Assembly: GCA_023489275.1 (NCBI GenBank)
Contig: JAMDDD010000024.1
Coordinates: 10,788-74,787 of the forward strand
From: Actinomycetota bacterium
GTDB lineage: Bacteria > Actinomycetota > Thermoleophilia > BMS3ABIN01
Length of the DNA stretch: 64,000 bases
Reading direction: 5' to 3'
The notes under the pieces were generated by a model. The model was not told the DNA's origin, ran no database searches, and saw only the letters and a program-made list of their open reading frames with translations. Each line of letters starts with the position of its first letter. The stretch's first letter is position 1. Below are positions 1 to 64,000 of the stretch, in pieces. Made by a program: the position numbers and the translations under genes.

Positions 1-347
1 CGGCGCAGGTAAGCCGGGCGGTTGAGGAAAGCGATGTCAGCTCCGGTGTCTGCGTTGTCTATGTGCCGCACACCACCGCGGCGGTCACTATCAACGAAGG
101 GGCGGATCCCGCCGTCAGGCAGGACATCGTCAATGAACTGGACAAGGTGATCCCGCAGAGCGATGGTTATCAGCACCGGGAAGGGAACGCCGCCGCCCAT
201 ATTAAAGCGGCCCTGACCGGCTCATCCGTGACCATCCCGGTAGAAGGCGGCCGGTTGACGCTCGGCACCTGGCAGACTGTATACTTCTGTGAATACGATG
301 GTCCCCGCAGCCGGAGATTCACCGTCAGAGTCATCGCGGCGCGCTGA
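1..347 (+). CDS. YjbQ/UPF0047 family protein; 5' end is outside the window
   Basis: The ORF frame is open from position 1. The C-terminal sequence (VTINEGADPAVRQDI...HREGNAAAHIKAALTGSSVTIPV) is typical of the YjbQ family. Confidence 0.55.
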   Translation, partial: AQVSRAVEESDVSSGVCVVYVPHTTAAVTINEGADPAVRQDIVNELDKVIPQSDGYQHREGNAAAHIKAALTGSSVTIPVEGGRLTLGTWQTVYFCEYDGPRSRRFTVRVIAAR

Positions 348-437
348 TGGGCAGAACCTGAGCAGAGTCACCTCGCATCTGACCACCGGCGGACCGCCAG
401 GACTCCCGCCATCCCGACAATCATGGATATCCGGCAA

Positions 438-1073
438 TTAGTACCCGGAACCGTAACCCCCGGAAGTGCTGGTGCCGGTAGTGGTTGTATTTGTGCCGGC
501 GGCGCCCGTCGGCGTCGTTAACACCCAGGCGAAGATCGCGCCTGTCAGCGGGTGGTCCAGCTCTCCCGCTTTTGCCTTCAGACCCAATGTATTGGCCGTG
601 ACGGCCCCGTTAGGGCTGATGTTGTAATACATGCTTTGGGCGGTCAACGCCGGATCCCTGGCTATCATCATGATTTTATTGTCAAAGGTTCCGATCAGCT
701 GGCCGGTGTTCCGGTTAGTCACCTTTAAGGCAAATGTTAGCACCGGCTTCATGCCGCCCGGCACCTTGCCGCTCCAACTGGCGGGGGTCTGGCTGAGGAC
801 CTCAAATTTGACCGGGACGGTGAAAGCTCCCACCGGCACCTGAAACGTGTAGGGGCCGGCCGTGACCGTGCTTGCCTGGCCCGGAGTTAAATCCATGCTG
901 GCCACGACTATGGAAAAACCTTTCGTTGACCAGTCGGGAGTTGTTACCGCGGTGGTAGACATGGTCGCCGTTTTTGGCGGCGTCCTGGTTGTGGTTGTAC
1001 CGCCACAGGCAGAAATCAGCACACCCGCAAGGGCAAAGAACAAGATCAAGGTCAAGCTACGGAAGTTTCGCAT
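438..1073 (-). CDS. Thr-rich secreted lipoprotein, hypothetical
   Basis: N-terminal signal peptide with a lipobox (LISACGG), followed by a Thr/Pro-rich linker. Confidence 0.5.
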   Translation of the reverse strand: MRNFRSLTLILFFALAGVLISACGGTTTTRTPPKTATMSTTAVTTPDWSTKGFSIVVASMDLTPGQASTVTAGPYTFQVPVGAFTVPVKFEVLSQTPASWSGKVPGGMKPVLTFALKVTNRNTGQLIGTFDNKIMMIARDPALTAQSMYYNISPNGAVTANTLGLKAKAGELDHPLTGAIFAWVLTTPTGAAGTNTTTTGTSTSGGYGSGY

Positions 1074-1269
1074 CGCTCCTCCTCAATGGGCCGGATTCGC
1101 ATTTTTCTACTTCTACCTCCGGGCTGATTTTGTAAACCAGGGTTTGCCGGCCGGTATAGAACTAATCCGGCGGGTGATTCGTGGCGAGGCCTGGCGGAAA
1201 AAGCCATCCAGCCGCCTCCCTTGACTTTCCGGCGCGGCGGGAATAACTTAAGCAAAGCATAGCCAATCC

Positions 1270-1490
1270 TCGTTAGGTGAGGCTCCAGCGCAGATACAGG
1301 CCGTTGCCCGGAAAGGTCCAAAGACCCCAACGGGTAGAACAGGCATTACCGGAATAAGGTTCTGCCCGAGACGGCTGAGAGAGATCTCTACGGTGCGCTG
1401 TGCCAAAGCTTTGACGAGCTGGGGAAGGTTATGAGCGGTTTGCTGCCGATATTTTTCCGGCCACAGCCGTTTGCGGTTGTCGGTTGATTT
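1270..1490 (+). promoter_or_regulatory. M-box (ykoK leader) Mg2+-sensing riboswitch with a terminator-like expression platform
   Basis: GTTAGGTGAGGCTCC...GCCCGGAAAGGTCCAAAGACCCCAACGGGTAGAACAGG...ATAAGGT...GGCTGAGAG...GCCAAAGCT matches the conserved M-box core blocks. A hairpin and T-tract at ~1450–1490 precede the operon start at 1563. Confidence 0.7.
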
Positions 1491-1562
1491 TTAGCCGATG
1501 TTTGCTAATGAACCTTCCCATGTGGAAGGTTCTTTTGTTTGGCGAGGAGGGTAGAAAGAATC

Positions 1563-2804
1563 ATGTTTTTTTTAAGCAAACTTTTAGGTCAACAGGTGAA
1601 GGATTCCCGTTCGCAGTCAGTAGGCACTCTGGACGACATCGTCGTCTCGCTCAAGCGGAAATATCCTTCGGCAACAAAGCTGGTGGTCAAGAGCGGCCGC
1701 CGGAAGATGCTGCTGCCCTGGGAGCTGGTGCGGAGCTTTGAGGAGTCCACGACGCTGCTAAGGCTGCCGGCCGCCGAGTTGAAAGAGACGGAGCCCGCGG
1801 AAAACGAGATCTTCCTCGCCGGCGATATCATGGACAAACAAATAGTCGATACGGAAGGCCACAAGCTGATCCGTGTCAACGACCTGCAGCTGACCCGCGC
1901 CAACGGCAGCCTGCGGGTAGTGGGCGTGGATATCGGCAGCGGCGCCATCATGCGGAGGCTCGGGCTGGGGCGGATCGCCGACAGGCTTTCGCGGCGGGTA
2001 CAGCCAACTCTGCTTGACTGGAAGACGGTAGAGCCGGTAAGCGGCGAAGCCTCCGGGATGAAGCTCCAGGTAACGCACGACAAGCTGGCGCTGCTCCATC
2101 CGGCCGACATCGCCGACATCGCCAACGAGCTTTCACCGGAAGAGCGGGTGGCGGTGCTGGAATCGCTTGAAGATGAGGTGGCCGCCGACACGGTGGAAGA
2201 AATGCACCCTCACTTTCAGGCGGCTCTGCTTAACGATATGAACGAGCGCAAGGCCGCCATCATCCTCTCCAACATGGACCCTGACGACGCCGCCGACCTG
2301 CTGGCCGATCTGCCGGAGGAGAAAGCCGCCTCCCTGCTGTCGAGCATGCGCCGCAAGGAGGCCCGCGACGTGCAGCAACTGCTGAGCTACGAGGAGGATA
2401 CCGCCGGTGGCATCATGACAACCGAATACGTGTCGCTGCCACCCGGCCTGACCGCCGGCGACGTCATCGACCGGCTGCGGGAGCTGGAGCCAGGCGCCGA
2501 GACAATCAACTACATGTATGTCGTGGACAGGGACGGCCACCTCGCCGGCGTTTTCTCCCTCCGGGACCTGATCCTGGCGACACGGAACCAAAAAGTGGAG
2601 GGCTTCATGGAGCGGAACCTGATCAGCGTCCACACCGACGCCTCCCAGGATGAGGTCGCCCAGGTAGTGGCCAAATACAATCTGCTGGCCGTGCCCGTCA
2701 TCGACGAAGAGAACAAACTGCGCGGTATCATTACCGTAGATGACGCCATCGATATCATCCTGCCGCTCAAGTGGAAGAAACGGCTGCCGAAAATCTTCGG
2801 CTAG
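1563..2804 (+). CDS. Soluble MgtE-type cytosolic sensor protein (N-terminal ~80-aa extension, MgtE_N, tandem CBS); no transmembrane pore domain
   Basis: ATG at 1563 follows GGAGG. The ELSPEE...DPDDAADLL acidic helical region resembles MgtE_N. The GIMTTEYVSLPPGLTAGDVIDRL and LLAVPVIDEENKLRGIITVDDAIDII segments form a CBS pair. The ORF ends without any TM segment. Confidence 0.7.
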   Translation: MFFLSKLLGQQVKDSRSQSVGTLDDIVVSLKRKYPSATKLVVKSGRRKMLLPWELVRSFEESTTLLRLPAAELKETEPAENEIFLAGDIMDKQIVDTEGHKLIRVNDLQLTRANGSLRVVGVDIGSGAIMRRLGLGRIADRLSRRVQPTLLDWKTVEPVSGEASGMKLQVTHDKLALLHPADIADIANELSPEERVAVLESLEDEVAADTVEEMHPHFQAALLNDMNERKAAIILSNMDPDDAADLLADLPEEKAASLLSSMRRKEARDVQQLLSYEEDTAGGIMTTEYVSLPPGLTAGDVIDRLRELEPGAETINYMYVVDRDGHLAGVFSLRDLILATRNQKVEGFMERNLISVHTDASQDEVAQVVAKYNLLAVPVIDEENKLRGIITVDDAIDIILPLKWKKRLPKIFG

Positions 2805-2814
2805 GAGCTTCCTA

Positions 2815-4065
2815 ATGAAACGCCCGAAGGTAATCCCCCGCATCGGCAAGACACGCCTGCTCCTGTTTCTGGCAATAGTCGGGCCGGGAATCATTTCCGG
2901 CAGCGCTGATAACGACGCACCCGGGATATCAACCTATTCAGCGGCCGGCGGCCGATTCGGCTACAGCATGCTGTGGATGTTGCTGATTGTTACCTTCAGC
3001 CTGGCGATCACACAGGAGATGGGAGCCCGAATGGGAATCGTCACCGGCCAGCCGCTGGCCGCCCTGATACGGGAACGTTTCTCAATCCGGATAACTTTCT
3101 TCGCCGTGGCCGTGATGCTAATCGCGGACCTCGGCACAACCATTGGCGAGTTCTCCGGTTCGGCAGATGGCTTTGAGCTGTTTGGGCTTTCCAAGTATTA
3201 CATGGTTCCCCTTGTCGCCCTTCTTGTCTGGCTGCTTGTCGTGCGCGGCTCTTACAGATTTGCCGAAAAAGCATTTCTGGTGCTCTCGGCCTTCTATGTA
3301 ACGTATGTTGTTTCCGCGCTTCTAGCCCATCCTAGCTGGAGCCACGCCTTGCGGAGCACCGTGGTCCCCTCGTTTCAGCTAAATTCAAACTATATTCTCC
3401 TGTTTATCGCCGTTATCGGCACCACAATTACTCCCTGGGGGCAATCTTTCATCCAGTCGTACGTTGTTGATAAAGGCATCTCTGTGAAGCATTTGCGCTA
3501 CAGCCGCATCGACATTATTACCGGGGCGATTCTGACCGACATTATCGCCGCCTTCATCGTCATTGCCTGCGCCGCGACGATCTACGCTTCCGGCGGCCAG
3601 ATTAACACGGCGGCTGAGGCCGCCTCGGGACTGGCGCCGCTGGCGGGCAAGTTTGCCTCCGATCTGTTCGCTTTTGGCCTGCTCAATGCCTCTATCCTGG
3701 CGGCCGCGGTTTTGCCTTTGGCAACCTCCTATGCCATCTGTGGCGCCCTCGGTTTTGAGTCGGGCATCAGCCGTTCTTTTAAGGAAGCGCCGGCGTTTCA
3801 CGGCATCTATACCTTCTTGATTGCAATCGCGGCCATCATTGCCCTGATCCCCGGGCTGCCGCTGTTCAGGATCATGCTTCTCTCGCAGGATCTGAACGGC
3901 ATTCTGCTGCCGATCATTTTGATCTTTGTCATGCTTCTCATCAACGACAGCCGGGTGATGGGAAAATACGTAAACGGCCGCATTTTCAATATTGTCTCCT
4001 GGCTGACCATCGGCTCAATTCTTTTTCTCAGCCTGCTGCTGGTGGCGACCAGCTTCTTCTCGTAG
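2815..4065 (+). CDS. NRAMP-family divalent-cation transporter, NRMT-like (probable Mg2+ transporter)
   Basis: GPGIISGSADNDAPGISTYSAAGGRFGYSMLWMLL is the NRAMP TM1 signature, with the canonical DPGN changed to DAPG. The protein is polytopic (about 11 TM). It lies 11 bp after the MgtE_N/CBS gene, under the M-box leader. Confidence 0.75.
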   Translation: MKRPKVIPRIGKTRLLLFLAIVGPGIISGSADNDAPGISTYSAAGGRFGYSMLWMLLIVTFSLAITQEMGARMGIVTGQPLAALIRERFSIRITFFAVAVMLIADLGTTIGEFSGSADGFELFGLSKYYMVPLVALLVWLLVVRGSYRFAEKAFLVLSAFYVTYVVSALLAHPSWSHALRSTVVPSFQLNSNYILLFIAVIGTTITPWGQSFIQSYVVDKGISVKHLRYSRIDIITGAILTDIIAAFIVIACAATIYASGGQINTAAEAASGLAPLAGKFASDLFAFGLLNASILAAAVLPLATSYAICGALGFESGISRSFKEAPAFHGIYTFLIAIAAIIALIPGLPLFRIMLLSQDLNGILLPIILIFVMLLINDSRVMGKYVNGRIFNIVSWLTIGSILFLSLLLVATSFFS

Positions 4066-4161
4066 CCGGCGACAGATGCGACCCGCTTGCATCCTTTTGA
4101 GAGAATCTGCATCTATATTGTCATCCCGGAAAAAAAGCGGAAAGACGTGGAGGGAGACGCA

Positions 4162-4326
4162 ATGAATGCTGATGAAATCACGCGGCGTATCGAAGAGTTA
4201 AAACTGGAACTAAGCGAGCTGAGGAAAGTCCGCTCGAACCATGGCGCCCACACTATCGACTTTAAAATGCTGGAAATCGAGGATGAGATCGCCGAGCTGA
4301 AAAACGCTCAATCCGCATCGGCCTGA
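4162..4326 (+). CDS. Small coiled-coil protein, hypothetical
   Basis: ATG at 4162 is preceded by GGAGGGAG. The product is 54 aa with a heptad-like ELKLELSELRK pattern. Confidence 0.35.
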   Translation: MNADEITRRIEELKLELSELRKVRSNHGAHTIDFKMLEIEDEIAELKNAQSASA

Positions 4327-4353
4327 AAAAATTTGCAAGAGTTTTTTCCATCA

Positions 4354-4376
4354 GAGGGGCGCTTCTGGCGCCCCTC
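4354..4376. terminator. Intrinsic-terminator-like hairpin between convergent genes
   Basis: Perfect 9-bp stem GAGGGGCGC/GCGCCCCTC with a 5-nt loop, preceded by a T-run. Confidence 0.45.
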
Positions 4377-4404
4377 GCCCCATTTCATCCCTTGCTTTCG
4401 CCTG

Positions 4405-4626
4405 TTATTGACCGCTTTGGGGCGAGACGTTATCGGTGTTGCCTAGCTCTTTTTGTTCCTGACTGGTTACCTGGCCGGCAGCTGCGCGAGCCCGGTCGAT
4501 CGGCTGTGTAATCGCTCGCCCCGGATCAGGCGCATCTCCGGAAGATCCCGCGCCGCAGCCGGAAAGCGGCAGCGCCATCGTCACCATCAGCAATACAAGC
4601 ATCAGCATTTGCAGAAACCGTCCCAT
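4405..4626 (-). CDS. Small lipoprotein, hypothetical
   Basis: Signal peptide with lipobox (LPLSGCGAG). Confidence 0.4.
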   Translation of the reverse strand: MGRFLQMLMLVLLMVTMALPLSGCGAGSSGDAPDPGRAITQPIDRARAAAGQVTSQEQKELGNTDNVSPQSGQ

Positions 4627-4720
4627 ACGCGTTTTAACGGCGCCGGCCGGAAAAATATTAGCGTGGCGTGGATAAATCCGGAATAAGTTGCGGATGCTTC
4701 AGCCGGCTTTTAGCTGACCG

Positions 4721-5482
4721 TCAGGCCTGCCGGCTAAAGGCGGTAACCGAGGCGGTGATCATCGCCGCGCTAAGCAAACTTACCACAAGAATGTCCATTC
4801 CCAAAGGAAAGCGGCTCTGGAAATGCGGCAGCATGATAGTTCGCATGGCGTCCACGCCGTAAGTGAGCGGATCAATGTGCGAGAGCGAGTCAAGCCACGC
4901 AGGCGCGTTCTTGAGCGGAAACATCGCTCCCGAGATAAAAAACATCGGCATCATGAAAAAGTTCATCACCATCTGGAAGCCCTGCATGGTCTTGAGCCGC
5001 GTCGCCAGCAGCACCCCCATGCCGGTCATGGAGAAAGCGACCAGAAACATCATTGGCAGCAGCTCGGCGATCAGTATCGGCGAGATGTGCACACCGGCAA
5101 ACGGCGCCAGCAGCAGCATCAGAACGCCCTGAAAAGCGGCGATGGTAGCGCCGCTGATCACCTTTCCCAAGGCAATCGTCCAGGTTGGCACGGGCGCCAC
5201 CAGCATCTCCTTGAGGAAGCCGAACTCCCGGTCCCAGACGATCGACACCGAGGCAAATATGCCTGCGAACAGCACCGTCATTCCCAGGATGCCCGGGAAC
5301 ATGAACTGCTTGTAGTCGAAACCACCCAGGCCTCCCAGCGCAAATGACGATCCCAGCCCCTGGCCGAGAATGAAGATGAAGATGATGGGGCTGCCCAGCG
5401 AGCCGAAGATGCGCGCCTTGTCACGGAAGTGGCGCTTGAGGTCGCGCAGCCAGATGATGTAAATGGCGCGAAATCTTCTCAC
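4721..5482 (-). CDS. ABC-2 type transporter permease
   Basis: 253-aa protein with six predicted TM helices; its start overlaps the stop of the upstream ATPase gene by 4 bp. Confidence 0.8.
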   Translation of the reverse strand: MRRFRAIYIIWLRDLKRHFRDKARIFGSLGSPIIFIFILGQGLGSSFALGGLGGFDYKQFMFPGILGMTVLFAGIFASVSIVWDREFGFLKEMLVAPVPTWTIALGKVISGATIAAFQGVLMLLLAPFAGVHISPILIAELLPMMFLVAFSMTGMGVLLATRLKTMQGFQMVMNFFMMPMFFISGAMFPLKNAPAWLDSLSHIDPLTYGVDAMRTIMLPHFQSRFPLGMDILVVSLLSAAMITASVTAFSRQA

Positions 5483-6570
5483 CGGCGCATCCCCCGGGCG
5501 CGCATGCGTCGCCGCATCACGTCCTTCATCTTGTCGGCGGACTCCTCACGAATCTGGCGACCAGTCAAACTGAGAAAAACGTCGTCAAGGGTAGGCTCCC
5601 TGACCGAGACCGATATGATCTCCGTCGAAAGCTGCCGCACCAGCTGCGGCAGCACCGTCCGCCCGCTGGGCACCTCCAGGCGGATGCTTTTCTCTGCAGG
5701 CGCATTGGCTTCGCCAGCCCCTTCGATGACACTGGCATCGAAGCCAAAAATCTCCTTGATCTCATCCCGGGCCGCCACGGCGTCGACCGCATGCAGCGTG
5801 ATGATGTCGCCACCGATGCTGTGTTTGAGATTCCCGGGAGTGTCCAGCGCCACGATCTTGCCGTGATCGATGATAGCGATCCGGTCGCAGTTTTCGGCTT
5901 CATCCATGTAATGCGTTGTCAAAAAAACCGTGATGTCATACTGCTGCTTCAGTTCGTGCACAATCTCCCAGATCGAGCTGCGCGTCTGGGGATCAAGGCC
6001 GATGGTGGGCTCGTCCAGGAAGAGTACATGCGGATAGTGCATCAGCCCCCGGGCGATCTCCAGCCGCCGCTTCATGCCGCCGGAGAAGGTCTCCACCTTG
6101 TCACGGCCACGCTCGCTGAGACCGACCATTTCCAGCACGCGGCTCGCACGCTCGTCCCGTTCGTTGCGGGGGACGTTGTAAAGCATGGCGTGAAACTCGA
6201 GATTCTCGCGGGCGGTTAACTGGTCGTCGAGCGTCGGATCCTGAAAAACAATGCCAATCGACTGGCGCACCGCGTCCTGCTGGGTGATGATATCGTAGCC
6301 GTTGAGCACCCCGCGCCCGGCAGTGGGCTTCAGCAGCGTGCAGAGCATGCTGATGGTGGTGGTTTTGCCGGCGCCGTTGGGTCCCAGGAAGCCAAAGATC
6401 TCCTTGCGTCCAACCGTAAAGCTGACTTCGTCTACAGCCCGGAGGCCGTTAAAATCGCGCGTCAGCCGTTCGACCTCGATGATGGCCCCGGCTCCGGCCG
6501 GCGCGGCCTTGCCGGGCTGGCCAAAAAGATTTTCCGCCGTGACATCATCTTCCATGTTAGTGGCGCTCAC
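5479..6570 (-). CDS. ABC transporter ATP-binding protein (DrrA/CcmA-like)
   Basis: Walker A (GPNGAGKTT), ABC signature (LSGGMKRRL) and Walker B (LFLDEPT). Confidence 0.85.
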   Translation of the reverse strand: MSATNMEDDVTAENLFGQPGKAAPAGAGAIIEVERLTRDFNGLRAVDEVSFTVGRKEIFGFLGPNGAGKTTTISMLCTLLKPTAGRGVLNGYDIITQQDAVRQSIGIVFQDPTLDDQLTARENLEFHAMLYNVPRNERDERASRVLEMVGLSERGRDKVETFSGGMKRRLEIARGLMHYPHVLFLDEPTIGLDPQTRSSIWEIVHELKQQYDITVFLTTHYMDEAENCDRIAIIDHGKIVALDTPGNLKHSIGGDIITLHAVDAVAARDEIKEIFGFDASVIEGAGEANAPAEKSIRLEVPSGRTVLPQLVRQLSTEIISVSVREPTLDDVFLSLTGRQIREESADKMKDVMRRRMRARGMRR

Positions 6571-6872
6571 TTCTTTTCTCCCCGGGCAATCTCCTCCAGC
6601 TTGCTGAGCCTGGCGATGGCCCCCGAAACAAATTCCGTCACTCGCTCGGCTTTCATCACGACCATGGAGTGTCCGTCCCGGTGACTGGAAAAAATCAGCA
6701 GCTTGTCACCGGCACTGATATTAAGCTTCTGCCGGGCTTCAGCCGGTATCACGATCTGCCCCCGCTCCCCGACCGTCGCCGAGCCAAAAAAAGACGGCTC
6801 GCTGGAATGTGAATCCTTTTGTTTTGGCAATGCTGAATTACTCTCGCATGAATGAATAATATGATTAATCAT
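6567..6872 (-). CDS. AbrB/MazE/SpoVT-type DNA-binding domain protein
   Basis: The GQIVIPAEARQKLNISAGDKLLI swapped-hairpin motif is present. The gene overlaps the ABC ATPase start by 4 bp and so probably acts as the operon's regulator. Confidence 0.55.
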   Translation of the reverse strand: MINHIIHSCESNSALPKQKDSHSSEPSFFGSATVGERGQIVIPAEARQKLNISAGDKLLIFSSHRDGHSMVVMKAERVTEFVSGAIARLSKLEEIARGEKK

Positions 6873-7022
6873 ATTAATAAGCTATTCCATGTGCAATCGC
6901 AAATCCGCTTTGCAGATTCTTTTTTACTCTAGTTTAATTCAGCGGCAATCGGAAAATAATTATAGTGTCAGAAAAAAGAACGCTCCGTGCGAGCCGTGGT
7001 TATACGGGAGGAGGTGAAAAAA

Positions 7023-7496
7023 ATGCCGCTGGTAAGATGGACACCATTTAGAGAAATGCTGGATATGCCCCGCGAGATGCGGCGCGCATTCGGCAGGCCG
7101 TTTTTCTCCTTGATGGAGCCGGGCGTCGAGGCTCTGCCGCCAATGGACGTGTATACCAAAGGCAGCGACATGATGATCAGGATGGAGCTTCCCGGGATCG
7201 ATATCGAAGACCTGGATATCTCGCTCACTGAGCACACACTGCGGATTTCCGGCGAGAGCCGCAGCGACAAGGAGATTAAGGAAGATGATTATTATCGCCG
7301 GGAGCGCTCCTACGGACGCTTTGAGCGCTCGCTGCCGGTGCCGGAAAAAGTCACCGAGAAGGACATCGACGCTTCCTACACTGATGGCATTCTGGAAGTA
7401 AAAGTCAAGGGAGCCGTTGAAGAGGTGCCGACCAAGAAGATCGAGGTGAAAGCAGGCAAGGAAGGCGCGCGCCGGATCCGTGCCAAGAAGGGCTAA
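7023..7496 (+). CDS. Hsp20/alpha-crystallin small heat-shock protein
   Basis: ATG at 7023 follows GGAGGAGG. The alpha-crystallin domain (PPMDVYTKGSDMMIRMELPGI...SYTDGILEVKV) is present. Confidence 0.85.
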   Translation: MPLVRWTPFREMLDMPREMRRAFGRPFFSLMEPGVEALPPMDVYTKGSDMMIRMELPGIDIEDLDISLTEHTLRISGESRSDKEIKEDDYYRRERSYGRFERSLPVPEKVTEKDIDASYTDGILEVKVKGAVEEVPTKKIEVKAGKEGARRIRAKKG

Positions 7497-7547
7497 AGTA
7501 CCGTTCGATCCGCAATAGCCGGACTGCTAAAAAGACTGCTAAAAAAT

Positions 7548-7606
7548 CCGGTATAGGGCGGGGTGTTTTTGCGAAGAACGCTCCGAAAAAACACCCCGTC
7601 CGCCCT
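7548..7606. terminator. Bidirectional terminator-like long hairpin
   Basis: GGGCGGGGTGTTTTT...AAAAAACACCCCGTCCGCCC inverted repeat between convergent hsp20 and the M50 protease gene. Confidence 0.45.
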
Positions 7607-7723
7607 ACCTGCCCTACCTTTAAGGAAGGCGGAGCGAGTCCGCTCAACGCCCTGGCGTTGCCCTCGGAGCCGGTTGCAGATGCCGCTTTCTACTGGTGGT
7701 CGCTTTCTACTGGTGCGCCAGGA

Positions 7724-8857
7724 TCATTGGTGCGCCAGGATCTGGTCCAATGGCTTGTCGGTCGCAGTCAGCAGCATAAAGACGTCGCTTAAGTGCTCCA
7801 GGGTCACCATCCCCAGCAGGTGGCCGTCTTCCAGCACCGGCACCGCTTTCGTGCGCGATTCGTTCATCCGCTCATAAACTTCTGAAAAGGGAGCGCCGGC
7901 GGAAACCACCGGATAATCTTTCAGCATGATCTCGGATACCACTCCATCCGGGCCCAGCGAGTGGAGCCCTCTGATCAGATTGTTGCGCGTGAGCATACCA
8001 ACCAGCTGGCCGCCGGAAACTACCGGGAAGTCTTCCTGGTTGTGATGCAGCACCAATCCTACCACGCTGCCCAGCCTGTCTTCCGGTGAGATCGTCTGGG
8101 TGTCGCCGGTGACCGCCTGTCCCACGTTCAGGCGCGAGAGAATACTCTTCATCTCGGTGCCTGACCCTTCCTGCTCGGCGCCCATGTAGATGAAGATCGC
8201 GATCAGGATCCACAGCCATTGCCCGATCAGCAATCCGCCAATGCCCAGCACGAAGGCAAATGTCTGGCCTACGCGCACGGCAATCCTGGTGGCGCGCGTG
8301 TACGACATGTGCCCAGCGAGGAAGCTCCTGAGAACCCGGCCGCCGTCCAGAGGAAATGCCGGGATCAGGTTAAACAGCGCCAGCAGGATGTTGATAAAAG
8401 CCATGTAGAGAACAAACCCCTGCACACTGATGCCGGTGAGAACGTTGACAAATGCCTGGCTGGTGGTGGTTGGCGCTTTCCCGGGAAGGAACGCATAGAG
8501 GATCACAAACAGAATGCCGATGACGACATTGCTAAGAGGCCCGACCAGTGATACCAGCAGCTCCTGGGACGGCTCTTCCGGCATTTTTTTAAGCAGGGAA
8601 ACGCCCCCGATAGGAAGCAGCGTAATGCTCGCCACCTCGGCGCCGTAATGCTGTGCCAGCCGCGAATGACTCAGCTCGTGGACAACGACAAACACAAACA
8701 GAACCGAGATTACCAGGACGCCATAAAACGCTCCCGGAACTCCCTCGTGGTAGCCCACGCCCCATATATAGGCAGCGAACAGAAGGATGAGAAAAAACGT
8801 TACATGAATGCGGAGCTCAATCCCAAAGACTCTGCCGACTTTGAAAGACCATCTCAT
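7724..8857 (-). CDS. Site-2 protease family (M50) zinc metalloprotease with C-terminal CBS pair
   Basis: HExxH motif (VVHELSHS) within TM helices, followed by two CBS-like segments. Confidence 0.8.
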   Translation of the reverse strand: MRWSFKVGRVFGIELRIHVTFFLILLFAAYIWGVGYHEGVPGAFYGVLVISVLFVFVVVHELSHSRLAQHYGAEVASITLLPIGGVSLLKKMPEEPSQELLVSLVGPLSNVVIGILFVILYAFLPGKAPTTTSQAFVNVLTGISVQGFVLYMAFINILLALFNLIPAFPLDGGRVLRSFLAGHMSYTRATRIAVRVGQTFAFVLGIGGLLIGQWLWILIAIFIYMGAEQEGSGTEMKSILSRLNVGQAVTGDTQTISPEDRLGSVVGLVLHHNQEDFPVVSGGQLVGMLTRNNLIRGLHSLGPDGVVSEIMLKDYPVVSAGAPFSEVYERMNESRTKAVPVLEDGHLLGMVTLEHLSDVFMLLTATDKPLDQILAHQ

Positions 8858-9097
8858 GCAACATGAATACCCGTTTTTAATAATACTTCAAACCAGTAAA
8901 ACGGATACTGGACACTTGATTCTGGACGCTGGATTAATAATCTGTATTGATTATCTGAACTGTGACAGGAATAGTCACTGAGAAAAAACAAGCGATTGGC
9001 CGGTCCGGGCGCCTCCAAAACTGCTTCCGATCTTAAACTTTTTGGGCCGCACACTGCGGCCGCCCTCAAAAAGTCCGATCCCCTTGGAAAGCCCTGT

Positions 9098-9715
9098 CTA
9101 GGAGCTTTTGCCTCCACGAAGCTGTTCAAGCAGGCCGAAGGACGCCCGGGCACGGTGACTGATGCGATTTTTTTCATCGGCAGAAAGCTCGGAAACAGTT
9201 AACTCATAACCCTCAGGGATAAAAATCGGGTCGTAGCCAAATCCAAATTCTCCATGGGGCTCGCGGGCGATCCGTCCCTCGAGAATTCCGGTGGAGCGCA
9301 GTTCCTCTCCTCCCGGAGAGACCGCGACTATCTCACAAACAAAGCGCGCCTGGCGATTTGTGTCTTCACCCAGCTCGGCCAAGAGCTTATTGACATTATC
9401 CACATCAGTGGCGTTTTCCCCCGCGTACCGCGCTGAAAATATTCCCGGCGCGCCCGCCAGCGCCGCCACTTCAATGCCGGAGTCGTCCGCCATGACCCAG
9501 GGAATGTGACCATCAAGCACGCTGGCGTGGCTGATGTACTGGTTCCTGACCGCCAGCGCCTTCAGGCGCGCATTTTCATAAAAGCTGCTGCCAGTCTCTT
9601 CGGGCAGGTTAAAGCTCTCCGGCATCGGCTCCACGCGAATACCGGCGAGGAGTGACCCGAACTCGCGGGCTTTATTGGCATTGGCGGAGGCAAGTGTGAT
9701 GAATTTCGGAATCAT
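9098..9715 (-). CDS. rdgB: RdgB/HAM1 non-canonical purine NTP pyrophosphatase
   Basis: ITLASANANKAREF N-terminus and a FGYDPIF motif; lies directly downstream of rph, the classic pairing. Confidence 0.85.
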   Translation of the reverse strand: MIPKFITLASANANKAREFGSLLAGIRVEPMPESFNLPEETGSSFYENARLKALAVRNQYISHASVLDGHIPWVMADDSGIEVAALAGAPGIFSARYAGENATDVDNVNKLLAELGEDTNRQARFVCEIVAVSPGGEELRSTGILEGRIAREPHGEFGFGYDPIFIPEGYELTVSELSADEKNRISHRARASFGLLEQLRGGKSS

Positions 9716-9799
9716 CGATAAAAAAGTTTCAGATTTTCTGGTTTCTGGTTCTTATAATTGGTTTTTAACTCGAAATCAGAAACTCAAAACCAGAAACGT
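9716..9799. repeat. AT-rich imperfect inverted repeat in the rph–rdgB intergenic region
   Basis: TTTCTGGTTTCTGGTT ... AAACTCAAAACCAGAAA arms. Confidence 0.35.
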
Positions 9800-10528
9800 T
9801 CATCTTGAGGCGGTGACTTTGAGTTGCGCGGCCGCTATCTGCTCGATGCCGGCTTGAGCCAGATCGATCAGCCGGTCGAGAGTCTCGCGGGAAAAGGGAA
9901 CCCGCTCCGCGGTCGCCTGCAGCTCTACCAGCTCTCCGGAGCCGGTCATAATGACATTCATGTCAACATCGGCGTTACAGTCCTCGACGTAGCTTAAATC
10001 AAGCATTGGCTCTCCGCCGACAATGCCGACACTGACCGCCGCGACAGAGTCGCGAAGCGGTATCTCCTTGATATAGTCCTGGTCGACCAACCGGGCGAGA
10101 GCCAAATATAAGGCAACATAAGCACCCGATACGGAAGCGCACCGGGTGCCGCCGTCGGCTTGGATGACGTCGCAATCAATCCAGACGGTGCGGTCGCCCA
10201 GAGCTTTCGTGTCGACGATACTTCGCAGGCTGCGGCCGACAAGCCGCTGGATTTCAACCGTGCGGCCTTCCTGCTTGCCGCGGACCGCTTCCCGGACCTT
10301 CCGGTCGTGAGTGGCTGCGGGGAGCATACTGTATTCAGCCGTCACCCAGCCGCCGCGCCCCTGTCCCCGCAGCCATTTGGGCACGCTGTCCTGAACGGTG
10401 GCGTTGACGATCACTTTTGTCTTGCCGGCCTCTATCAGAACGGAGCCGTCGGCCCATTCGATGAAGCCGGGCGTGAATTTTAGCGGCCTGATTTCATCCA
10501 CCGGCCGCTTGTCTATACGTTCCGCCAT
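9800..10528 (-). CDS. rph: Ribonuclease PH
   Basis: The RPLKFTPGFIEWADGSVLIEAGKTKV...GGTRCASVSGAYVAL pattern is typical of RNase PH. Confidence 0.9.
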   Translation of the reverse strand: MAERIDKRPVDEIRPLKFTPGFIEWADGSVLIEAGKTKVIVNATVQDSVPKWLRGQGRGGWVTAEYSMLPAATHDRKVREAVRGKQEGRTVEIQRLVGRSLRSIVDTKALGDRTVWIDCDVIQADGGTRCASVSGAYVALYLALARLVDQDYIKEIPLRDSVAAVSVGIVGGEPMLDLSYVEDCNADVDMNVIMTGSGELVELQATAERVPFSRETLDRLIDLAQAGIEQIAAAQLKVTASR

Positions 10529-10553
10529 CAGCTGGTCCCCCGGGAGACGCTTT

Positions 10554-11357
10554 TCATGCCACTGTCATCCTTTCCAGCTCGGGAATTTCAATCCCCCGGA
10601 CATCATCGAACGGCATTTGCAAAAACCTGGCGCCCACATCGACAAAGGCCTCCACGTTCCCGGTACACAAGAAGGAATAAGCACCCTCACGCCCGGCGGC
10701 GTTGCGGGCGCCCTTGCGTTCAAGCGTCTGCCCTGCCTGACGGGCAATCTCGCGGGCCGGATTTATCAGGGTCACATCCCTGCCAAAAACCCGCTGCAGC
10801 ATCGGTGTTACCAGCGGATAATGGGTGCATCCGAGGATGACGGTGTCGACCTCCGCCTCCTTAAGCGGATTGGCGTATCCTTTTACCGCCGCCACCATCT
10901 CCGGCGAGGAGACATCGCCCGCCTGAATCATGGAAGCCAGCTCGGGACAAGACTGAGCCACAACCTGGAGGCCCGCGTCGAGCTCGAGCAGGGCGCGCTG
11001 GTAGCTGCGGCTCGCGATTGTCGCCTCGGTGGCAAGCACGCCAATTTTTCGGTTTTGCGTCGTCTGCACGGCTGCTTCTGATTCCGGATGAACAGCGCCG
11101 ATAATCGACGCGTCCAGCCGCTCCTGCAGCCATGGCAACGCCGCCGCCGTAGCCGAGTTACAGGCCACGACCAGCAGCTTCACGTCCAGGGAAAGCAAAT
11201 GGCTGGCTATCTGGCCGGCAAAGGCCCTGATGTCGCCGATTGGCCTCGGTCCGTAAGGAAAGCGGCCGGTGTCTCCCAGATAGATGAAATCCTCCTCCGG
11301 CAGCGCCACCAGGCACTCATGAAGAACGGTCAGGCCGCCGACGCCCGAATCGAACAT
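10554..11357 (-). CDS. murI: Glutamate racemase
   Basis: FDSGVGGLTVL N-terminus and a VLGCTHYP motif. Confidence 0.9.
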   Translation of the reverse strand: MFDSGVGGLTVLHECLVALPEEDFIYLGDTGRFPYGPRPIGDIRAFAGQIASHLLSLDVKLLVVACNSATAAALPWLQERLDASIIGAVHPESEAAVQTTQNRKIGVLATEATIASRSYQRALLELDAGLQVVAQSCPELASMIQAGDVSSPEMVAAVKGYANPLKEAEVDTVILGCTHYPLVTPMLQRVFGRDVTLINPAREIARQAGQTLERKGARNAAGREGAYSFLCTGNVEAFVDVGARFLQMPFDDVRGIEIPELERMTVA

Positions 11358-11380
11358 CCCGATTGGCCGCGGGTCCAGGG

Positions 11381-12286
11381 CTACCGCCTCCTCCGGCGCC
11401 GCCGGCGCTTCGCTGGGCTCTTTTCCGCAGCTTCCTGCTCTTTTTCCGGCTGCTCCAAAGCGCGCCGCTCCTCGCGGCGGGCGGCGGTGACGAGAGCTTC
11501 AAGTTCTTCGACGGAAGCCTCGATTTGCTTGCCCTCGCCAATGTCGATCACGAGTTTTTCCCGGGGTACGCAATAATCTACGACCCTTCCCTCACCATGG
11601 ACGGTTTTGACAGCGGTCCCTTTTCGCGGCGCTTTGTCCTTGAACTCCTTGTAGCAGTCATACTCATATTTAAGACAGCACATCAACCTTCCGCAAATAC
11701 CGGAAATCTTCATCGGGTTCAGGGGAAGATTCTGCTCCTTGGCCATCTTGATCGAGACGGGCTGCTGGTCGCCGGCAAACATGGTGCAGCACATCTTCCG
11801 GCCGCAGGGGCCATACCCGCCGATCAGGCGCGCCTCGTCCCTCACCCCTACCTGGCGAAACTCTATCCGGGTGCGAAATTTCTTTGCCAGATCTTCGACC
11901 AGTTTGCGAAAATCGACCCTGTCTTCAGAAAAGAAGGAGAGAATGATCTTGCTCCCATCAAAGACGACCTCAGTATTAATCAGCCTCATGCCGAGGCCGT
12001 ACTCCTTGATCTTCTCTTCGCAAACCTGAGCCGCCCTGGCAGCCAGCTTTTCATTCTTCTCCGCCGTGGACTGATCGGCGGCGCTGGCCACGCGCACGAC
12101 TTTTTCCAGCGGCGTGATCACCTCGGGCTCCGGGACCTCATGGTTGGCAATAACCACTTTGCCCAATTCCATTCCCCGGCTCGTACGCACAATTACTTGA
12201 TCCCCGAGGTCGAGTTTAAGCCCGGCGGGATCGAAAGAATAAACCTTGCCGCCGCTCCGGAACACGATTTCAACCAGCTCCGGCAT
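11381..12286 (-). CDS. ricT: PSP1 domain protein (YaaT/RicT-like)
   Basis: PSP1 C-terminal Cys-rich region (GPCGRKMCCTMFAGDQQPV...CGRLMCCLKYE); sits in the conserved tmk–holB–yaaT order; ends in an unusual poly-Arg tail. Confidence 0.8.
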   Translation of the reverse strand: MPELVEIVFRSGGKVYSFDPAGLKLDLGDQVIVRTSRGMELGKVVIANHEVPEPEVITPLEKVVRVASAADQSTAEKNEKLAARAAQVCEEKIKEYGLGMRLINTEVVFDGSKIILSFFSEDRVDFRKLVEDLAKKFRTRIEFRQVGVRDEARLIGGYGPCGRKMCCTMFAGDQQPVSIKMAKEQNLPLNPMKISGICGRLMCCLKYEYDCYKEFKDKAPRKGTAVKTVHGEGRVVDYCVPREKLVIDIGEGKQIEASVEELEALVTAARREERRALEQPEKEQEAAEKSPAKRRRRRRRR

Positions 12287-13411
12287 TTACAAAACCTCCA
12301 TCAGTTCATAAAACATGGCCTGCAGGGCCAGGCCCAGACCGATATTATAGCCTAGTTTATCCCGGGTCTTTTCGATGACCTCAAGAGCCTGCAGGTAGTT
12401 TTGCAGCCTCGAGGGAAGCGCCTGATCTTCCAGTTCCAGCTCATAATCCTTGTTTAGGATGGCATCCCCGGCCCCGGCAGCGACCGCCATCATATCTCGG
12501 AACCACGACTCCATAAATCCCAGCGCCAGCGCCAGCTCCTGTTTCCGGGCCGCTCCGGCGCGGCGATGAGCATCCTGCTTCAGATGGTTCCGGGCCGCAG
12601 CCGTAAACCCATCCGGTACGGCCGCTGCCTCTGCGCCACTTAAAGCCGCTCCGGCGGTTTCGCCTACCTGAACTGATGCCGACTCGACCTCAGCCGCGAG
12701 CTCCCCGGCGGCGCCCTCCCAGCCGCCCCGCCCCAGCCGGGCGGCGATGGCAAGATATCGCTGGCGGCGGCCGGCCAGGTCCGCGTCGGTACATAAAGAT
12801 TCCGCCAAAGAGAGGTTCCCGCTGCTGATGCGCGCGAAGGTCTCCGCCATGGTGACTGAGAGGCCGTGCCTCCGGATAAGCAAGGAAGTAATGACATCTT
12901 CAGGAACAGGCCCAAAGCGCACCATCTGGCAGCGGGAAACAATCGTGGGCAGGACTCTGCCCAAATGCTCCGCCAGCAGCAGGAAGACAACAAAACCGGG
13001 CGGCTCTTCCAGCGATTTCAGGAAAGCATTGGCGCTCTCGGCGCCGAGAGCTTCGGCGCTGCTGATAATAATTACCCGCGCTGGCGATTCACCCGGCAGC
13101 AGGCGGAGCGTGCGGTTTACCTCCCGCACCTGCTCGATTTTGATCGTGGAGCCGGCCGGCTCCACGATGGTGACATCGGGATGGCTCCCCTTCAGCGCTT
13201 TTTTACAGCTGGGGCAACTGCCGCAGCCGCCATGCTGGCAGCAAAGAGCAGCGGCAAACTCGAGCGAAGCCTGCCGCTTTCCGGTGCCGGCGGGCCCGGC
13301 GAACAGGTAGCTGTGGCTGGAAGATCCCGAACGGAGCGCCGCGCTCAGCAGGCGCGAGGCGTGCGGCTGTCCGGCAATGTCGATTTGATATTTTTCTTTG
13401 ATATTTGTCAA
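12287..13411 (-). CDS. holB: DNA polymerase III delta-prime subunit
   Basis: AAA+ Walker A (GPAGTGKRQ) and a zinc module (CCQHGGCGSCPSC). Confidence 0.8.
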   Translation of the reverse strand: MTNIKEKYQIDIAGQPHASRLLSAALRSGSSSHSYLFAGPAGTGKRQASLEFAAALCCQHGGCGSCPSCKKALKGSHPDVTIVEPAGSTIKIEQVREVNRTLRLLPGESPARVIIISSAEALGAESANAFLKSLEEPPGFVVFLLLAEHLGRVLPTIVSRCQMVRFGPVPEDVITSLLIRRHGLSVTMAETFARISSGNLSLAESLCTDADLAGRRQRYLAIAARLGRGGWEGAAGELAAEVESASVQVGETAGAALSGAEAAAVPDGFTAAARNHLKQDAHRRAGAARKQELALALGFMESWFRDMMAVAAGAGDAILNKDYELELEDQALPSRLQNYLQALEVIEKTRDKLGYNIGLGLALQAMFYELMEVL

Positions 13412-13594
13412 TTTTATGACAATAATTTTCCCGGATCATGGAGAAGTTTTTTCAGATAACCCTGGAGAGATCCCATGCTAGGCATCGGAAAAAAGAACTG
13501 CCAATTACAGGATACCACTGCTGCCTGCGGCTGTGGCGAAAAGAAGTTGGCAAGCACAGCCCGATGGAAAGGAGATGCCGGAATGAAACGGGTG

Positions 13595-14221
13595 TTACAG
13601 CTCGATCCCCAACCGCTCGCGGCACTGGCTGACGACTTCGGCGTGGACCTCCTCGACCGTCTGCGCCGCATTGATTCCGGCAATCCGGGCCGGATACATT
13701 TCTTCCAGGCGGTGGTAGCCTTCCTCAACCATCCGGTGAAATTCGATCGGCTCGCTCTCAATGCGGTCCTGGCCGGTTTCCCTGCCTTCCAGCCGCGCGC
13801 GGGAAGCTTCGGCACCGAGATGAAAAACAAGCGTCAGGTCCGGCATCAGCCCGCCGGTGGCGCCCATATTCAGTTCCATAATCCTTTCAATTCCCAGACC
13901 GCGCGCGATGCCCTGGTAGACGAGCGAGGAGTCGATGAACCGGTCTGAGAGCACGATCTTGCCTGACATCAGCGCCGGTTTAATCACATCCTTGACCAGC
14001 TGCGCCCGCGCGGCCGCATAAAGCAAAGCCTCTGCCCAGGGATCCATCACCTGATGCTCAGGTCCAAGCAGCAGCCCGCGGATGGCTTCGCCCAAGGGGG
14101 TGCCCCCCGGCTCACGGACGCTTAAGACGGAAAGGCCGGCGGCCTCCATGCCGGCTGCAAGCAGCTCAAGTTGCGTCGATTTCCCGCTTTGATCTATGCC
14201 CTCAAAAGTGATAAAGAACAT
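13595..14221 (-). CDS. tmk: Thymidylate kinase
   Basis: FITFEGIDQSGKSTQ P-loop and an LSDRFIDSSLVYQG motif. Confidence 0.9.
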   Translation of the reverse strand: MFFITFEGIDQSGKSTQLELLAAGMEAAGLSVLSVREPGGTPLGEAIRGLLLGPEHQVMDPWAEALLYAAARAQLVKDVIKPALMSGKIVLSDRFIDSSLVYQGIARGLGIERIMELNMGATGGLMPDLTLVFHLGAEASRARLEGRETGQDRIESEPIEFHRMVEEGYHRLEEMYPARIAGINAAQTVEEVHAEVVSQCRERLGIEL

Positions 14222-14236
14222 CTGCTTGGAAGGTGG

Positions 14237-16300
14237 CTATGAAGCCTGTCTCTTTTTTGCCAGCCGCGCCTTGTATTCTTCCTTGGTCGGGCAATCCGGA
14301 TCAACGCATAGCTCCCACGGCCGGCGGCCGCGCGTGAGGATCTTTATTTTTGGAGAGCCGCATTCAGGGCAGGTTTTAAACGTCGGCATAATGTTTCCTC
14401 GCTGCGGCAGTGGATATGTTGTTGAGCATTCCGGGTATCCCTCGCAGCCAACAAACCGTTTCTTGGTTTTCTTGGAGCGGATCACCCGCAGCTGCTTGCC
14501 GCAGTTGGGACACTCGCCAATCAGCTTGTCTTCCTGGATTCCCTTGACAATTTCACCGGCCAGAGCTTCCTTGTTTTTCTCCATCATCTCGTATGCCTGA
14601 TGCAGCAGCGAGCGAGACCGGTTCACTACATCGTTCTTGCTGACCTTCTCGTCGGCGATATCACTCATTTCTTTCTCAAGCTCTGCGGTCATTTCGGGCC
14701 TGGTAATCAAGTTCGCGTACGTGTCCAGGGCTTTCACCATCGAGATGCCGGTTTCCGTCGGCTCGGCCGGCGTGTTGCGAATGTAGCCCCGGTCGTAAAG
14801 GGTCTGCAGGATGCTGTGGCGGGTAGCCTTCGTTCCCAAACCATTTTGCTCCATCAGCTCGATCAGCCGGCCCTGGCCGTAACGACCCGGAGGCTGCGTC
14901 TCCTTTTCTTCCTGAAAAATTCTGACAACATCGACTTGTTGACCTTCATCCAGTTTTGGTATCTCATCATCCTTGCTGCGCGAATAAGGATAATACGCCA
15001 GCCAGCCCTCCTCCACTATGCGCGAGCCGGATAGCATGAATGGCTCTTCGCCGATGGACAGGTCAATCCGGTTGCTTTCCGACACCGCCTCGTTGCCAAG
15101 GGTGGCCAGAAACCGCCTGGCCACCAGCATCCAGATTTTCCACTGAGCGTCGTCGATGTCCCCCGCCCGGGGCACGCCCACAGGGTAGATTGGCGGATGA
15201 TCGGTAGTTTCTTTCTTGCCCCGCGTCGGCTTCAGTTCCGGCTGCGCCAGCAGGGCCGCGGCGTGCCCTTTCAGCTCTTTGCTGCCGGTCAGAGCACTCA
15301 AGATCTCCTTGAGATCGAGCGATTTGGGATAAACCGTGTTGTCGGTGCGGGGGTAACTGATGAACCCGCCCAGATAAAGATCCTCGGCCAGCCGGATGGC
15401 ACGGGCGGCGGAAAAGCCCAGCGCCGTGGCGGCCTTTGTATAAGCGGTCGTGTTAAACGGCGCCGGGGCCGGCAGTTTTTTCCGGGTCGTCCTGACGCCG
15501 GTGACCGAGCCCGAACCGGCGGCGCTTGCCCGCTCGTACGCCGCTGCCGCTGCCTCTTTTTCCTTAAACCGCTCTGTCTTGTGCCTGGCGGTAAATGGTC
15601 CTGCGGCCGAATTAAGATCGGCAAAGATCTGCCAGTACATCTCCGGAACAAAGGCGCGCCGCTCCAGCTCGCGCTCGACGATCAGCTTCAGCGTCGGGCT
15701 CTGCACCCGTCCCACTGACAGGAACTGGTTTCCCAGCCTTGACGTCGCCAGAGAGATATAGCGGGTTAAGGTGGCGCCCCAGATCAGATCAATATCCTGG
15801 CGCGCTTCGCCCGCCTTTGCCAGCGGTACCGAAAGGTCCACCATATTGCCAAACGCGTCCCGGATTTCCTCTGCCGTCAGCGCCGAATAGCGCGCCCGGC
15901 GGACATCTGATTCCAGACCGGGATTGGCCTCCAGCGCCTGGCCGAGAGCTTCCAGGCCAATCAACTCCCCCTCGCGGTCATAGTCGGTGGCGATTATGAT
16001 CCGATCCGCCTGTTTCGCCATCTTCTTCAGCGCATTGACAACGGATTTCGCTGACGGGGTCTTGATCAGGTCGGCGTCGATCAGCTCCCTGGGCTCGACC
16101 TTGCGCCAGTCGGAATACTCCGGCGGATATTCCAGCTGGAGAATGTGCCCCTTAAGGCCGATGCAGGCAAACTCCCCCCCGTCGCTGGCAAACATGTAAA
16201 CTGGAATCCGGTAGTAGGACTCCGCCTTTACCTTGCCGGACCCCAGGATGTCGGCAATCTTCTTGGCCGCGGTATTCTTCTCTGTCACTATCAGCTTCAT
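14237..16300 (-). CDS. Type IA DNA topoisomerase (topo I/III-like) with C-terminal zinc ribbons
   Basis: Toprim N-terminus (LIVTEKNTAAKKIADIL...DYDREGE), topoisomerase IA core, and C-terminal CPNCG...CEGYPEC and CPECG...CVDPDCP zinc fingers. Confidence 0.75.
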   Translation of the reverse strand: MKLIVTEKNTAAKKIADILGSGKVKAESYYRIPVYMFASDGGEFACIGLKGHILQLEYPPEYSDWRKVEPRELIDADLIKTPSAKSVVNALKKMAKQADRIIIATDYDREGELIGLEALGQALEANPGLESDVRRARYSALTAEEIRDAFGNMVDLSVPLAKAGEARQDIDLIWGATLTRYISLATSRLGNQFLSVGRVQSPTLKLIVERELERRAFVPEMYWQIFADLNSAAGPFTARHKTERFKEKEAAAAAYERASAAGSGSVTGVRTTRKKLPAPAPFNTTAYTKAATALGFSAARAIRLAEDLYLGGFISYPRTDNTVYPKSLDLKEILSALTGSKELKGHAAALLAQPELKPTRGKKETTDHPPIYPVGVPRAGDIDDAQWKIWMLVARRFLATLGNEAVSESNRIDLSIGEEPFMLSGSRIVEEGWLAYYPYSRSKDDEIPKLDEGQQVDVVRIFQEEKETQPPGRYGQGRLIELMEQNGLGTKATRHSILQTLYDRGYIRNTPAEPTETGISMVKALDTYANLITRPEMTAELEKEMSDIADEKVSKNDVVNRSRSLLHQAYEMMEKNKEALAGEIVKGIQEDKLIGECPNCGKQLRVIRSKKTKKRFVGCEGYPECSTTYPLPQRGNIMPTFKTCPECGSPKIKILTRGRRPWELCVDPDCPTKEEYKARLAKKRQAS

Positions 16301-16606
16301 TTACTGCGCTCGTTATAAAAGGGCTCTTCTTTCTTGGACTTGCTTTAACCAGAGGCGAATTCTTCTTCATTAGCCGCATTTGCCATGTTTTTAAACATGG
16401 ATTCTTTCGTCATTAATCCCAAAAGCTTGATAGCTGCTTGAGTTCTTCCGGTTATTGCGCCCTTAAGCTCAAATACAAGTAAGCTTTATAGCATAAAAAC
16501 CGGTAGTAAGAAATGCGGGGGTTTTCAGGACCGGTGTTAAGGGCGCCAAATCCTGAATTCCGGGGCGAGACAATCGGGAGCGTGGCCCGCCCCTGAAAGA
16601 AATCCG

Positions 16607-17248
16607 TTAATGACCGGTCGTCGGCGTTGCCGCTGGAACAGTAGTTGACGGTGCGGTCGCCGGATGGGACAGCGTATCAATCTCCGCTTTGATATCGGAT
16701 GCGTAGGGGCTGTTCGGTGTCAGCTGCAGATATCTGTTCCAGGCGTTGATGGCAACCTGGTTCTGCTGCCCCTTGGCAACATCCCCCAGCTCGAGAAAAG
16801 CCTGGGCATCGGTGGGATCCACGGTAGTTGCCTCGGTGTCGATCTTGATCGCTGAGGCGGTGTCGTTCATTTTTACATAAGTCTGGCCCATATCCAGCCT
16901 GACCTCGATGCTTTGCGGGCTTTTGGGATCGATGGCGAGATATTTTTGGTACCAGGTGATCGCGTCTTTGTACCGCTTCACATTATCACCGGCGTAAAGA
17001 CTTGCCAGTTGCAACATCGAATCCGTGTCGTTCGGATTTTTCTTGATCTGTCCCTTGAGGTAGCTCTCCCGATCCGCAAATGAGCTGTTGGCGCTCAACC
17101 CGGACGAGGAACTCTGGGCGCAGCCGGCAAAAACGTTTCCCGTTTTCGATCCCACACCGAGTACGACGCCGCTAAGGGCAAAGATGGCCGCGAGAACGAT
17201 CGCGAACCATTTGGCGATGCGATTTATTTTTTTACGAGCAAGAAGCAT
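16607..17248 (-). CDS. Membrane-anchored TPR-repeat protein
   Basis: N-terminal TM helix followed by TPR-like repeats (AITWYQKYLAIDPKSPQ...). Confidence 0.55.
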   Translation of the reverse strand: MLLARKKINRIAKWFAIVLAAIFALSGVVLGVGSKTGNVFAGCAQSSSSGLSANSSFADRESYLKGQIKKNPNDTDSMLQLASLYAGDNVKRYKDAITWYQKYLAIDPKSPQSIEVRLDMGQTYVKMNDTASAIKIDTEATTVDPTDAQAFLELGDVAKGQQNQVAINAWNRYLQLTPNSPYASDIKAEIDTLSHPATAPSTTVPAATPTTGH

Positions 17249-17385
17249 TAAAACAAGGCAAATAGATCAAGAAATCAATCCTCTGTCATTATAACCGAAT
17301 CAGGGGCCGGTTGCCGATCGCGAAAGTTTTCCTCCGGCGAAAAGCAGGCAATTTTTCTTCGCGCGCCGGGGCCGGATCTGAAGCG

Positions 17386-18765
17386 TCATAAATGAGCCGG
17401 GATGAGCTTTTGCCTCGCTGCTTTTGCCGCTGCCGATGTCTTTTCTTCGTCGACTGTGAGCAGCACCTTTTTGTCATAAATAGTCCGGCCGGCAACCATG
17501 ACAAAAAAAACATCTTCCCGGCTGCCGCCCAAAACCAGCGCCGAATACGGATCTTCAATCGGCATGAAATGATTGTGCTCCATATCAACCGCGATCATGT
17601 CCGCCTGCTTCCCCGGCTCCAGCGAGCCGGTGCGTCCATCCAGGCCCAAAACCCGGGCCCCGCCGAGAGTCGCCATCCTGACGCAGTCAGATGCATCCAG
17701 AGCCTCCGCGTCTCTTCGGACTCCGCGGTGCAGGAAGACAGCGGTTCTCATTTCACTAAACATATCCATCATGTTGCTGCTTGCCGGGCTGTCAGTGCCG
17801 AAGCCAACCCTGATTCCCGCAGCCAGGAAAGAAGGCAGCGGGGCGATGCCGCAGCCCAGCTTGGCGTTGCTCTTCGGGCAATGGGCAATGGCGACGCCGC
17901 TCCCGGCCAGGATCGCCACGTCCTGATCGGTAACGTTCACGCAGTGAACGGCGATGAAGTCAGGACCGTAGACATCCCATTGTTGCAGGTACTTTACCGG
18001 GGTGACTCCAAACGCTTCCCGCGTCATTTTTTCCCAACCAACCTTTTCCCTGAGATCAAGCGCAAGCACGCCGGAGCCGGACCGGATGTATGCCGATTCC
18101 TCACTACTTTCAGCAAGGTGAGTGGCAAATCTTTTCCCTCTTTCCCGTGCCAGCCGTGCGACCGCGCGGTACATGGCGGCGCTGACCGTATATGTCGCAT
18201 GGGGGAAAAGGCCAATCTCGACCAGGTCGTTCTGGCTCTCTTCCAGCTCATCCAGCCGGGCGGAAAGCCCGGCCATCGTGGCGGCGAGTTTGCCGTCATC
18301 GATGCCGAACGCCTCCTGAAAAACAATTGCCCTGAGACCGGCAGCGTTGACCGCGTCCAGGCTGGCGCCCGCGTACATGGAGTCGGCGACGGTCGTAAAC
18401 CCCGACGAGACGCACTCGGCGGCGCCCAGACGGGCGCTGGCCAGATAATCTTCTTGTGACAAAATCGAGCGAATATCAAGAAAATTCAACAGCCAGTCGC
18501 CGAAATTCATATTATCCAGCAGGCCGCGAAAAACTGAATATTCAAGATGGCTGTGGCAATTGACAAAACCAGGCAGAAGAATTGCGTGATGCAGGTTGAC
18601 GACTTTCGATCCGGGATTTGCTTCCATAATCACCGCGGCCGGCCCCACATCAATGATAGACGACCCCTTGACAGCGACAGCGCCTTCGTAAACAGGATCT
18701 GCCGATACGGGCAGAACCCATTTTGCCCGGAATATACTGATCGACTCATCGCTTCTATTTTGCAT
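17386..18765 (-). CDS. Amidohydrolase, MTA/SAH deaminase family (MtaD/TRZ-ATZ-like)
   Basis: Metal-binding motifs HxH (VNCHSHLEYS), HCV and GTDSPASSN are present. Confidence 0.8.
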   Translation of the reverse strand: MQNRSDESISIFRAKWVLPVSADPVYEGAVAVKGSSIIDVGPAAVIMEANPGSKVVNLHHAILLPGFVNCHSHLEYSVFRGLLDNMNFGDWLLNFLDIRSILSQEDYLASARLGAAECVSSGFTTVADSMYAGASLDAVNAAGLRAIVFQEAFGIDDGKLAATMAGLSARLDELEESQNDLVEIGLFPHATYTVSAAMYRAVARLARERGKRFATHLAESSEESAYIRSGSGVLALDLREKVGWEKMTREAFGVTPVKYLQQWDVYGPDFIAVHCVNVTDQDVAILAGSGVAIAHCPKSNAKLGCGIAPLPSFLAAGIRVGFGTDSPASSNMMDMFSEMRTAVFLHRGVRRDAEALDASDCVRMATLGGARVLGLDGRTGSLEPGKQADMIAVDMEHNHFMPIEDPYSALVLGGSREDVFFVMVAGRTIYDKKVLLTVDEEKTSAAAKAARQKLIPAHL

Positions 18766-19057
18766 CAGGCGCGCCTTTTAAAAAGCCAGCTCTCCGATCC
18801 CTGACGGAGACAGCCGGGTGTTGACCTCTGCCCGGCCGGGTAAATATATGTGCCGGCCCCGGCAGTCAGCTTCGCTCTTCGGACAGGAAGGAAAGATTTC
18901 TTGAGCATTATTTCCTCTTTCTATAGGATATGGCGGAAAATATTTCCTTCCCGCATTTCCGGTTTTGGCTTGTGTCCGCGATCGGCCCCGGCCTGCAGAT
19001 TATCTTCCAGTACTGGCAGGACCGGGAACGGCAGAGCTGCCTGTAGAAACCTCTTTA

Positions 19058-20806
19058 ATGAATCGCTTAAGAAAAGAATGGAATAGTCTTAAAGACGCGT
19101 GGGACGCCAGCCGCTGGGCTGGCAATCATGGCAATCCTTCGAGATTCATTATTATCGCCGGCACATTCTGCCTCTTCGCTTACATTTTATTCGCCATCCT
19201 GCCACTTTTCATTCCCGGAGCAGATTTTAGCCATTTCCCTCCCTATCTGGCGCTGCCGGATGGAGGTTTTAACCTGTCAAATTACTATTTTCTATATTTT
19301 CTGATCAGCTTCAACGCGCTCATGCTCTTTGGACTTTATTTTATTTCGCTAAAAAGCATCTCTGGCTACCGGGCGGATCCGGCTGATCTGGCACCGCCGC
19401 GGCGCTTCCGGCCCTGGAGGCGCAACCGGGAAACGAATTATGTTTTCAGCTTTGCCGCCCTGTTTCATTTGGTGATGCTGCTTACGCCATTTCTTCTGTC
19501 TACTGACCTTTTCGACTATATCCGGCATGGCCGCATCTTCGCCATCTACGGCGAGAACCCTCTAGTGGTGCCGGCCACTTATTTCCCTCACGACCCCTTC
19601 TTCAACCTGGGAGGCTGGCTCAGCACGGGCGCTGTTTACGGCCCCCTTCACGTTTACGCGACCGGCCTGCTGGCCTGGCTGGCCGGCAACGGCATCGGCG
19701 CCAACTTTCTGGTCTTCAAGGCTTTTTTCCTTGGCCTTAACTTGTTGAACGTCGTCCTGATTGGCTCCATCACCGCGCGCCTGCATCCTGGCCTCGAGAA
19801 AAAAGCCATGCTTTTCTATGGCTGGAATCCCTTTATCCTGGCGCTGGTGGTGGCCAACGCGCACAACGACATCCTGATGCTGACATTTGTTTTGCTTGGC
19901 ATAGCGTGTTTTTTAAAAAGGCGGTTCGTTGCCGGAGCGCTTCTGATTACTCTCGCCACGCTCGTTAAATTCATGGCGCTCCCGATACTCCTGGTTTACT
20001 TTGCGCTGGCGCTTCGCAAGCTAAAATCCTTTAGAGCCCGGCTGCTTTCCGGGGCCGGCATGCTGGCCGTGTCCGTGGGCGCGGTGGTGATTTCCTACTG
20101 GCGGTTATGGGAAGGCATGGATACCTTTAGATATCTGACCGACGTGGGGCAGAAGACCAATTTCACCATTCCGGGGCTCATGCGGGACATCGCCGCTGGG
20201 CACCTGCAGCTCTCGCTCTCGAATACGGTGGTGCAATTGACGGTGGCCATCCTTTTGCTCGGATACATTTTGTGGCATACTTTCGGCGTCAAGAATACGG
20301 CTTCGTTCCTGTCGGCCGCCGCCGGCATCGCCTTCCTGACGCCGCTCGCCCTTTTCTGGTTCCAGCCGTGGTACTTGACGATGGCAATGGGCCTGATCGC
20401 GCTCAGGCCTTGGCGGCTGATTTACAAAGTGTCGCTGGTTTTCTCATTCACAGTGATGTTTTTCGACAGTTTCTGGTGGCACACTCCCATGTCGATGGAT
20501 GTAGAGAAAAGCCTGCGGGTGCTCGTGGTTTTCGGACCGCCAATCGCTCTGCTTCTCTGGGCGAAAGGCCGGGAAGTTCTGCCGGCGGCCTGGCAGCGGA
20601 TCTGGTCCTGGTCGCTTGAGGGCAGCGCCAGGAGAGACGGGACTCTGGCTGCCACGGACCCCGCTCTGGTGAAAATCGTGGCGCAGGTCGCCGGCCTGTT
20701 TGCCGCCGCGCTGGTGCCGATGGCCTTAATTGTTTCGGTCTCTCCTCATCTCAGAGAGCTGACCAATCTGGTGTTCATGAAGTTTCAACTGCTTACCCAT
20801 CTGTAG
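19058..20806 (+). CDS. Polytopic integral membrane protein, putative GT-C-type glycosyltransferase
   Basis: About 580 aa with more than 12 TM helices. The stop overlaps the start of the next gene, so it heads a three-gene envelope operon. The assignment rests on topology only. Confidence 0.4.
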   Translation: MNRLRKEWNSLKDAWDASRWAGNHGNPSRFIIIAGTFCLFAYILFAILPLFIPGADFSHFPPYLALPDGGFNLSNYYFLYFLISFNALMLFGLYFISLKSISGYRADPADLAPPRRFRPWRRNRETNYVFSFAALFHLVMLLTPFLLSTDLFDYIRHGRIFAIYGENPLVVPATYFPHDPFFNLGGWLSTGAVYGPLHVYATGLLAWLAGNGIGANFLVFKAFFLGLNLLNVVLIGSITARLHPGLEKKAMLFYGWNPFILALVVANAHNDILMLTFVLLGIACFLKRRFVAGALLITLATLVKFMALPILLVYFALALRKLKSFRARLLSGAGMLAVSVGAVVISYWRLWEGMDTFRYLTDVGQKTNFTIPGLMRDIAAGHLQLSLSNTVVQLTVAILLLGYILWHTFGVKNTASFLSAAAGIAFLTPLALFWFQPWYLTMAMGLIALRPWRLIYKVSLVFSFTVMFFDSFWWHTPMSMDVEKSLRVLVVFGPPIALLLWAKGREVLPAAWQRIWSWSLEGSARRDGTLAATDPALVKIVAQVAGLFAAALVPMALIVSVSPHLRELTNLVFMKFQLLTHL

Positions 20807-21697
20807 ATGATCACCTGGCGTTATCACATTTTGACGATCGCCGCAATTTTCCTGGCGCTTTCCCTGGGAGTGCTTATCGGCATTGCCCTCACCGACAGCG
20901 GCAGAGTCAACAGCAGCCAGCAGGATCTAGTGAGCGGCATTCAACAGGATTTAACCAGCCTGCGAGACCAGGTCGATTCACTCGGCCGGGATAATTCGAT
21001 CAACCTCCGATTCCAGCAGGATGCATTTCCCTTTATCGTCGGAGGTCAGCTGCAGGGAAGAAAAATTGCCGTCATTGCGGCTGATGCCGCCGGCAGCGAT
21101 ATCCAGCGCAGGCTCGAATCAGCGATACACGGTGCCGGTGGACAGGTAATTTCCACCACGGTGTTAAATTCGAGATTCGATCAGAAGGCCATGAACGACA
21201 AGGTCAGAAATGATTGGAAAGACGACCCCTCGTATGCGGGGGCCGATGATGGAACCTTGATCAACTTAATCGCCCGCCAGCTCGACCGTGAGATCGTGAA
21301 GGCGGGAGGGGACAGGATGCTTTCAACCCTCCAGGGGACCCTGGTAGATTCGACCAGCGGCCGATACGATATCCCGGCTGACGGGGTCGTCATCATCTCC
21401 CGGTCCGATGACAAACAGACGTCTGCCTATTCCGAGGTGGAAAAACAGATGGCCATCGGACTGAACGAGCTGAGCGTAATTGCCGTCGGCTGCGAGACGA
21501 GCGACGCTCCCAGCTCTGAAATCCCCATTTACCTGAGCGCCGATATTTCTTCGGTGGACAACCTGGACAGCCCCATCGGTCAAGTTTCCGTTGTCTACGC
21601 GCTTGCCGGGGAAAAGGGAAATTATGGAATCAAAACAACGTCAAACATGCTGATTCCGATTCTGAGAAGTCCAAAATCGCAAACGGTCGCGCATTAA
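20807..21697 (+). CDS. MctB-like (DUF3186) envelope protein
   Basis: N-terminus ITWRYHILTIAAIFLALSLGVLIG and the AIHGAGGQVISTTVL block resemble mycobacterial MctB; single N-terminal TM. Confidence 0.55.
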   Translation: MITWRYHILTIAAIFLALSLGVLIGIALTDSGRVNSSQQDLVSGIQQDLTSLRDQVDSLGRDNSINLRFQQDAFPFIVGGQLQGRKIAVIAADAAGSDIQRRLESAIHGAGGQVISTTVLNSRFDQKAMNDKVRNDWKDDPSYAGADDGTLINLIARQLDREIVKAGGDRMLSTLQGTLVDSTSGRYDIPADGVVIISRSDDKQTSAYSEVEKQMAIGLNELSVIAVGCETSDAPSSEIPIYLSADISSVDNLDSPIGQVSVVYALAGEKGNYGIKTTSNMLIPILRSPKSQTVAH

Positions 21698-22600
21698 ATG
21701 AAATGCCGGCGCAATCCTGGGAAAACGGCCGCGGCTGCAATTCTTTTTCTCATGATTTTTTTGGCGGGGCCCGGCTGCTCGGGCAATAATCTCTCCTCAA
21801 CCAGAACGCCGGCCATATTAAAAACACAAACCGGGGCTACCGGCACCGTGATGACCGCGACCACGCCCGCCGGAGCTTTCCGGTTCCAACCGCTGGCGTT
21901 CCCGGCATCTATGCCAAGCCCCGCCCGCATTGTCAAGGTTCCCATCCTCATGTATCATCACATCGGCAGCCTCCCGCCTCGCGCAGACCTGATCCGCCGG
22001 GGACTAACGGTTTCTGCCGCCAACTTTAGCCGGCAGATGAGCTACCTGAAAGAGAGCGGATTTCATCCGGTTTCCCAAGCGGCGTTATTCGAGGCTCTGT
22101 TCGAGAACGAGCCGCTGCCGGACAAGCCTGTGGTGATCTCATTTGATGATGGCTACCGGGACAATTTCACGCAGGCTCTGCCGATCCTGGAAAGCTGCAA
22201 TTTTACGGCAACCTTCAACATCATCACGGCAAAGGTTGGCATCAAAGGTTTTATGAGCTGGAACCAGATTCTGGAGCTGCAATTCACCGGTATGGACATC
22301 GGCTCTCACACGGTTGACCATCAGGATCTGTCCATTCTCAGCGGCCCCGGCGTCAGGCATGAGCTGATTGATTCGGAGCAGACACTTGCATCCCACCTGG
22401 GCCATCCCGTCTACTGGCTTTGTTATCCGTCCGGCGCTTACAATGCCCGGGTTATCGCGGTGGCCCGGGAGGCCGGCTACCTGCTGGCGACAACAACGCA
22501 TCCGGGCGCGTACCAGAGCAGCGCCAAGCCGTTTGAACTAAACCGGCTCCGGGTGCGCAACGACACGACCCTGACGGAATTCGAGCAACTGCTCCGGTAG
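21698..22600 (+). CDS. Polysaccharide deacetylase (NodB homology domain), secreted
   Basis: Signal peptide followed by FDDGYRDNF and HTVDHQDL motifs. Confidence 0.8.
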   Translation: MKCRRNPGKTAAAAILFLMIFLAGPGCSGNNLSSTRTPAILKTQTGATGTVMTATTPAGAFRFQPLAFPASMPSPARIVKVPILMYHHIGSLPPRADLIRRGLTVSAANFSRQMSYLKESGFHPVSQAALFEALFENEPLPDKPVVISFDDGYRDNFTQALPILESCNFTATFNIITAKVGIKGFMSWNQILELQFTGMDIGSHTVDHQDLSILSGPGVRHELIDSEQTLASHLGHPVYWLCYPSGAYNARVIAVAREAGYLLATTTHPGAYQSSAKPFELNRLRVRNDTTLTEFEQLLR

Positions 22601-22616
22601 ACGCAGCCGTTTCATC

Positions 22617-23456
22617 CTAAGCCGTTTCTCCCTTGGCGTTTCCCTCCACAACCTCGGCGTCTGGCTGGCGCTTTTTTTGAACCAGCCGGCTCAAGTGAAT
22701 GCTGATCTCATACAAGAAAATAAACGGAACCGCCATCGCCAGCATCGACACAGCATCTTGCGAGGGCGTTAGGGCGGCGCTGATAACTGCGGCGGCGAGA
22801 ATGGCATAACGCCGGTTTTTCGCCAACTGTTTGGAGTTGACCAATCCGACGCGGGCCAAGGTCAAAAGCAGGGCGGGCAGCTCGAATATAATCCCAAACC
22901 CCAGCAGAAACAGGGTAATAAAAGAAAAATACTTGGACGCCTGCACCTGCGGGTGAAAGTAATCACTCTGGTAATTGAGCAGAAAAGGCAGCGCCCTTGG
23001 CACCACAAACCACCAACAGAAAGCAACGCCCCCGAGGAAAAGCAGTGACGAAAAAAAGGCCGCCATGATCGTCACCCGCTTTTCTTTGGTTTTCAGACCG
23101 GGGGCCACGAACGCCCAGATCTCGTAGATGATGACGGGAGAAGCCAGCAGAAATCCGGCATACAGGGAAACCTTAAAAGCAGTCATGAACGATTCCGTGG
23201 GCGCCAGGGTTATCAGCTGTTTTCCGTGAAGCGGCGCGACGAGGAACTCAAGCAAATACCCCTTGAAAATAAAACAAAGAGTGGCGCTGGCGCCCAGCGC
23301 CACGATCGAAATCACTATTCTTTTGCGGAGTTCCTCCAGATGCTCCACCAGGGGCATCCGAAAGTTGCGATAGTCTGCCAATGCCTGAGCCAGTTGAGTC
23401 GCGGGCGGCGATGATGTTTCCTGTCGCGGCCTGAAATACTTCTGCTTGCCGCTCAT
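22617..23456 (-). CDS. tatC: Twin-arginine translocase subunit TatC
   Basis: MPLVEHLEELRKRI start motif (alternative start at 23357) and six TM helices. Confidence 0.85.
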   Translation of the reverse strand: MSGKQKYFRPRQETSSPPATQLAQALADYRNFRMPLVEHLEELRKRIVISIVALGASATLCFIFKGYLLEFLVAPLHGKQLITLAPTESFMTAFKVSLYAGFLLASPVIIYEIWAFVAPGLKTKEKRVTIMAAFFSSLLFLGGVAFCWWFVVPRALPFLLNYQSDYFHPQVQASKYFSFITLFLLGFGIIFELPALLLTLARVGLVNSKQLAKNRRYAILAAAVISAALTPSQDAVSMLAMAVPFIFLYEISIHLSRLVQKKRQPDAEVVEGNAKGETA

Positions 23457-23560
23457 GAGCCAGCGCTTTATTGTTTCTTCCCAAAACGAAGCGAAAGCGA
23501 ACGCTACCTAAACGATGCGGCCATAAATGATTCTAGGTCAGAAGAAGCAGCCAAGTCAAT

Positions 23561-25012
23561 TTGACCGTTGAACGGGGTAGCGAGCTTTTGCCTGCAAATA
23601 TTGCTAAATTATATTTCATGACAAGACCGGACAGACCCTCGGTAGCGCAGCAAATTGAACTTGAGATAGAAAGCCTCGCTTTCGGCGGCCGGGGCTTAGC
23701 CCGCTTAAACGGATTTGTCATCTTTGTAGAGGGTGCATTACCGGGCGACCGGGTCCTTGCGGAGATCATCAGATCTACGCGTTCGTTTGCTGAGGCCAGA
23801 ACCGTCGCTGTGATCAGCCCTTCACAGGCGCGGATTGAGCCAGAGTGCCGGCATTTTGGCGTTTGCGGCGGGTGCTCCTGGCAAACGCTCGAATATCAGA
23901 CACAGCTAAAGTTCAAGCAGCGGCAGGTTGACGACTGCCTGTCACGCATCGGGGGCGTCGATGAATACGAAATCGACACGCCCTTGGGGGCGAGCCAAAT
24001 CTGGCGTTACCGCAACAAGGTCGAGTATTCTTTCACCGGCGATGAAGGCGGACTAAAACTTGGCTTTCACTTGCCGGGTGACTGGAGGCGGGTGATGGAC
24101 GTCGAAGACTGCCTGCTTCACTCCGAAACGACCAACCGGATGCGCGATTTTATTCGTGAGTTTGCGAGCCAGAGCGGGGCCGGTGCTTACGATCAGCGCT
24201 CGGGCAAGGGCTTCTGGCGCCATCTGGTGCTGCGCGAAGCCTTTCGCACCGGCGAATTCATGGTTAACATCGTGACAGCGCCTGGCGAATTTCCGGCCGC
24301 TCGCCGGTTTGTGAACGAAATTACCTCCACTTTCCCCGGGATCGCATCGCTCCTCTGGAGCGTTAATGGGGGTCGCTCGTCTGTGGCCGCCGGTTTTCCC
24401 TATCACGTTCTCGCCGGCCGTGACCATATTTTCGAAGAGATCGGCGGACTGAAGCTCGAGGTCTCACCCTCATCCTTTATGCAGACAAACACCGGCATGG
24501 CCGAGCGCCTTTACGGGAAGTCGCTTGAATATGGCGCTCCCGGAGCTGGTGATCTCGTCTTCGACCTCTATTCCGGGATCGGATCAATCGCCCTGTCGTT
24601 CGCGCGGCACTGCCGGGAGGTGGTTGGAATCGAGATTGTCGAGGAAGCGGTCCGCGCGGCGGCAGCGAATGCGCGACTAAACAATATTGAAAATGCTTCC
24701 TTCCGGTACGGAAAGGTGAGAAGCGTACTGAAGGAGATTCTTGCGGCAGGACGCGTCAGACAGGAATATGGCAGCGGCCCGGTAGAGCTGGTTATTCTCG
24801 ACCCGCCCCGGGCAGGCGCGAGCAAGAAGGAGATTCAGCGGATCCTGGAGCTCGATCCGGACCGGATTGTTTATGTTTCCTGCAATGCCGCGACGATGGC
24901 GGCTAATGCCTCCCGGTTGAAGGAAGGTGGGTACCGGCTGGTCAAGGCGGGCTCAGTTGACATGTTTCCCCACACTCCCCACATTGAAGTCGTCGCCAGT
25001 TTTAAAAAATGA
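23561..25012 (+). CDS. rlmD: 23S rRNA (uracil-5-)-methyltransferase RlmD/RumA family (TRAM plus SAM methyltransferase)
   Basis: TRAM domain, a four-Cys cluster (C..CGGC) and a C-terminal methyltransferase fold. The track start is TTG at 23561; an alternative ATG start is at 23618. Confidence 0.85.
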   Translation: MTVERGSELLPANIAKLYFMTRPDRPSVAQQIELEIESLAFGGRGLARLNGFVIFVEGALPGDRVLAEIIRSTRSFAEARTVAVISPSQARIEPECRHFGVCGGCSWQTLEYQTQLKFKQRQVDDCLSRIGGVDEYEIDTPLGASQIWRYRNKVEYSFTGDEGGLKLGFHLPGDWRRVMDVEDCLLHSETTNRMRDFIREFASQSGAGAYDQRSGKGFWRHLVLREAFRTGEFMVNIVTAPGEFPAARRFVNEITSTFPGIASLLWSVNGGRSSVAAGFPYHVLAGRDHIFEEIGGLKLEVSPSSFMQTNTGMAERLYGKSLEYGAPGAGDLVFDLYSGIGSIALSFARHCREVVGIEIVEEAVRAAAANARLNNIENASFRYGKVRSVLKEILAAGRVRQEYGSGPVELVILDPPRAGASKKEIQRILELDPDRIVYVSCNAATMAANASRLKEGGYRLVKAGSVDMFPHTPHIEVVASFKK

Positions 25013-25200
25013 CAGACGCGCCGGACCGCCCCGGTCTTAAAGGAATCAATGCGGAAATGACAAATAACTAAGGGCCGCTTGAGGCACCCTCTCACTGTTC
25101 AGCTTCAGCCTGTCATTTACTGAAAACGTCTCAGGCGCCGCTGGCGGCGAAGGCTGCCTGGTTTACGATTAATCGGGTGATTGTGATTTACGAGGTTTAA

Positions 25201-25806
25201 ATGTCCGGCCCCGAAGAAAATCTATATGACAAATATCTGACCCGGGCAATTTCTGAGATCAATGAGTTATGCCGGGAGCTAACCCATTGTGAAAAGTGCG
25301 CCCACGGTCCCGCGGTCCCGGTGATTGGATCAGGACACCCGCTGGCGGACATTTTCCTGGTCAAATACAGAACGCTTCCCAGCGAATCTTCCGAAGGGGT
25401 GGCGTTTTACGGCCCTTCTGGCGAAGCAGTGATGAAGAGTTGCCAGAAATTGGGGATCGACTCCCTTATACTTTACGGCACTGATATCATTAAGTGTGCC
25501 AACGTTTCCGAGGAAGAGGCTTTGGAGCACTGTTCGGCATTCCTCACCCGGGAGCTGATGATCGTACAGCCGAAACTTCTGGTTATCATGGGGGAGAAGG
25601 CCCTCGAGGCCGTTAACAGGCTGGAGTTCCCGCTTTCCCGGCGGCTGGAGTTCAAAGCAGGTGAAATCCAGCAATTTACTCCCACGGCGGAAGCGCTTGT
25701 GACTCCGGAAATCGACACCTCTCTAAATGACCAAAAAAGAAAAACAAGCTTCTGGAAATCATTCAGAATCCTTGGCGAATGGTACGAATCGCTTCCGCCC
25801 TACTAA
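25201..25806 (+). CDS. Uracil-DNA glycosylase, family 4
   Basis: CEKCAHGPAVPVIGSGHPLADIFLV...GPSG and HPS-like motifs are present. Confidence 0.8.
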   Translation: MSGPEENLYDKYLTRAISEINELCRELTHCEKCAHGPAVPVIGSGHPLADIFLVKYRTLPSESSEGVAFYGPSGEAVMKSCQKLGIDSLILYGTDIIKCANVSEEEALEHCSAFLTRELMIVQPKLLVIMGEKALEAVNRLEFPLSRRLEFKAGEIQQFTPTAEALVTPEIDTSLNDQKRKTSFWKSFRILGEWYESLPPY

Positions 25807-26632
25807 GCCGGAAGAAAGGCGTGTAGCACGCCTACAACGTAATGCCAACCAGAATGGAAGCTTCATCCGGAAGCCATTTCTCGCTTTCAAGCGGGAAATT
25901 TATTCGTTGCTCGTCTTTACCGGCATTTTCGGGTGCGCGGCGCTGCTTTTTTTCATGCTGACCCGGTCAGGTTTGGTTTCCCGCAACTCCGATTCAGGGT
26001 TGATGTTGGCGTTCATGCTTGGTCTCATCCTGGCCGGGGGGATTTCCTCCACGCTGGCTTTTCTATCCCGCCTTGGCCACCGGCTGCTCCTGGTTGCTCT
26101 CGGCTCCGCACTTGCCGCAGCGGCCGGAATCGCCACCGGCCTGGCGCCGCTGGAGCTTGCCGCAAAACTCTTGTTTGCCACCAGCGCCGGGCTCTGGGTC
26201 GGCATGATGCTTACATCTATCGGCCAGATCATTATCATCAGTGGCCTAATCATCCTGGTCGATTTTTACAGTGTCTTTCTTGGACCGACAAAAAAACTGC
26301 TTGAAAGCGGAGGCAAGGCGATCGATTACTTTACGATCAACCTGCCCGTCTTCGGCGCTCCAGCGGTTTCGAAAATTGGCGTCAGCGATCTGCTTTTCTA
26401 TGCGGTATTTCTCGGTTGCACACTTACATACAGGCTGAGGCGAATTACAACCGCCGTGGCAATGACGGCCTCGTTTGTCGGCACGATGATTATCGGCCTG
26501 ACGCTTAAAAGGGGCGTCCCCGCGCTGCCGCTGCTTTCCGTTTCTTTTCTGCTTTCCAACGCCGATCTGCTTTACCGGCGGTTTCTGGAAGAGCCTGATG
26601 AACAAAGAAAAAGGGGGGAAGAAAGGAATTAG
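25727..26632 (+). CDS. Presenilin/SPP-like (A22 family) intramembrane aspartyl-protease homolog; start uncertain
   Basis: Polytopic protein with LVDFYSVF (YD-like), KIGVSDLLFYAVFLG (GxGD-like) and GVPALPLL (PAL) motifs in the presenilin order. Its last 344 bp fall inside the tandem-duplication unit. Confidence 0.45.
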   Translation: MTKKEKQASGNHSESLANGTNRFRPTKPEERRVARLQRNANQNGSFIRKPFLAFKREIYSLLVFTGIFGCAALLFFMLTRSGLVSRNSDSGLMLAFMLGLILAGGISSTLAFLSRLGHRLLLVALGSALAAAAGIATGLAPLELAAKLLFATSAGLWVGMMLTSIGQIIIISGLIILVDFYSVFLGPTKKLLESGGKAIDYFTINLPVFGAPAVSKIGVSDLLFYAVFLGCTLTYRLRRITTAVAMTASFVGTMIIGLTLKRGVPALPLLSVSFLLSNADLLYRRFLEEPDEQRKRGEERN

Positions 26633-26659
26633 GGCCGGCCGCGCCAGGCCCAGTCAGCA

Positions 26660-27094
26660 ATGCGAATTTTTTTGTTGATTTATACGCTGTTCATGGTCGC
26701 CGGCAGCTTGTTTATGCTGGGCTTGGTGCCGCGTGCGCTTAAAGACCTGGGCCAGGAGCGCCAGCGCCTAAAACAGCAGGCCCCTCAGGCCGATTTCCAA
26801 TCAATGGTTGAAGCCGGCTACCGCGTCAACGTGACGCTGCTTTTGATCGAGATTCTTTATTATTATCTATTGCTTGGCTTCGGCGGTCCGGGATGGCAGT
26901 TTTTTTATGGCGGGTTTTCCTTCGGCTTGCTCCATATCGGCTATCTGATCACCGGCCGTCTGGAAAAACGAAGGCTGTCGCGGGGGTCAGCCAGGACGGC
27001 GTGGCCGCGTTTCTTGCTTTGGTTGACAGCAATTTTGACAGGTGTTGAAATAGTTTTTCTGGTGTATATCGCCTATCTCTTGCTGCAATCATAA
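26660..27094 (+). CDS. Small membrane protein with four predicted TM helices, hypothetical (copy 1)
   Basis: 144-aa ORF with hydrophobic segments; its own upstream spacer is duplicated with it. Confidence 0.5.
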   Translation: MRIFLLIYTLFMVAGSLFMLGLVPRALKDLGQERQRLKQQAPQADFQSMVEAGYRVNVTLLLIEILYYYLLLGFGGPGWQFFYGGFSFGLLHIGYLITGRLEKRRLSRGSARTAWPRFLLWLTAILTGVEIVFLVYIAYLLLQS

Positions 27095-27470
27095 GCGGAC
27101 AACAGACTCTGGGTGCTGGACTTTGAGTTACCCGGTTCTTGCTTTTCTCCAAAATCTGGTATTCAAAACTGAAAAAATGGACCGCCCTCACTACGATGGC
27201 ATCTATGTGCCAAAGTGGTAAATTCTTACCACTTAATCACGAAGAGAAAAGAGTCCGGGCGCAGATTACAACAGCAGCCCTTGACTTGGCAAAGAACGTT
27301 TTTCACTTTCACGCTGTTAATGGGAAAGGAAGAACCGTCTTAAAGAAACAGCTGGCCAGGAAGGCGTCCTACCGTTCTTTGCCAATCAAGCGCCCCGCCT
27401 GATTGGATTAGAAGCGCAAGGTGCAAGCACCTACCGGGCCAGAGAGCTGGGAAAGCTCGGTCACGAGGTG
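27095..27470 (+). mobile_element. IS110-family element remnant, copy 1: low-GC non-coding left end plus the transposase N-terminal fragment, cut by the duplication junction
   Basis: GC drops to ~45%. A perfect hairpin AAGTGGTAA-ATTC-TTACCACTT lies at 27214–27235. The translation LDLAKNVFHFHAVNGKGRTVLKKQLARK matches the IS110 transposase N-terminus. Confidence 0.6.
27250..27470 (+). pseudogene. IS110-family (DEDD) transposase N-terminal fragment, frameshifted and lacking a start codon (copy 1)
   Basis: AQITTAALDLAKNVFHFHAVNGKGRTVLKKQLARK is followed, in the +1 frame, by FFANQAPRLIGLEAQGASTYRARELGKLGHEV. Confidence 0.6.
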
Positions 27471-27841
27471 CAAAAAAACTGCTTGAAAGCGGAGGCAAGG
27501 CGATCGATTACTTTACGATCAACCTGCCCGTCTTCGGCGCTCCAGCGGTTTCGAAAATTGGCGTCAGCGATCTGCTTTTCTATGCGGTATTTCTCGGTTG
27601 CACACTTACATACAGGCTGAGGCGAATTACAACCGCCGTGGCAATGACGGCCTCGTTTGTCGGCACGATGATTATCGGCCTGACGCTTAAAAGGGGCGTC
27701 CCCGCGCTGCCGCTGCTTTCCGTTTCTTTTCTGCTTTCCAACGCCGATCTGCTTTACCGGCGGTTTCTGGAAGAGCCTGATGAACAAAGAAAAAGGGGGG
27801 AAGAAAGGAATTAGGGCCGGCCGCGCCAGGCCCAGTCAGCA

Positions 27842-28276
27842 ATGCGAATTTTTTTGTTGATTTATACGCTGTTCATGGTCGCCGGCAGCTTGTTTATGCT
27901 GGGCTTGGTGCCGCGTGCGCTTAAAGACCTGGGCCAGGAGCGCCAGCGCCTAAAACAGCAGGCCCCTCAGGCCGATTTCCAATCAATGGTTGAAGCCGGC
28001 TACCGCGTCAACGTGACGCTGCTTTTGATCGAGATTCTTTATTATTATCTATTGCTTGGCTTCGGCGGTCCGGGATGGCAGTTTTTTTATGGCGGGTTTT
28101 CCTTCGGCTTGCTCCATATCGGCTATCTGATCACCGGCCGTCTGGAAAAACGAAGGCTGTCGCGGGGGTCAGCCAGGACGGCGTGGCCGCGTTTCTTGCT
28201 TTGGTTGACAGCAATTTTGACAGGTGTTGAAATAGTTTTTCTGGTGTATATCGCCTATCTCTTGCTGCAATCATAA
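27842..28276 (+). CDS. Small membrane protein with four predicted TM helices, hypothetical (copy 2, identical)
   Basis: 100% identical duplicate of 26660–27094. Confidence 0.5.
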   Translation: MRIFLLIYTLFMVAGSLFMLGLVPRALKDLGQERQRLKQQAPQADFQSMVEAGYRVNVTLLLIEILYYYLLLGFGGPGWQFFYGGFSFGLLHIGYLITGRLEKRRLSRGSARTAWPRFLLWLTAILTGVEIVFLVYIAYLLLQS

Positions 28277-28764
28277 GCGGACAACAGACTCTGGGTGCTG
28301 GACTTTGAGTTACCCGGTTCTTGCTTTTCTCCAAAATCTGGTATTCAAAACTGAAAAAATGGACCGCCCTCACTACGATGGCATCTATGTGCCAAAGTGG
28401 TAAATTCTTACCACTTAATCACGAAGAGAAAAGAGTCCGGGCGCAGATTACAACAGCAGCCCTTGACTTGGCAAAGAACGTTTTTCACTTTCACGCTGTT
28501 AATGGGAAAGGAAGAACCGTCTTAAAGAAACAGCTGGCCAGGAAGGCGTCCTACCGTTCTTTGCCAATCAAGCGCCCCGCCTGATTGGATTAGAAGCGCA
28601 AGGTGCAAGCACCTACCGGGCCAGAGAGCTGGGAAAGCTCGGTCACGAGGTGCGGCTCATGAGCCCACAGTTTGTAAAACCGTTCATAAAGAGTTCGAAA
28701 AACAACCAAAACGACGCCGAGGCGATAGGAATCAAATTGGCAGGCAGGGAGAAGACCTGGTTCG
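28277..28764 (+). mobile_element. IS110-family element remnant, copy 2 (left end plus ~110 codons of transposase, 3' truncated against the GGDEF gene)
   Basis: Same as copy 1, then continues ...GHEVRLMSPQFVKPFIKSSKNNQNDAEAI, which matches IS110 transposases. The catalytic DEDD core and C-terminal domain are absent. Confidence 0.6.
28432..28764 (+). pseudogene. IS110-family transposase N-terminal fragment (copy 2), frameshifted and truncated
   Basis: Translated homology as above; no start codon; one frameshift near 28540. Confidence 0.6.
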
Positions 28765-29856
28765 TCAGGAGACAGCCAGCCGCTGTTTCCGGTGGGCCAC
28801 GCTGACACGGTTGCGGCCGCTTTTTTTAGCAACATATAGCAGCTGGTCAACCTTATCCAATAGTTCTTCACGAGACGAAGCCCCCAAGGGATAGCTGGCG
28901 ACGCCGGCGCTAACAGTGATGGCTGTGCTGGCGCCACCCACCGGCACCCGGGCCTGGGAGATAGCCCGCCTCAAACGGCCGGCCGTTTCGATGCCGGCTG
29001 ATTCGTCCCCAGGAATCAGGAGCACGAACTCCTCGCCACCAAAACGGGCGGCAATATCGGATTCGCGCTTTTCCCGCCTCAATGTAACCGCGACGGTTTT
29101 AAGCGCCTCGTTCCCCGCCCGGTGTCCAAACCGGTCGTTAAATTGCTTGAAATGATCGACATCGAACATAACCAGCGTGACTGAGCCGCCGTAGCGCTCT
29201 GCCCGGTGCATTTCGCGATCGAGGCAATCCATGAAAAAACCGTAATTGTAGAGGCCGGTAAGTGAATCGGTGATGGAGGACCGGAGCGTGTGCCGGTGCG
29301 CCAGTTTCTGCCGGCGTTGACCCCAGCCGAGCCCCAGGGCAATGGATGCAAACGTGACCAGGGCAATTATTATCGCCGGGCTCTTTTCGAAAGGAGTCTG
29401 AACCAGAAGCAAGCCGGTAAGCAGCAACGACAGCAGCGCGCCAGCCTCATAAAAATACCATGCCGAGAGGAGAATCGGCGCCGCCAGCAGCGGCCAGAAA
29501 TTATCTTGCCCCATAGCTTTAAGCGCCACCCACAGGAAAAAGAAGGCGCCACCGATAACGAGAACAATTTTCAGCCTGCGGTTTACCGCATCACTGCCGT
29601 GAAGAAAAGGAACTTTTACCGAAGGTTTTGGGGACTCCCGCCTGGGCCGGGCGGTGGCGGCCGGCCGGGCGCGTCTGCCAGACTGGCGGTGGCGACGCTG
29701 CCCGCGCCCTGCGCTCGCGGCTCTTTGTTGGGAAACTGAACCGACCCGGCTTCCCCCAAAAGCGCCAGCTTCGAAGAGTTCCTTATGGTCTGCTGCCGAA
29801 TGCCCGGGTTGACTGCCTTTCGAGCCGCCCGAGCCTGACATTCGCTCAATTTTCAT
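28765..29856 (-). CDS. Membrane-anchored GGDEF-domain diguanylate cyclase
   Basis: RFGGEEFVLL active-site motif. N-terminal TM helices are preceded by an Arg-rich low-complexity segment. Confidence 0.85.
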   Translation of the reverse strand: MKIERMSGSGGSKGSQPGHSAADHKELFEAGAFGGSRVGSVSQQRAASAGRGQRRHRQSGRRARPAATARPRRESPKPSVKVPFLHGSDAVNRRLKIVLVIGGAFFFLWVALKAMGQDNFWPLLAAPILLSAWYFYEAGALLSLLLTGLLLVQTPFEKSPAIIIALVTFASIALGLGWGQRRQKLAHRHTLRSSITDSLTGLYNYGFFMDCLDREMHRAERYGGSVTLVMFDVDHFKQFNDRFGHRAGNEALKTVAVTLRREKRESDIAARFGGEEFVLLIPGDESAGIETAGRLRRAISQARVPVGGASTAITVSAGVASYPLGASSREELLDKVDQLLYVAKKSGRNRVSVAHRKQRLAVS

Positions 29857-30079
29857 GCCTTGCCCCAGGTTTTGGCAAACAATTAATCCTTAATAAATAC
29901 ATTTACTCGCTGCTTGCCCTTCTTCCTTCGATGGGCGCTGCCGCCGGCTACAGAGATCGCGGGCGGCGCCCCCGGGAACAAAAAGTGCTTGACCTGCCTG
30001 CGCTAAGGACTTGCCCCTGCGTCCTTGACCATGGTTTTTTTGCTCAGCCTCGCATACGTATGCCATTTGAGACAGGTTC

Positions 30080-32392
30080 TCAACCACACCGTGAGAAGCC
30101 GCATGACCGGCAGAAGACGCATCCCTCACCAAATTCCAGGCTGGTGCTGCCACATTCGGGGCATTCAGGGCAATGAGCCAGCTCCGCCGACGGCCGCAGT
30201 TCCATCGATTCAATATTTCCGGCCAGTTTTGGCATTTTTTCCAGATGAACCAGTAGCGCCTGGGCGATCGCATCCGGACAGGAATTTACCTTAACACCGT
30301 CCGAGTAGCCCGGCGTGGGGCAACGGATGCCCTTCACTGACTTTACGACGGCATCTACCGCCACTCCGGATCTCAGCGCCAGCGAGATTAACCGCGCAAT
30401 GGCTTCAGATTGGGCGCCCTTGCAACCTCCCGCAAGTCCCATCGATGAGAAAACCTCGAAAAGTCCATGTTCGTCCTGGTTGATTGTGACGTAAATGTTG
30501 CCGCAGCCAGACGTCAGCTTGTGCGTCCCTCCTGTAATAAAACCTGGCCTCGGCCGCGGCTTGACCTGACCGGGAATAAATCCGTTTTTCGCCTGCTTGT
30601 TTCCGGCAATATTTAATACCTGGATCTCACGACTGCCGTCCCGGTAGATTGTGACGCCCTTGCACCCGGTGCGGTAAGCGAGCATGTAAGCCCGCTTTAC
30701 GTCGTCCGTCAAGGCGTCATGGGGAAAGTTGACGGTCTTGGAGACAGCGTTATCAGTAAACTTCTGAAAAGCAGCCTGCATGCGGATATGCCATTCGGGG
30801 CTGACATCGTGCGCGGTAACGAACAGGGATTTCATTTCATCCGGGATCTCCGGCAGATCCTTGAGGCTTCCCTTCTTGGCGATCTCTTTCATCAGCTCCT
30901 CACTGTAGTATCCGCCATCCCTGGCCATTCTCTCGAAGGAGCGATGAACTTCAACCATTTCCGTGTTATCAAGCACGTTCCTGACGTAAGAAACTGCGAA
31001 CAGGGGCTCGATACCGCTGGAACACCCGGCAATTATGCTCAGGGTGCCGGTGGGAGCAATTGTGGTGGTGGTGGCGTTGCGAACCTTCAACCCTGGCGCA
31101 GTATCATAAATGCTGCCCTCAAAATTTGGAAACGCACCCCGTTCCTCCGCCAGCTGTGCGGACTTTTTCCCGGCTCGGTCCCGGATAAACTCCATGATTT
31201 CCGCGGCGACGGTTACTGCTTCCTCCGAATTGTACGGGATACCCAGTTCTATGAGGAGGTCAGCGAATCCCATCACTCCCAGGCCAATCTTGCGATTGGC
31301 CTTGGTCTTCTGTTCAATCTCCGGCAGCGGGTAATTGTTAACATCGATGACATTGTCAAGAAAATGAACCGCTCCGTCGACGACATGGCCCAGATGCTCA
31401 TAATCGAGCTCGCCGGCAGATCCGATCATTCGGGATAGATTGATCGAGCCGAGATTACAGGATTCGAAAGGAAGGAGGGGCTGCTCGCCGCAGGGGTTGG
31501 TGCTCTCGATCTCACCAATATGAGGCGTCGGATTATCACGGTTAATCCGGTCGATGAAAATGATCCCCGGGTCTCCGTTCTTCCACGCGAGATTGACAAT
31601 CATCTCAAACACCCGCCTCGCTTCCAGGCTTTTTGATACCTTGCCCGTGCGGGGATTAACCAGATCATATTCTTCATCCCGGTCAACAGCTTCCATGAAC
31701 TCTTCCGTCAAGGCAACGGAGATGTTGAAGTTATTCAGCCTGTCGTTGCTTTGCTTGGCGGTAATAAAATCAAGGATATCGGGGTGGTCCACGCGCAGAA
31801 TCCCCATGTTGGCGCCCCGCCGCGTCCCGCCCTGTTTAATCGTTTCGGTAGCCGCATCAAACACGGTCATGAACGAGATGGGTCCGCTGGAGACTCCCTT
31901 GGTTGACAGCACCACATCATTGCTGGGGCGGATGCGGGAAAAAGAGAAACCGGTTCCCCCACCGCTCTTGTGGATCAGGGCGGTGTTCTTGATAGCGTCA
32001 AAAATACTCTCCATTGAATCGCCAATCGGGAGCACGAAACAGGCCGACAGCTGCCCCAGTTCTCTGCCGGCGTTCATCAACGTAGGCGAGTTCGGTAAAA
32101 ACTCAAGCCTGGCCATCATCCGGTAGAATTCTTCTTCCACAGCCTCAATATCAGCCTCGCGGTCATGGATCAGATCAGCCTGAGCAATGGTTGACGCCAC
32201 CCGCCGGAACATCTCGGCCGGCGTCTCGACTGGATTCCCATCTTCATCTTTTTTAAGATACCTCTTCTCCAGCACTTTCATCGCATTGGGCGATAGCTGC
32301 GGCTTTAACGGCAAAGACGATATCCGGGAGCCTTTACTGGAAGCCTGCTGGTGTTGATTGACTAACATGGAGTGTTTCCCCTTTCCAGGCAA
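30080..32392 (-). CDS. nrdJ: Adenosylcobalamin-dependent ribonucleotide reductase (class II, NrdJ) with C-terminal zinc ribbon
   Basis: 770-aa protein with the class II RNR N-terminus ([30 protein letters not shown]) and a C-terminal CPECPECG...CVFCRSCG module. Confidence 0.9.
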
Positions 32393-32491
32393 TCGGCCAA
32401 TGAAAGATTGTAGACTGCCAGCCGGACGGACCTTTCTCCAGCGCCGCAGGCTACCTGTTGATGGGTCCCCCGACCGTATGAATTTGAGTTT

Positions 32492-32938
32492 CTATGATAA
32501 TTTTGACAATTCACGCTGAAACTCTTCAACATCCTCAAAATGTCTGTAAACAGAGGCGAAGCGGACATAGGCGACCTTGTCCAGACTCTTTAGCTGGCTT
32601 AAAACCCGATCGCCAATCTCCGCCGACGGCACTTCCGTTTTAAATTCATTTCGTAACGCCGCCTCGACGGAATCAACAAATTTTTCCAGAGCCCCGGCAT
32701 CAACAGGACGTTTTTCACAGGCCCGCACCAGCCCCTCGAGCAGTTTGGACCGGGAAAAGACCTCCCGCTCGCCCCTTCTTTTAACCACGACCAGCGGCGC
32801 TTCTTCCACTCGTTCGTAGGTGGTAAAACGACGCTGGCAACTCAGACATTCGCGCCGGCGCCGGATCGCATCCCCGGAGTCAGTATCACGGGAATCAACC
32901 ACTTTCATCTGCATCGATTCACAAAAAGGACATTTCAC
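32492..32938 (-). CDS. nrdR: Transcriptional repressor NrdR
   Basis: Zinc ribbon (MKCPFCES...CLSCQRRFTTYERVE) plus an ATP-cone. Confidence 0.9.
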   Translation of the reverse strand: MKCPFCESMQMKVVDSRDTDSGDAIRRRRECLSCQRRFTTYERVEEAPLVVVKRRGEREVFSRSKLLEGLVRACEKRPVDAGALEKFVDSVEAALRNEFKTEVPSAEIGDRVLSQLKSLDKVAYVRFASVYRHFEDVEEFQRELSKLS

Positions 32939-32981
32939 CGTTATCGACTACATATTGGTGATTGTACATCGCTGACATACA
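32938..32981. promoter_or_regulatory. Candidate tandem NrdR boxes upstream of nrdR–nrdJ
   Basis: CACCAATATGTA (reverse complement) and ACATACAATATTTCGTG share the ACAnnATAT half-site; their centres are ~32 bp apart. Confidence 0.3.
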
Positions 32982-33259
32982 ATATTTCGTGGTAAGAAGG
33001 TCATATCCTGCATGTATCTGAAATGTTAAACCGTTGTTAACACCGGGTAAAGGCCTTGCGGAAAAAGTTTATCTCGCAAATTGCAACATTCAGGATGATA
33101 AGGCTCAAGTTGAACTTTATAGTTGATTAAGATGACCGGTTTAACATAATTGCTTCGGTTGATAAAAAGTTGACTTATAACCAGTCTGGATTTAAAACCT
33201 CACCGGGAAGTAATTTGTACCAGGACCGGGGAAAAGAACTTGAGCCGCTTTTGTCGGCT

Positions 33260-35068
33260 CTATTGATTACGCTGCTCGCGGCGCCCTTTTTCCAGCCGTT
33301 TGGTTAGCTCCGCCGGATCCATGGCCGCCGGCTGGCAAGTTGACCCAATACATATAAATGCCATCGGCCTGTCCCGGTAGCCATAACCGGTAACTTCAAG
33401 CTCCTCGCCATGAATGTCCGGGTCCAGAATCTCCACCGAGCGAAACGGGAGGCGCGCCCGGTGTGCGGCTTTGATCATCTCCAGCGTGGGATTCGCGGCA
33501 GGAGGCCCGATGATTGTTACCCGCACCGGGGGCTCCAGCATCCGCTGTACGGCGCAGGCATAGTCAGCGGCGAAGATGCCTTTCTCTTTGTATGAGTCGC
33601 TATAGCAGGAAAGCGCCCCCCGGGCACTGTCCCCGAAACGTGGCTGGCCCGTTGTCTGGGCCAGCCTCACCAGCGCCGAAGCCGCCAGGCTATTTTCCAC
33701 GATCGGCTTTTCCCGCTTGGCAAAAAAGCCGCTCGGTCCCAGGGGCAGATTGGTGTCAAAAAAACCGCCCCTCTCTTTGTCCTCAAGGTTTGCCAGCACC
33801 CAGGATGCTGTCGAAACCGCACGGTCCAGCCACACCTCCCCGGCTCCGCTTTCAAAAGCGTCAATGCAAGCGGGAACCAGCCTGGCCGCGTCAACGAGCA
33901 AACCTGGCGCGAAAGCGTTTCCATTGAAGTAGTGGCTCGGTCCCCCCGGCTGCGTCCACATCCGGTTAAATATGAATTCAAGCGCCCCCAGCGCCAGGTC
34001 GCGGAATTCAGGATCGCCAAACACCTGAAAGGCTCTCAGGAGCGCCGAAGCTGCGACCGCGTTTGCGGAAAAATACACCGTAAAGTCAACTCGCGGCGCG
34101 GTGGTCCGGGCCCGCCCGCCGGCATCCAGCAAGTAATAATGCTCATCGGCTTCCTGACTGCCGCCAAACGCCCCGGTCTCCCGGTCCAGCAGCACCGAAT
34201 CAAGATAGCGGTAAATGTCGCGGGCGACAGATTCGTACCCCGGTTCTTCCGTCAGCAGAAAAGCATCAGCGTAAACCGCGAGCAGGGCAGCATTGTCTTC
34301 CAGGAGTTTCTCGTAATGAGGGGTGCTCCAGTCTCTTGCGGTTGAGTAGCGGAAAAAGCCGCCCTCGACCCGGTCATAGAGTCCGCCTGCGGCCATCGCG
34401 TCGAGGCTGGCCGTGAGCAGATTCGCAACTGCTTCGATATAGCCATCGGCGAGAGTCATCAAGAGGAAATTAAGCGCTGAGGGATAGGGAAATTTGGGTT
34501 CGATCCCGAAGCCGCCGCTTTCCTCGTCATAACTGTAAGCTATCATCCGGAGGACATTAGCGGCCACGGATTCATCCGGCTCGCTTCCGGAAGCGGCGAC
34601 CTCCAAATCCAGCTCCTGCCGGATCTGCCGCACCGCCTCGACCACCTTCTCCCGGTTATTGACATACAGATCGGAAAAATCAGCCAGCAAGCAGCTTAAT
34701 TGATCAGGAGACAAGTAGGTGGTGCCACCGACCGATTCGCCATCGGGAGTGAGAAAAGCAACCGTCGGCAGGCCTCCCTGGTTATACCGGCTGTTAATCT
34801 CAGGCCGCCGGTCGCTGTCTACGCGCACCGGTATAAAGTTCTCATTGATCAGGCTGATGACGCTTTCATCGGAATAGCAGGTCTCGTCCATCACGTGGCA
34901 CCAATGACACCAGGAGGCTGAAATCGCCAGCAGCACAGGCTTCCCCTGGTATTCGGATTGCTTAAACGCGTCCTCGCTCCACTCCCGCCAGTTTATCTCC
35001 CGCGCGCGGTTCGGCCGCGGGGAAAAGCGGAAAACTTGATCGCTGTCTTTTTTCTGTTTATCTTCCAC
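33260..35068 (-). CDS. Thioredoxin-domain (DUF255/YyaL-like) protein with six-hairpin glycosidase-like domain
   Basis: AISASWCHWCHVMDETCYSDESV thioredoxin-like N-terminus followed by a long alpha/alpha-toroid-like region. Confidence 0.8.
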   Translation of the reverse strand: MEDKQKKDSDQVFRFSPRPNRAREINWREWSEDAFKQSEYQGKPVLLAISASWCHWCHVMDETCYSDESVISLINENFIPVRVDSDRRPEINSRYNQGGLPTVAFLTPDGESVGGTTYLSPDQLSCLLADFSDLYVNNREKVVEAVRQIRQELDLEVAASGSEPDESVAANVLRMIAYSYDEESGGFGIEPKFPYPSALNFLLMTLADGYIEAVANLLTASLDAMAAGGLYDRVEGGFFRYSTARDWSTPHYEKLLEDNAALLAVYADAFLLTEEPGYESVARDIYRYLDSVLLDRETGAFGGSQEADEHYYLLDAGGRARTTAPRVDFTVYFSANAVAASALLRAFQVFGDPEFRDLALGALEFIFNRMWTQPGGPSHYFNGNAFAPGLLVDAARLVPACIDAFESGAGEVWLDRAVSTASWVLANLEDKERGGFFDTNLPLGPSGFFAKREKPIVENSLAASALVRLAQTTGQPRFGDSARGALSCYSDSYKEKGIFAADYACAVQRMLEPPVRVTIIGPPAANPTLEMIKAAHRARLPFRSVEILDPDIHGEELEVTGYGYRDRPMAFICIGSTCQPAAMDPAELTKRLEKGRREQRNQ

Positions 35069-35159
35069 CAGATATCAAATAAGTTTCGCATAGATAGTTA
35101 TTCAAATAAAAGCTAAAGAAGCAATCAACGGCAACTTCGATTGCTTATATAATGTCTTT

Positions 35160-36536
35160 ATGGAGTCTTCGCCGACAGTTGCCGCGATTTCCACGCCGCT
35201 GGGAGCGGGCGCCATCGGGATCGTGCGCATGACCGGATCTGAGGCGATCGACATCTGCGACCGCATATTTACCGGTCGACGGCCGCTCGCCGAAGCTGCC
35301 TCGCATACGCTGAATTACGGCGTCATTCTTGATCCAAAAACTAAAGAGGCAGTCGACGAAGTGCTTGTCGGCGTCATGCGGTCGCCGGCCAGTTACACGC
35401 GCGAAGATATTGTTGAAGTCAACTGCCATGGCGGTCCCGTCGTTCTGCAAAAAATACTCTCGTTTTTCCTGGATGGCGGCGCGCGGCTGGCCGGCCCCGG
35501 AGAATTTACCAGGCGCGCTTTTTTAAACGGCAGGCTGGATCTGGCGCAGGCAGAGAGCGTCGCGCAGATTATTGCCGCCAAGACCGGCGCTGGTTTGCGT
35601 GTGGCAATGTCACAGCTTGGCGGGGGGCTTTCGGAGACAATCAAGTCTCTGCGCTGGTCGATCCTGAACGTCCTGGCGGCGGTAGAGGCGGGAATCGACT
35701 TCTCGGACGAAGACATTGAGGAGCTGGACAAAAGCGAGGCGGAAGCAAGGCTGGAGCAGATCAATCAGCAGATCGGGGAACTCGTTAATACGGCATTTGC
35801 GGGCCGCGTTCTAAATCAGGGCGTCCGGACCGCGATTGTCGGTCAGCCCAATGTCGGCAAGTCCAGCCTGCTAAACGCGATGCTGATGCGAGAGAGAGCC
35901 ATAGTCACCGAGATCCCGGGCACAACCCGGGACACAATCGAAGAGGTGATAAACGTAAAAGGCATCCCGCTGCTTTTAATCGATACCGCGGGGTTACGGC
36001 CGCACGCGGACACCGTCGAGAAGATTGGCGTCGAGCGCAGCCTGAGGGCGATGAAAGAAGCGGATCTCATCCTTTGCCTTTTTGACGGCAGCCAGCAGGA
36101 GAACGATCATGACCGGGCGCTGCTGACATCTGTACCGGCGGAAAAAACCGTTTACGTAATTAATAAGTGTGACAAATTTCGTGGACGTCAACCCGTGTTT
36201 AATCTGGGCCTGCTGCCATCGCAGCCGGTAATAATCTCCGCGCTGACCCGCCAGGGTATGCGGGATTTGACGGAAAAAATCGCCGCAGCTGTCCTGGGCG
36301 GGTCTATTCCGCCTCTGGAAAACCCGATCGTGACTCAGGAGCGCCACCTCCGGCTCCTGACAGAAGCATCTTCTTTTCTGAACAGAGCAGCTCAAGGCCT
36401 GCGGGTTGGGCTTGGGGAGGAGCTGATCGCCGAGGAGCTGCGTTCGGCCCTGTCAGCCCTGGATGAAATCACCGGGGAGGAGTTCATCGACGATCTCCTC
36501 GATACTATCTTTCACGAATTCTGCATCGGCAAGTAA
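35160..36536 (+). CDS. mnmE: tRNA modification GTPase MnmE
   Basis: G-domain motifs (GQPNVGKSS, DTAG, NKCD) and the C-terminal CIGK. Confidence 0.9.
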   Translation: MESSPTVAAISTPLGAGAIGIVRMTGSEAIDICDRIFTGRRPLAEAASHTLNYGVILDPKTKEAVDEVLVGVMRSPASYTREDIVEVNCHGGPVVLQKILSFFLDGGARLAGPGEFTRRAFLNGRLDLAQAESVAQIIAAKTGAGLRVAMSQLGGGLSETIKSLRWSILNVLAAVEAGIDFSDEDIEELDKSEAEARLEQINQQIGELVNTAFAGRVLNQGVRTAIVGQPNVGKSSLLNAMLMRERAIVTEIPGTTRDTIEEVINVKGIPLLLIDTAGLRPHADTVEKIGVERSLRAMKEADLILCLFDGSQQENDHDRALLTSVPAEKTVYVINKCDKFRGRQPVFNLGLLPSQPVIISALTRQGMRDLTEKIAAAVLGGSIPPLENPIVTQERHLRLLTEASSFLNRAAQGLRVGLGEELIAEELRSALSALDEITGEEFIDDLLDTIFHEFCIGK

Positions 36537-36557
36537 ATACCGGGAGCGGCTCGTATC

Positions 36558-37616
36558 TTGCATGTAAATTCCTGTAATTCCCTCGATTTCCATGACGTTG
36601 CCGTCGTTGGCGCCGGACCGGCCGGCTGCGAAGCATCTCTTGCTGCTGCTGCTGCCGGAGCCAGCACCATTTGCCTCACGATCAACCTCGATGCCGTTGC
36701 CTTGCATCCCGCGAACCCGGTGCTGGTTGATGGAACCGGCGATCCGAGGATGCGGCTTCTGGAAGAGCTTCACGGGGCGGGCGCCGCTCTGCCAGGGCTG
36801 TTGAAGGAGCCGGGAGCATCCATCGAAAGCGGCGCCAGGACAGTGATCGACCGGCGCGTACTCGGGCTTGCCTACAAGGAACGCCTTGAGTCTGCTAACG
36901 GGCTGTCCCCAAGGCAGTCGCTGGTGACTTCGATTTCCCCTGGCAAAGGAATCTGGAATGTCGCAACCAGCCTCGGAGAAACCTTCCGGGCTGCAGCTGT
37001 TGTTGTGGCTGCGGGAACATACCTGAATGGTGTAGTCACAGCGGGAGGGGTCAGCACGCCGGGCGGAAGGCATGGCGACATCCCGGCAAATGCGCTCGCC
37101 TGCTGCATCAAAAGCCTGGGGATAGCAATGGAGCGCACCACAGCGACCAGTTATCCCCGTCTGGACTCGCGCAGTGTCGATAACGCCGGCGACGGATTGG
37201 TGCCGCCCGACGAGGCCGTTCTGGGCGAACTTTACGGCTCGGATGTCGATGTGGATGGGAACGGGGCAGCGGCTTTAAAGCAGCTGCGGCGGAGGGGCGG
37301 CTATTCCGAAGGATGGATTACCCGGTTGGGCTATACCGTGCATCACCACATTTTAACTGCTGATCAAGTTGATCCAACCCTGCAGGCTTTGCGCCAGAGC
37401 GGCCTTTTTTTTGCCGGCAAGGCCGCGGGCAGTTGCAACTATACCGAGGCAGCCGCCCTGGGCTTTGTCGCCGGAAAAAACGCGGCTGCCCTGGCCACAG
37501 GGGAAGCTGATATAAAGTTGACTACAAATCATATATTTATTACTAAGCTTTGCCGCGCGGTCTCCCGGCAGCAGTCACGGCCGGTCACTATTCGCATTCC
37601 GCCGCCCGGTTGTTAG
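36558..37616 (+). CDS. Half-length MnmG/GidA-like FAD-binding protein (paralog lacking the catalytic Cys and the C-terminal MnmE-binding domain)
   Basis: DVAVVGAGPAGCEASLAAAAAG Rossmann motif, AAGTYLNGVVTAGG and SGLFFAGKAAGSCNYTEAAALGFVAG align to MnmG blocks. MnmG's SCNP is replaced by LHPANP. The product is 352 aa against 629 aa for the true mnmG next door. Confidence 0.55.
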   Translation: MHVNSCNSLDFHDVAVVGAGPAGCEASLAAAAAGASTICLTINLDAVALHPANPVLVDGTGDPRMRLLEELHGAGAALPGLLKEPGASIESGARTVIDRRVLGLAYKERLESANGLSPRQSLVTSISPGKGIWNVATSLGETFRAAAVVVAAGTYLNGVVTAGGVSTPGGRHGDIPANALACCIKSLGIAMERTTATSYPRLDSRSVDNAGDGLVPPDEAVLGELYGSDVDVDGNGAAALKQLRRRGGYSEGWITRLGYTVHHHILTADQVDPTLQALRQSGLFFAGKAAGSCNYTEAAALGFVAGKNAAALATGEADIKLTTNHIFITKLCRAVSRQQSRPVTIRIPPPGC

Positions 37617-37631
37617 CATATTACAGATTAA

Positions 37632-39521
37632 ATGACAAACCATTGCAGCAACTCGTCAGCTTCCTCTTTTTCCGTTTTCGATGTTGCCGTCGTCGGTGGC
37701 GGACACGCCGGATGCGAAGCAGCTCTGGCGGCTGCGCGCATGGGGTGTGACACACTCCTGCTTACTGTTAACCTGGAAAAAATCGCACTGATGCCCTGCA
37801 ATCCTGCCGTGGGCGGGGTCGGCAAGGGTCAGCTGACGAGGGAAATCGACGCCCTTGGGGGCGAACAAGGGCGTAACACAGATCGGTCATACATTCAAAT
37901 GAAAATGCTCAACACCGGCAAGGGTCCGGCGGTGAGGGCGCTGCGGGCCCAAGCAGACAAAAAGGTGTATGAAGATCAAATGAAAAAAACTTTGGCGGCC
38001 GAGCCCAGCCTGAAGATACTGGAGGCAATCGTTTCGGAAATTATTGTTTCACGTGAAACAATTTCCGGCGTTAAACTGATTGATGGCAGCGTCATACCTG
38101 CAAAAGCAGTTGTTTTAACGTGCGGGACCTTTCTCCGGGGTAATCTCGTCATTGGCGATATAAAATTTCCAGGTGGCAGAATGGGAGAACCTCCCGCCAA
38201 AGATTTGTCTTTGAGCCTGATCCATTACGGGATCGAAACCGCTCGCTTTCAATCAGCAACGCCTCCTCGAATCGACGCGCGATCAATAAATCCGAACCGA
38301 ATGAAGGTCGAGCCCGGCGACCCGAAACCGGCGATGTTCTCGCCGTTTTCGACAGCGCGTGATGAAAATCAGATTCCCTGTTATTTAACGAATACGACGT
38401 CAAAGACGCATGAAGTTGTCCGGAAATATTTGCATTTATCCCCTTTGAAAACAGGCTCCGTTAGTGGAAAAGGGCCCCGTTACTGTCCATCAATTGATCG
38501 CAAGGTGATTAATTTTCCGGATCGGGACCGCCATCCCGTTTTTGTCGAGCCCGAAGGACGGCACACTAATGAAATGTACCTGCAGGGACTCACCACGAGC
38601 ATGCCGGTTTCCATTCAAGAGTCAATTATTCGCTCAATTCCGGGTTTGGAAGGAGCATGTCTGATGCGCCCGGGATATGCAGTGGAGTACGATTATATTC
38701 CTCCAAGTCAGCTTAAGCTTTCTCTTGAAACAAAAAGAATCTCCGGACTGTTCCTGGCAGGGCAAATAAATGGTACGTCAGGATACGAAGAGGCAGCCGC
38801 GCAAGGCCTGATTGCCGGGATTAACGCTGCAAAGCATATTTCCGGTAACGAGCCGCTAATCTTAAAACGCAGCCAGGCTTACATAGGCGTTCTCATCGAT
38901 GACCTGGTTACTAAGGGAATCGATGAGCCTTATCGAATGTTCACGTCACGGGCCGAATACCGGCTGCTTCTAAGGCATGACAATGCTCACCGCCGCCTGA
39001 GCGGTATCGGCAACCATCTCGGGCTCATCTCTAATCAAAAAGCAGCGATGATTGCCGAAACAGCCGCGAAAATTAACGCGATTATTAAAAGCTATTCTAC
39101 GAGAAGAATACAGCCGAACGATTCAATCAACGATTTTCTCACCTCGCTTGGCACTTCCCCGATCCACGAACCGCAAACCATGGCCCAACTACTCAGACGT
39201 CCGGAGGTCGAGATTGCCGGCTTAATCAAAGCCGTCGGTGATTCAACTCAGCTCGATGACGCCGCCTCCGCGGCGGAAACAGAAATTAAGTACGAGGGTT
39301 ATGTTCAACGTGAGATCGAAGATATAGAAAAACGGCGCGGGCTTGAAAATTCGGCGATCCCCAATGACATTTCCTATGAAGACCTGAACAGCATTTCTAT
39401 CGAGGCGAAAGAGAAGTTGGCGAAGGTGCGACCGTCGACCTTGGGGCAGGCGTCACGGATTGCCGGCGTATCTCCAGCCGATATCGCCGTCCTGTCTCTT
39501 TATCTTAAAGCATTACAATGA
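37632..39521 (+). CDS. mnmG: tRNA uridine 5-carboxymethylaminomethyl modification enzyme MnmG (GidA)
   Basis: Full-length protein with [32 protein letters not shown] and [21 protein letters not shown] blocks. Confidence 0.9.
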
Positions 39522-40225
39522 CATTGATCGATAAAACGAGTTTGAGAAAGATTCTCCTCAGGCCGCAAATTTCCTTGCTCGCCCGCTTTCTGGATCTGCT
39601 TGCTGAAGCGAATAAAAAAATTAATTTAATCGGAGCCAGCTCTTCGGAACAGATTATTGAAACTCATTTGCTGGATAGTCTGAGCCTGCTTGATTTTGAA
39701 GAGGTTAGGGATTCCCGCCAAGCAATCGATGTTGGCAGCGGCGCCGGCTTTCCCGGCATTCCCCTTGCGATTGCGCTACCCAATCTCAATTTGACCCTTC
39801 TTGATTCAAATGCGAAAAAATGCGGTTTCCTCTCTCGAGTAACCGGCATTCTGGGCCTCTCAAATGTCGAAGTCGTTTGGGAACGGGCCGAGACTGCCGG
39901 GCGCTCCCGCTTCCGCGACAATAACGATTTAGCCCTTGCCCGGGCCCTCGGCCCTCTGCCTCTGACTCTGGAATATGTTCTTCCCTTTGTCGAACCGGGC
40001 GGCCATTGCGTCCTTCAAAGGGGGCGACGTCAGACGGGGGACACCGATGTTGCCGCCGATGTGGCCTGTCTGTTTTCGGGGGAACTTGACCGTGTCACAC
40101 TCGTTAAGCCTTACCCCTCTGCGCAAAACCTGCATGTATGGGTATTTACAAAGGTGGGAAAAACACCGGCGGCCTTTCCGCGACGGCCGGGCCAGGCAAA
40201 AAAACGGCCTCTCGCAGCCTCCTGA
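39518..40225 (+). CDS. rsmG: 16S rRNA (guanine527-N7)-methyltransferase RsmG (GidB)
   Basis: [19 protein letters not shown]-binding motif; overlaps the mnmG stop. Confidence 0.85.
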
Positions 40226-40295
40226 CGCGTCCCTTTCAATTACGCTATATGGAAGCCTTCTGGCCAGGGCCGCCTGCATCTGATAAAATTTCTTC

Positions 40296-41090
40296 GTGCG
40301 GGCGAACACTTCTATTCAGGCAAGAACCGGCTTGGGAAAAACCTATGCCATCGCCAACCAAAAGGGAGGCGTTGGCAAGACCACCACTTGCGTCAACACC
40401 GCCGTGTGTCTGGCGGAAGCAGGCGCAACCGTCCTTTTGGTTGATATCGATCCTCAATGTAATGCAACCCATGGAATCGGCATCCATGATGTTCCCGGCC
40501 CTACCATCTACGATGTTCTTGTTAACGGGGCCAGGATCGAGTCGGCCATAATTGGAACCCAAATTCCGCATCTTTTCCTGGTTCCATCTACTCCGCATCT
40601 GGCGGGCGCCGAGGTTGAGCTGCCTGAGCTCTCGGACCGCGAATTCATTCTTTCTGGCAAGCTCCGCTCCATGGCGGCCGATTTCGATTATTTGTTTATT
40701 GATTGCCCGCCCTCTCTGAGCCTGCTGACCCTAAACGGCCTCGTGGCAGCGGACAAGGTTATTATCCCGATCCAATGCGAATATTTCGCCCTTGAGGGAC
40801 TGGGCCAACTGCTATCAACGGTGGAAGCGGTACGCGGGAATCTTAATCCCAGTCTGCAGATTGCCGGTTTGCTGATGACTATGTATGACGCTCGTACCAA
40901 TCTATCAACCCAAGTGGTAGAACAGGTGCGGTCTCACTTTCCAGAGTTGACTTATAAAACCATAATACCGCGTAATGTTCGGTTGAGCGAAGCGCCGAGC
41001 CATGGCATGCCGATCTCCCGTTACGATCCTACTTGTGCCGGCTCTGACGCTTATTTTGATTTAGCATCGGAGGTTGTCGAACGTGAATGA
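40296..41090 (+). CDS. parA: Chromosome partitioning ATPase ParA/Soj
   Basis: Deviant Walker A (KGGVGKTT). GTG start at 40296, or TTG at 40332. Confidence 0.85.
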   Translation: MRANTSIQARTGLGKTYAIANQKGGVGKTTTCVNTAVCLAEAGATVLLVDIDPQCNATHGIGIHDVPGPTIYDVLVNGARIESAIIGTQIPHLFLVPSTPHLAGAEVELPELSDREFILSGKLRSMAADFDYLFIDCPPSLSLLTLNGLVAADKVIIPIQCEYFALEGLGQLLSTVEAVRGNLNPSLQIAGLLMTMYDARTNLSTQVVEQVRSHFPELTYKTIIPRNVRLSEAPSHGMPISRYDPTCAGSDAYFDLASEVVERE

Positions 41091-41967
41091 CAGCAAGGGG
41101 CTCGGGCGCGGCCTGGAGGCGCTGTTTAAGAATACAAATAATCAAGTTGGTCAATTGCCACCGGGCGATACCGGGTCGCTGGACTTATACCAAGAATTAT
41201 CCATTGATCAAATTAAGGGCAATCCAAAGCAGCCGCGTACGATCTTCGATGACGCCGCCCTCGCCGAGCTTGCTGATTCGCTGAAGGCGGTTGGCCTCGT
41301 GCAGCCCGTTGTTGTCCGCCGGCGGGGCAAAGAATTTGAAATTGTCGCTGGCGAGCGCCGTTGGCGCGCCGCTCGCCTTGCCGGGCTAAAAAAGATCCCG
41401 GCCATAATCCGTGAGGCAGGCGACGCCGAATCACTGGAGCTGGCTCTGATTGAAAACCTGAGCCGGGAAGACCTGAATCCAATCGATACGGCTCGGGCTT
41501 ATGCCAGCCTGCAAGAGGATTTTGGCATCACCCAGGAAGTGCTTGCCGGCAAGCTCGGCCGGAGCCGGTCTGCCGTCGCTAATACGATGAGGCTGCTGGA
41601 CCTTCCGGATGAAGTTCAGACATTGATCGAGAATGGCAAGCTCTCCGAAGGTCACGGGCGGGCGCTGCTGTCAATCCCCGACCGGCTGCGTCAGCGCCAG
41701 CTGGCCGCCAAGGCTGCTGCCAAGAGCATGACTGTCAGGCAACTTGAAGAGCAGGCAAAAAAAGAAAGCTCGCGGCGCCGGCGAAACGATTCGCGGCCGG
41801 CTCCCGTCAGCCAGGAACTCATGGACGAGGCCACTGATGCTTTATATTCTGCCTTCCGCCTGCCGGTAAAGGTTCGTTGGGCTAGCAAGGGAGGCCGGGC
41901 AGAGCTGGAGTTTGCCAGCTCTGCTGATCTTCGCCGGATCATCGGAGTGCTGGAGAAAGACCTCTGA
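41074..41967 (+). CDS. parB: Chromosome partitioning protein ParB/Spo0J
   Basis: GLGRGLEALF N-terminus, ParB box (VVRRRGKEFEIVAGERRWRAA) and an HTH. Confidence 0.85.
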   Translation: MSNVNDSKGLGRGLEALFKNTNNQVGQLPPGDTGSLDLYQELSIDQIKGNPKQPRTIFDDAALAELADSLKAVGLVQPVVVRRRGKEFEIVAGERRWRAARLAGLKKIPAIIREAGDAESLELALIENLSREDLNPIDTARAYASLQEDFGITQEVLAGKLGRSRSAVANTMRLLDLPDEVQTLIENGKLSEGHGRALLSIPDRLRQRQLAAKAAAKSMTVRQLEEQAKKESSRRRRNDSRPAPVSQELMDEATDALYSAFRLPVKVRWASKGGRAELEFASSADLRRIIGVLEKDL

Positions 41968-42302
41968 TGACGCTGGGGGGGAACCAGGCTTCGCTGAAGG
42001 AGATTATTTCTCCTTATCTTGAGATAGCGGGCATATTCTCGGTTGCTTTAGCAACAACCGAAGGGCTGCTGGTTTCGGTAGCCGGCGAAAATGAGGCGCG
42101 GATGGAAGCGGTTGCCGCGCTGGCCGCCGGATCTTTAACGAATATCGCTGCCCTCGCGGCGGAACTTGGCAACCACCTGCGAATCATGGGCTTTGATTTT
42201 CATCGTCAGGGCCTGATAATCGCGCCACTAACCCGGGAAGTATTTTTGATTCTGCTGGGAAGCGAAGACATCCTGGAATTAATCAAACCCTCCGGCATCT
42301 AG
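41967..42302 (+). CDS. Roadblock/LC7 (MglB-like) domain protein
   Basis: 111-aa alpha/beta pattern typical of Roadblock. Its ATG overlaps the parB TGA (TGATGA), which implies translational coupling. Confidence 0.4.
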   Translation: MTLGGNQASLKEIISPYLEIAGIFSVALATTEGLLVSVAGENEARMEAVAALAAGSLTNIAALAAELGNHLRIMGFDFHRQGLIIAPLTREVFLILLGSEDILELIKPSGI

Positions 42303-42314
42303 CCCGAATCCGCT

Positions 42315-44381
42315 TTACCCATTTACATCCGGCGTCGTTATGGAGCCGGGAGGCTCATGGCCGGTATTGCCGTAAGCATTATCACGGGCATTTGATTTAT
42401 CGCCGCCGGAAAAAAGCACGTATGTGCCTTTAAGCGGAGTGAAAACTATCTTGTCCACCGGTGGCGGGAAGTCATGCCGGGGCAAGTTGCTTTCGGCCGT
42501 GGTCATGAACCCTTTCCATATATCCACGGGAAGACCGCCTCCCCAGACGCTCGTCCCGTGAACATCCGTCATCGGTATCTGGGTGTCGGGGTATCCAATC
42601 CAGACGCTTGTGGAGTAATCGGGGGTGAAACCAACAAACCAGGCATCCTGCAGATTTTCCGTCGACCCGGTCTTGCCCGCGGCCGGATGTTGCGGGCCCA
42701 GGTTGGCCCGCGATGAAGTCCCGTCTTTGACGTCGTCCTCCATCACCTGCGTTACGGTAGAGGCGACGGCGTCGCTGACAACCTGCGTTGGCTGAGGGGT
42801 GGCCTGATAATCAATCGCGCCATCGGGCATCTCAACACGAGTGATCGCCCGCGGCTTTGCATACTTGCCGCCGTCCGCCAGGGTGGCGTAGGCAGACGCC
42901 ATCTCCATCGGCGAAACTCCGTACTCAAGGCCGCCAAGCGCGATTGAGGGATTTGCGGAAATGTCGCTGGTAATCCCGAGCTTCTTGGCTGCGTCTCTGG
43001 CCTTCTCAGGACCGATATCCATGACCAATTGCGCGAAGATAGTGTTGTCTGAATGTGCCATCGCTTGATCGAGATTTGATACTCCGTAATAATGATGATC
43101 ATATGTGGCGACGTGCCAGGTGCCGCCACCCGGCAGCGGAATCTCCATTTCCTTTGACATGTAGTAGGTTTTCATCGGGTTGACACCCTGTTCTACCGCT
43201 GCAGTTAAAACAAACGGCTTGAAACAGGACCCCGGCTGCCGCTTGGCCTGGGTTGCCAGATTAAACTGCGACTTTTGAAAGTCCTGGCTGGAAACCATCG
43301 CCTTGATATAGCCTGTATGCGGATCGATGGATACAAGCGCCGCTGCCGGATCTCCTTTTTCGTACAGCGTTTTCTTGATGGCCGCCAGACCGGCCGCCTG
43401 CAGTTTGGGCTCGATTGTCGTGTAAACCTTGAGCCCACCCTCGAATACTTTTTGCTCACCGTATTTGTCAATCAGCTCCTGTTTGACGTATTCGACGAAA
43501 TATGGATCCGGGCTGACCGTACTCCCTCCATGCACGTCAATCGGCTGGGCTTCAGCGCTGCGTGCCTGCGTTCGCGGGATATAGCCCAGATCAGCCATTT
43601 TCTCAAGCACTTCGTTCCGGCGGTCCGTCGACGCCTTGATGTCATTTTTTGGCGAAAAAGCTGAGGGCGCCTGCGGCAGGCCGGCAAGAGTGGCGCATTC
43701 GGATAGATCCAGCTGGGACACGTCTTTGCCAAAATAAGTCTGCGCGGCGGCCTCAACACCGTACGCGTCCGATCCATAATAAACGGTGTTCAGGTAACGC
43801 TCGAGAATCGTGTCTTTGGTAACGGAGTGCTCCAGCTCTATCGCCAGGATCGCCTCGACCGCTTTCCGGGTGAAGCTCCGCTCATCAGAGACATAAACCT
43901 TTTTTACCAGTTGTTGCGTTATGGTGCTGCCTCCCTCTGCCAGGCGCCCCTGGCTAATGTCGGTCAGAAAAGCCCTTCCGATTGATTGAAAATCGACGCC
44001 GCCGTGCTGGTAGAAACGCTGGTCTTCAATAGCAACGGTAGCCTGTTTCAGATAATTTGGCATGGAGGCCAGAGGAACCACGGTACGGTTCTGCGTTCCA
44101 TAGATTTCCGCCAGCAGACTTCCGTCCGCTGCGTATATCTTGGAGGTCTGACCCAGAGACTGAAGGGTTTTCGCATCCAGCTTGGGAAGATCATGGACCA
44201 GCGCGGAGACGGTCTGGATGCCTACAAGGAGGGCAACAATCAGCCCGAGGGCAACGCTTGCTCCGGCCAGCTTGAGAAAGCTTCTTTTGTTATACCTTTT
44301 GTTTCTGCGCCGACGGGCCAAAGAATAATGCCTTAGGAATGAGCAGGTTAGCCGGGGGCCGGCTGAACTTTGCCGGCACAA
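42315..44381 (-). CDS. Class A penicillin-binding protein (PBP1A; transglycosylase plus transpeptidase)
   Basis: GT51 motifs (EDQRFYQHGGVD, GGSTITQQLVK) and transpeptidase SxxK/KTG motifs; N-terminal TM. Confidence 0.85.
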   Translation of the reverse strand: MCRQSSAGPRLTCSFLRHYSLARRRRNKRYNKRSFLKLAGASVALGLIVALLVGIQTVSALVHDLPKLDAKTLQSLGQTSKIYAADGSLLAEIYGTQNRTVVPLASMPNYLKQATVAIEDQRFYQHGGVDFQSIGRAFLTDISQGRLAEGGSTITQQLVKKVYVSDERSFTRKAVEAILAIELEHSVTKDTILERYLNTVYYGSDAYGVEAAAQTYFGKDVSQLDLSECATLAGLPQAPSAFSPKNDIKASTDRRNEVLEKMADLGYIPRTQARSAEAQPIDVHGGSTVSPDPYFVEYVKQELIDKYGEQKVFEGGLKVYTTIEPKLQAAGLAAIKKTLYEKGDPAAALVSIDPHTGYIKAMVSSQDFQKSQFNLATQAKRQPGSCFKPFVLTAAVEQGVNPMKTYYMSKEMEIPLPGGGTWHVATYDHHYYGVSNLDQAMAHSDNTIFAQLVMDIGPEKARDAAKKLGITSDISANPSIALGGLEYGVSPMEMASAYATLADGGKYAKPRAITRVEMPDGAIDYQATPQPTQVVSDAVASTVTQVMEDDVKDGTSSRANLGPQHPAAGKTGSTENLQDAWFVGFTPDYSTSVWIGYPDTQIPMTDVHGTSVWGGGLPVDIWKGFMTTAESNLPRHDFPPPVDKIVFTPLKGTYVLFSGGDKSNARDNAYGNTGHEPPGSITTPDVNG

Positions 44382-44588
44382 CCTGGCAGGGACGAATCAT
44401 ATCACAAGGAGGTAAAACGTTGCAGCCCCCTGAGCATGAAACGATCCCCAGGGTCTATCCCGCCAGGTGGTTCGTGGCGACCGGGAAGCAAAGAGAAATA
44501 AAAGCAGATAATTGAATTTGGCTGCCAGATTCTTTTGCATCGGCACTATCGATTCCATCCAAAGTCAAATAACCAAAAAATCCGCTTT

Positions 44589-44879
44589 TTACTTGACGTG
44601 CTGGATATATTTCATAAAAACTTCAAAAGCTTCATCAACCGCCAGATCATCCAGGCCCAATTCTTCCGTGCTCTGACGGAGGCACTCTTTCATTCTGTTG
44701 CTGATCAGGAAGACTCCGACCCGGTCGAGGGCCGCCCGGGTGGCGACCAGTTGCGTTAGCACGTCCTCGCAGCGTTTGTCTTCGGAAATCATCCTCTGAA
44801 GGCCGCGCACCTGACCTTCAATCCGCCTCAGCCTGTTGAGCACTTTCTCTGTGTCTGTCTTTGCTTCCGCTTCGATCAC
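44589..44879 (-). CDS. CsoR/RcnR-family metal-sensing transcriptional repressor
   Basis: LNRLRRIEGQVRGLQRMI...C...H pattern of DUF156. Confidence 0.7.
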   Translation of the reverse strand: MIEAEAKTDTEKVLNRLRRIEGQVRGLQRMISEDKRCEDVLTQLVATRAALDRVGVFLISNRMKECLRQSTEELGLDDLAVDEAFEVFMKYIQHVK

Positions 44880-45158
44880 CTCATCACTAAATGTTGAACG
44901 AGCTTAAGAGTCTAGTCCGGCAGGTGCACCCTGCCGGAACAAGCCCTTCGCTTCATCGCGGGAAGTAATGCCAATCGAGCGCCGTGCAGACTGTCCCAAT
45001 TGCCTCCCTGACCCCGGTCTTACCCCTGCGGGTATTATCACACGGGGTTTCCGGAGGCGTCAAGAATGAAAACTGCGGCAATGCTACAATCAATCTGGCT
45101 TTCCCCGAAAATGACATGACCGGGTTCAAGGTTCTGGACCCCCGAAGCAACAGGAATC

Positions 45159-45995
45159 ATGCCCGATAAAAAGGTTATCAGCTGTTCACGGCGCACTGAC
45201 ATCCCCAGGTGCCATTCCGGATGGCTGGAAGAAGCTCTCCGCGACGGCAACGTCCACTTTCGTTCTCCGAGAGGAATTAAAAAGGAGGTTTCTTTAAGGG
45301 AAGAGGATGTTCATTCGATTGTCCTCTGGTCGAAAGGCTACCGGCCATTGCTTTCCCGCGCCGGGCTGGTTAGCCGGCTGCATAATCTGAATCCATTTTT
45401 TCACTTCACCATTACCGGTCTTGGCGGGACAGGTTGGGAGCCGGGGGTTCCGCCATGGACGGAGGCCATGGCGGAGATGGCTGACCTGGTTAATATCTTC
45501 GGACCGGCACGCGTGAAATGGCGCTTTGACCCGGTGATTCACTGGCGCGATGAAAACGGCGCCCTCAAATCAAATCTGCCTCTTTTCTCCGTCATCGGGG
45601 AAAGCGTCGCGGCTCTGGGCGTTTCGGAATGCACCTTCTCTTTTGTCAACTGGTACACCAAAAGCAAGCGCAGGGCTCAAAGAAGCAGACGCGATTATAT
45701 CGAACTCACGGCTGAGGCAAAGCTGGGGGCGGCCCGTGAATTTGCCCGTGACGCGGGCCTGCTTGGAATACGCTTAAGCAGCTGCTCCAACGATGACCTG
45801 CTGTCAGTGGCGGGAATCGCCAAAGCCAGCTGTGTCAACGGCCGTTTTCTCGCCGGGCTAAGAGAAGACGGGGAAGCGGTTTCCGTTGCCAGGGACCGTT
45901 CCCAGCGAGAGCAGTGCGGCTGCACCGTGAGCATCGATATCGGGAGTTATCAGCAATCCTGCGAAGCCCCCTGCGTTTACTGTTACGCCAGCTAG
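45159..45995 (+). CDS. DUF1848-like hypothetical protein
   Basis: The SCSRRTDIP N-terminal motif and Cys cluster resemble DUF1848. Confidence 0.4.
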   Translation: MPDKKVISCSRRTDIPRCHSGWLEEALRDGNVHFRSPRGIKKEVSLREEDVHSIVLWSKGYRPLLSRAGLVSRLHNLNPFFHFTITGLGGTGWEPGVPPWTEAMAEMADLVNIFGPARVKWRFDPVIHWRDENGALKSNLPLFSVIGESVAALGVSECTFSFVNWYTKSKRRAQRSRRDYIELTAEAKLGAAREFARDAGLLGIRLSSCSNDDLLSVAGIAKASCVNGRFLAGLREDGEAVSVARDRSQREQCGCTVSIDIGSYQQSCEAPCVYCYAS

Positions 45996-46016
45996 CCCGC
46001 AGGTGGCTGAGAAAAA

Positions 46017-46199
46017 CTATCTCTTCGCCGTCAGCAGGCTAAAGATGGCGATTCCGATCAGCACGGTCACAAATCCAAAGATATATAGTGCGGTCGTTTT
46101 CTGGCTGTCAGAAAGCCACCAGGCGCTCGTGAAAATAATAATGCCAAAAATTATCTGTGCTGCTGCCACAATCGTAGCGCGGTCGGTTTTCATCGCCAC
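46017..46199 (-). CDS. Small two-TM membrane protein, hypothetical
   Basis: 60-aa hydrophobic ORF; weak support. Confidence 0.25.
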   Translation of the reverse strand: MAMKTDRATIVAAAQIIFGIIIFTSAWWLSDSQKTTALYIFGFVTVLIGIAIFSLLTAKR

Positions 46200-46366
46200 C
46201 TCCGGTTGGTTTGGAAAGTAATTCTAAAAGGATGCTATTATTTCCTCTACAATCTGACAGTTCCACCGGTCTTTTAAACATGACAGCTTAAGCCTTCCCC
46301 CAACCAGAGGGCCCTCTCTGATAAGGTATGCCTCTGCTAAAGGTGATTTTTTGAGGCGTAGATTAA

Positions 46367-46921
46367 TTGGCAGAAGTTAATCATAAATATGAGCGGCTCA
46401 GGGCGCTCCTGCTGGAGAAGGCTTACCTGACAGGCGATTTTGTTCTCACCTCCGGCAAGCACAGCAGGCATTATTTCGACTGCAAGCGTGTCACGCTCGA
46501 TCCGGAAGGACTCTCCATCGCCGCGGAGCTGATCATTGAAAAAATGAAAGCGGCGGAAATTACCGCCATTGGCGGACTTGCCATCGGGGCTGATCCGATT
46601 GTGGCCGGAACCGTCGCCGCCAGCTGGCGGATGGGATATCCGATATCCGGAGTGATCGTCAGGAAAGAACCCAAATCGCACGGGACCAGCAGGTGGATCG
46701 AGGGCCCGGCGGCCCCGGGCGTTAAAGTCGCCGTCGTCGACGATGTTGTTACCAGCGGCGGCTCCATCATCAAGGCAATTGAAATCTGCCGCCGGGAAGG
46801 ACTTCTGCCCGTGGTTGCTTATTCTCTCGTCGACCGCGAGGAAGGCGGAGCGGGCGCGATCATGTCAGACGGCAAGGTTCCGTTTGATCCTTTATTTAAA
46901 TTTGGTGATCTTTTTAAGTGA
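46367..46921 (+). CDS. pyrE: Orotate phosphoribosyltransferase
   Basis: GDFVLTSGKHSRHYFDCK motif and the PRPP-binding VVDDVVTSGGS. Confidence 0.85.
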   Translation: MAEVNHKYERLRALLLEKAYLTGDFVLTSGKHSRHYFDCKRVTLDPEGLSIAAELIIEKMKAAEITAIGGLAIGADPIVAGTVAASWRMGYPISGVIVRKEPKSHGTSRWIEGPAAPGVKVAVVDDVVTSGGSIIKAIEICRREGLLPVVAYSLVDREEGGAGAIMSDGKVPFDPLFKFGDLFK

Positions 46922-46964
46922 CGTTTACGCTGCCGCCGGGGTAAAGCCCTGGTTAAAGATCCGG

Positions 46965-47525
46965 TCAAACCGGCCCCTGGAAAAGCAGCCGGCTGCAAAT
47001 AGCGCAGAACCCAGGCCCCTTGCTGTCAGTGTCTTCAATCGTGTTGGAGAAATGCATGATACATGCGGGGTCGGGGCAGTGAGCAAGCCCGAAGACATGA
47101 CCCAGTTCATGCACCACCTCCTTTTCGGTTCTTTCCTCAAACAGCTGCCTATTGGGTGGCTTTGCGTAAAACTCAGGCCGCAACCGCGCCAGCGAGACAA
47201 GGGCGCAGCCTCTCGCCTGATCGGTCTGGCCAAATACGTAATTTAGGCGGGGGACAAATATGTCCAGGTCCGTGATGCCGAGAACGGCAAACGGTCCCCC
47301 GGCTAATTCATCCGCTGCGGGCATTCGGGAAAGCAGGGAGCCTGACCGGTACTGACGCCGGCGCTTGTTGAGGGCGTCCCATGGGGGTTCCAGCTGATCG
47401 CCGGTGCGCGCAGTCAGGTTGAAAGTTGCGGCGGCGCGGCGCCCTGCCATGACGGCAAAATCCGCACCGATGCCAGAAAAAGGATATACGATCAATCCCC
47501 GGGTGTTCTTGAGAAACAATGTCAT
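46965..47525 (-). CDS. Archaemetzincin-like zinc metallopeptidase (M54)
   Basis: HELGHVFGLAHCPDPACIM motif (HExxHxxGxxH plus the Cys zinc site). Confidence 0.7.
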   Translation of the reverse strand: MTLFLKNTRGLIVYPFSGIGADFAVMAGRRAAATFNLTARTGDQLEPPWDALNKRRRQYRSGSLLSRMPAADELAGGPFAVLGITDLDIFVPRLNYVFGQTDQARGCALVSLARLRPEFYAKPPNRQLFEERTEKEVVHELGHVFGLAHCPDPACIMHFSNTIEDTDSKGPGFCAICSRLLFQGPV

Positions 47526-47705
47526 GTTAGCCTGGCTGTTTTTTCCTCTGACTCTTGTACTCTAACACGGCGGCGAAGATGCGGCTGGCGCCGGCGCCTT
47601 CCGGGAAAGGGGAGCACCTTGCTTACGGTAAATAAAAAGATCGATCATCTTGCTTTGCTAAACTGAATTCAGGCCTTTGCGTCTCAAATTCATTTACGTT
47701 TATCC

Positions 47706-48875
47706 ATGCATAATGCCGACAAACTCGATCTTTTAACTTCGGGCGCCAGCTATGACCTGGCCTGTGCCTGCAGAGGCGAGCAGCAATCGCGCATCCGCGG
47801 CTCGTGGGGCCGCTGGATTTATCCTGCCGTTCTTCCCGATGGAAGGAGGGTGCCCCTTCTTAAAATTCTGCTGTCGAATTCGTGCTCGCGAGACTGCGTC
47901 TATTGCGCGAACCGGAGGGGAAGGAGATTCACCCGGACCTCATTTCGTCCCGAAGAGATGGCGCAAATTTTTATGGAGCTCAACCATCGGGGGCGCGTCG
48001 GCGGTTTGTTTCTCAGCTCGGCGATTAACGGCAGCGTAATTAACAGCATGGAGCAGATGCTCAAAACGATCGAGCTGGTCCGGTTCTGGCACGGATACAA
48101 AGGCTGGGTGCACCTGAAGATCCTTCCCGGCGCTTCCCGCCAACAGATCGAGCGCGCCGCCAGGCTTGCCAACCGCCTTTCACTGAATCTGGAAGCTCCA
48201 AGCCCGGCACGACTGAAGGCCATCTCATCGAAAAAGCGATTCACCGAGGATATTTACCGGCGGATGGAGTGGATTCAAAATCTGGCGGGCTCTGGCGGTT
48301 ACCGTTGCCGCGGGCAGACAACCCAGTTTGTCGTCGGCGCCGGTGAGGAAACAGATCGTGAGTTTGCTTTCCTGTCCGGCAAACTTTACACCAGTCTCGG
48401 TCTGTCACGCGTCTACTACAGCGCTTTTCAACCGGTAAAGAATACGCCCCTGTGGTCAAGACCGCCGGCGGCTTTTGAACGGGAGCACCGGCTTTATCAA
48501 GCAGATTTTCTGCTGAGAAAATATGGATTTACCGCAGACGAGCTCGTTTTTGACCGAAACGGAAATCTTCCTCTGGATAAAGATCCGAAAACCTCCTGGG
48601 CGAGCATCCATCCTGAGGCATTTCCAGTGGAAGTTAACACGGCGCCGCTCCAGCAGCTTTTAAGGATTCCGGGAATTGGACCCGTCGCCGCGACCCGAAT
48701 CATCAAAAGCAGAAGGCGGGAAAAACTTTCGACCCTGGATCACCTAAAATCCACCGGCGCCCGGGCTAAATGCGCTCCTTTTATCCTGCTTGACGGCAAG
48801 CGTCCAGCGGGGATTCGCGACGCCCAGCTTAGCCTGTTTGTGCCGGCTGCGGGCTTCGGCGTGGTTTCCGGCTGA
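47706..48875 (+). CDS. Putative DNA modification/repair radical SAM protein with C-terminal helix-hairpin-helix
   Basis: CSRDCVYCANRRG radical SAM cluster motif, SGASYDLAC N-terminus, and a C-terminal LQQLLRIPGIGPVAATRI HhH. Confidence 0.75.
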   Translation: MHNADKLDLLTSGASYDLACACRGEQQSRIRGSWGRWIYPAVLPDGRRVPLLKILLSNSCSRDCVYCANRRGRRFTRTSFRPEEMAQIFMELNHRGRVGGLFLSSAINGSVINSMEQMLKTIELVRFWHGYKGWVHLKILPGASRQQIERAARLANRLSLNLEAPSPARLKAISSKKRFTEDIYRRMEWIQNLAGSGGYRCRGQTTQFVVGAGEETDREFAFLSGKLYTSLGLSRVYYSAFQPVKNTPLWSRPPAAFEREHRLYQADFLLRKYGFTADELVFDRNGNLPLDKDPKTSWASIHPEAFPVEVNTAPLQQLLRIPGIGPVAATRIIKSRRREKLSTLDHLKSTGARAKCAPFILLDGKRPAGIRDAQLSLFVPAAGFGVVSG

Positions 48876-49194
48876 GTTTAAACTGATAATATAGCTTGCC
48901 TCCCGCGTTTCTCTCCCGCAGGAAAGTTATGATATAAATTAGGCCAGGGATATCATCGGTCGTCAATCAAAGGATAACTTTATCAGCCGGCAGGACCAAC
49001 ATATTGTTGCCGTCCATTACTTCTACCTGCTAAAGCAAGATGAAGAGGACCTGCGAAAACTCTGGCGCACCTTTGGCCCTCAGGCAGGTCCTGCCGGCGG
49101 CGAGTCTGATGCCGGAGCCGCCGAACTGGTCTCGGCAGGCCGGTGTCGCCTGATTCACCGCGTTTACGGCTCCGACAGGGACTTTTGCCTGCTC

Positions 49195-50415
49195 ATGCTT
49201 GCCGATTTGGCTTTGGTGGAGGTTTTACACCGGCGCAGCTCCGCCGTGGTTTCCGACCATGAGTGGCAGCAGATTCTGAATGAGATCGAAACAGGCCGCT
49301 CGCTGGTTGAAAAAGAGAACATCACGCTTTACGGGGAAACGACCGCGCTAGCCGTGGACGCGGGCGGCGCCCAGGAAGCGCTCACGCTGGCGGCATCCAG
49401 GGAGCGAGGCGGCCGGAGCGATTTCGAGACAGGTCTGCCTCCCACGGAACCGTTGCTTGGAAGCGAGCTGAATCCGGATCTCGGCGATGGTTCCACGGTT
49501 CTGTTCAACATCCCTAAAGCCTCGCCGGCAACTCGGGATTATTATGCGGTTTCGGCCGGGAATCCTGACCGGGTGCTTACACTGGTATTGCCGGAGATCG
49601 ACGCCGCCATAAAAAACCTGCGGAATCAAGCAGTTTACTTTTCCCATCAACGGCTGACGATCGCGGATGAGCGCGCCCAGATCGATACAAAGGTGGGCGG
49701 GCTGCTTCACGAACGAGTAGTCAGAGTAATTGATGAACCTGAGGGCGCCGGTCATCTGGAAGAAATGATCGCGAGCCTTTCGCGCATGTTTGGACTGCTG
49801 GCAACTGATTCTCTGCTGGTCCGCCGCTCTGAGGACAACCTGAAAGTGAGGAAGAAGGCGCTGGAATCGGTGCTGAATCTGAACTTGAACAGGAAGAACG
49901 GCGCCAGGGACGAAATCGGAGCATATTGCCTGCAAGCAGCGGCGAGCGACCTGGAAGAGGTGCACGCAGAGGGGAAAAAACTCGAGCTCTCCAGGCAGAA
50001 CGCCGCGGCGGCCATCGAAGTTGTCAGAACTCAGGTAGAGCTGCTCCGGACCAGAGAAGAAGCCGTTATCCAGGAGCAAACGAAAGAACTGCTTTCGCGC
50101 AGCCTGCTGGTGCAGCAGGAGCGGCTTGCCCTCCAGGTCGCGGCCGGCCTGGTCGAGTTTGTCCTCATTTTTTACTACGTGCTAAAGTCTTGGGAAGGAA
50201 TCGCCGGACAGGCAGTGGTTGACCGGGCACCGGCGATGATTCGGCTGCTAGCCATTGGCGGCATGAGCGCCGGAGCAGCAATCGGCACGCACTTTCTGGC
50301 CCAGGCGCTTTATAACCGTTCCTGGAAATCTGCCGGGTTGTGGATCTCGGCAGTGGTTTTGACTGCCTCTTTTGCGGCAATGCTTGTATTGACGCTTGTG
50401 GAGCAACAGGGTTAA
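49195..50415 (+). CDS. Hypothetical protein with C-terminal double TM anchor
   Basis: 406-aa ORF with a long helical region and two C-terminal TM helices. The frame stays open for a further 85 codons upstream without a start codon. Confidence 0.45.
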   Translation: MLADLALVEVLHRRSSAVVSDHEWQQILNEIETGRSLVEKENITLYGETTALAVDAGGAQEALTLAASRERGGRSDFETGLPPTEPLLGSELNPDLGDGSTVLFNIPKASPATRDYYAVSAGNPDRVLTLVLPEIDAAIKNLRNQAVYFSHQRLTIADERAQIDTKVGGLLHERVVRVIDEPEGAGHLEEMIASLSRMFGLLATDSLLVRRSEDNLKVRKKALESVLNLNLNRKNGARDEIGAYCLQAAASDLEEVHAEGKKLELSRQNAAAAIEVVRTQVELLRTREEAVIQEQTKELLSRSLLVQQERLALQVAAGLVEFVLIFYYVLKSWEGIAGQAVVDRAPAMIRLLAIGGMSAGAAIGTHFLAQALYNRSWKSAGLWISAVVLTASFAAMLVLTLVEQQG

Positions 50416-50436
50416 ATTCTGACAGGGAGACGTTTT

Positions 50437-50634
50437 TTGGACGCAGTTGAGCTCATCGAGCAGGCAATCGAGAACGAGAGGCTGGCGGCACAGCGATACC
50501 GCGAAGGCGCCGAGTCCGCGGATGACCCTGAAACCAGATCGCTGTTTGAACAGCTGGTCAGATGGGAGCAAGATCACGAGCGTGTCTTGCGGGAACGGCT
50601 GGCAACGCTAAAGCTGATCCGCGGTCAGCGCTGA
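50437..50634 (+). CDS. Small ferritin-like/rubrerythrin-like half-domain protein
   Basis: 65-aa ORF with the E...ExxH pattern (EQDHER) of a single four-helix-bundle half. Confidence 0.3.
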   Translation: MDAVELIEQAIENERLAAQRYREGAESADDPETRSLFEQLVRWEQDHERVLRERLATLKLIRGQR

Positions 50635-50651
50635 AAGTTCAGGATTCTCGA

Positions 50652-50855
50652 TTAGCGCTGACGGCCGAAAAGAGCCAGAAAACCAACCGGTGCCAGCCAC
50701 AATAAAACCCAAAAACCGATTGTGATGGCAAGAGGGAAGATGGCGCCGCTGCCATCCGAGCCGGGACCAACCGCCTCAAACAGAAACACTCCGGCGCCCG
50801 ACAGGCAGATGACGGACCATACGATTATTAGCTGAATTCTGTTTTTTACTGACAT
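50652..50855 (-). CDS. Small two-TM membrane protein, hypothetical
   Basis: 67-aa hydrophobic ORF. Confidence 0.25.
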   Translation of the reverse strand: MSVKNRIQLIIVWSVICLSGAGVFLFEAVGPGSDGSGAIFPLAITIGFWVLLWLAPVGFLALFGRQR

Positions 50856-50937
50856 GATTTATCTGAGCCGCGTCGATCACAGCCGAAATAAAACAGCCTG
50901 ACCCATTAGCCACGGCTGTTGCGGCCATCCCGCGTTC

Positions 50938-51768
50938 TTAAAAATAGCCCAGATCGCGCAGCTGCGCCATTATCTGCTCTTTTTCCTGGGCTCTGCCTTC
51001 GCGTTCCGGTCCGTCGCCGCGCGGGCGCGAGCTCTTGACCGTGCAGGGCTGGCAGCCAAGACTGCGGTAACCCTGATCATATAGAGTGCAGTATGGAAGG
51101 TCATACTTCTTAATGTATGCCCAAATGTCAAGCTCGCTAAAATGAAGAATCGGCTGCACCCGGGTATGCTCCGTCCGGTCCGAGAAATATTCCTCATCCT
51201 CACGAGCCGGCTGCTCGTCCCAGCGAACACCCGTGATCAGCGCTTTCCATCCGTTTTTTTTCACGGCCATGTCGATTGCCTCCGCCTTAAGCACCAGGCA
51301 GCATTGCTCATGGTCTTCGGCAATCTTGATTTTTTTAAGTCCTTCATGATTCGTGGTAATAATCAGATCAAGGTTCCATTCCCGGGCGAGGCGGTCACGG
51401 AACTTGATTATCTCATTGAATTTAACAGTGGTGTCAAGATTAAGCACCGGGATGGTGACGTTGCCTGCACCGATGCGCTTTAGCATATGCAAAACGGTGA
51501 GCGAGTCTTTCCCGCCGGTGAAGGTAGTCGCTATCTTTCCCTGGAAGCGCTCCAGCGCCTGCCTGAGCACCTCGAGGCTCCGCGCTTCTTTTTCTTCCAG
51601 AGCCTGCTCCGGCTCTGGCAGGCCGTCTGCTTTGTCAGTCATTTTTCCCCTGGAGCTCTGGCCGGTCAGTCTGTGGAGTCCGGCTGCTTTAGGAATTATT
51701 GTACCGCAACCGGAACTATTAGTCTCCCTTTGTTTGAAGCCCAAGCGTTCAGAAAATTGATCACACAA
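50938..51768 (-). CDS. PAPS reductase/PP-loop ATP pyrophosphatase family protein (CysH/CysD-like)
   Basis: TFTGGKDSLTVLHML PP-loop and a C-terminal YRSLGCQPCT. Confidence 0.7.
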   Translation of the reverse strand: MCDQFSERLGFKQRETNSSGCGTIIPKAAGLHRLTGQSSRGKMTDKADGLPEPEQALEEKEARSLEVLRQALERFQGKIATTFTGGKDSLTVLHMLKRIGAGNVTIPVLNLDTTVKFNEIIKFRDRLAREWNLDLIITTNHEGLKKIKIAEDHEQCCLVLKAEAIDMAVKKNGWKALITGVRWDEQPAREDEEYFSDRTEHTRVQPILHFSELDIWAYIKKYDLPYCTLYDQGYRSLGCQPCTVKSSRPRGDGPEREGRAQEKEQIMAQLRDLGYF

Positions 51769-51854
51769 ATGGCTCAGGCAAACCTGTCATCCTTCGCTAC
51801 GCCCAGGGCAGCTCTGAGCCATTGCCGCAGGCGGGTCTGCTAAAAAAGTGCTGT

Positions 51855-53648
51855 CTACTTTACCTGCAGGCTGCGCATCCGGTTAAAGGCAGCCGCGATT
51901 TCGAAACGGCGCGGAAGCGCATAGTCTCCGGGATGCTCATCCGGGGAAGCCGCGGCCGGGGCACCGGCCTCGCCACCGGACTCGGGTCCGGGTCCGGTAA
52001 CCGCCCCGCTGGCGCCGGCGAAGGGGCTGATGATCCCCAGGCCGCCAAGCTCAACATCGGCAAGCAGCCTGTCAAGAATCTGCTTTATGTCTGTCTGACC
52101 ATCATAATAGCCGCGCCTGAGCCCGTATAGAATCAGATCGCCGATAGCGCGGGTTTGGCTGAGATCAACGAGTTGTTCCAGGCCGTCAAGGTTGACAACC
52201 TGTGCTCCGAAATGGATTGTCTTCAGATCCCGGGCTCCCACTTTTTCCCGCCGGCCGCGGCGAGGATCGATGCCATGAGCGAGCGGCACTCTGGCAGTCA
52301 GCGCTCCAAATCCTTTCAGCGCCTCAATTTTTCGTACATCTTGGCGGGAAGCAGCCACGCGGCGGGCTTCGGCGGTGATTATTTCCGGCCGGTAATTTTT
52401 CATGGCAATTACCGTATCTGCGACTTCAAAATAATCCCCCGATCCGCCCATCACCAAGACCGTAGAGACGCCATGCTCTTTCTTCAGATCACGCACCCGG
52501 TCAATGAACGGCGTAATCGGCTCTGAACTTTTGGGAATCAGCCTTTGCATAAGCTCGTCACGGATCATGAAATTGCTGGCCGACGTATCTTCATCGATCA
52601 GCAGCAGCTGCGACCCTGCTTCCAGGGCCTCGATAATGTTCGCCGCCTGGGAAGTGCTGCCGCTGGCATTTTCAGTACGGAATCCGACCGTATCAACGCC
52701 GAAAGGGAGATTGGAGATGAAAGGACTGATATTCACTCGCTCCACGCGGCGCCCGTCCTCCGCTCTTATTTTGACAGCGTCGCTGCGGGTGACGACGCCT
52801 TCCCGTCCATCCCCCGGGATATGGCAATAAACCGAGCGCTCGAGGGCATTCATCAGCGTCGATTTACCGTGGTAGCCGCCGCCTACAATTAATGTTACCC
52901 CTTCCGGAATTCCCATCCCGCAGGTCCGGCCGCCGTTGGGCAAATCAACACCGACTCGTAACTGTTCTGGGCTTTGAAAACCCACCACCGGATCAGCCGC
53001 CCGCGGCCGGTCGCTAACCCCGCTTTCGCGGGGCAGAATTGCGCCGTCCGCCACAAAAGCAACCAGTCCCAAGCCGGGCAGCTGGCGGCGCAGCCATTCC
53101 TGGTCCTCGGCGGCCTCCACGTGAGCTTTAAGACCGGCTGCGGCATGCCCATCGAAATAAAGAGATGCGTCAACCAGGAGAGGAAGCTCCCCGAAAAGAA
53201 TGGCTGCTGCGTCTTTCCCGCGGCAGCGCCGTCCTGAAGCAGGCAGCCCGACTGCGAACCGGACCTCAACGAAGGATTCATTTGCAACCGCCGCCGTGCG
53301 CTTGAGAATCTCCTGGCCGCCGCTGTCGACGGTGACCAGGCCTGACTTGCCTGTTCCCCTGTGTCCTTTGACATAACGGCTGATTGCTGAATCAAATGCC
53401 CGGGCAATGTAATCTTCCAGCGCGGTCTGGCGCACGTCGGTGCAGTAAAGCCGCGGCTCAAAACCGGCGTCAGACTGGAGGACACGAACCCGCATCCGGG
53501 AAGGAGCCGCAAACGGGTCCGACTGGACGTGATCCACAAAAAAGGTGAAACGGGGAAAAAGATAAGACCCTTTAATTTTGCGGTACGCTTTGTAGCCGCC
53601 GCCATCGAGCTGTTCTAGTTTCTGTTTAAGGCCGGCTGCATCCATCAT
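51855..53648 (-). CDS. Predicted ATPase of the ABC class (ABC_ATPase family)
   Basis: 597-aa protein with a P-loop (VGGGYHGKSTLMNAL) and a Walker B-like LLLIDEDTSASNF motif. Confidence 0.6.
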   Translation of the reverse strand: MMDAAGLKQKLEQLDGGGYKAYRKIKGSYLFPRFTFFVDHVQSDPFAAPSRMRVRVLQSDAGFEPRLYCTDVRQTALEDYIARAFDSAISRYVKGHRGTGKSGLVTVDSGGQEILKRTAAVANESFVEVRFAVGLPASGRRCRGKDAAAILFGELPLLVDASLYFDGHAAAGLKAHVEAAEDQEWLRRQLPGLGLVAFVADGAILPRESGVSDRPRAADPVVGFQSPEQLRVGVDLPNGGRTCGMGIPEGVTLIVGGGYHGKSTLMNALERSVYCHIPGDGREGVVTRSDAVKIRAEDGRRVERVNISPFISNLPFGVDTVGFRTENASGSTSQAANIIEALEAGSQLLLIDEDTSASNFMIRDELMQRLIPKSSEPITPFIDRVRDLKKEHGVSTVLVMGGSGDYFEVADTVIAMKNYRPEIITAEARRVAASRQDVRKIEALKGFGALTARVPLAHGIDPRRGRREKVGARDLKTIHFGAQVVNLDGLEQLVDLSQTRAIGDLILYGLRRGYYDGQTDIKQILDRLLADVELGGLGIISPFAGASGAVTGPGPESGGEAGAPAAASPDEHPGDYALPRRFEIAAAFNRMRSLQVK

Positions 53649-54101
53649 TTACCTTAACCTTTGGCTTCAAAAAATCCGGACGCGATTTAATATATCACCC
53701 GGTGTGGACGGACAATCTGTCTGTAGCGCAATCACCCAAGACGTTCGATTCATCAGCAATAGCGGTTTGAACCGAAGGACGAAAAGAAGCCGTCATAAAG
53801 CCAGGGCTCCTCCTTCACCCCACGGTTTGACCTGAGTCAAGCCAAGGGACGATCAGCGGCCGAGTAAAAACCACTCAGTAAGGGAGCCCTGCCTGGATCT
53901 TTACAACATAAAAAGGGTTCAGGCACAACTTTACAAGCGCCTTAGGGCCCCCTCATTTGATGATATCAGTTCGCAAGTCGCCCGTCGTCATACTTCAGTT
54001 TGATCTTTTTCCGCAAAAGGTAGTATTTTTTCCGGCGCCAGCTGAAAGCTTCCGGGCTTGCCGATCTTGTTTTTGCCTTCAGCTGGGTAGATATTATTAT
54101 T

Positions 54102-54563
54102 GTGTTTGCCCGGCTGTTGATACTCTTCATAATCATCCCTCTGCTTGAGCTGCTGGTGATCATCCAGATCGGTTCAAGGATTGGTTATTTGTATACAATT
54201 CTGCTGCTGGTGTTCGTCAGCTTTTCCGGAGCGGCGCTCGCCAAGCGCGAGGGCTACCAGGCGGTGTCCCAGATACAGTCCGAAGTCGCCGCGGGCCGCA
54301 TGCCCGCCGATTCCCTCATCGATGGCGGCCTCATCCTTACGGCGGCAGCGCTTCTGATTACCCCGGGATATCTAACCGACGCCGCCGGCTTGGCGCTCCT
54401 GACTCCTCCCTTCCGCCGGCTGGTGCGGATTTATGTTCGCCGGCGCCTGAAAAAAGCCGTTGCCGCCCGGACCGTGCATTTTTGGACAAACGGACCGCCG
54501 CCTGACGCGAGCGGAGGCGCACCCCGCGAGCCGGAGCAGTCGCGCAAAGAGATAGATCGCTAG
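54102..54563 (+). CDS. fxsA: FxsA family membrane protein
   Basis: Two N-terminal TM helices (LILFIIIPLLELLVIIQIG), with the YLTDAAGLALLTPPFRR conserved block. Confidence 0.7.
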   Translation: MFARLLILFIIIPLLELLVIIQIGSRIGYLYTILLLVFVSFSGAALAKREGYQAVSQIQSEVAAGRMPADSLIDGGLILTAAALLITPGYLTDAAGLALLTPPFRRLVRIYVRRRLKKAVAARTVHFWTNGPPPDASGGAPREPEQSRKEIDR

Positions 54564-54567
54564 GTCA

Positions 54568-56052
54568 GTGAACCGCTTCCTGCTATACGTAATAGTCTTT
54601 ACCGGCGGCATGACAACGATGGCCGTGGAGATGTCGGCGTCGCGGCTGCTTGGCCCCTACTTCGGGAATTCACTCTTTATCTGGGCGAATCTCATCGGCC
54701 TGATCCTGATTTATCTGACCGCCGGCTACTACCTGGGAGGCCGGGTCGCGGACCGGTGGCCGCAGCCGCGCCTGCTCTTTACCCTTACGCTCTTTGCTTC
54801 GGTTGCAATTGCGATCGTGCCGTTTATTGCCAAACCGATCATGAGTGTGGCCATCCGCGGCATCGATCAGGTAAACGCCGGCGCCTTTCTCGGCTCCTTT
54901 GGCGTCACGGTGCTCCTTTTTGCCGCCCCCGTCACTGTCCTGGGCATGGTGGCGCCATTCGCCATCCGGCTCAATATCACCAGCATCGAGACATCGGGAA
55001 ACGTCTCCGGCGGTCTTTACGCCCTCTCGACAGTGGGGAGTATAATCGGCACATTTTTACCCGTATTTCTGTTCATCCCCTGGATCGGCACCAGGGATAC
55101 AATGCTGCTGTTTGCGGGGGCGCTGGCTGTGATCTCGGCAGCCGGCCTCAGACGTGGTTACCATGTGGCGGCGCCGATCCTGATATTTGCCGCCTTGCTG
55201 ATACCCCCGGGGGAGATTAAACCAACGGCGGGAGCAATTTATGAGGGAGAATCGCCCTATCAATACGTTCAGGTGATCCAGAAAGACGGCACCCGCTACC
55301 TGCAGCTGAATGAAGGCTGGGCGGTTCACTCAGAGTATAACCCGAGCCAGCCGCTGACCGGAGGCTACTGGGATTATTTTCTGGTCGCGCCCTGGTTTGG
55401 ATCGAACCGGCCGCCGGGGGAAGTGTTAAATATCGGCAGCGCTGCCGGTACCATCTGCAAGGAGTTACTCGATGTATATCCCCGAGCTCATGTGGACGCT
55501 GTGGAGCTCGATCCCGACGTCGTTGCGGTGGGGCGCAAGTATTTTGACATGAACGAAAAAAACCTGACAGTTTATGTAGGCGACGGCAGGCCGTATATCA
55601 AGACCTGCCGGAAGAGTTATGACATGATTGCTATTGACGCTTTCCGCCAGCCTTACATTCCCTTTTACCTGACAACGAGAGAATTCTTCCAGGAAGTCAA
55701 AGATCATCTCAATCCTGGTGGCACAGTGATGATCAATGTGGGCACCGTTCCGGGCGATTCGAAGCTGGCCGACGCCATCGCAGCCACCATGCGTGATGTC
55801 TATCCATCTGTCTACTCATTCTCTGCCGGCGAGTTCAACCAGTTAATCGTGGCGACCAAGGACCCCTCCAGGGCCGGCGAGCTGGCCGCCAGAAAGAGCG
55901 CCATGCCGGCCCCGGTGGCCTCGCTGACGGATGCGGCGCTGGCTCATCTGTCGGCGGTGCAGCCCGGCGGCACCATTCTCACCGACGACAAGGCGCCGGT
56001 GGAGTGGCTCACGGATCAGATGATCATTCATTACGCGACAGATCAGAGGTAA
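54568..56052 (+). CDS. Fused membrane domain plus spermidine-synthase-like aminopropyltransferase
   Basis: N-terminal ~200 aa with seven TM helices, followed by a SAM-dependent spermidine synthase fold (DAVELDPDVV, GDGRPY). Confidence 0.7.
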   Translation: MNRFLLYVIVFTGGMTTMAVEMSASRLLGPYFGNSLFIWANLIGLILIYLTAGYYLGGRVADRWPQPRLLFTLTLFASVAIAIVPFIAKPIMSVAIRGIDQVNAGAFLGSFGVTVLLFAAPVTVLGMVAPFAIRLNITSIETSGNVSGGLYALSTVGSIIGTFLPVFLFIPWIGTRDTMLLFAGALAVISAAGLRRGYHVAAPILIFAALLIPPGEIKPTAGAIYEGESPYQYVQVIQKDGTRYLQLNEGWAVHSEYNPSQPLTGGYWDYFLVAPWFGSNRPPGEVLNIGSAAGTICKELLDVYPRAHVDAVELDPDVVAVGRKYFDMNEKNLTVYVGDGRPYIKTCRKSYDMIAIDAFRQPYIPFYLTTREFFQEVKDHLNPGGTVMINVGTVPGDSKLADAIAATMRDVYPSVYSFSAGEFNQLIVATKDPSRAGELAARKSAMPAPVASLTDAALAHLSAVQPGGTILTDDKAPVEWLTDQMIIHYATDQR

Positions 56053-56149
56053 GACCCGGCAATTTCCCCGCGACCAACCGTCCTGCAGCTTGCTTATTAT
56101 TTCGATAAGAAAGCCCTATTTCACTTCGGCTCAGATTTGCTATACTTGT

Positions 56150-56212
56150 CAAAATCATGGTGATGAAGCTCACCATTAACCGCGCCGCGGCGCTAATGGC
56201 TTCTGCAGAAAT
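56150..56212 (+). promoter_or_regulatory. Fluoride riboswitch (crcB motif)
   Basis: GGUGAUGAAGCUCACC...AACCGCGCC...GGCGCUAAUGGCUUCUGC matches the conserved crcB-motif blocks (GAUG, AAC[CU]GCC, CUxAUGGCxUCU). It lies ~60 nt upstream of crcB. Confidence 0.7.
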
Positions 56213-56274
56213 CTGTGGAAGTTTTTTTATGCCCATATCCAGCCTGAATAGGTAAATAAAGATAGGGAGTTAAA

Positions 56275-56649
56275 ATGGAAACCGTCTTTGTAATAGGCAC
56301 CGGAGGTTTTTTCGGAGCCATCAGCCGCTACGCCGTCGCCCTCTGGATTGGTGAGCGCTGGGGGCGCAGCTTTCCGCTGGGAACGCTGGTGATCAATGTC
56401 AGCGGCAGCTTCCTCATCGGCCTGCTGATGTATGTTCTCGGCGACAAGGTGCTGGTCAACCCGCTGTGGCGCTCCTTGCTGGTGATTGGATTCCTGGGCG
56501 CCTACACCACCTTCTCCACCTTCGAGTACGAAACAGGTAATCTGTTGACCGACGGCGAACTCCTTTACGCAATGGTAAATGTCGTGGCCAGTGTCCTGTT
56601 CGGTTTCATGGCGCTCAAGACCGGCGAGCTGATCGCGAAAACAATATAG
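56275..56649 (+). CDS. crcB: Fluoride channel CrcB/Fluc
   Basis: GTGGFFGAISRY and GFLGAYTTFSTF motifs; four TM helices. Confidence 0.85.
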   Translation: METVFVIGTGGFFGAISRYAVALWIGERWGRSFPLGTLVINVSGSFLIGLLMYVLGDKVLVNPLWRSLLVIGFLGAYTTFSTFEYETGNLLTDGELLYAMVNVVASVLFGFMALKTGELIAKTI

Positions 56650-56666
56650 GAGCAAGTAGGAGCAAG

Positions 56667-57032
56667 GTGTTCACGGGTCCCGCGAAAAAACTGACAATTT
56701 ATCTGGATGAAGGGGACAAATTTCATCATAAGCCAATCTACGAGGCTGTGGTCGATATCCTCTACCAGAACCACATCATGGGTCTGAGTGTCTTTAGAGG
56801 GATCGGCGGCTACGGTTCCAATGGAGTCCTGCACACAACCAAGATCCTCGAGTTGTCAACCGACCTGCCGGTAAAAGTGGAGGCAATTGATTCCGCGGAC
56901 AAGATCTACGAAGCGCTGCCGGAGATCGCCGCGGTCGTCGAAAAGGGTCTCATTGAAGTTTCTGACACAAAAGTGATCAAATGCTGCCGTTCGAAAAAGG
57001 ATATTGGACAGAAAAAGACGCCCGATAAATAA
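56667..57032 (+). CDS. DUF190-like (PII-like fold) protein
   Basis: 121-aa protein with LTIYLDEGDKFHHKPIY. This family is a recurrent crcB/fluoride-riboswitch neighbour. Confidence 0.6.
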   Translation: MFTGPAKKLTIYLDEGDKFHHKPIYEAVVDILYQNHIMGLSVFRGIGGYGSNGVLHTTKILELSTDLPVKVEAIDSADKIYEALPEIAAVVEKGLIEVSDTKVIKCCRSKKDIGQKKTPDK

Positions 57033-57109
57033 AATCCGCCAACCCTCGCGATTAAACTTGGTAAATCCTCTTGTAGCAATAATTGCCGCGCCCGTGTTTT
57101 AATCCATGA

Positions 57110-58357
57110 ATGGCCAAGAATAATGAAACGGGGCAGCCTGATGAGGAGGCCCTTCCCGATGCGGTATCAGCCATGGTGGGCGAGAAATCTCCCGTCCCCG
57201 GCATCAGCCGCAATGTCTTCATCCTGGGCATCACCAGCTTTTTTACCGATCTTTCGACCGAAGTTGTCTATCCACTGGTGCCACTGTTTCTGACCGCCGT
57301 TCTGGGGGCGCCTTTTTTTGTGGTCGGCCTGATCGAAGGCATCGCCGAAAGCACGGCCAGCCTGCTGAAGATCTTTTCCGGCTGGACATCTGACCGCATG
57401 CGGCGGCGGCTGCCGCTGACGGTGATCGGGTACAGCGTTTCCGGACTTGCCAAGCCGCTCCTGGCGACAGCTACCGTATGGCCGGTTGTGCTTGTGCTCC
57501 GCTTTGGCGACCGGCTGGGAAAGGGGATCCGCAACCCGCCGCGCGACGCTCTCATTGCCGATTCTTCCGAACCTTTGAGGCGCGGCCGCGTCTTCGGCTT
57601 TCACCGGGCGATGGATACCGCCGGCGCTTCTTTGGGCGCGATCGCCGCTCTGGCGGCGCTGGCGTTCCTGGGCGAACGGTATCGGCTCATCTTCCTTCTT
57701 TCCGCGGTACCGGCGGTGCTGGGTGTGGTCAGTCTCTTTTTCATCCGCGAGCGCGTCCACCCGCACCGGCGAACGCTGCCGCCCCGGCTCTCGTTATCAC
57801 AACTCGACCATCGCTTCAAAATATTCCTGCTGGCCAGCGCCATCTTTGCCCTGGGAAACTCCAGCGACGCGTTCCTGATTTTGCGAGCAAAAAACCTGGG
57901 GCTGTCGGCTCTGGGAGCGGTGATGGCCTACGTGATTTACAATCTTGTTTACGGTTCCCTGTCGATGCCGGCGGGCTCGCTTTCCGACCGGATCGGCCGC
58001 CGGCGAGTGATCGCTGGCGGATTTGTCATCTTTTCACTGGTTTACGCCGGTTTTGCCTTGGCGACCGGAGCCCTTTTTGTCTGGCCGCTGTTTGCTGTTT
58101 ACGGCATCTACATGGCAATGACTGAGGGAGTCGGCAAGGCATTTGCCGCCGACATGGCGCCGGCCGGCGCCCGCGGCACCGCTTTGGGAGCTTACCAGAC
58201 CGTAACCGGAGCCCTGACTTTTTTCTCCAGCCTGACTGCCGGGATCCTTTGGGATACGATCGGGCCGTTTGCTCCCTTCCTTTTCGGGGCCGCCGCCGCA
58301 ATCCTGGCGGCAGGCGTGCTCGTAGACGCTACACGGATGCGCCCATCAGCCTCCTGA
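57110..58357 (+). CDS. MFS transporter
   Basis: Twelve TM helices; GDRLGKGIRNPPRDALI (MFS motif A) is present. Confidence 0.8.
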   Translation: MAKNNETGQPDEEALPDAVSAMVGEKSPVPGISRNVFILGITSFFTDLSTEVVYPLVPLFLTAVLGAPFFVVGLIEGIAESTASLLKIFSGWTSDRMRRRLPLTVIGYSVSGLAKPLLATATVWPVVLVLRFGDRLGKGIRNPPRDALIADSSEPLRRGRVFGFHRAMDTAGASLGAIAALAALAFLGERYRLIFLLSAVPAVLGVVSLFFIRERVHPHRRTLPPRLSLSQLDHRFKIFLLASAIFALGNSSDAFLILRAKNLGLSALGAVMAYVIYNLVYGSLSMPAGSLSDRIGRRRVIAGGFVIFSLVYAGFALATGALFVWPLFAVYGIYMAMTEGVGKAFAADMAPAGARGTALGAYQTVTGALTFFSSLTAGILWDTIGPFAPFLFGAAAAILAAGVLVDATRMRPSAS

Positions 58358-58486
58358 GCAGTGGAACGGTCATCACGGGACGTCGCCCTTGCGCAGGGCC
58401 GGCAGTTGTTCAACGAACATCCGTGCGGGGTATATAATGTTCGCGTCAGAAATGCCGATTAGGTCTGGCAAAGATGGAGCTACCAG

Positions 58487-58816
58487 ATGGCCTTGGAGCA
58501 AAGCAAAGATGAAAATAAAACTCCGGCAGAGGCCGGCGAGGGCGGCGCGGCCGCTGGCAAGCCTGCCACCACGCCGATTAAGGTTTACAGCCATGCCGGC
58601 TATAAACGCGATGAACGGCCGCGCGCTTTCGAGCTGGAAGGCAGGCGTCTGACAGTTCTTCGGGTCAAGAAGACCTGGCAGGAAGAATCTGCCGCGAGCG
58701 GGCGCCGCAAGACCGTTTTTCGTGTGCATGCGCATGACGGCCGCAGTTACGACATCGCTCTGGACGGCGCCACCGGCCAGTGGACACTGGAGCCCTTTAA
58801 TCGCAAGCGAACCTGA
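58487..58816 (+). CDS. Hypothetical protein
   Basis: 109-aa ORF with no recognisable motif; overlaps the annotated galT start. Confidence 0.3.
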   Translation: MALEQSKDENKTPAEAGEGGAAAGKPATTPIKVYSHAGYKRDERPRAFELEGRRLTVLRVKKTWQEESAASGRRKTVFRVHAHDGRSYDIALDGATGQWTLEPFNRKRT

Positions 58817-59816
58817 GGAACAGACGCCATCACAGCCGCAGCCGGAGCTGCGGCGAGATCCGATCACCGGCGAATGGGTAATTCTCGCCGCCGGCCGGCT
58901 TAAGCGCCCCCACGCCCCGGTAAATCCCGCACCGGCTCAACCCCGCGAGGAGTGTCCATTCTGTCCCGGGCGTGAGGACTGTACGCCGCCGGAAATCTGC
59001 TCCGTGCGCGGCCACGGCCAGCGCAACGGACCGGGCTGGAGCGTCCGGACGCTACCGAACAAATTCCCGATCCTGGTGAGCGAGGCTCCCCGCGCCGGCA
59101 TGGAGCGGGCGCTTTCCCCGGACCGGCGCCCGGCGCTGGGAACCAGCGAAGTAATCGTAGATACCCCCGAGCACGATCTGGCACCGTGGGAATTGGGGCC
59201 CGGTCAGGTCAAGGAGATGCTGGCGATGTACCAGGAGCGGATACAGGCGCTGGCGAAGGAGGGGCGGACAAGTTACGTCCATCTTATCCGCAATCACGGC
59301 ACCGGCGCCGCCTCATCGCTAGAGCATCCGCATTCCCAGCTTTTCGGGCTTCCCTTCATCCCGCCGACGATCGACGCCGAACTGGACGGTTTTGTCTCCG
59401 CCCACCCCGGGGAGGCCGGCTGCGTGCTTTGTGACATTGTCCGGGATGAGGAGGAAACCGGCACGCAACTGGTGATGACTTCGGAGAACTTTGTTGTATT
59501 TTGCCCGTTTGCCTCGAGACTGCCGTATGAAACCTGGGTCGTACCTCGCCGGCACCAGTTACGGTTTGAGAAATGCCGGGAACTGGACGATCTGGCTGAA
59601 GTTTTCACGGATGTGCTCATGCGGTTCAAGGAACGGCTGAACGATCCTCCTTTCAATTACTGGGTGCACACCTATCCTGTGAGCGGCGAGTCGCGCCCGT
59701 TTCACTGGCACATCGAAATCTTGCCGCGCCTGACGGTGCCGGGCGGCCTCGAGCTTGGCGCCGGCGTCTGGGTTAATACGGTGCCGCCCGAGGAAGCAGC
59801 CGCGCTGCTCAGGTAG
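58722..59816 (+). CDS. galT: Galactose-1-phosphate uridylyltransferase (HIT family GalT)
   Basis: DPITGEWVILAAGRLKRPH, CPFCPGRE zinc motif and the HPHSQLF catalytic motif. The true start may be an internal ATG at 58728 or 58734. Confidence 0.75.
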   Translation: MCMRMTAAVTTSLWTAPPASGHWSPLIASEPEEQTPSQPQPELRRDPITGEWVILAAGRLKRPHAPVNPAPAQPREECPFCPGREDCTPPEICSVRGHGQRNGPGWSVRTLPNKFPILVSEAPRAGMERALSPDRRPALGTSEVIVDTPEHDLAPWELGPGQVKEMLAMYQERIQALAKEGRTSYVHLIRNHGTGAASSLEHPHSQLFGLPFIPPTIDAELDGFVSAHPGEAGCVLCDIVRDEEETGTQLVMTSENFVVFCPFASRLPYETWVVPRRHQLRFEKCRELDDLAEVFTDVLMRFKERLNDPPFNYWVHTYPVSGESRPFHWHIEILPRLTVPGGLELGAGVWVNTVPPEEAAALLR

Positions 59817-59835
59817 CTGGAGTTAAAGGACCGGG

Positions 59836-60444
59836 ATGACTGACAACGTCTTTGAACGTTTCCAGCAGACGGGCGAAGACCTGGCCTGGAACCGCCTGAC
59901 GACCACTCACGGCGGAAACATGAGCTTGCGTCATCAGGGCCGGATGGCGATCACTACCCACTTTTCCATGCCGGGGCGGCTGCTGCCTGGTAACGTGGTC
60001 GAGATCCCGCTCAGGGAAGAACCTGACCGCTTCGCCAGCGATGCATCGTGGGACGCGCCGCTGCATCAGCTAATCTATAAATTCACGCCGGCGGCGGCCA
60101 TAATTCACGCCCATCCAGCTTATGCTGTTGCTATTTCGATGAGATGTGACATTATTACGCCCATCGATACCGAGGGCTCGGTTCTGCTCAGGGAAGTTGC
60201 GGTCGTGGCTCCGGAGGATGCCTCCAGCCGCCTCCCCCAGGTGCTGCAAACAACAGTTGCCGCGATCGTGAGGGGGCATGGCAGCTATGCCGTCGGACGC
60301 ACCCTGAACGAGGCGCTGGCTTTCACGGCGGCGATGGAATTCTCCTGCAAAGTATTGATGCTAAGCGCACGCCATGAGGCAAAGATTGACCGGGGCCGGC
60401 CGGCAGCTGAAAACGGGTTTAAGCCTGGCGACATCAGCAGATGA
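59836..60444 (+). CDS. Class II aldolase/adducin family protein
   Basis: HGGNMS...AIIHAHPAYAVAIS metal-binding His pattern. Confidence 0.75.
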   Translation: MTDNVFERFQQTGEDLAWNRLTTTHGGNMSLRHQGRMAITTHFSMPGRLLPGNVVEIPLREEPDRFASDASWDAPLHQLIYKFTPAAAIIHAHPAYAVAISMRCDIITPIDTEGSVLLREVAVVAPEDASSRLPQVLQTTVAAIVRGHGSYAVGRTLNEALAFTAAMEFSCKVLMLSARHEAKIDRGRPAAENGFKPGDISR

Positions 60445-60535
60445 AACACGAAATGACGATATCCTCACAACTTGAGAAAACTGATCGGTTTATTGATAAG
60501 ATGGCGCGGGGTAGAGACCGAGGTGGTGATAAGTA

Positions 60536-61597
60536 GTGGCAACCGGTAAGGAGACCAGGCTTACCCGCCTGGCGCATGGCTCCGGCTGAGCCTGCAAGCT
60601 AAGTCCGTCGGACTTGGAAGTGATTTTAAAGACGCTGGCGTTGCCGGCCGATCCGCGCGTTCTCGCTGGCATTCGCTCCGGCGAGGATTGCGCCGTTTTT
60701 CAGATCTCGGAGGACACCGCGATCATCCAGACGGTCGATTACTTTACGCCGATTGTCGATGACCCCTATCAGTATGGCGCCATCGCCGTCGCCAACGCTT
60801 TAAGCGATGTCTACGCCATGGGAGCCGCGCCGCTCTTTGCCTTGAACGTGGTCGGCTTTCACACAGCGGATCTGCCTCTTGACACGCTTGCCGAAATTTT
60901 ACGAGGCGGCGCCGACAAGGCCCGGGAGGCGGGAATCGAGATCATTGGCGGCCACACCGTCGATGACAGGGAACCAAAATACGGGGTCTCCGTAACCGGC
61001 CTTAGCGATCCGGGCAAGCTGATTTACAACTCAACGGCGCAGGCCGGCGATGCGCTATTTCTGACAAAGCCACTGGGGCTCGGTGTCATCACGACCGGCA
61101 TCAAGCGCGGCACCGCCAGCGATGCCGCCATCAGCCGGGCAGTCGAAGTGATGGTGCGGCTGAACCGCGACGCCTCCGAAGCGATGGTGGATGTTGGCGT
61201 CAACGCCTGCACTGACATCACCGGTTACGGCCTGCTGGGACACATGGGCGAGATGACCCGGGCCAGCGGCGTCGGCGCCCGCGTCCACTCCCGGGCCGTG
61301 CCGGTCATTCAGGCAGCCAGGGATATGATCGAGGCAGACCTGGACGCCGTCCCGAGAGGCTCGAAAAACAACCTCGAATACGTCAAGCGCTTCGTGAACT
61401 TCGATCCGGGAATCACGCAAGCGGAGAGGCTGCTGCTGGCAGACGCCCAGACTTCTGGCGGCCTGCTGATATCGTGTCCACCGGAAAAAGCAGACCGGCT
61501 GGAAAAGGCGCTGCGGAACGCGGGCACGATCACTGCTGCCCGAATCGGCGTCATGGAAGCGGAAGACGATACCGGACGCATTGACGTGGTGCCTTAG
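60536..61597 (+). CDS. selD: Selenide, water dikinase SelD; selenoprotein with in-frame UGA (Sec) at 60587–60589
   Basis: GTG at 60536 follows GAGGTGG. The translation M-ATGKETRLTRLAHGSG-U-ACKLSPSDLEVIL aligns to the SelD [18 protein letters not shown] motif, with UGA at the catalytic Cys/Sec position. The remaining 327 aa (AIR-synthase-like fold, DPYQYGAIAVANALSDVYAMGA) are SelD. Confidence 0.8.
60602..60616 (+). promoter_or_regulatory. SECIS-like hairpin 12 nt downstream of the selD UGA
   Basis: AAGUCCGUCGGACUU palindrome (6-bp stem extendable with G-U pairs). Confidence 0.4.
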
Positions 61598-61666
61598 GGT
61601 TGCTAAAACCCCGGAGATTTGCCTTCGCCTCGGCCTTTACCACAAATCATCTGCCAAGCCAGGCTC

Positions 61667-63988
61667 TTATGACGCTTTGCGCTGCTGTCCTTTGCTGCCA
61701 AGAATCGCCTGGATATGCTTTCCCAGCTCGCTCGGGTCAAAAGGCTTTACCAGATACGGGGCCCCCAGCTTGCTGAGGTAAGTCTGGGTCTTTGGATTTA
61801 CTGAATCGCCCGATATAAAAATGAACCTGCGGGCCAGCTCCGGATTCATCTGCCGGATCGCTTCCAGCAAAGTGGGGCCATCCATCCGCGGCATGCGCAC
61901 ATCACTGACGACGCAATCATAGCGGTCCCGCTTCAGCATCTTGAGGGCGACGTTGCCATCCCTCGCGGTATCAACGCTGTGGCCCATCTTGCGCATGGCT
62001 TCGGCCAGCACCTTCCGTACCGTCGCCTCATCGTCCACCAGCAATATCTTTCCCGAAGCCAGGCCGTCCGCCGGCGCTTGAGCACCAGAAAGCTTCTGCT
62101 CACTGACCTGTACAATCGGCAGCTCCACAGCCATCTTCGCCCCCGCGCCGCTGCCCGGCTCCAGCCAGATGCGACCGTTGTGCTCCTCGATGATTCCGTA
62201 ACAGATGCTCAGGCCGAGGCCGGTTCCCTTGCCAACGTCCTTGGTGGTAAAGAAAGGGTCAAATACCCTGTCTCTTAGCTCTTCGGGGACCCCGGGACCG
62301 TTGTCGGCGAATTCAATCCGGATCGCGCCCCGGGAAATGCCGGTGGAAATCACGATTCTGCCGGAGCCCTGGTCCTCCAGCATTGCCTGCTCTGCGTTTG
62401 TGATCAGATTGAGAAACACCTGCTGCAGCTGGTGCGGATCGGCCATGGTCAGCGGGAGGTGCGCCTTCAGTCTGGTTTCGACGGTGATGTTGTTGACTTT
62501 CAAGTCGTAAGCTTTAAGCTCAATTGATTCCAGGACCAGATTGTTAATATCGACAGCTTTCTGCTCTGGAGCGTGCTTGCGCGCAAATGAAAGCAGGTGC
62601 CTGACGATCTTGGTCGCCCGCTCGGCCTCACTGTAGATCGCCTCGGCATCCTTCTTTGCCTTCTCGCCAATGTCCTGGGAAAGCAACAACTGGGAGTAAC
62701 CGATAACGCCCGTCAGCGGATTGTTGATCTCGTGGGCGACCCCTGACACCAACTGCCCCACGGCCACCATCTTCTCCGACTGGATCAACTGCTGGCGCAA
62801 CCGCTTGGATTCAGTAATATCACGGAGAAAATGGACGGCGCCAATCTTGTTTCCTTCGGCATCAAACATAGGATCAACAGTCAACTCAAGCATCCGGCCG
62901 TCAGGAGTCATCTGCTCTGCCTTTGACGGGGAATCTCCCGGCACCGCCTTGTACAGCGGACAGCTGGGCGGCTCGCAGCAGAGATTGTGAATCACCTTGT
63001 GGCACCTCTCACCGAGAAAGTCATTGATCCGCCCACCGAGCATCCGCGCCGCCGCTTCATTCATCCGTTTGATGCGGCGGTCCTGACCGATGATAACGAT
63101 TCCGTCGGTGACGCTGTCAAAGGTGGTCTCCCATTCTGTCTTGGCCCGGGAAATGTCCTCAAACAGCCGCTGGTTCGCAATCGACAGGGCCACGTGCGCC
63201 GCGATCGGGCTCAGCTCGTCCAGGTCGTCCTTGCTGAAAGCATTTCTGTCCTTGCTCGCGAGATTCAGAGTCCCGATCACTTCACCCTTGGCAAACAACG
63301 GGATGATCAACTGCGAGCAGTAGCCCGCCGCCACCAGCTGCTTTTGCCTTTTGCACACTGGGGCTCGGCTGATATCACCGGACAGGTATGGCTTGCCTGT
63401 CAGCATGACGGTTCCCGGAAGCGAATCTTTGGCGGGAAAGGTTGACTCATCTGTCCACGCCTCCGGGCTGTCGCCGCTTTGAGCAAGCAGTCTGACCATC
63501 CCTTCCTGCGCGTCGGTGGTGACGCTGATCCGGTCAAAGGCAATCAGCTTCTTTGCCTGCGTCAGAAAATCATCCCAAACGGTGCTCAAGTCGAGGCTGG
63601 ACGACAGAGCCGTGATAATGCGGTTCTTGGCCAGCGCTTTCCTGGCATGCTCGACCGACTCCAGGTACAGTATCGAGTTTTCAACCGCCACGCCGACCTG
63701 GTTTCCAATCAGTCTCAACAGGCGGCTATCCTCCTCGGAAAAGTAACCAGCGGCAGTTGATGCCAGGATCATGCTGCCAACTACTTTGTCATTTGCCACC
63801 AGCGGAACTCCCAAAACCGCCCGATTCCCGGCCCTGACAATCGCTTTAACCATATTTTTTTCATCCAGCATGTCACTGATTATCACGGCTTCACCGCTGT
63901 GATATACCCGCCAGGCAATGCCCATGCCTTTCTCCGCCGTTTCCAGCGCCATTCGTTCCTCGTCGGAGATATTTCTGCTTGCCGTCAT
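61667..63988 (-). CDS. Hybrid sensor histidine kinase/response regulator (GAF–GAF–PAS–HisKA–HATPase–REC)
   Basis: H-box (VSGVAHEINNPL), N/G boxes (NLITNAEQAM, DNGPGV, GTGLGLS) and a C-terminal receiver (ILLVDDE...SDVRMPRMDG). Confidence 0.8.
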   Translation of the reverse strand: MTASRNISDEERMALETAEKGMGIAWRVYHSGEAVIISDMLDEKNMVKAIVRAGNRAVLGVPLVANDKVVGSMILASTAAGYFSEEDSRLLRLIGNQVGVAVENSILYLESVEHARKALAKNRIITALSSSLDLSTVWDDFLTQAKKLIAFDRISVTTDAQEGMVRLLAQSGDSPEAWTDESTFPAKDSLPGTVMLTGKPYLSGDISRAPVCKRQKQLVAAGYCSQLIIPLFAKGEVIGTLNLASKDRNAFSKDDLDELSPIAAHVALSIANQRLFEDISRAKTEWETTFDSVTDGIVIIGQDRRIKRMNEAAARMLGGRINDFLGERCHKVIHNLCCEPPSCPLYKAVPGDSPSKAEQMTPDGRMLELTVDPMFDAEGNKIGAVHFLRDITESKRLRQQLIQSEKMVAVGQLVSGVAHEINNPLTGVIGYSQLLLSQDIGEKAKKDAEAIYSEAERATKIVRHLLSFARKHAPEQKAVDINNLVLESIELKAYDLKVNNITVETRLKAHLPLTMADPHQLQQVFLNLITNAEQAMLEDQGSGRIVISTGISRGAIRIEFADNGPGVPEELRDRVFDPFFTTKDVGKGTGLGLSICYGIIEEHNGRIWLEPGSGAGAKMAVELPIVQVSEQKLSGAQAPADGLASGKILLVDDEATVRKVLAEAMRKMGHSVDTARDGNVALKMLKRDRYDCVVSDVRMPRMDGPTLLEAIRQMNPELARRFIFISGDSVNPKTQTYLSKLGAPYLVKPFDPSELGKHIQAILGSKGQQRKAS

Positions 63989-64000
63989 CTCCAGCCGTCC

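Follow-up and report, generated by a model that had tools for sequence, protein, structure and literature searches.

MnmG (GidA) is the FAD/NADH-dependent partner of MnmE in the synthesis of cmnm5U34/nm5U34. The two proteins are treated as a universal two-protein system, whose mechanism is still debated with respect to the methylene relay, the need for three cysteines and the asymmetric behaviour of the MnmG dimer. In the window, by which we mean the whole stretch of 64,000 nucleotides that was analysed, a gene for a second, much shorter MnmG-like protein lies between mnmE and mnmG. We asked whether this gene is a decaying duplicate or a functional one and, if functional, what its product may do beside MnmE and MnmG.

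An MnmG-like gene lies between mnmE and mnmG

The first-pass annotation had reported a 352-amino-acid open reading frame directly before a bona fide mnmG, and we confirmed its coordinates, start, stop and length. The locus is laid out as follows:

35160..36536, + strand: mnmE, a complete GTPase of 458 amino acids and the first gene of the operon (Pfam TrmE_N, MnmE_helical and MMR_HSR1)
36543..36546, + strand: GGAG, a Shine-Dalgarno-like motif 11 nt 5' of the TTG of the short gene, read from the sequence
36558..37616, + strand: the short MnmG paralog, 352 amino acids, TTG start and TAG stop, identified by sequence search, profile and model evidence
37632..39521, + strand: canonical full-length mnmG, 629 amino acids (Pfam GIDA, GIDA_C_1st and SAM_GIDA_C)
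39518..40225, + strand: rsmG (gidB), overlapping the mnmG stop by 4 nt (Pfam GidB, 5.7e-43)
40296-41090, + strand: parA, assigned by Pfam on homologous loci and by tblastn synteny
41074-41967, + strand: parB, which together with parA closes the conserved cluster on its downstream side, assigned by Pfam on homologous loci and by tblastn synteny

The intergenic gaps are 21 nt between mnmE and the short gene and 15 nt between the short gene and mnmG, and the packing of mnmE, the short gene, mnmG and rsmG is so tight that we expect the four to be co-transcribed. A promoter and terminator scan gave no enrichment and no promoter-like or terminator-like site in either gap flanking the short gene. The short gene and mnmG share a reading frame, in which a TAG and a TAA separate them. 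The mnmE translation has the C-terminal FCIGK motif (it ends ...FHEFCIGK), and the neighbouring MnmG scores 795.3 bits against TIGR00136 (cutoff 524.85) and has the MPCNP and GPRYCPS motifs, both catalytic cysteines and the C-terminal helical domains. Among 30 further open reading frames scanned elsewhere in the window, we found no MnmC, MnmA or folate genes. The short protein itself is identical to NCBI MCL6106622.1, which is annotated 'FAD-dependent oxidoreductase'.

The short protein has the GidA fold and lacks most functional parts of MnmG

The short protein belongs to the GIDA (GidA-MnmG-TrmFO) fold superfamily: it matches the Pfam GIDA profile (PF01134) far above chance (1.3e-39; 136.8 bits, cutoff 22.1), and it has a GR2-type FAD Rossmann fold with MnmG-type insertions. 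Its AF2 model has a pLDDT of 84.6 and a pTM of 0.88. It falls outside MnmG proper, scoring 128.4 bits against TIGR00136 where the cutoff is 524.85. BLASTP aligned it to the adjacent MnmG with 34% identity over residues 13-208 (2e-22) and 35% over residues 243-328 (5e-12); with only 34% identity between the neighbours, the duplication is ancient.

We found that the protein consists of the FAD domain and insertion domain 1, from which one loop is missing, followed by half of insertion domain 2 and a short tail. The three MnmG blocks that the first-pass annotation had quoted are present, as VVGAGPAGCEASLAAAAAG (residues 16-34), AAGTYLNG (151-158) and GLFFAGKAAGSCNYTEAAALGFVAG (282-306), and the catalytic cysteine of SCNP is replaced as it had reported: ALMPCNP of MnmG aligns with ALHPANP, so that Cys47 corresponds to Ala52. 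Two of its statements were too sweeping. The insertion domain, said to be lost, is missing only in part, since insertion domain 1 is kept except for one 8-residue loop and about half of insertion domain 2 is absent. Likewise, the helical domain is not lost entirely: its first ~35 residues are kept, up to RPVTIR (the PYRMFTSR equivalent), and the remainder is absent. Judged by profile and alignment, the description of the gene as a truncated MnmG/GidA paralog without the catalytic cysteine or the C-terminal domain is correct.

Residues were mapped in 54 family members against E. coli MnmG numbering, and a separate alignment of 23 sequences was used for invariant columns. The regions that matter for function are:

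36594..36659, + strand: Rossmann beta-alpha-beta dinucleotide-binding motif DVAVVGAGPAGCEASLAAAAAG, residues 13-34 (alignment and residue map)
36702..36719, + strand: LHPANP, the equivalent of (M)SCNP in MnmG, residues 49-54 (alignment and residue map)
37182..37208, + strand: variable linker replacing E. coli MnmG 214-289/299, residues ~209-217 (profile alignment to PDB MnmG chains)
37401..37475, + strand: second FAD motif GLFFAGKAAGSCNYTEAAALGFVAG, residues 282-306 (alignment and residue map)
37578..37613, + strand: C-terminal tail RPVTIRIPPPGC, residues 341-352 (alignments and residue map)

The residues expected to bind FAD are kept. In the Rossmann motif of the family, G18, G20, G23 and E25 are invariant and P21 stands in place of the MnmG His, and across the 54 members the FAD motif positions G13, G15, E20, G156/T157, G369, G373 and E379 (E. 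coli numbering) are invariant or nearly so. The K56 equivalent is Arg in 54/54, R427 is kept in all 54 and R432 in 46; in the tail, R341, T344 and R346 correspond to R427, T430 and R432 of MnmG. The protein terminates six residues past the R432 equivalent, and Gly-Cys forms its last two residues, as in 44/54 family members.

Most other functional residues of MnmG are gone. The position of Cys47, which is Cys in 17/17 canonical MnmG proteins, is Ala or Gly in 54/54 family members (C47 kept in 0/54), and N48, G52/G53, T199 and P202 are lost as well. The missing segment 214-289 comprises the MnmG-specific motif 1, R275, Cys277, K283 and R286; the poorly conserved stretch that follows in E. coli MnmG, up to ~299, also has no counterpart. 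The loop deleted from insertion domain 1 is the KGPAV loop (83-90), which lies within the R82-V92 stretch that contacts MnmE (PMC12397908), and the family has deleted or altered most positions at which MnmG touches MnmE in structures 9hip/9hiq. No Pfam match to GIDA_C_1st (PF21680) or SAM_GIDA_C (PF13932) was found in the short protein. The family is acidic (median pI 5.6, net charge -6) where the cognate MnmG proteins are basic (pI 8.7, +7), which argues against independent tRNA binding. Taken from the residue map, the loss of nearly all residues for MnmG catalysis, tRNA binding and MnmE binding argues against the protein acting by itself as a tRNA enzyme.

The family has also acquired residues of its own. 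Nine sites are switched, that is, they are invariant in the family and differ from an invariant MnmG residue, and several of them lie in flavin motifs (P21, R288, A290 and H263). Within the second FAD motif, Q370, N372, T375 and G376 of MnmG are replaced by R288, A290, C293 and N294, with Cys at position 293 in 44/54 members. The replacements in the flavin pocket are H16 to Pro, Q370 to Arg, N372 to Ala, Y345 to His and T375 to Cys. W133, W253, D62 and R119 are invariant residues found in this family only.

The short gene is conserved and under purifying selection

The first-pass annotation had considered a decaying partial duplicate, and the homologs speak against it. We recovered ~54 intact homologs of 342-410 amino acids, and 45 clusters at 90% identity (349-410 amino acids) show 42-93% identity over their full length. 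At 50% identity, ~17 clusters are found among 1.84 billion representatives, and we therefore regard the family as small but coherent. The gene order mnmE-short gene-mnmG-rsmG-parA-parB is present in every recovered Thermoleophilia-type locus that covers the flanks, with identical synteny in about 16 distinct loci. As the ortholog check that had been proposed required, the gene is conserved in the related loci with neither frameshift nor absence. A truncated copy in locus L019 was considered as a decayed gene and rejected: it is an N run inside an intact gene of which both ends are present, including ...RPVTVRIDDETGC.

Substitution rates agree with this. In the window's lineage the short gene has a dN/dS of 0.36-0.38, and in a second lineage it has 0.19-0.20; the values are 0.06-0.19 for mnmG and 0.10-0.28 for rsmG. 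The closest pairs place the short gene near rsmG, and its dN/dS is 2-3 times as high as the value for mnmG. In amino-acid divergence the short gene roughly matches the functional rsmG, and the 23-sequence alignment contains 63 invariant columns. A decaying or pseudogenised partial mnmG duplicate, or an assembly or annotation artefact, still open by chance, is therefore very improbable: the gene evolves 2-3 times faster than mnmG and has suffered large internal and C-terminal deletions, but its length and termini are conserved in homologs that have diverged to 42% identity, purifying selection acts in two independent lineages at a divergence like that of rsmG, the model is confident, the sole apparent truncation is an N run, and the duplication is ancient. 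From these results, we conclude that the short gene is almost certainly real, functional and a member of a conserved family.

Other Actinomycetota carry mnmG paralogs in the same slot

Other Actinomycetota metagenome-assembled genomes (MAGs) also contain mnmG paralogs between mnmE and mnmG, in full-length (592 amino acids), medium (~406-480) and short (~325-382) forms. P0293 (592 amino acids), P0226 (473), P0212 (354) and P0073 (376), as well as a further short example of 363 amino acids, occupy this slot, and the four named proteins have the FAD motifs, like the window protein. The full-length paralogs retain MPCNS and GPKYCPS, each with its cysteine, and the medium forms lack both; as in the window protein, the C47 and C277 motifs are gone in all but the full-length forms. 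Derived motifs are common to the window protein and the same-slot paralogs, namely GEI.S for GE(P/Y)PA and (I/M)TR for (M/I)RP. These paralogs differ from the window protein in that they are only 27-31% identical to it, are mostly basic (pI 9.1-9.7 in group B) and have other deletion boundaries; moreover, they lack the RPVTIR...GC tail and Cys293, both of which the window protein has. P0282 (476 amino acids, both cysteines kept) was considered as an intermediate form and rejected as probably a broken full-length paralog, because its contig, L047, is full of frameshifts and dnaA, dnaN, yidC and mnmE are also split there.

In a neighbour-joining tree, the short forms are nested in the medium forms and these in the full-length paralogs (bootstrap 88% and 77%), and all paralogs split from canonical MnmG with a bootstrap of 94%, a value that long-branch attraction may have affected. 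An Actinomycetota paralog clade without group C received a bootstrap of 3%, and the link in the tree between the Thermoleophilia-type family and the other paralogs could be long-branch attraction. The short protein lies between mnmE and canonical mnmG and on the paralog side of the split, as the same-slot paralogs do. On these sequence comparisons, we conclude that deep-branching Actinomycetota have a wider set of tandem mnmG paralogs, of which the short protein is one branch. Our search of the literature turned up no relevant work on short GidA/MnmG paralogs or on a duplication of mnmG in Actinobacteria, and we found no describing paper or curated model for the same-slot paralogs.

Possible roles of the short protein

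As a member of a group of extra mnmG copies, the short protein probably assists the known enzyme pair rather than being a dying duplicate. We tentatively favour the idea that the short protein is an auxiliary, non-catalytic (or only co-catalytic) flavoprotein partner of MnmE-MnmG, which would act within the wobble-uridine (xm5U34) machinery. In favour of this idea we count the conservation and selection of the gene, the tight operon, the pattern of kept and lost residues, the acidic charge, the occupation of the same slot in other lineages and the known asymmetry of MnmG. The starting point would be a dimer that is already asymmetric: MnmG binds one tRNA per dimer (PMC4027165), and in the alpha2beta2 complex FAD and MnmE are bound by only one MnmG protomer (PMC12397908). 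In the likeliest arrangement, the short protein would pair with full-length MnmG to give a heterodimer in which one protomer works and the other is reduced, and the conserved tail of the short protein (R341, T344, R346 and the terminal Gly-Cys) may be placed close to the entrance of a flavin pocket. Several points count against a partner of this kind. Pseudo-subunits often let cofactor motifs drift, and the invariant FAD motifs, together with the invariant flavin-pocket replacements, look more like a remodelled than a dead active site; the near-invariant C-terminal cysteine suggests chemistry; and the cognate MnmG and MnmE appear to need no further component.

It is possible that the protein is instead a stand-alone flavoenzyme with a new function, in which the FAD site has been rebuilt and new thiols are provided by Cys293, at the position of an MnmG active-site Thr/Ser, and by Cys352 on a flexible tail, as in high-Mr thioredoxin reductase or MerA with their C-terminal redox arms. 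Such an enzyme might carry out a later step of xm5U34 maturation, serve MnmG in redox or flavin reduction, or modify another RNA or a small molecule. The FAD motifs, invariant in 54/54, the nine switched sites, the family-only invariant residues and the presence of Cys293 and of the terminal Gly-Cys in 44/54 each are consistent with this idea, as is the precedent of TrmFO and RlmFO, which shows that GidA-fold proteins can gain new RNA targets (PMC4081110). However, the thiols are not universal: the Gly-Cys ending is absent from 10/54 members, five divergent members that were inspected one by one (P0059, P0060, P0062, P0064 and P0065) also lack Cys293, although P0059 is still in the same slot, and the same-slot short paralogs of groups B and C have neither. 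In addition, the protein is acidic and has no recognisable RNA-binding domain, no second substrate-related gene is conserved nearby, and a gene that sits directly beside mnmG in every lineage would more typically encode a subunit than an independent enzyme. A radical-SAM gene after parB in low-GC loci was considered as an MnmL/YhcC-type partner and rejected, as it encodes the lipoyl synthase LipA.

More doubtful is a hitherto unrecognised third component of the wobble-uridine machinery of deep-branching Actinomycetota, an FAD-bound half-MnmG whose flexible C-terminal RPVTIR-x3-Gly-Cys arm would deliver a thiol into its own flavin pocket or that of full-length MnmG. The arm would parallel the FCIGK tail of MnmE, which enters the MnmG pocket, and it might provide one of the three catalytic cysteines, stand in for one, or lead to a U34 product of different chemistry.

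We consider a decoy or negative regulator improbable. In that role an acidic, catalytically dead look-alike would tune U34 modification by forming inactive heterodimers with MnmG, or by occupying MnmE or the basic face that binds tRNA. The loss of all catalytic residues with retention of the fold, the charge opposite to that of MnmG and the co-expression from one operon that the 15-21 nt gaps suggest would suit such a function. Nevertheless, constitutive co-transcription at a fixed stoichiometry would be unusual for a regulator; the protein has no regulatory domain and has lost most of the elements that contact MnmE, and the group B paralogs are basic.

A second MnmG copy that has been stripped down step by step and kept in the operon across long evolutionary distances amounts to a natural experiment, which reveals the parts of MnmG that one protomer can do without. 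Pairing of the short protein with MnmG would support a half-of-sites model of the dimer; if the short protein is an enzyme of its own, it would represent a third activity of the GidA fold besides those of MnmG and TrmFO/RlmFO. For annotation it matters that such proteins are called 'FAD-dependent oxidoreductase' or are wrongly labelled 'MnmG' or 'tRNA uridine 5-carboxymethylaminomethyl modification enzyme'.

Comparison with known systems

The short protein is most readily compared with MnmG itself (TIGR00136; PDB 3ces, 2zxi, 3cp8 and 9hip), with which it shares the domain order (FAD, insertion 1, insertion 2), the FAD motifs, K56 (as Arg), R427, T430, R432 and the operon. It differs in length (352 versus ~629 amino acids), in the absence of Cys47, Cys277 and motif 1, in a helical domain that ends at ~432, in its acidic rather than basic charge, and in its own invariant residues and Gly-Cys C-terminus.

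TrmFO and RlmFO (TIGR00137; PDB 3g5q), the 'small Gid' folate/FAD-dependent m5U54 tRNA and m5U1939 rRNA methyltransferases, are likewise GidA-fold proteins that are shorter than MnmG and lack the MnmE-binding helical domain. TrmFO has two catalytic cysteines, one of them at the C47 equivalent, and an insertion domain of its own that carries the nucleophile. The short protein has neither, with Ala at the equivalent of the first cysteine. It scored 36.8 bits against TIGR00137 (cutoff 428.65) and 39.4 against NF003739 (cutoff 262), over residues 254-336 only; the similarity is limited to the last FAD motif, and the Foldseek TM score is poor (0.55).

TTHA1897 of Thermus thermophilus (PDB 2cul, 232 amino acids) is a stand-alone, heavily truncated GidA-like FAD domain of unknown function. 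The short protein resembles it only at the Rossmann motif (profile residues 11-51, E 5e-9) and not over the ~230-residue domain, and TTHA1897 lacks any part of insertion domains 1 and 2 as well as the RPVTIR...GC tail, and is not known to be linked to mnmE or mnmG. The two proteins belong to different families.

Catalytically degenerate partners are established in tRNA modification, as with ADAT3 and ADAT2, Trm6 and Trm61, and Trm82 and Trm8. These pairs have been proven biochemically, whereas we infer the partnership of the short protein from gene order, residue loss and selection. The proposed course would be the same as in pairs of the ADAT3/ADAT2 type, in which a duplicate loses its catalytic residues and selection keeps the copy as the obligatory partner of the active one.

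The short gene is intact, tightly operon-linked and conserved

The 352-aa paralog of MnmG (GidA) encoded between mnmE and mnmG, here called the short gene, is arranged with its neighbors in the window as follows.

35160-36536 (+): mnmE, ending 21 nt before the short gene
36558-37616 (+): short gene, 352 aa, with a TTG start in the ORF listing
37632-39521 (+): mnmG, 629 aa, beginning 15 nt after the short gene

A GGAG motif is located 11 nt 5' of the TTG start, and no alternative in-frame start preserves the first beta-strand. Downstream, mnmG and rsmG overlap by 4 nt and are followed by parA and parB. The short ORF and mnmG share a frame; a read-through fusion of the two is excluded, because two stop codons (TAG, then TAA) separate them. 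The NCBI record of the protein is MCL6106622.1, 'FAD-dependent oxidoreductase [Actinobacteria bacterium]'. Two long antisense ORFs over the gene, at 36453-37073 (-, 206 aa) and 36872-37141 (-, 89 aa), are most likely high-GC artefacts.

The first-pass annotation had read this 352-aa ORF as a partial MnmG paralog. All of the sequence blocks that it quoted were found, and the assignment was borne out: the short protein matches Pfam GIDA in two stretches (1.3e-39), and BLASTP aligns it to the neighboring MnmG with 34% identity at residues 13-208 and 35% at 243-328. Because identity to the neighbor is this low, we conclude that the duplication is old rather than recent. Against the NCBIfam model for MnmG (TIGR00136), the short protein scored 128 bits, far under the 525-bit cutoff; the product of the neighboring mnmG scored 795 bits.

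A search of 5.8 billion proteins yielded 45 clusters of 349-410 aa that are 42-93% identical across the full length, the next-best matches being full-length MnmG proteins (E ~1e-30). An exhaustive profile search of 1.84 billion representatives recovered ~17 family clusters at 50% identity, and among species-representative genomes ~12 MAGs labelled Thermoleophilia or Actinomycetes have the short gene. In every locus that covers the flanks, the gene order is a thioredoxin-domain gene (-), mnmE, the short gene, mnmG, rsmG, parA, parB and a Robl_LC7 gene. The sole apparent truncation, in locus L019, is really a run of N within the gene (5900-6003 of JAJZQT010000001.1), a masked stretch or scaffold gap that mimics one.

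dN/dS (Nei-Gojobori) in the window lineage (window locus, L037, L006) and in a second lineage (L003, L010, L013)
Short gene: window lineage 0.36-0.38; second lineage 0.19-0.20
mnmG: window lineage 0.17-0.19; second lineage 0.06
rsmG: window lineage 0.22-0.28; second lineage 0.10
mnmE: window lineage 0.07-0.14; second lineage 0.08-0.11

At greater distances, amino-acid identity of the short protein (49-55%) is on par with that of RsmG (48-54%). The suggestion that the gene is a decaying partial duplicate is thus rejected: it is intact in relatives, keeps the same gene order and has a dN/dS of 0.19-0.38, so that relatives and substitution rates together clearly favor a functional gene. These data demonstrate that the short gene is functional and tightly linked to its operon, and that it is a member of a conserved family rather than a decaying copy. 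One divergent member, P0065 (MEW6019995.1), is labelled 'Pseudomonadota bacterium'; because its contig is very short (2.8 kb), this name probably reflects an error of binning or labelling, and is no evidence for occurrence beyond Actinomycetota.

The short protein lacks elements that MnmG requires

We aligned the family profile to solved MnmG chains, using the MnmG domain limits of PMC12397908. Family residues 11-213 correspond to E. coli MnmG 5-213, and 213-351 to 290-432. The FAD domain is kept. The first-pass annotation held that the insertion domain and the entire helical domain were lost; each loss is partial. About half of insertion domain 2 is indeed gone, but insertion domain 1 is kept except for an eight-residue loop (E. 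coli ILNASKGP), which sits within R82-V92, an MnmE-contacting stretch of MnmG (PMC12397908). Likewise, everything beyond MnmG residue 432 is absent, but the helical domain keeps its initial ~35 residues, as far as RPVTIR, the equivalent of PYRMFTSR. The missing part of insertion domain 2 is E. coli 214-289, with MnmG-specific motif 1 and its residues R275, C277, K283 and R286. With a 23-sequence alignment as input, AF2 produced a confident model (pLDDT 84.6, pTM 0.88), which matched MnmG chains in Foldseek with TM 0.75-0.84.

We then located the counterparts of MnmG residues of experimental importance (Table S3 of PMC12397908; E. coli numbering) in 54 members of the family and in 17 canonical MnmG proteins. 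The family keeps G13, G15, E20, D40, P49, D100, G156/T157, R204, E306, R338, Y341, G369, G373, Y377 and E379, together with R427 (54/54), T430 and R432 (46/54). Catalytic C47 is Ala or Gly in all 54, confirming the reported loss of this cysteine, and N48, G52/G53, T199, P202 and the whole C277 motif are lost as well. K56 is kept as an invariant Arg; Y308 and N310 are lost, their positions being variable, and T375 is Cys in 44 of the 54 (Cys293 in the window protein). Nine family-invariant positions differ from the residue invariant in MnmG, including H16 (P21 in the short protein), Y345 (H263), Q370 (R288) and N372 (A290), and 37 more, such as W133, W253, D62 and P79, are conserved in the family only. 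A C-terminal Gly-Cys, six residues past the R432 equivalent, ends 44/54 proteins; the ten without it include five divergent members (P0059, P0060, P0062, P0064, P0065) in which Cys293 is missing too. P0059 adjoins mnmG, directly upstream. With a median pI of 5.6 and a net charge of -6, family proteins are acidic (the window protein has pI 6.75), and cognate MnmG is basic (pI 8.7, net charge +7). Together, these results show that the short protein retains the FAD motifs and lacks the elements with which MnmG carries out catalysis and binds tRNA and MnmE.

Other Actinomycetota carry paralogs in the same slot

The exhaustive profile search also found other short GidA-like proteins, only ~27-31% identical to the window protein. 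All such paralogs with readable context sit between mnmE and canonical mnmG, and the source names of their carriers are all Actinomycetota; the MAGs outside the window's lineage are mostly low-GC.

Paralogs between mnmE and mnmG
L039:603-1694: P0071, 363 aa
L041:7001-8065, also L042: P0212, 354 aa
L043:7001-8422, also L044: P0226, 473 aa, medium
L045, L046: P0293, 592 aa, full-length
L048:7001-8131: P0073, 376 aa

Except on the short L039 contig, the gene order is dnaN-dnaA, then rpmH-rnpA-yidD-yidC-jag-mnmE-[paralog]-mnmG-rsmG(-parA-parB). A COG survey found MnmG in 0/74 Actinobacteria genomes (PMC5954106), so that retention of mnmE and mnmG in this phylum is itself unusual.

Alignment of the paralogs revealed a graded series of domain loss: full-length forms retain MPCNS and GPKYCPS, in forms of 406-480 aa both Cys residues are gone, as is most of the helical domain, and forms of 325-382 aa additionally lack part of insertion domain 2. 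In a neighbor-joining tree (321 columns, 200 bootstraps), support was 100% for the window family, 100% for short group B, 88% for group B with the medium forms, 77% when the full-length paralogs were added, and 94% for the separation of canonical MnmG from all paralogs. Placement of the window family among the other paralogs is uncertain and may be affected by long-branch attraction. The derived motifs that the paralogs share in the alignment (GEI.S replacing GE(P/Y)PA; (I/M)TR replacing (M/I)RP) would fit one ancient duplication.

In L045/L046 (GCA_028698215.1), a tandem pair of full-length mnmG genes (7001-8779 and 8792-10621) lies behind mnmE. P0293, the first of the two, is a member of the paralog lineage; it keeps MPCNS and has no Pfam GIDA_C_1st match, and its close relatives P0278, P0255 and P0260 retain GPKYCPS. 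P0293 may represent a second active isozyme of MnmG. In L047 (GCA_034520345.1, JAXHNQ010000012.1), each of dnaA, dnaN, yidC, mnmE and the mnmG paralog is fragmented, which points to a frameshift-rich assembly; its 476-aa 'MnmG', P0282, is probably an artefact.

Other genes of the window

23561-25012 (+): TRAM domain and tRNA/rRNA (uracil-5)-methyltransferase, RlmD/TrmA type
30080-32392 (-): ribonucleotide reductase large chain with TSCPD domain and Cys-rich C-terminal end
32492-32938 (-): NrdR
33260-35068 (-): 602-aa protein with N-terminal thioredoxin/DsbH-like domain, divergent from mnmE
41967-42302 (+): 111-aa Roadblock/LC7-type gene starting at the parB stop (Pfam Robl_LC7 on homologs)

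The RlmD/TrmA-type gene shows that SAM-dependent m5U enzymes are present in the organism; the window ORFs scanned included no TrmFO, MnmC or MnmA. Related MAGs likewise have the ribonucleotide reductase-NrdR pair upstream of their mnmE cluster, and the thioredoxin/DsbH-like gene occupies the same place in all Thermoleophilia-type loci with that flank (52-98% identity). The Robl_LC7 gene follows parB in nearly all Thermoleophilia-type loci reaching that far (no match in L004) and is absent from low-GC loci. In the window lineage, the mnmE...parB cluster (35160-41967) is detached from dnaA-rpmH-rnpA-yidC-jag and lies beside nrdR and nrdJ; in low-GC Actinomycetota (L041, L043, L046, L048) it is still within the origin-proximal cluster.

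A possible role beside MnmE and MnmG

From these results, we infer that the short protein is an auxiliary flavoprotein of the MnmE-MnmG system, and not a tRNA enzyme by itself. The stand-alone enzyme that the first-pass annotation offered as an alternative to decay is still plausible, and is the main rival explanation: an active enzyme whose site has been remodelled and which would employ Cys293, the C-terminal Cys or both. Such an enzyme would fit the invariance in the family of both the FAD motifs and the switched flavin-pocket residues; however, divergent family members, one of which is confirmed to occupy the same slot, lack the two cysteines, as do all other same-slot paralogs.

For an auxiliary flavoprotein, the most economical model would be that it pairs with full-length MnmG. 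The MnmG dimer binds one tRNA (PMC4027165), and in the alpha2beta2 complex FAD is held only by the MnmE-binding protomer (PMC12397908). With MnmG dimers asymmetric already, a duplicated protomer freed from catalysis could shed domains stepwise, which is the pattern observed across lineages. The retained equivalents of R427, T430 and R432 belong to a segment that, in MnmG, touches both MnmE and tRNA where the pocket opens (PMC12397908). This natural domain-loss series offers a direct test of how MnmG asymmetry and cysteine chemistry are currently modelled.

Relation to known proteins

Databases name the family either generically, 'FAD-dependent oxidoreductase', or mistakenly, 'MnmG'; it is described by no curated NCBIfam model and in none of the papers found. 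By fold, the short protein is a member of the GIDA superfamily. It differs from MnmG proper in score, in both Cys residues, in motif 1 and in the C-terminal domains, and from TrmFO in score and Cys residues, and it is not a 2cul-type small protein. It represents an undescribed, architecture-reduced MnmG paralog family, which is a fixed part of the mnmE-mnmG operon in deep-branching Actinomycetota. Although both fold and pathway are familiar, one would not expect a system otherwise made of two components to include a conserved third gene.

Follow-up and report, generated by a model that had tools for sequence, protein, structure and literature searches.

The interval 60536–61597 on the forward strand very probably encodes a full-length selenide, water dikinase (SelD), in which the catalytic residue of the N-terminal loop is a predicted selenocysteine (Sec). 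The gene was found in a metagenome contig (Logan SRR10244963), of which a stretch of 64,000 nucleotides, hereafter called the window, was analysed. According to the proposed mechanism, translation would start at GTG 60536, and the ribosome would pass the UGA at 60587 without terminating. SelB with Sec-tRNA(Sec), tethered by the apical G-U loop of a hairpin in the mRNA, would decode this UGA as in standard bacterial recoding, and translation would run on to TAG 61597. The product would convert selenide and ATP to selenophosphate, and Sec18 and Lys21 (UxxK) would sit in a flexible Gly-rich loop. Such a SelD would depend on its own pathway, because selenophosphate is needed for Sec-tRNA(Sec). Binding of SelB and actual Sec insertion are inferred here from the established bacterial Sec pathway.

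Structure of the selD gene and its protein family

The selD frame is closed upstream by an in-frame TAA (60530–60532), and the GTG at 60536–60538 (+) is the sole canonical start between this stop and the TGA. A Shine-Dalgarno-like GAGGTGG (60520–60526, +), read from the sequence and of putative function, is located 9 nt 5′ of the GTG. The frame reads V-ATGKETRLTRLAHGSG-TGA(60587–60589)-ACKLSPSDLEVILKTL and remains open through to the TAG at 61595–61597, thereby giving a forward-strand coding sequence (60536–61597) of 353 codons including one Sec-UGA. The in-frame TGA (60587–60589, +) is the predicted Sec codon and specifies residue 18, the equivalent of Cys17 in E. coli. The mechanical ORF list holds the downstream piece only (TTG 60614 to 61597, 327 aa), and the Logan record of the same gene, in one of two assemblies, was called as a 325-aa truncation. 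The exact-protein look-up of the 327-aa ORF returned no record, and that of the adjoining aldolase led to the source contigs. Gene callers drop the catalytic N-terminus of selD because of the in-frame UGA. The original prediction had described the gene as truncated by the ORF track, and both calls bear this out; the coordinates and letters that it gave for the gene, the Shine-Dalgarno motif, GTG 60536 and TGA 60587–60589 all match the sequence.

Profile searches were run on the 353-residue product with U replaced by C. The selD equivalog TIGR00476 was matched at 368.8 bits (cut-off 125) over profile positions 1–310 of 311, and NF002098 was matched at 338.1 bits (cut-off 299). The TIGR00476 alignment begins with profile position 1 at residue 8, upstream of the TGA. 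Two Pfam domains were detected, namely, AIRS (PF00586, 105 bits, residues 49–156) and AIRS_C (PF02769, 78 bits, residues 169–347). Among PDB entries, the SelD structures from Aquifex aeolicus (E 8.8e-76) and E. coli (E 1.9e-74) matched best. When the product was aligned globally with SelD of E. coli (NC_000913.3), 41.8% identity over 335 residues was obtained; the TGA fell on Cys17 and K21 on Lys20, so that H14-G-S-G-U18-A-C-K21 aligns with H13-G-A-G-C17-G-C-K20. The residues D51, D68, N87, D91 and D227 of E. coli SelD, which belong to the ATP/metal site in the SelD crystal structures, are all identical in the window SelD in the pairwise alignment. The Cys/Sec17 and Lys20 of the SelD Gly-rich loop are needed for catalysis. 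The Sec of SelD has been described as the catalytic residue in an N-terminal loop, and UxxK is listed as the Sec motif of SelD, an experimentally verified selenoprotein family (PMC13188914); the U-A-C-K of the window fits this motif. Two further points of the original prediction, that the frame upstream of the TGA aligns to SelD profiles and that the UGA occupies the Cys/Sec position, were thus confirmed by the match from profile position 1 and by the alignment opposite Cys17 with Lys20 kept.

Conservation of the UGA codon and the downstream hairpin

One genome per species was scanned, and the 80 closest SelD loci were compared with the window. The nearest relative is a Thermoleophilia metagenome-assembled genome (MAG; JACWAM01) with 95% amino-acid identity, followed by 12 MAGs assigned to Thermoleophilia, Gaiellales and 'Actinomycetes' at 66–78% identity. 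These 13 relatives and the window form a clade of 14 Thermoleophilia-related sequences; beyond it, Binatia, Nitrospirota, Dehalococcoidia, Acidobacteriota, Firmicutes and others were recovered at 44–55% identity. The codon aligned with 60587 is TGA in 78 of the 80 loci, drawn from many phyla, and TGC in the remaining two (L014 and L052). All 13 clade relatives carry the TGA, as do 65 more distant loci. Judged from the aligned codons, this TGA/TGC split among orthologues is a classical Sec/Cys pair.

The peptide RLT..HG[A/S]G on the 5′ side of the TGA is conserved in all 80 loci, and the flanks follow the pattern RLT..HG(A/S)G-U-A-x-K. Within the clade (n = 14), the same segment shows ample synonymous variety, with five codons for Arg, four for Leu, three each for Thr and Gly and two for His. 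The amino acids are fixed while their codons vary synonymously, and the region 5′ of the TGA is therefore translated. The position of the start codon is also shared: 12 of the 13 clade orthologues have an ATG or GTG 17 codons 5′ of the TGA. TGA serves as an ordinary stop in 22 of 57 long ORFs of the window, including the Pfam-confirmed mnmG, rsmG, parA and parB and the neighbouring aldolase gene; the UGA in selD is therefore not explained by a reassigned genetic code. Against the window, two Logan assemblies built from separate SRA runs (SRR10244963 and SRR33270670) showed 0 mismatches over 14,165 and 5,412 bases, the TGA and hairpin included.

A SECIS-type mRNA hairpin, CUAAGUCC-GUC-GGACUUGG, occupies 60599–60617 on the forward strand. 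Its stem (60599–60606 paired with 60610–60617) has 8 bp including one U-G pair, its loop GUC lies at 60607–60609, and its minimum free energy (MFE) fold has a dG of −8.6 kcal/mol. The original prediction had proposed a shorter hairpin, the 15-mer AAGTCCGTCGGACTT at 60601–60615; it is present at that spot, separated from the UGA by 11 nt, and the real stem is longer (60599–60617). The minimal fdhF element has a spacer of 11 nt, equal to the 11-nt spacer of the window. The published model of the bacterial SECIS (bSECIS) specifies an apical loop of 3–9 nt with a G within its first two positions, usually then G or U, an upper stem of 4–16 bp, a UGA-to-loop distance of 16–37 nt and an MFE of −7.5 kcal/mol or lower (PMC13188914). 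The window hairpin falls within all four constraints, with a 3-nt GUC loop, 8 bp, an apical loop that begins 17 nt 3′ of the UGA and −8.6 kcal/mol. The claim of a SECIS-like hairpin at canonical spacing was consequently upheld in spacing, loop and stability.

The specificity of the bSECIS filter, a simplified re-implementation of the published model, was evaluated on the 2,122 UGA triplets of the window. The filter passed 5.5% of them, 3.4% with a hairpin as stable and 0.8% with one as stable and a GU loop. The z-score of the local fold was −1.17, which is unremarkable. The hairpin taken alone is only modestly unusual. Searches with Rfam gave no SECIS or tRNA-Sec match, either over the whole window at gathering thresholds or at E ≤ 10 over 60400–60800, and returned chance-level matches only; as no curated bacterial SECIS family was matched, this outcome speaks neither for nor against a SECIS.

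Evolutionary constraint on the hairpin is pronounced. The core AGUCC-GU(C/U)-GGAC(U/C) is nearly invariant in the clade (n = 14): stem positions 17–20 and 24–27 and loop positions G21 and U22 never change in the 14 sequences, and the exceptions are C23U in L009 and U28C in L005 and L010. Over the hairpin codons K-L-S-P-S-D, the synonymous-difference fraction is 0.008 against 0.455 gene-wide (clade, n = 14), which is the lowest of 340 six-codon sliding windows, and the next lowest all overlap the same spot. The hairpin codons are fixed as AGU for Ser, CCG for Pro, UCG for Ser and GAC for Asp, despite two to six codons being available for each. Covariation is not observed within the clade because the stem never varies there. 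Most clade members possess a lower helix UGCA/UGCA, extended in some to GCCUGCA/UGCAGGC, that runs back as far as the bases directly behind the UGA; this lower helix is weakened by a G-G mismatch in the window and L001, where the upper stem is two pairs longer.

Across 81 aligned sequences, pairing was evaluated at the two commonest hairpin positions, and 66.7% of cells were paired, compared with 57.2 ± 0.8% in shuffled and 30–44% in slid controls. Double-sided changes numbered 80 against 40.7 ± 4.7 expected in the same 81 sequences, among which lineages differ in hairpin register. Compensatory changes in the distal hairpin include CAG/CUG to CAA/UUG and GAG/CUC. On comparative grounds, the synonymous constraint would imply RNA-level selection on the hairpin, although a DNA-level palindrome could yield the same pattern. 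The recurrence of TGA at the same codon in 78 of 80 loci, taken with the frozen synonymous sites over the hairpin codons, is far beyond chance.

Genomic context and competing explanations

The machinery of Sec decoding was searched for around selD. ARAGORN predicted no tRNA of any kind in the 64-kb window, and tblastn with E. coli SelA, SelB and SelU found no homologue there. Neither selA, selB nor tRNA-Sec turned up in the roughly 79 kb of continuous sequence around the gene (the 64-kb window, 6.4 kb on its right and 8.7 kb on its left) or in the 10 kb on either side of selD in the 13 clade relatives. By analogy with the established bacterial Sec pathway, selA, selB and selC would lie elsewhere in the genome, as the original prediction had supposed. 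Among the 80 loci, tblastn placed selA/selB beside selD only in the more distant relatives L052, L056, L060 and L063, and tRNA-SeC was detected in L052 and L063 only; selU was not found by tblastn in the window or the 80 loci. A SelB match in L064 was set aside as probably EF-Tu beside a tRNA cluster.

The left extension carries an 86-aa gene of the PF11823 Se/S-carrier family (DUF3343). Pfam assigned 49 of the 57 long window ORFs to housekeeping functions only, including mnmE, mnmG, rsmG, parA, parB, nrdR, ribonucleotide reductase and topoisomerase I, and none of these 49 was a selenium-utilisation gene. The order MFS – DUF6504 – GalT-like – class II aldolase – selD – convergent GAF/PAS sensor kinase is syntenic clade-wide. 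The selD gene is therefore a stably inherited chromosomal gene that is not part of a sel operon here. Scanning of the window for other TGA-interrupted ORFs yielded 54 mechanical candidates, none of them credible except selD; the remaining TGA-split candidates are off-frame or overlap real genes.

Several other explanations of the in-frame TGA were considered. If the UGA were a real stop, the locus would be a pseudogene or an N-terminally truncated selD that starts at TTG 60614 or GTG 60620. The downstream ORF alone is what the ORF list and the Logan call report (327 or 325 aa), and the lack of Sec machinery in the surrounding 79 kb agrees with this reading. However, the 17 codons 5′ of the TGA are conserved as amino acids with free synonymous change, the start position is kept, and the TGA itself is retained in 78 of 80 orthologues across phyla. 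A product from 60614 would be devoid of the Gly-rich loop, Cys/Sec17 and Lys20, and decay into a pseudogene is contradicted by the intact remainder of selD with all metal-binding Asp residues present. Truncation is accordingly very unlikely; the original prediction had named a pseudogene or truncation as its own alternative, which is refuted by the conserved TGA, upstream peptide and start codon among 78 orthologues. If the TGA were a misread or misassembled TGC (Cys), a change of one base would suffice, and two homologues do have TGC. Such an error has a negligible probability, given that all 13 clade relatives and 65 distant ones also carry TGA; two independent assemblies from different SRA runs are identical, and sequencing error is therefore effectively excluded.

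Read-through might also proceed without a Sec system, by a near-cognate or suppressor tRNA that inserts Cys or Trp, and the palindrome would then serve another role, for instance as a pause element in translation or as a site where a protein binds the DNA. At the DNA level, AAGTCCG-T-CGGACTT likewise forms a perfect palindrome, conservation in the clade without covariation cannot separate RNA from DNA constraint, and the Sec machinery of the organism is putative. We nevertheless regard such read-through as improbable, since the element sits where the bSECIS model demands it and its loop starts with G-U. The change of the loop from GUC to GUU in L009 breaks the central symmetry of the palindrome while the hairpin stays intact, the downstream hairpins of other phyla show compensatory double changes, which are an RNA-level signature, and some relatives with a TGA-containing selD have adjoining selA, selB and tRNA-SeC. 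A simple scan flags 60599–60617 with the tail AAGTGATTTT as terminator-like, so that the hairpin might act not as a SECIS but as an intrinsic terminator or attenuator within selD. The same scan gave four such sites, where 2.1 ± 1.3 would arise by chance, and the U-rich tail occurs in the window and L001 only, whereas in the rest of the clade the identical hairpin is followed by CAAACAGUGCUC or the like. The terminator is rejected because the U-tail is not conserved, and we consider it barely credible.

Known systems, annotation and SECIS registers

The reading of the gene as a Sec-containing SelD was compared with characterised systems. Bacterial Sec-containing SelD proteins, such as that of A. 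aeolicus, resemble the window in the TIGR00476 family, in a UGA at the same position of the UxxK loop and in a coding-region hairpin just downstream; the A. aeolicus segment SSGCAAK aligns with GSGUACK of the window. Unlike these, the window host is an uncultured Thermoleophilia-related actinobacterium in which selD is not clustered with selA, selB and selC, and the identity of Sec-SelD proteins from outside the clade to the window SelD is about 45–55% or lower. E. coli SelD (PDB 3u0o) shares the pattern H13-G-x-G-[C/U]-x-C-K20; however, it has Cys17 (TGC) and no SECIS, whereas the window has TGA and a hairpin. Relative to the bSECIS consensus (bSECISearch) and the E. coli fdhF SECIS, the window element likewise forms a coding-region stem-loop immediately 3′ of the UGA with a small G-U loop, but it is very compact, with a 3-nt loop and a weak lower stem, and its SelB binding is only predicted. 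A bulged U was not identified in the window hairpin.

Together with FdhA, SelD heads the bacterial selenoprotein families in abundance, at 394 genes from 383 organisms in a survey (PMC5029168). SelD has been ranked second in frequency among bacterial selenoprotein families (PMC5029168, PMC1794560, PMC13188914), and it has been called the second most expansive family in prokaryotes (PMC13188914). Sec-containing SelD is known in Rubrobacter xylanophilus (Actinobacteria) and in many Deltaproteobacteria and Clostridia (PMC1794560), and SelD is frequently mis-annotated (PMC13326102, PMC1088965, PMC5029168). For annotation, the product of the window gene should be given as 353 aa with a predicted Sec18, in place of a 325- or 327-aa fragment without the catalytic loop. 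The analysis flags an uncultured Thermoleophilia-related lineage (14 sequences) as a likely user of selenocysteine; further UGA-containing genes may accordingly have been split or cut short in these genomes. The lineage probably needs selenium as a trace element, and SelD might be the selenoprotein that chiefly, or alone, maintains Sec decoding there. Sec-containing SelD is long established, and the window case is useful for annotation, unsurprising and leaves the general picture unchanged. Only the uncultured Thermoleophilia-related lineage and the differing SECIS registers among orthologous selD genes are mildly new.

The position of the hairpin relative to the UGA varies among selD orthologues. 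The UGA-to-loop distance is 17 nt in the window's clade and in a small number of other sequences, including the SelD of Acetomicrobium, and about 27 nt in Dehalococcoidia and Binatia. In about 37 other sequences, a 7-bp stem with a GUN loop is found with the loop 33 nt after the UGA; this 33-nt hairpin is entirely missing from the window's clade. Bacterial SECIS elements vary widely (PMC13188914, PMC12013277), and the differing selD registers agree with this. We tentatively suggest, at somewhat less than even confidence, that at least three SECIS registers exist in orthologous selD, with the 33-nt one in most other phyla, that the clade lost the 33-nt hairpin and relies on the element with an 8-bp stem and 3-nt loop, and that this is a clean example of SECIS turnover within a conserved coding region. 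The 'canonical SECIS' listed for Acetomicrobium mobile SelD in BSepDB (PMC13326102), UGAGCAGCCAAAUUGGGUCCGGCGGACCUC, folds as GGGUCC-GGC-GGACCU in the same register as AAGUCC-GUC-GGACUU of the window; its stem and loop letters differ, and its host belongs to another phylum (Synergistota).

Hairpin registers and gene calls at selD

In an alignment of 81 selD loci (A2, columns 1–54 after the UGA codon), at least three registers were found for the post-UGA hairpin among selD orthologues, with the loop placed 17, about 27 or 33 nt from the UGA and nearly always starting with G-U. The hairpin of the Sec-form locus L015 was also kept in its Cys-form sister L014 (Binatia), where it looks like a remnant SECIS. 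The SECIS hairpin of the window was flagged as terminator-like (60599–60626, plus strand) owing to its U-rich tail, AAGUGAUUUU; this tail is probably incidental because it is confined to the window and the clade relative L001.

Public gene calls on identical sequence place the SelD start at GTG 60620, giving a 325-aa protein without the catalytic loop. These truncated calls, found in the public records L083 (10785–11762) and L084 (2885–3862), represent a concrete case of database mis-annotation.

Known or possible selenium-related neighbours of selD and of the window

A tRNA-SeC gene directly adjoins selD on the plus strand in two distant relatives, namely, L052 (11651–11750) and L063 (323–419). 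In L052 (Chthonomonadales), the tRNA-SeC is located next to a Cys (TGC) form of SelD and selA lies upstream, an arrangement of genes in which the Sec trait is retained despite the switch of SelD itself to Cys.

A TauE/SafE-family permease gene (261 aa; PF01925, 158 bits) was detected between the aldolase gene and selD, immediately upstream of the latter, in 7 of the 13 Thermoleophilia-related clade relatives (L003, L004 at 8905–9690, L006, L007, L011, L012 at 9153–9938, and L013). The aldolase–selD interval of the window, L001, L002, L005 and L008–L010 contained no TauE/SafE-family permease. This protein could transport Se or S anions in connection with selD, and is not included among the Se-linked candidates of PMC5322559. 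Outside the window, about 0.7–0.95 kb past its left edge, a Pfam match to PF11823 (Se_S_carrier, DUF3343) was located on the minus strand in an 86-aa gene (1986–2246 in the public record L085, with the same coordinates in L086), adjoining genes for a SAM hydroxide adenosyltransferase-like protein and a PAP2 phosphatase. DUF3343 is a proposed Se/S trafficking chaperone.

Other features of the window

Two riboswitches were identified on the plus strand. An M-box (Mg2+) riboswitch (1262–1430, 144.5 bits) lies upstream of the ORF at 1539–2804, and a fluoride riboswitch (56150–56212, 47.3 bits) is followed by crcB (called at L083 6440–6814, roughly 56275–56649 of the window) and then by a DUF190 gene (56667–57032). 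The minus-strand ORF at 56227–56655 in the mechanical ORF list was rejected as spurious. A gene cluster of origin-proximal type occupies 35160–41967 (plus strand), comprising mnmE, a short GIDA-like paralogue (36558–37616), mnmG, rsmG, parA and parB; rpsF-ssb-rpsR-rplI-dnaB is located just past the left end of the window in L085.
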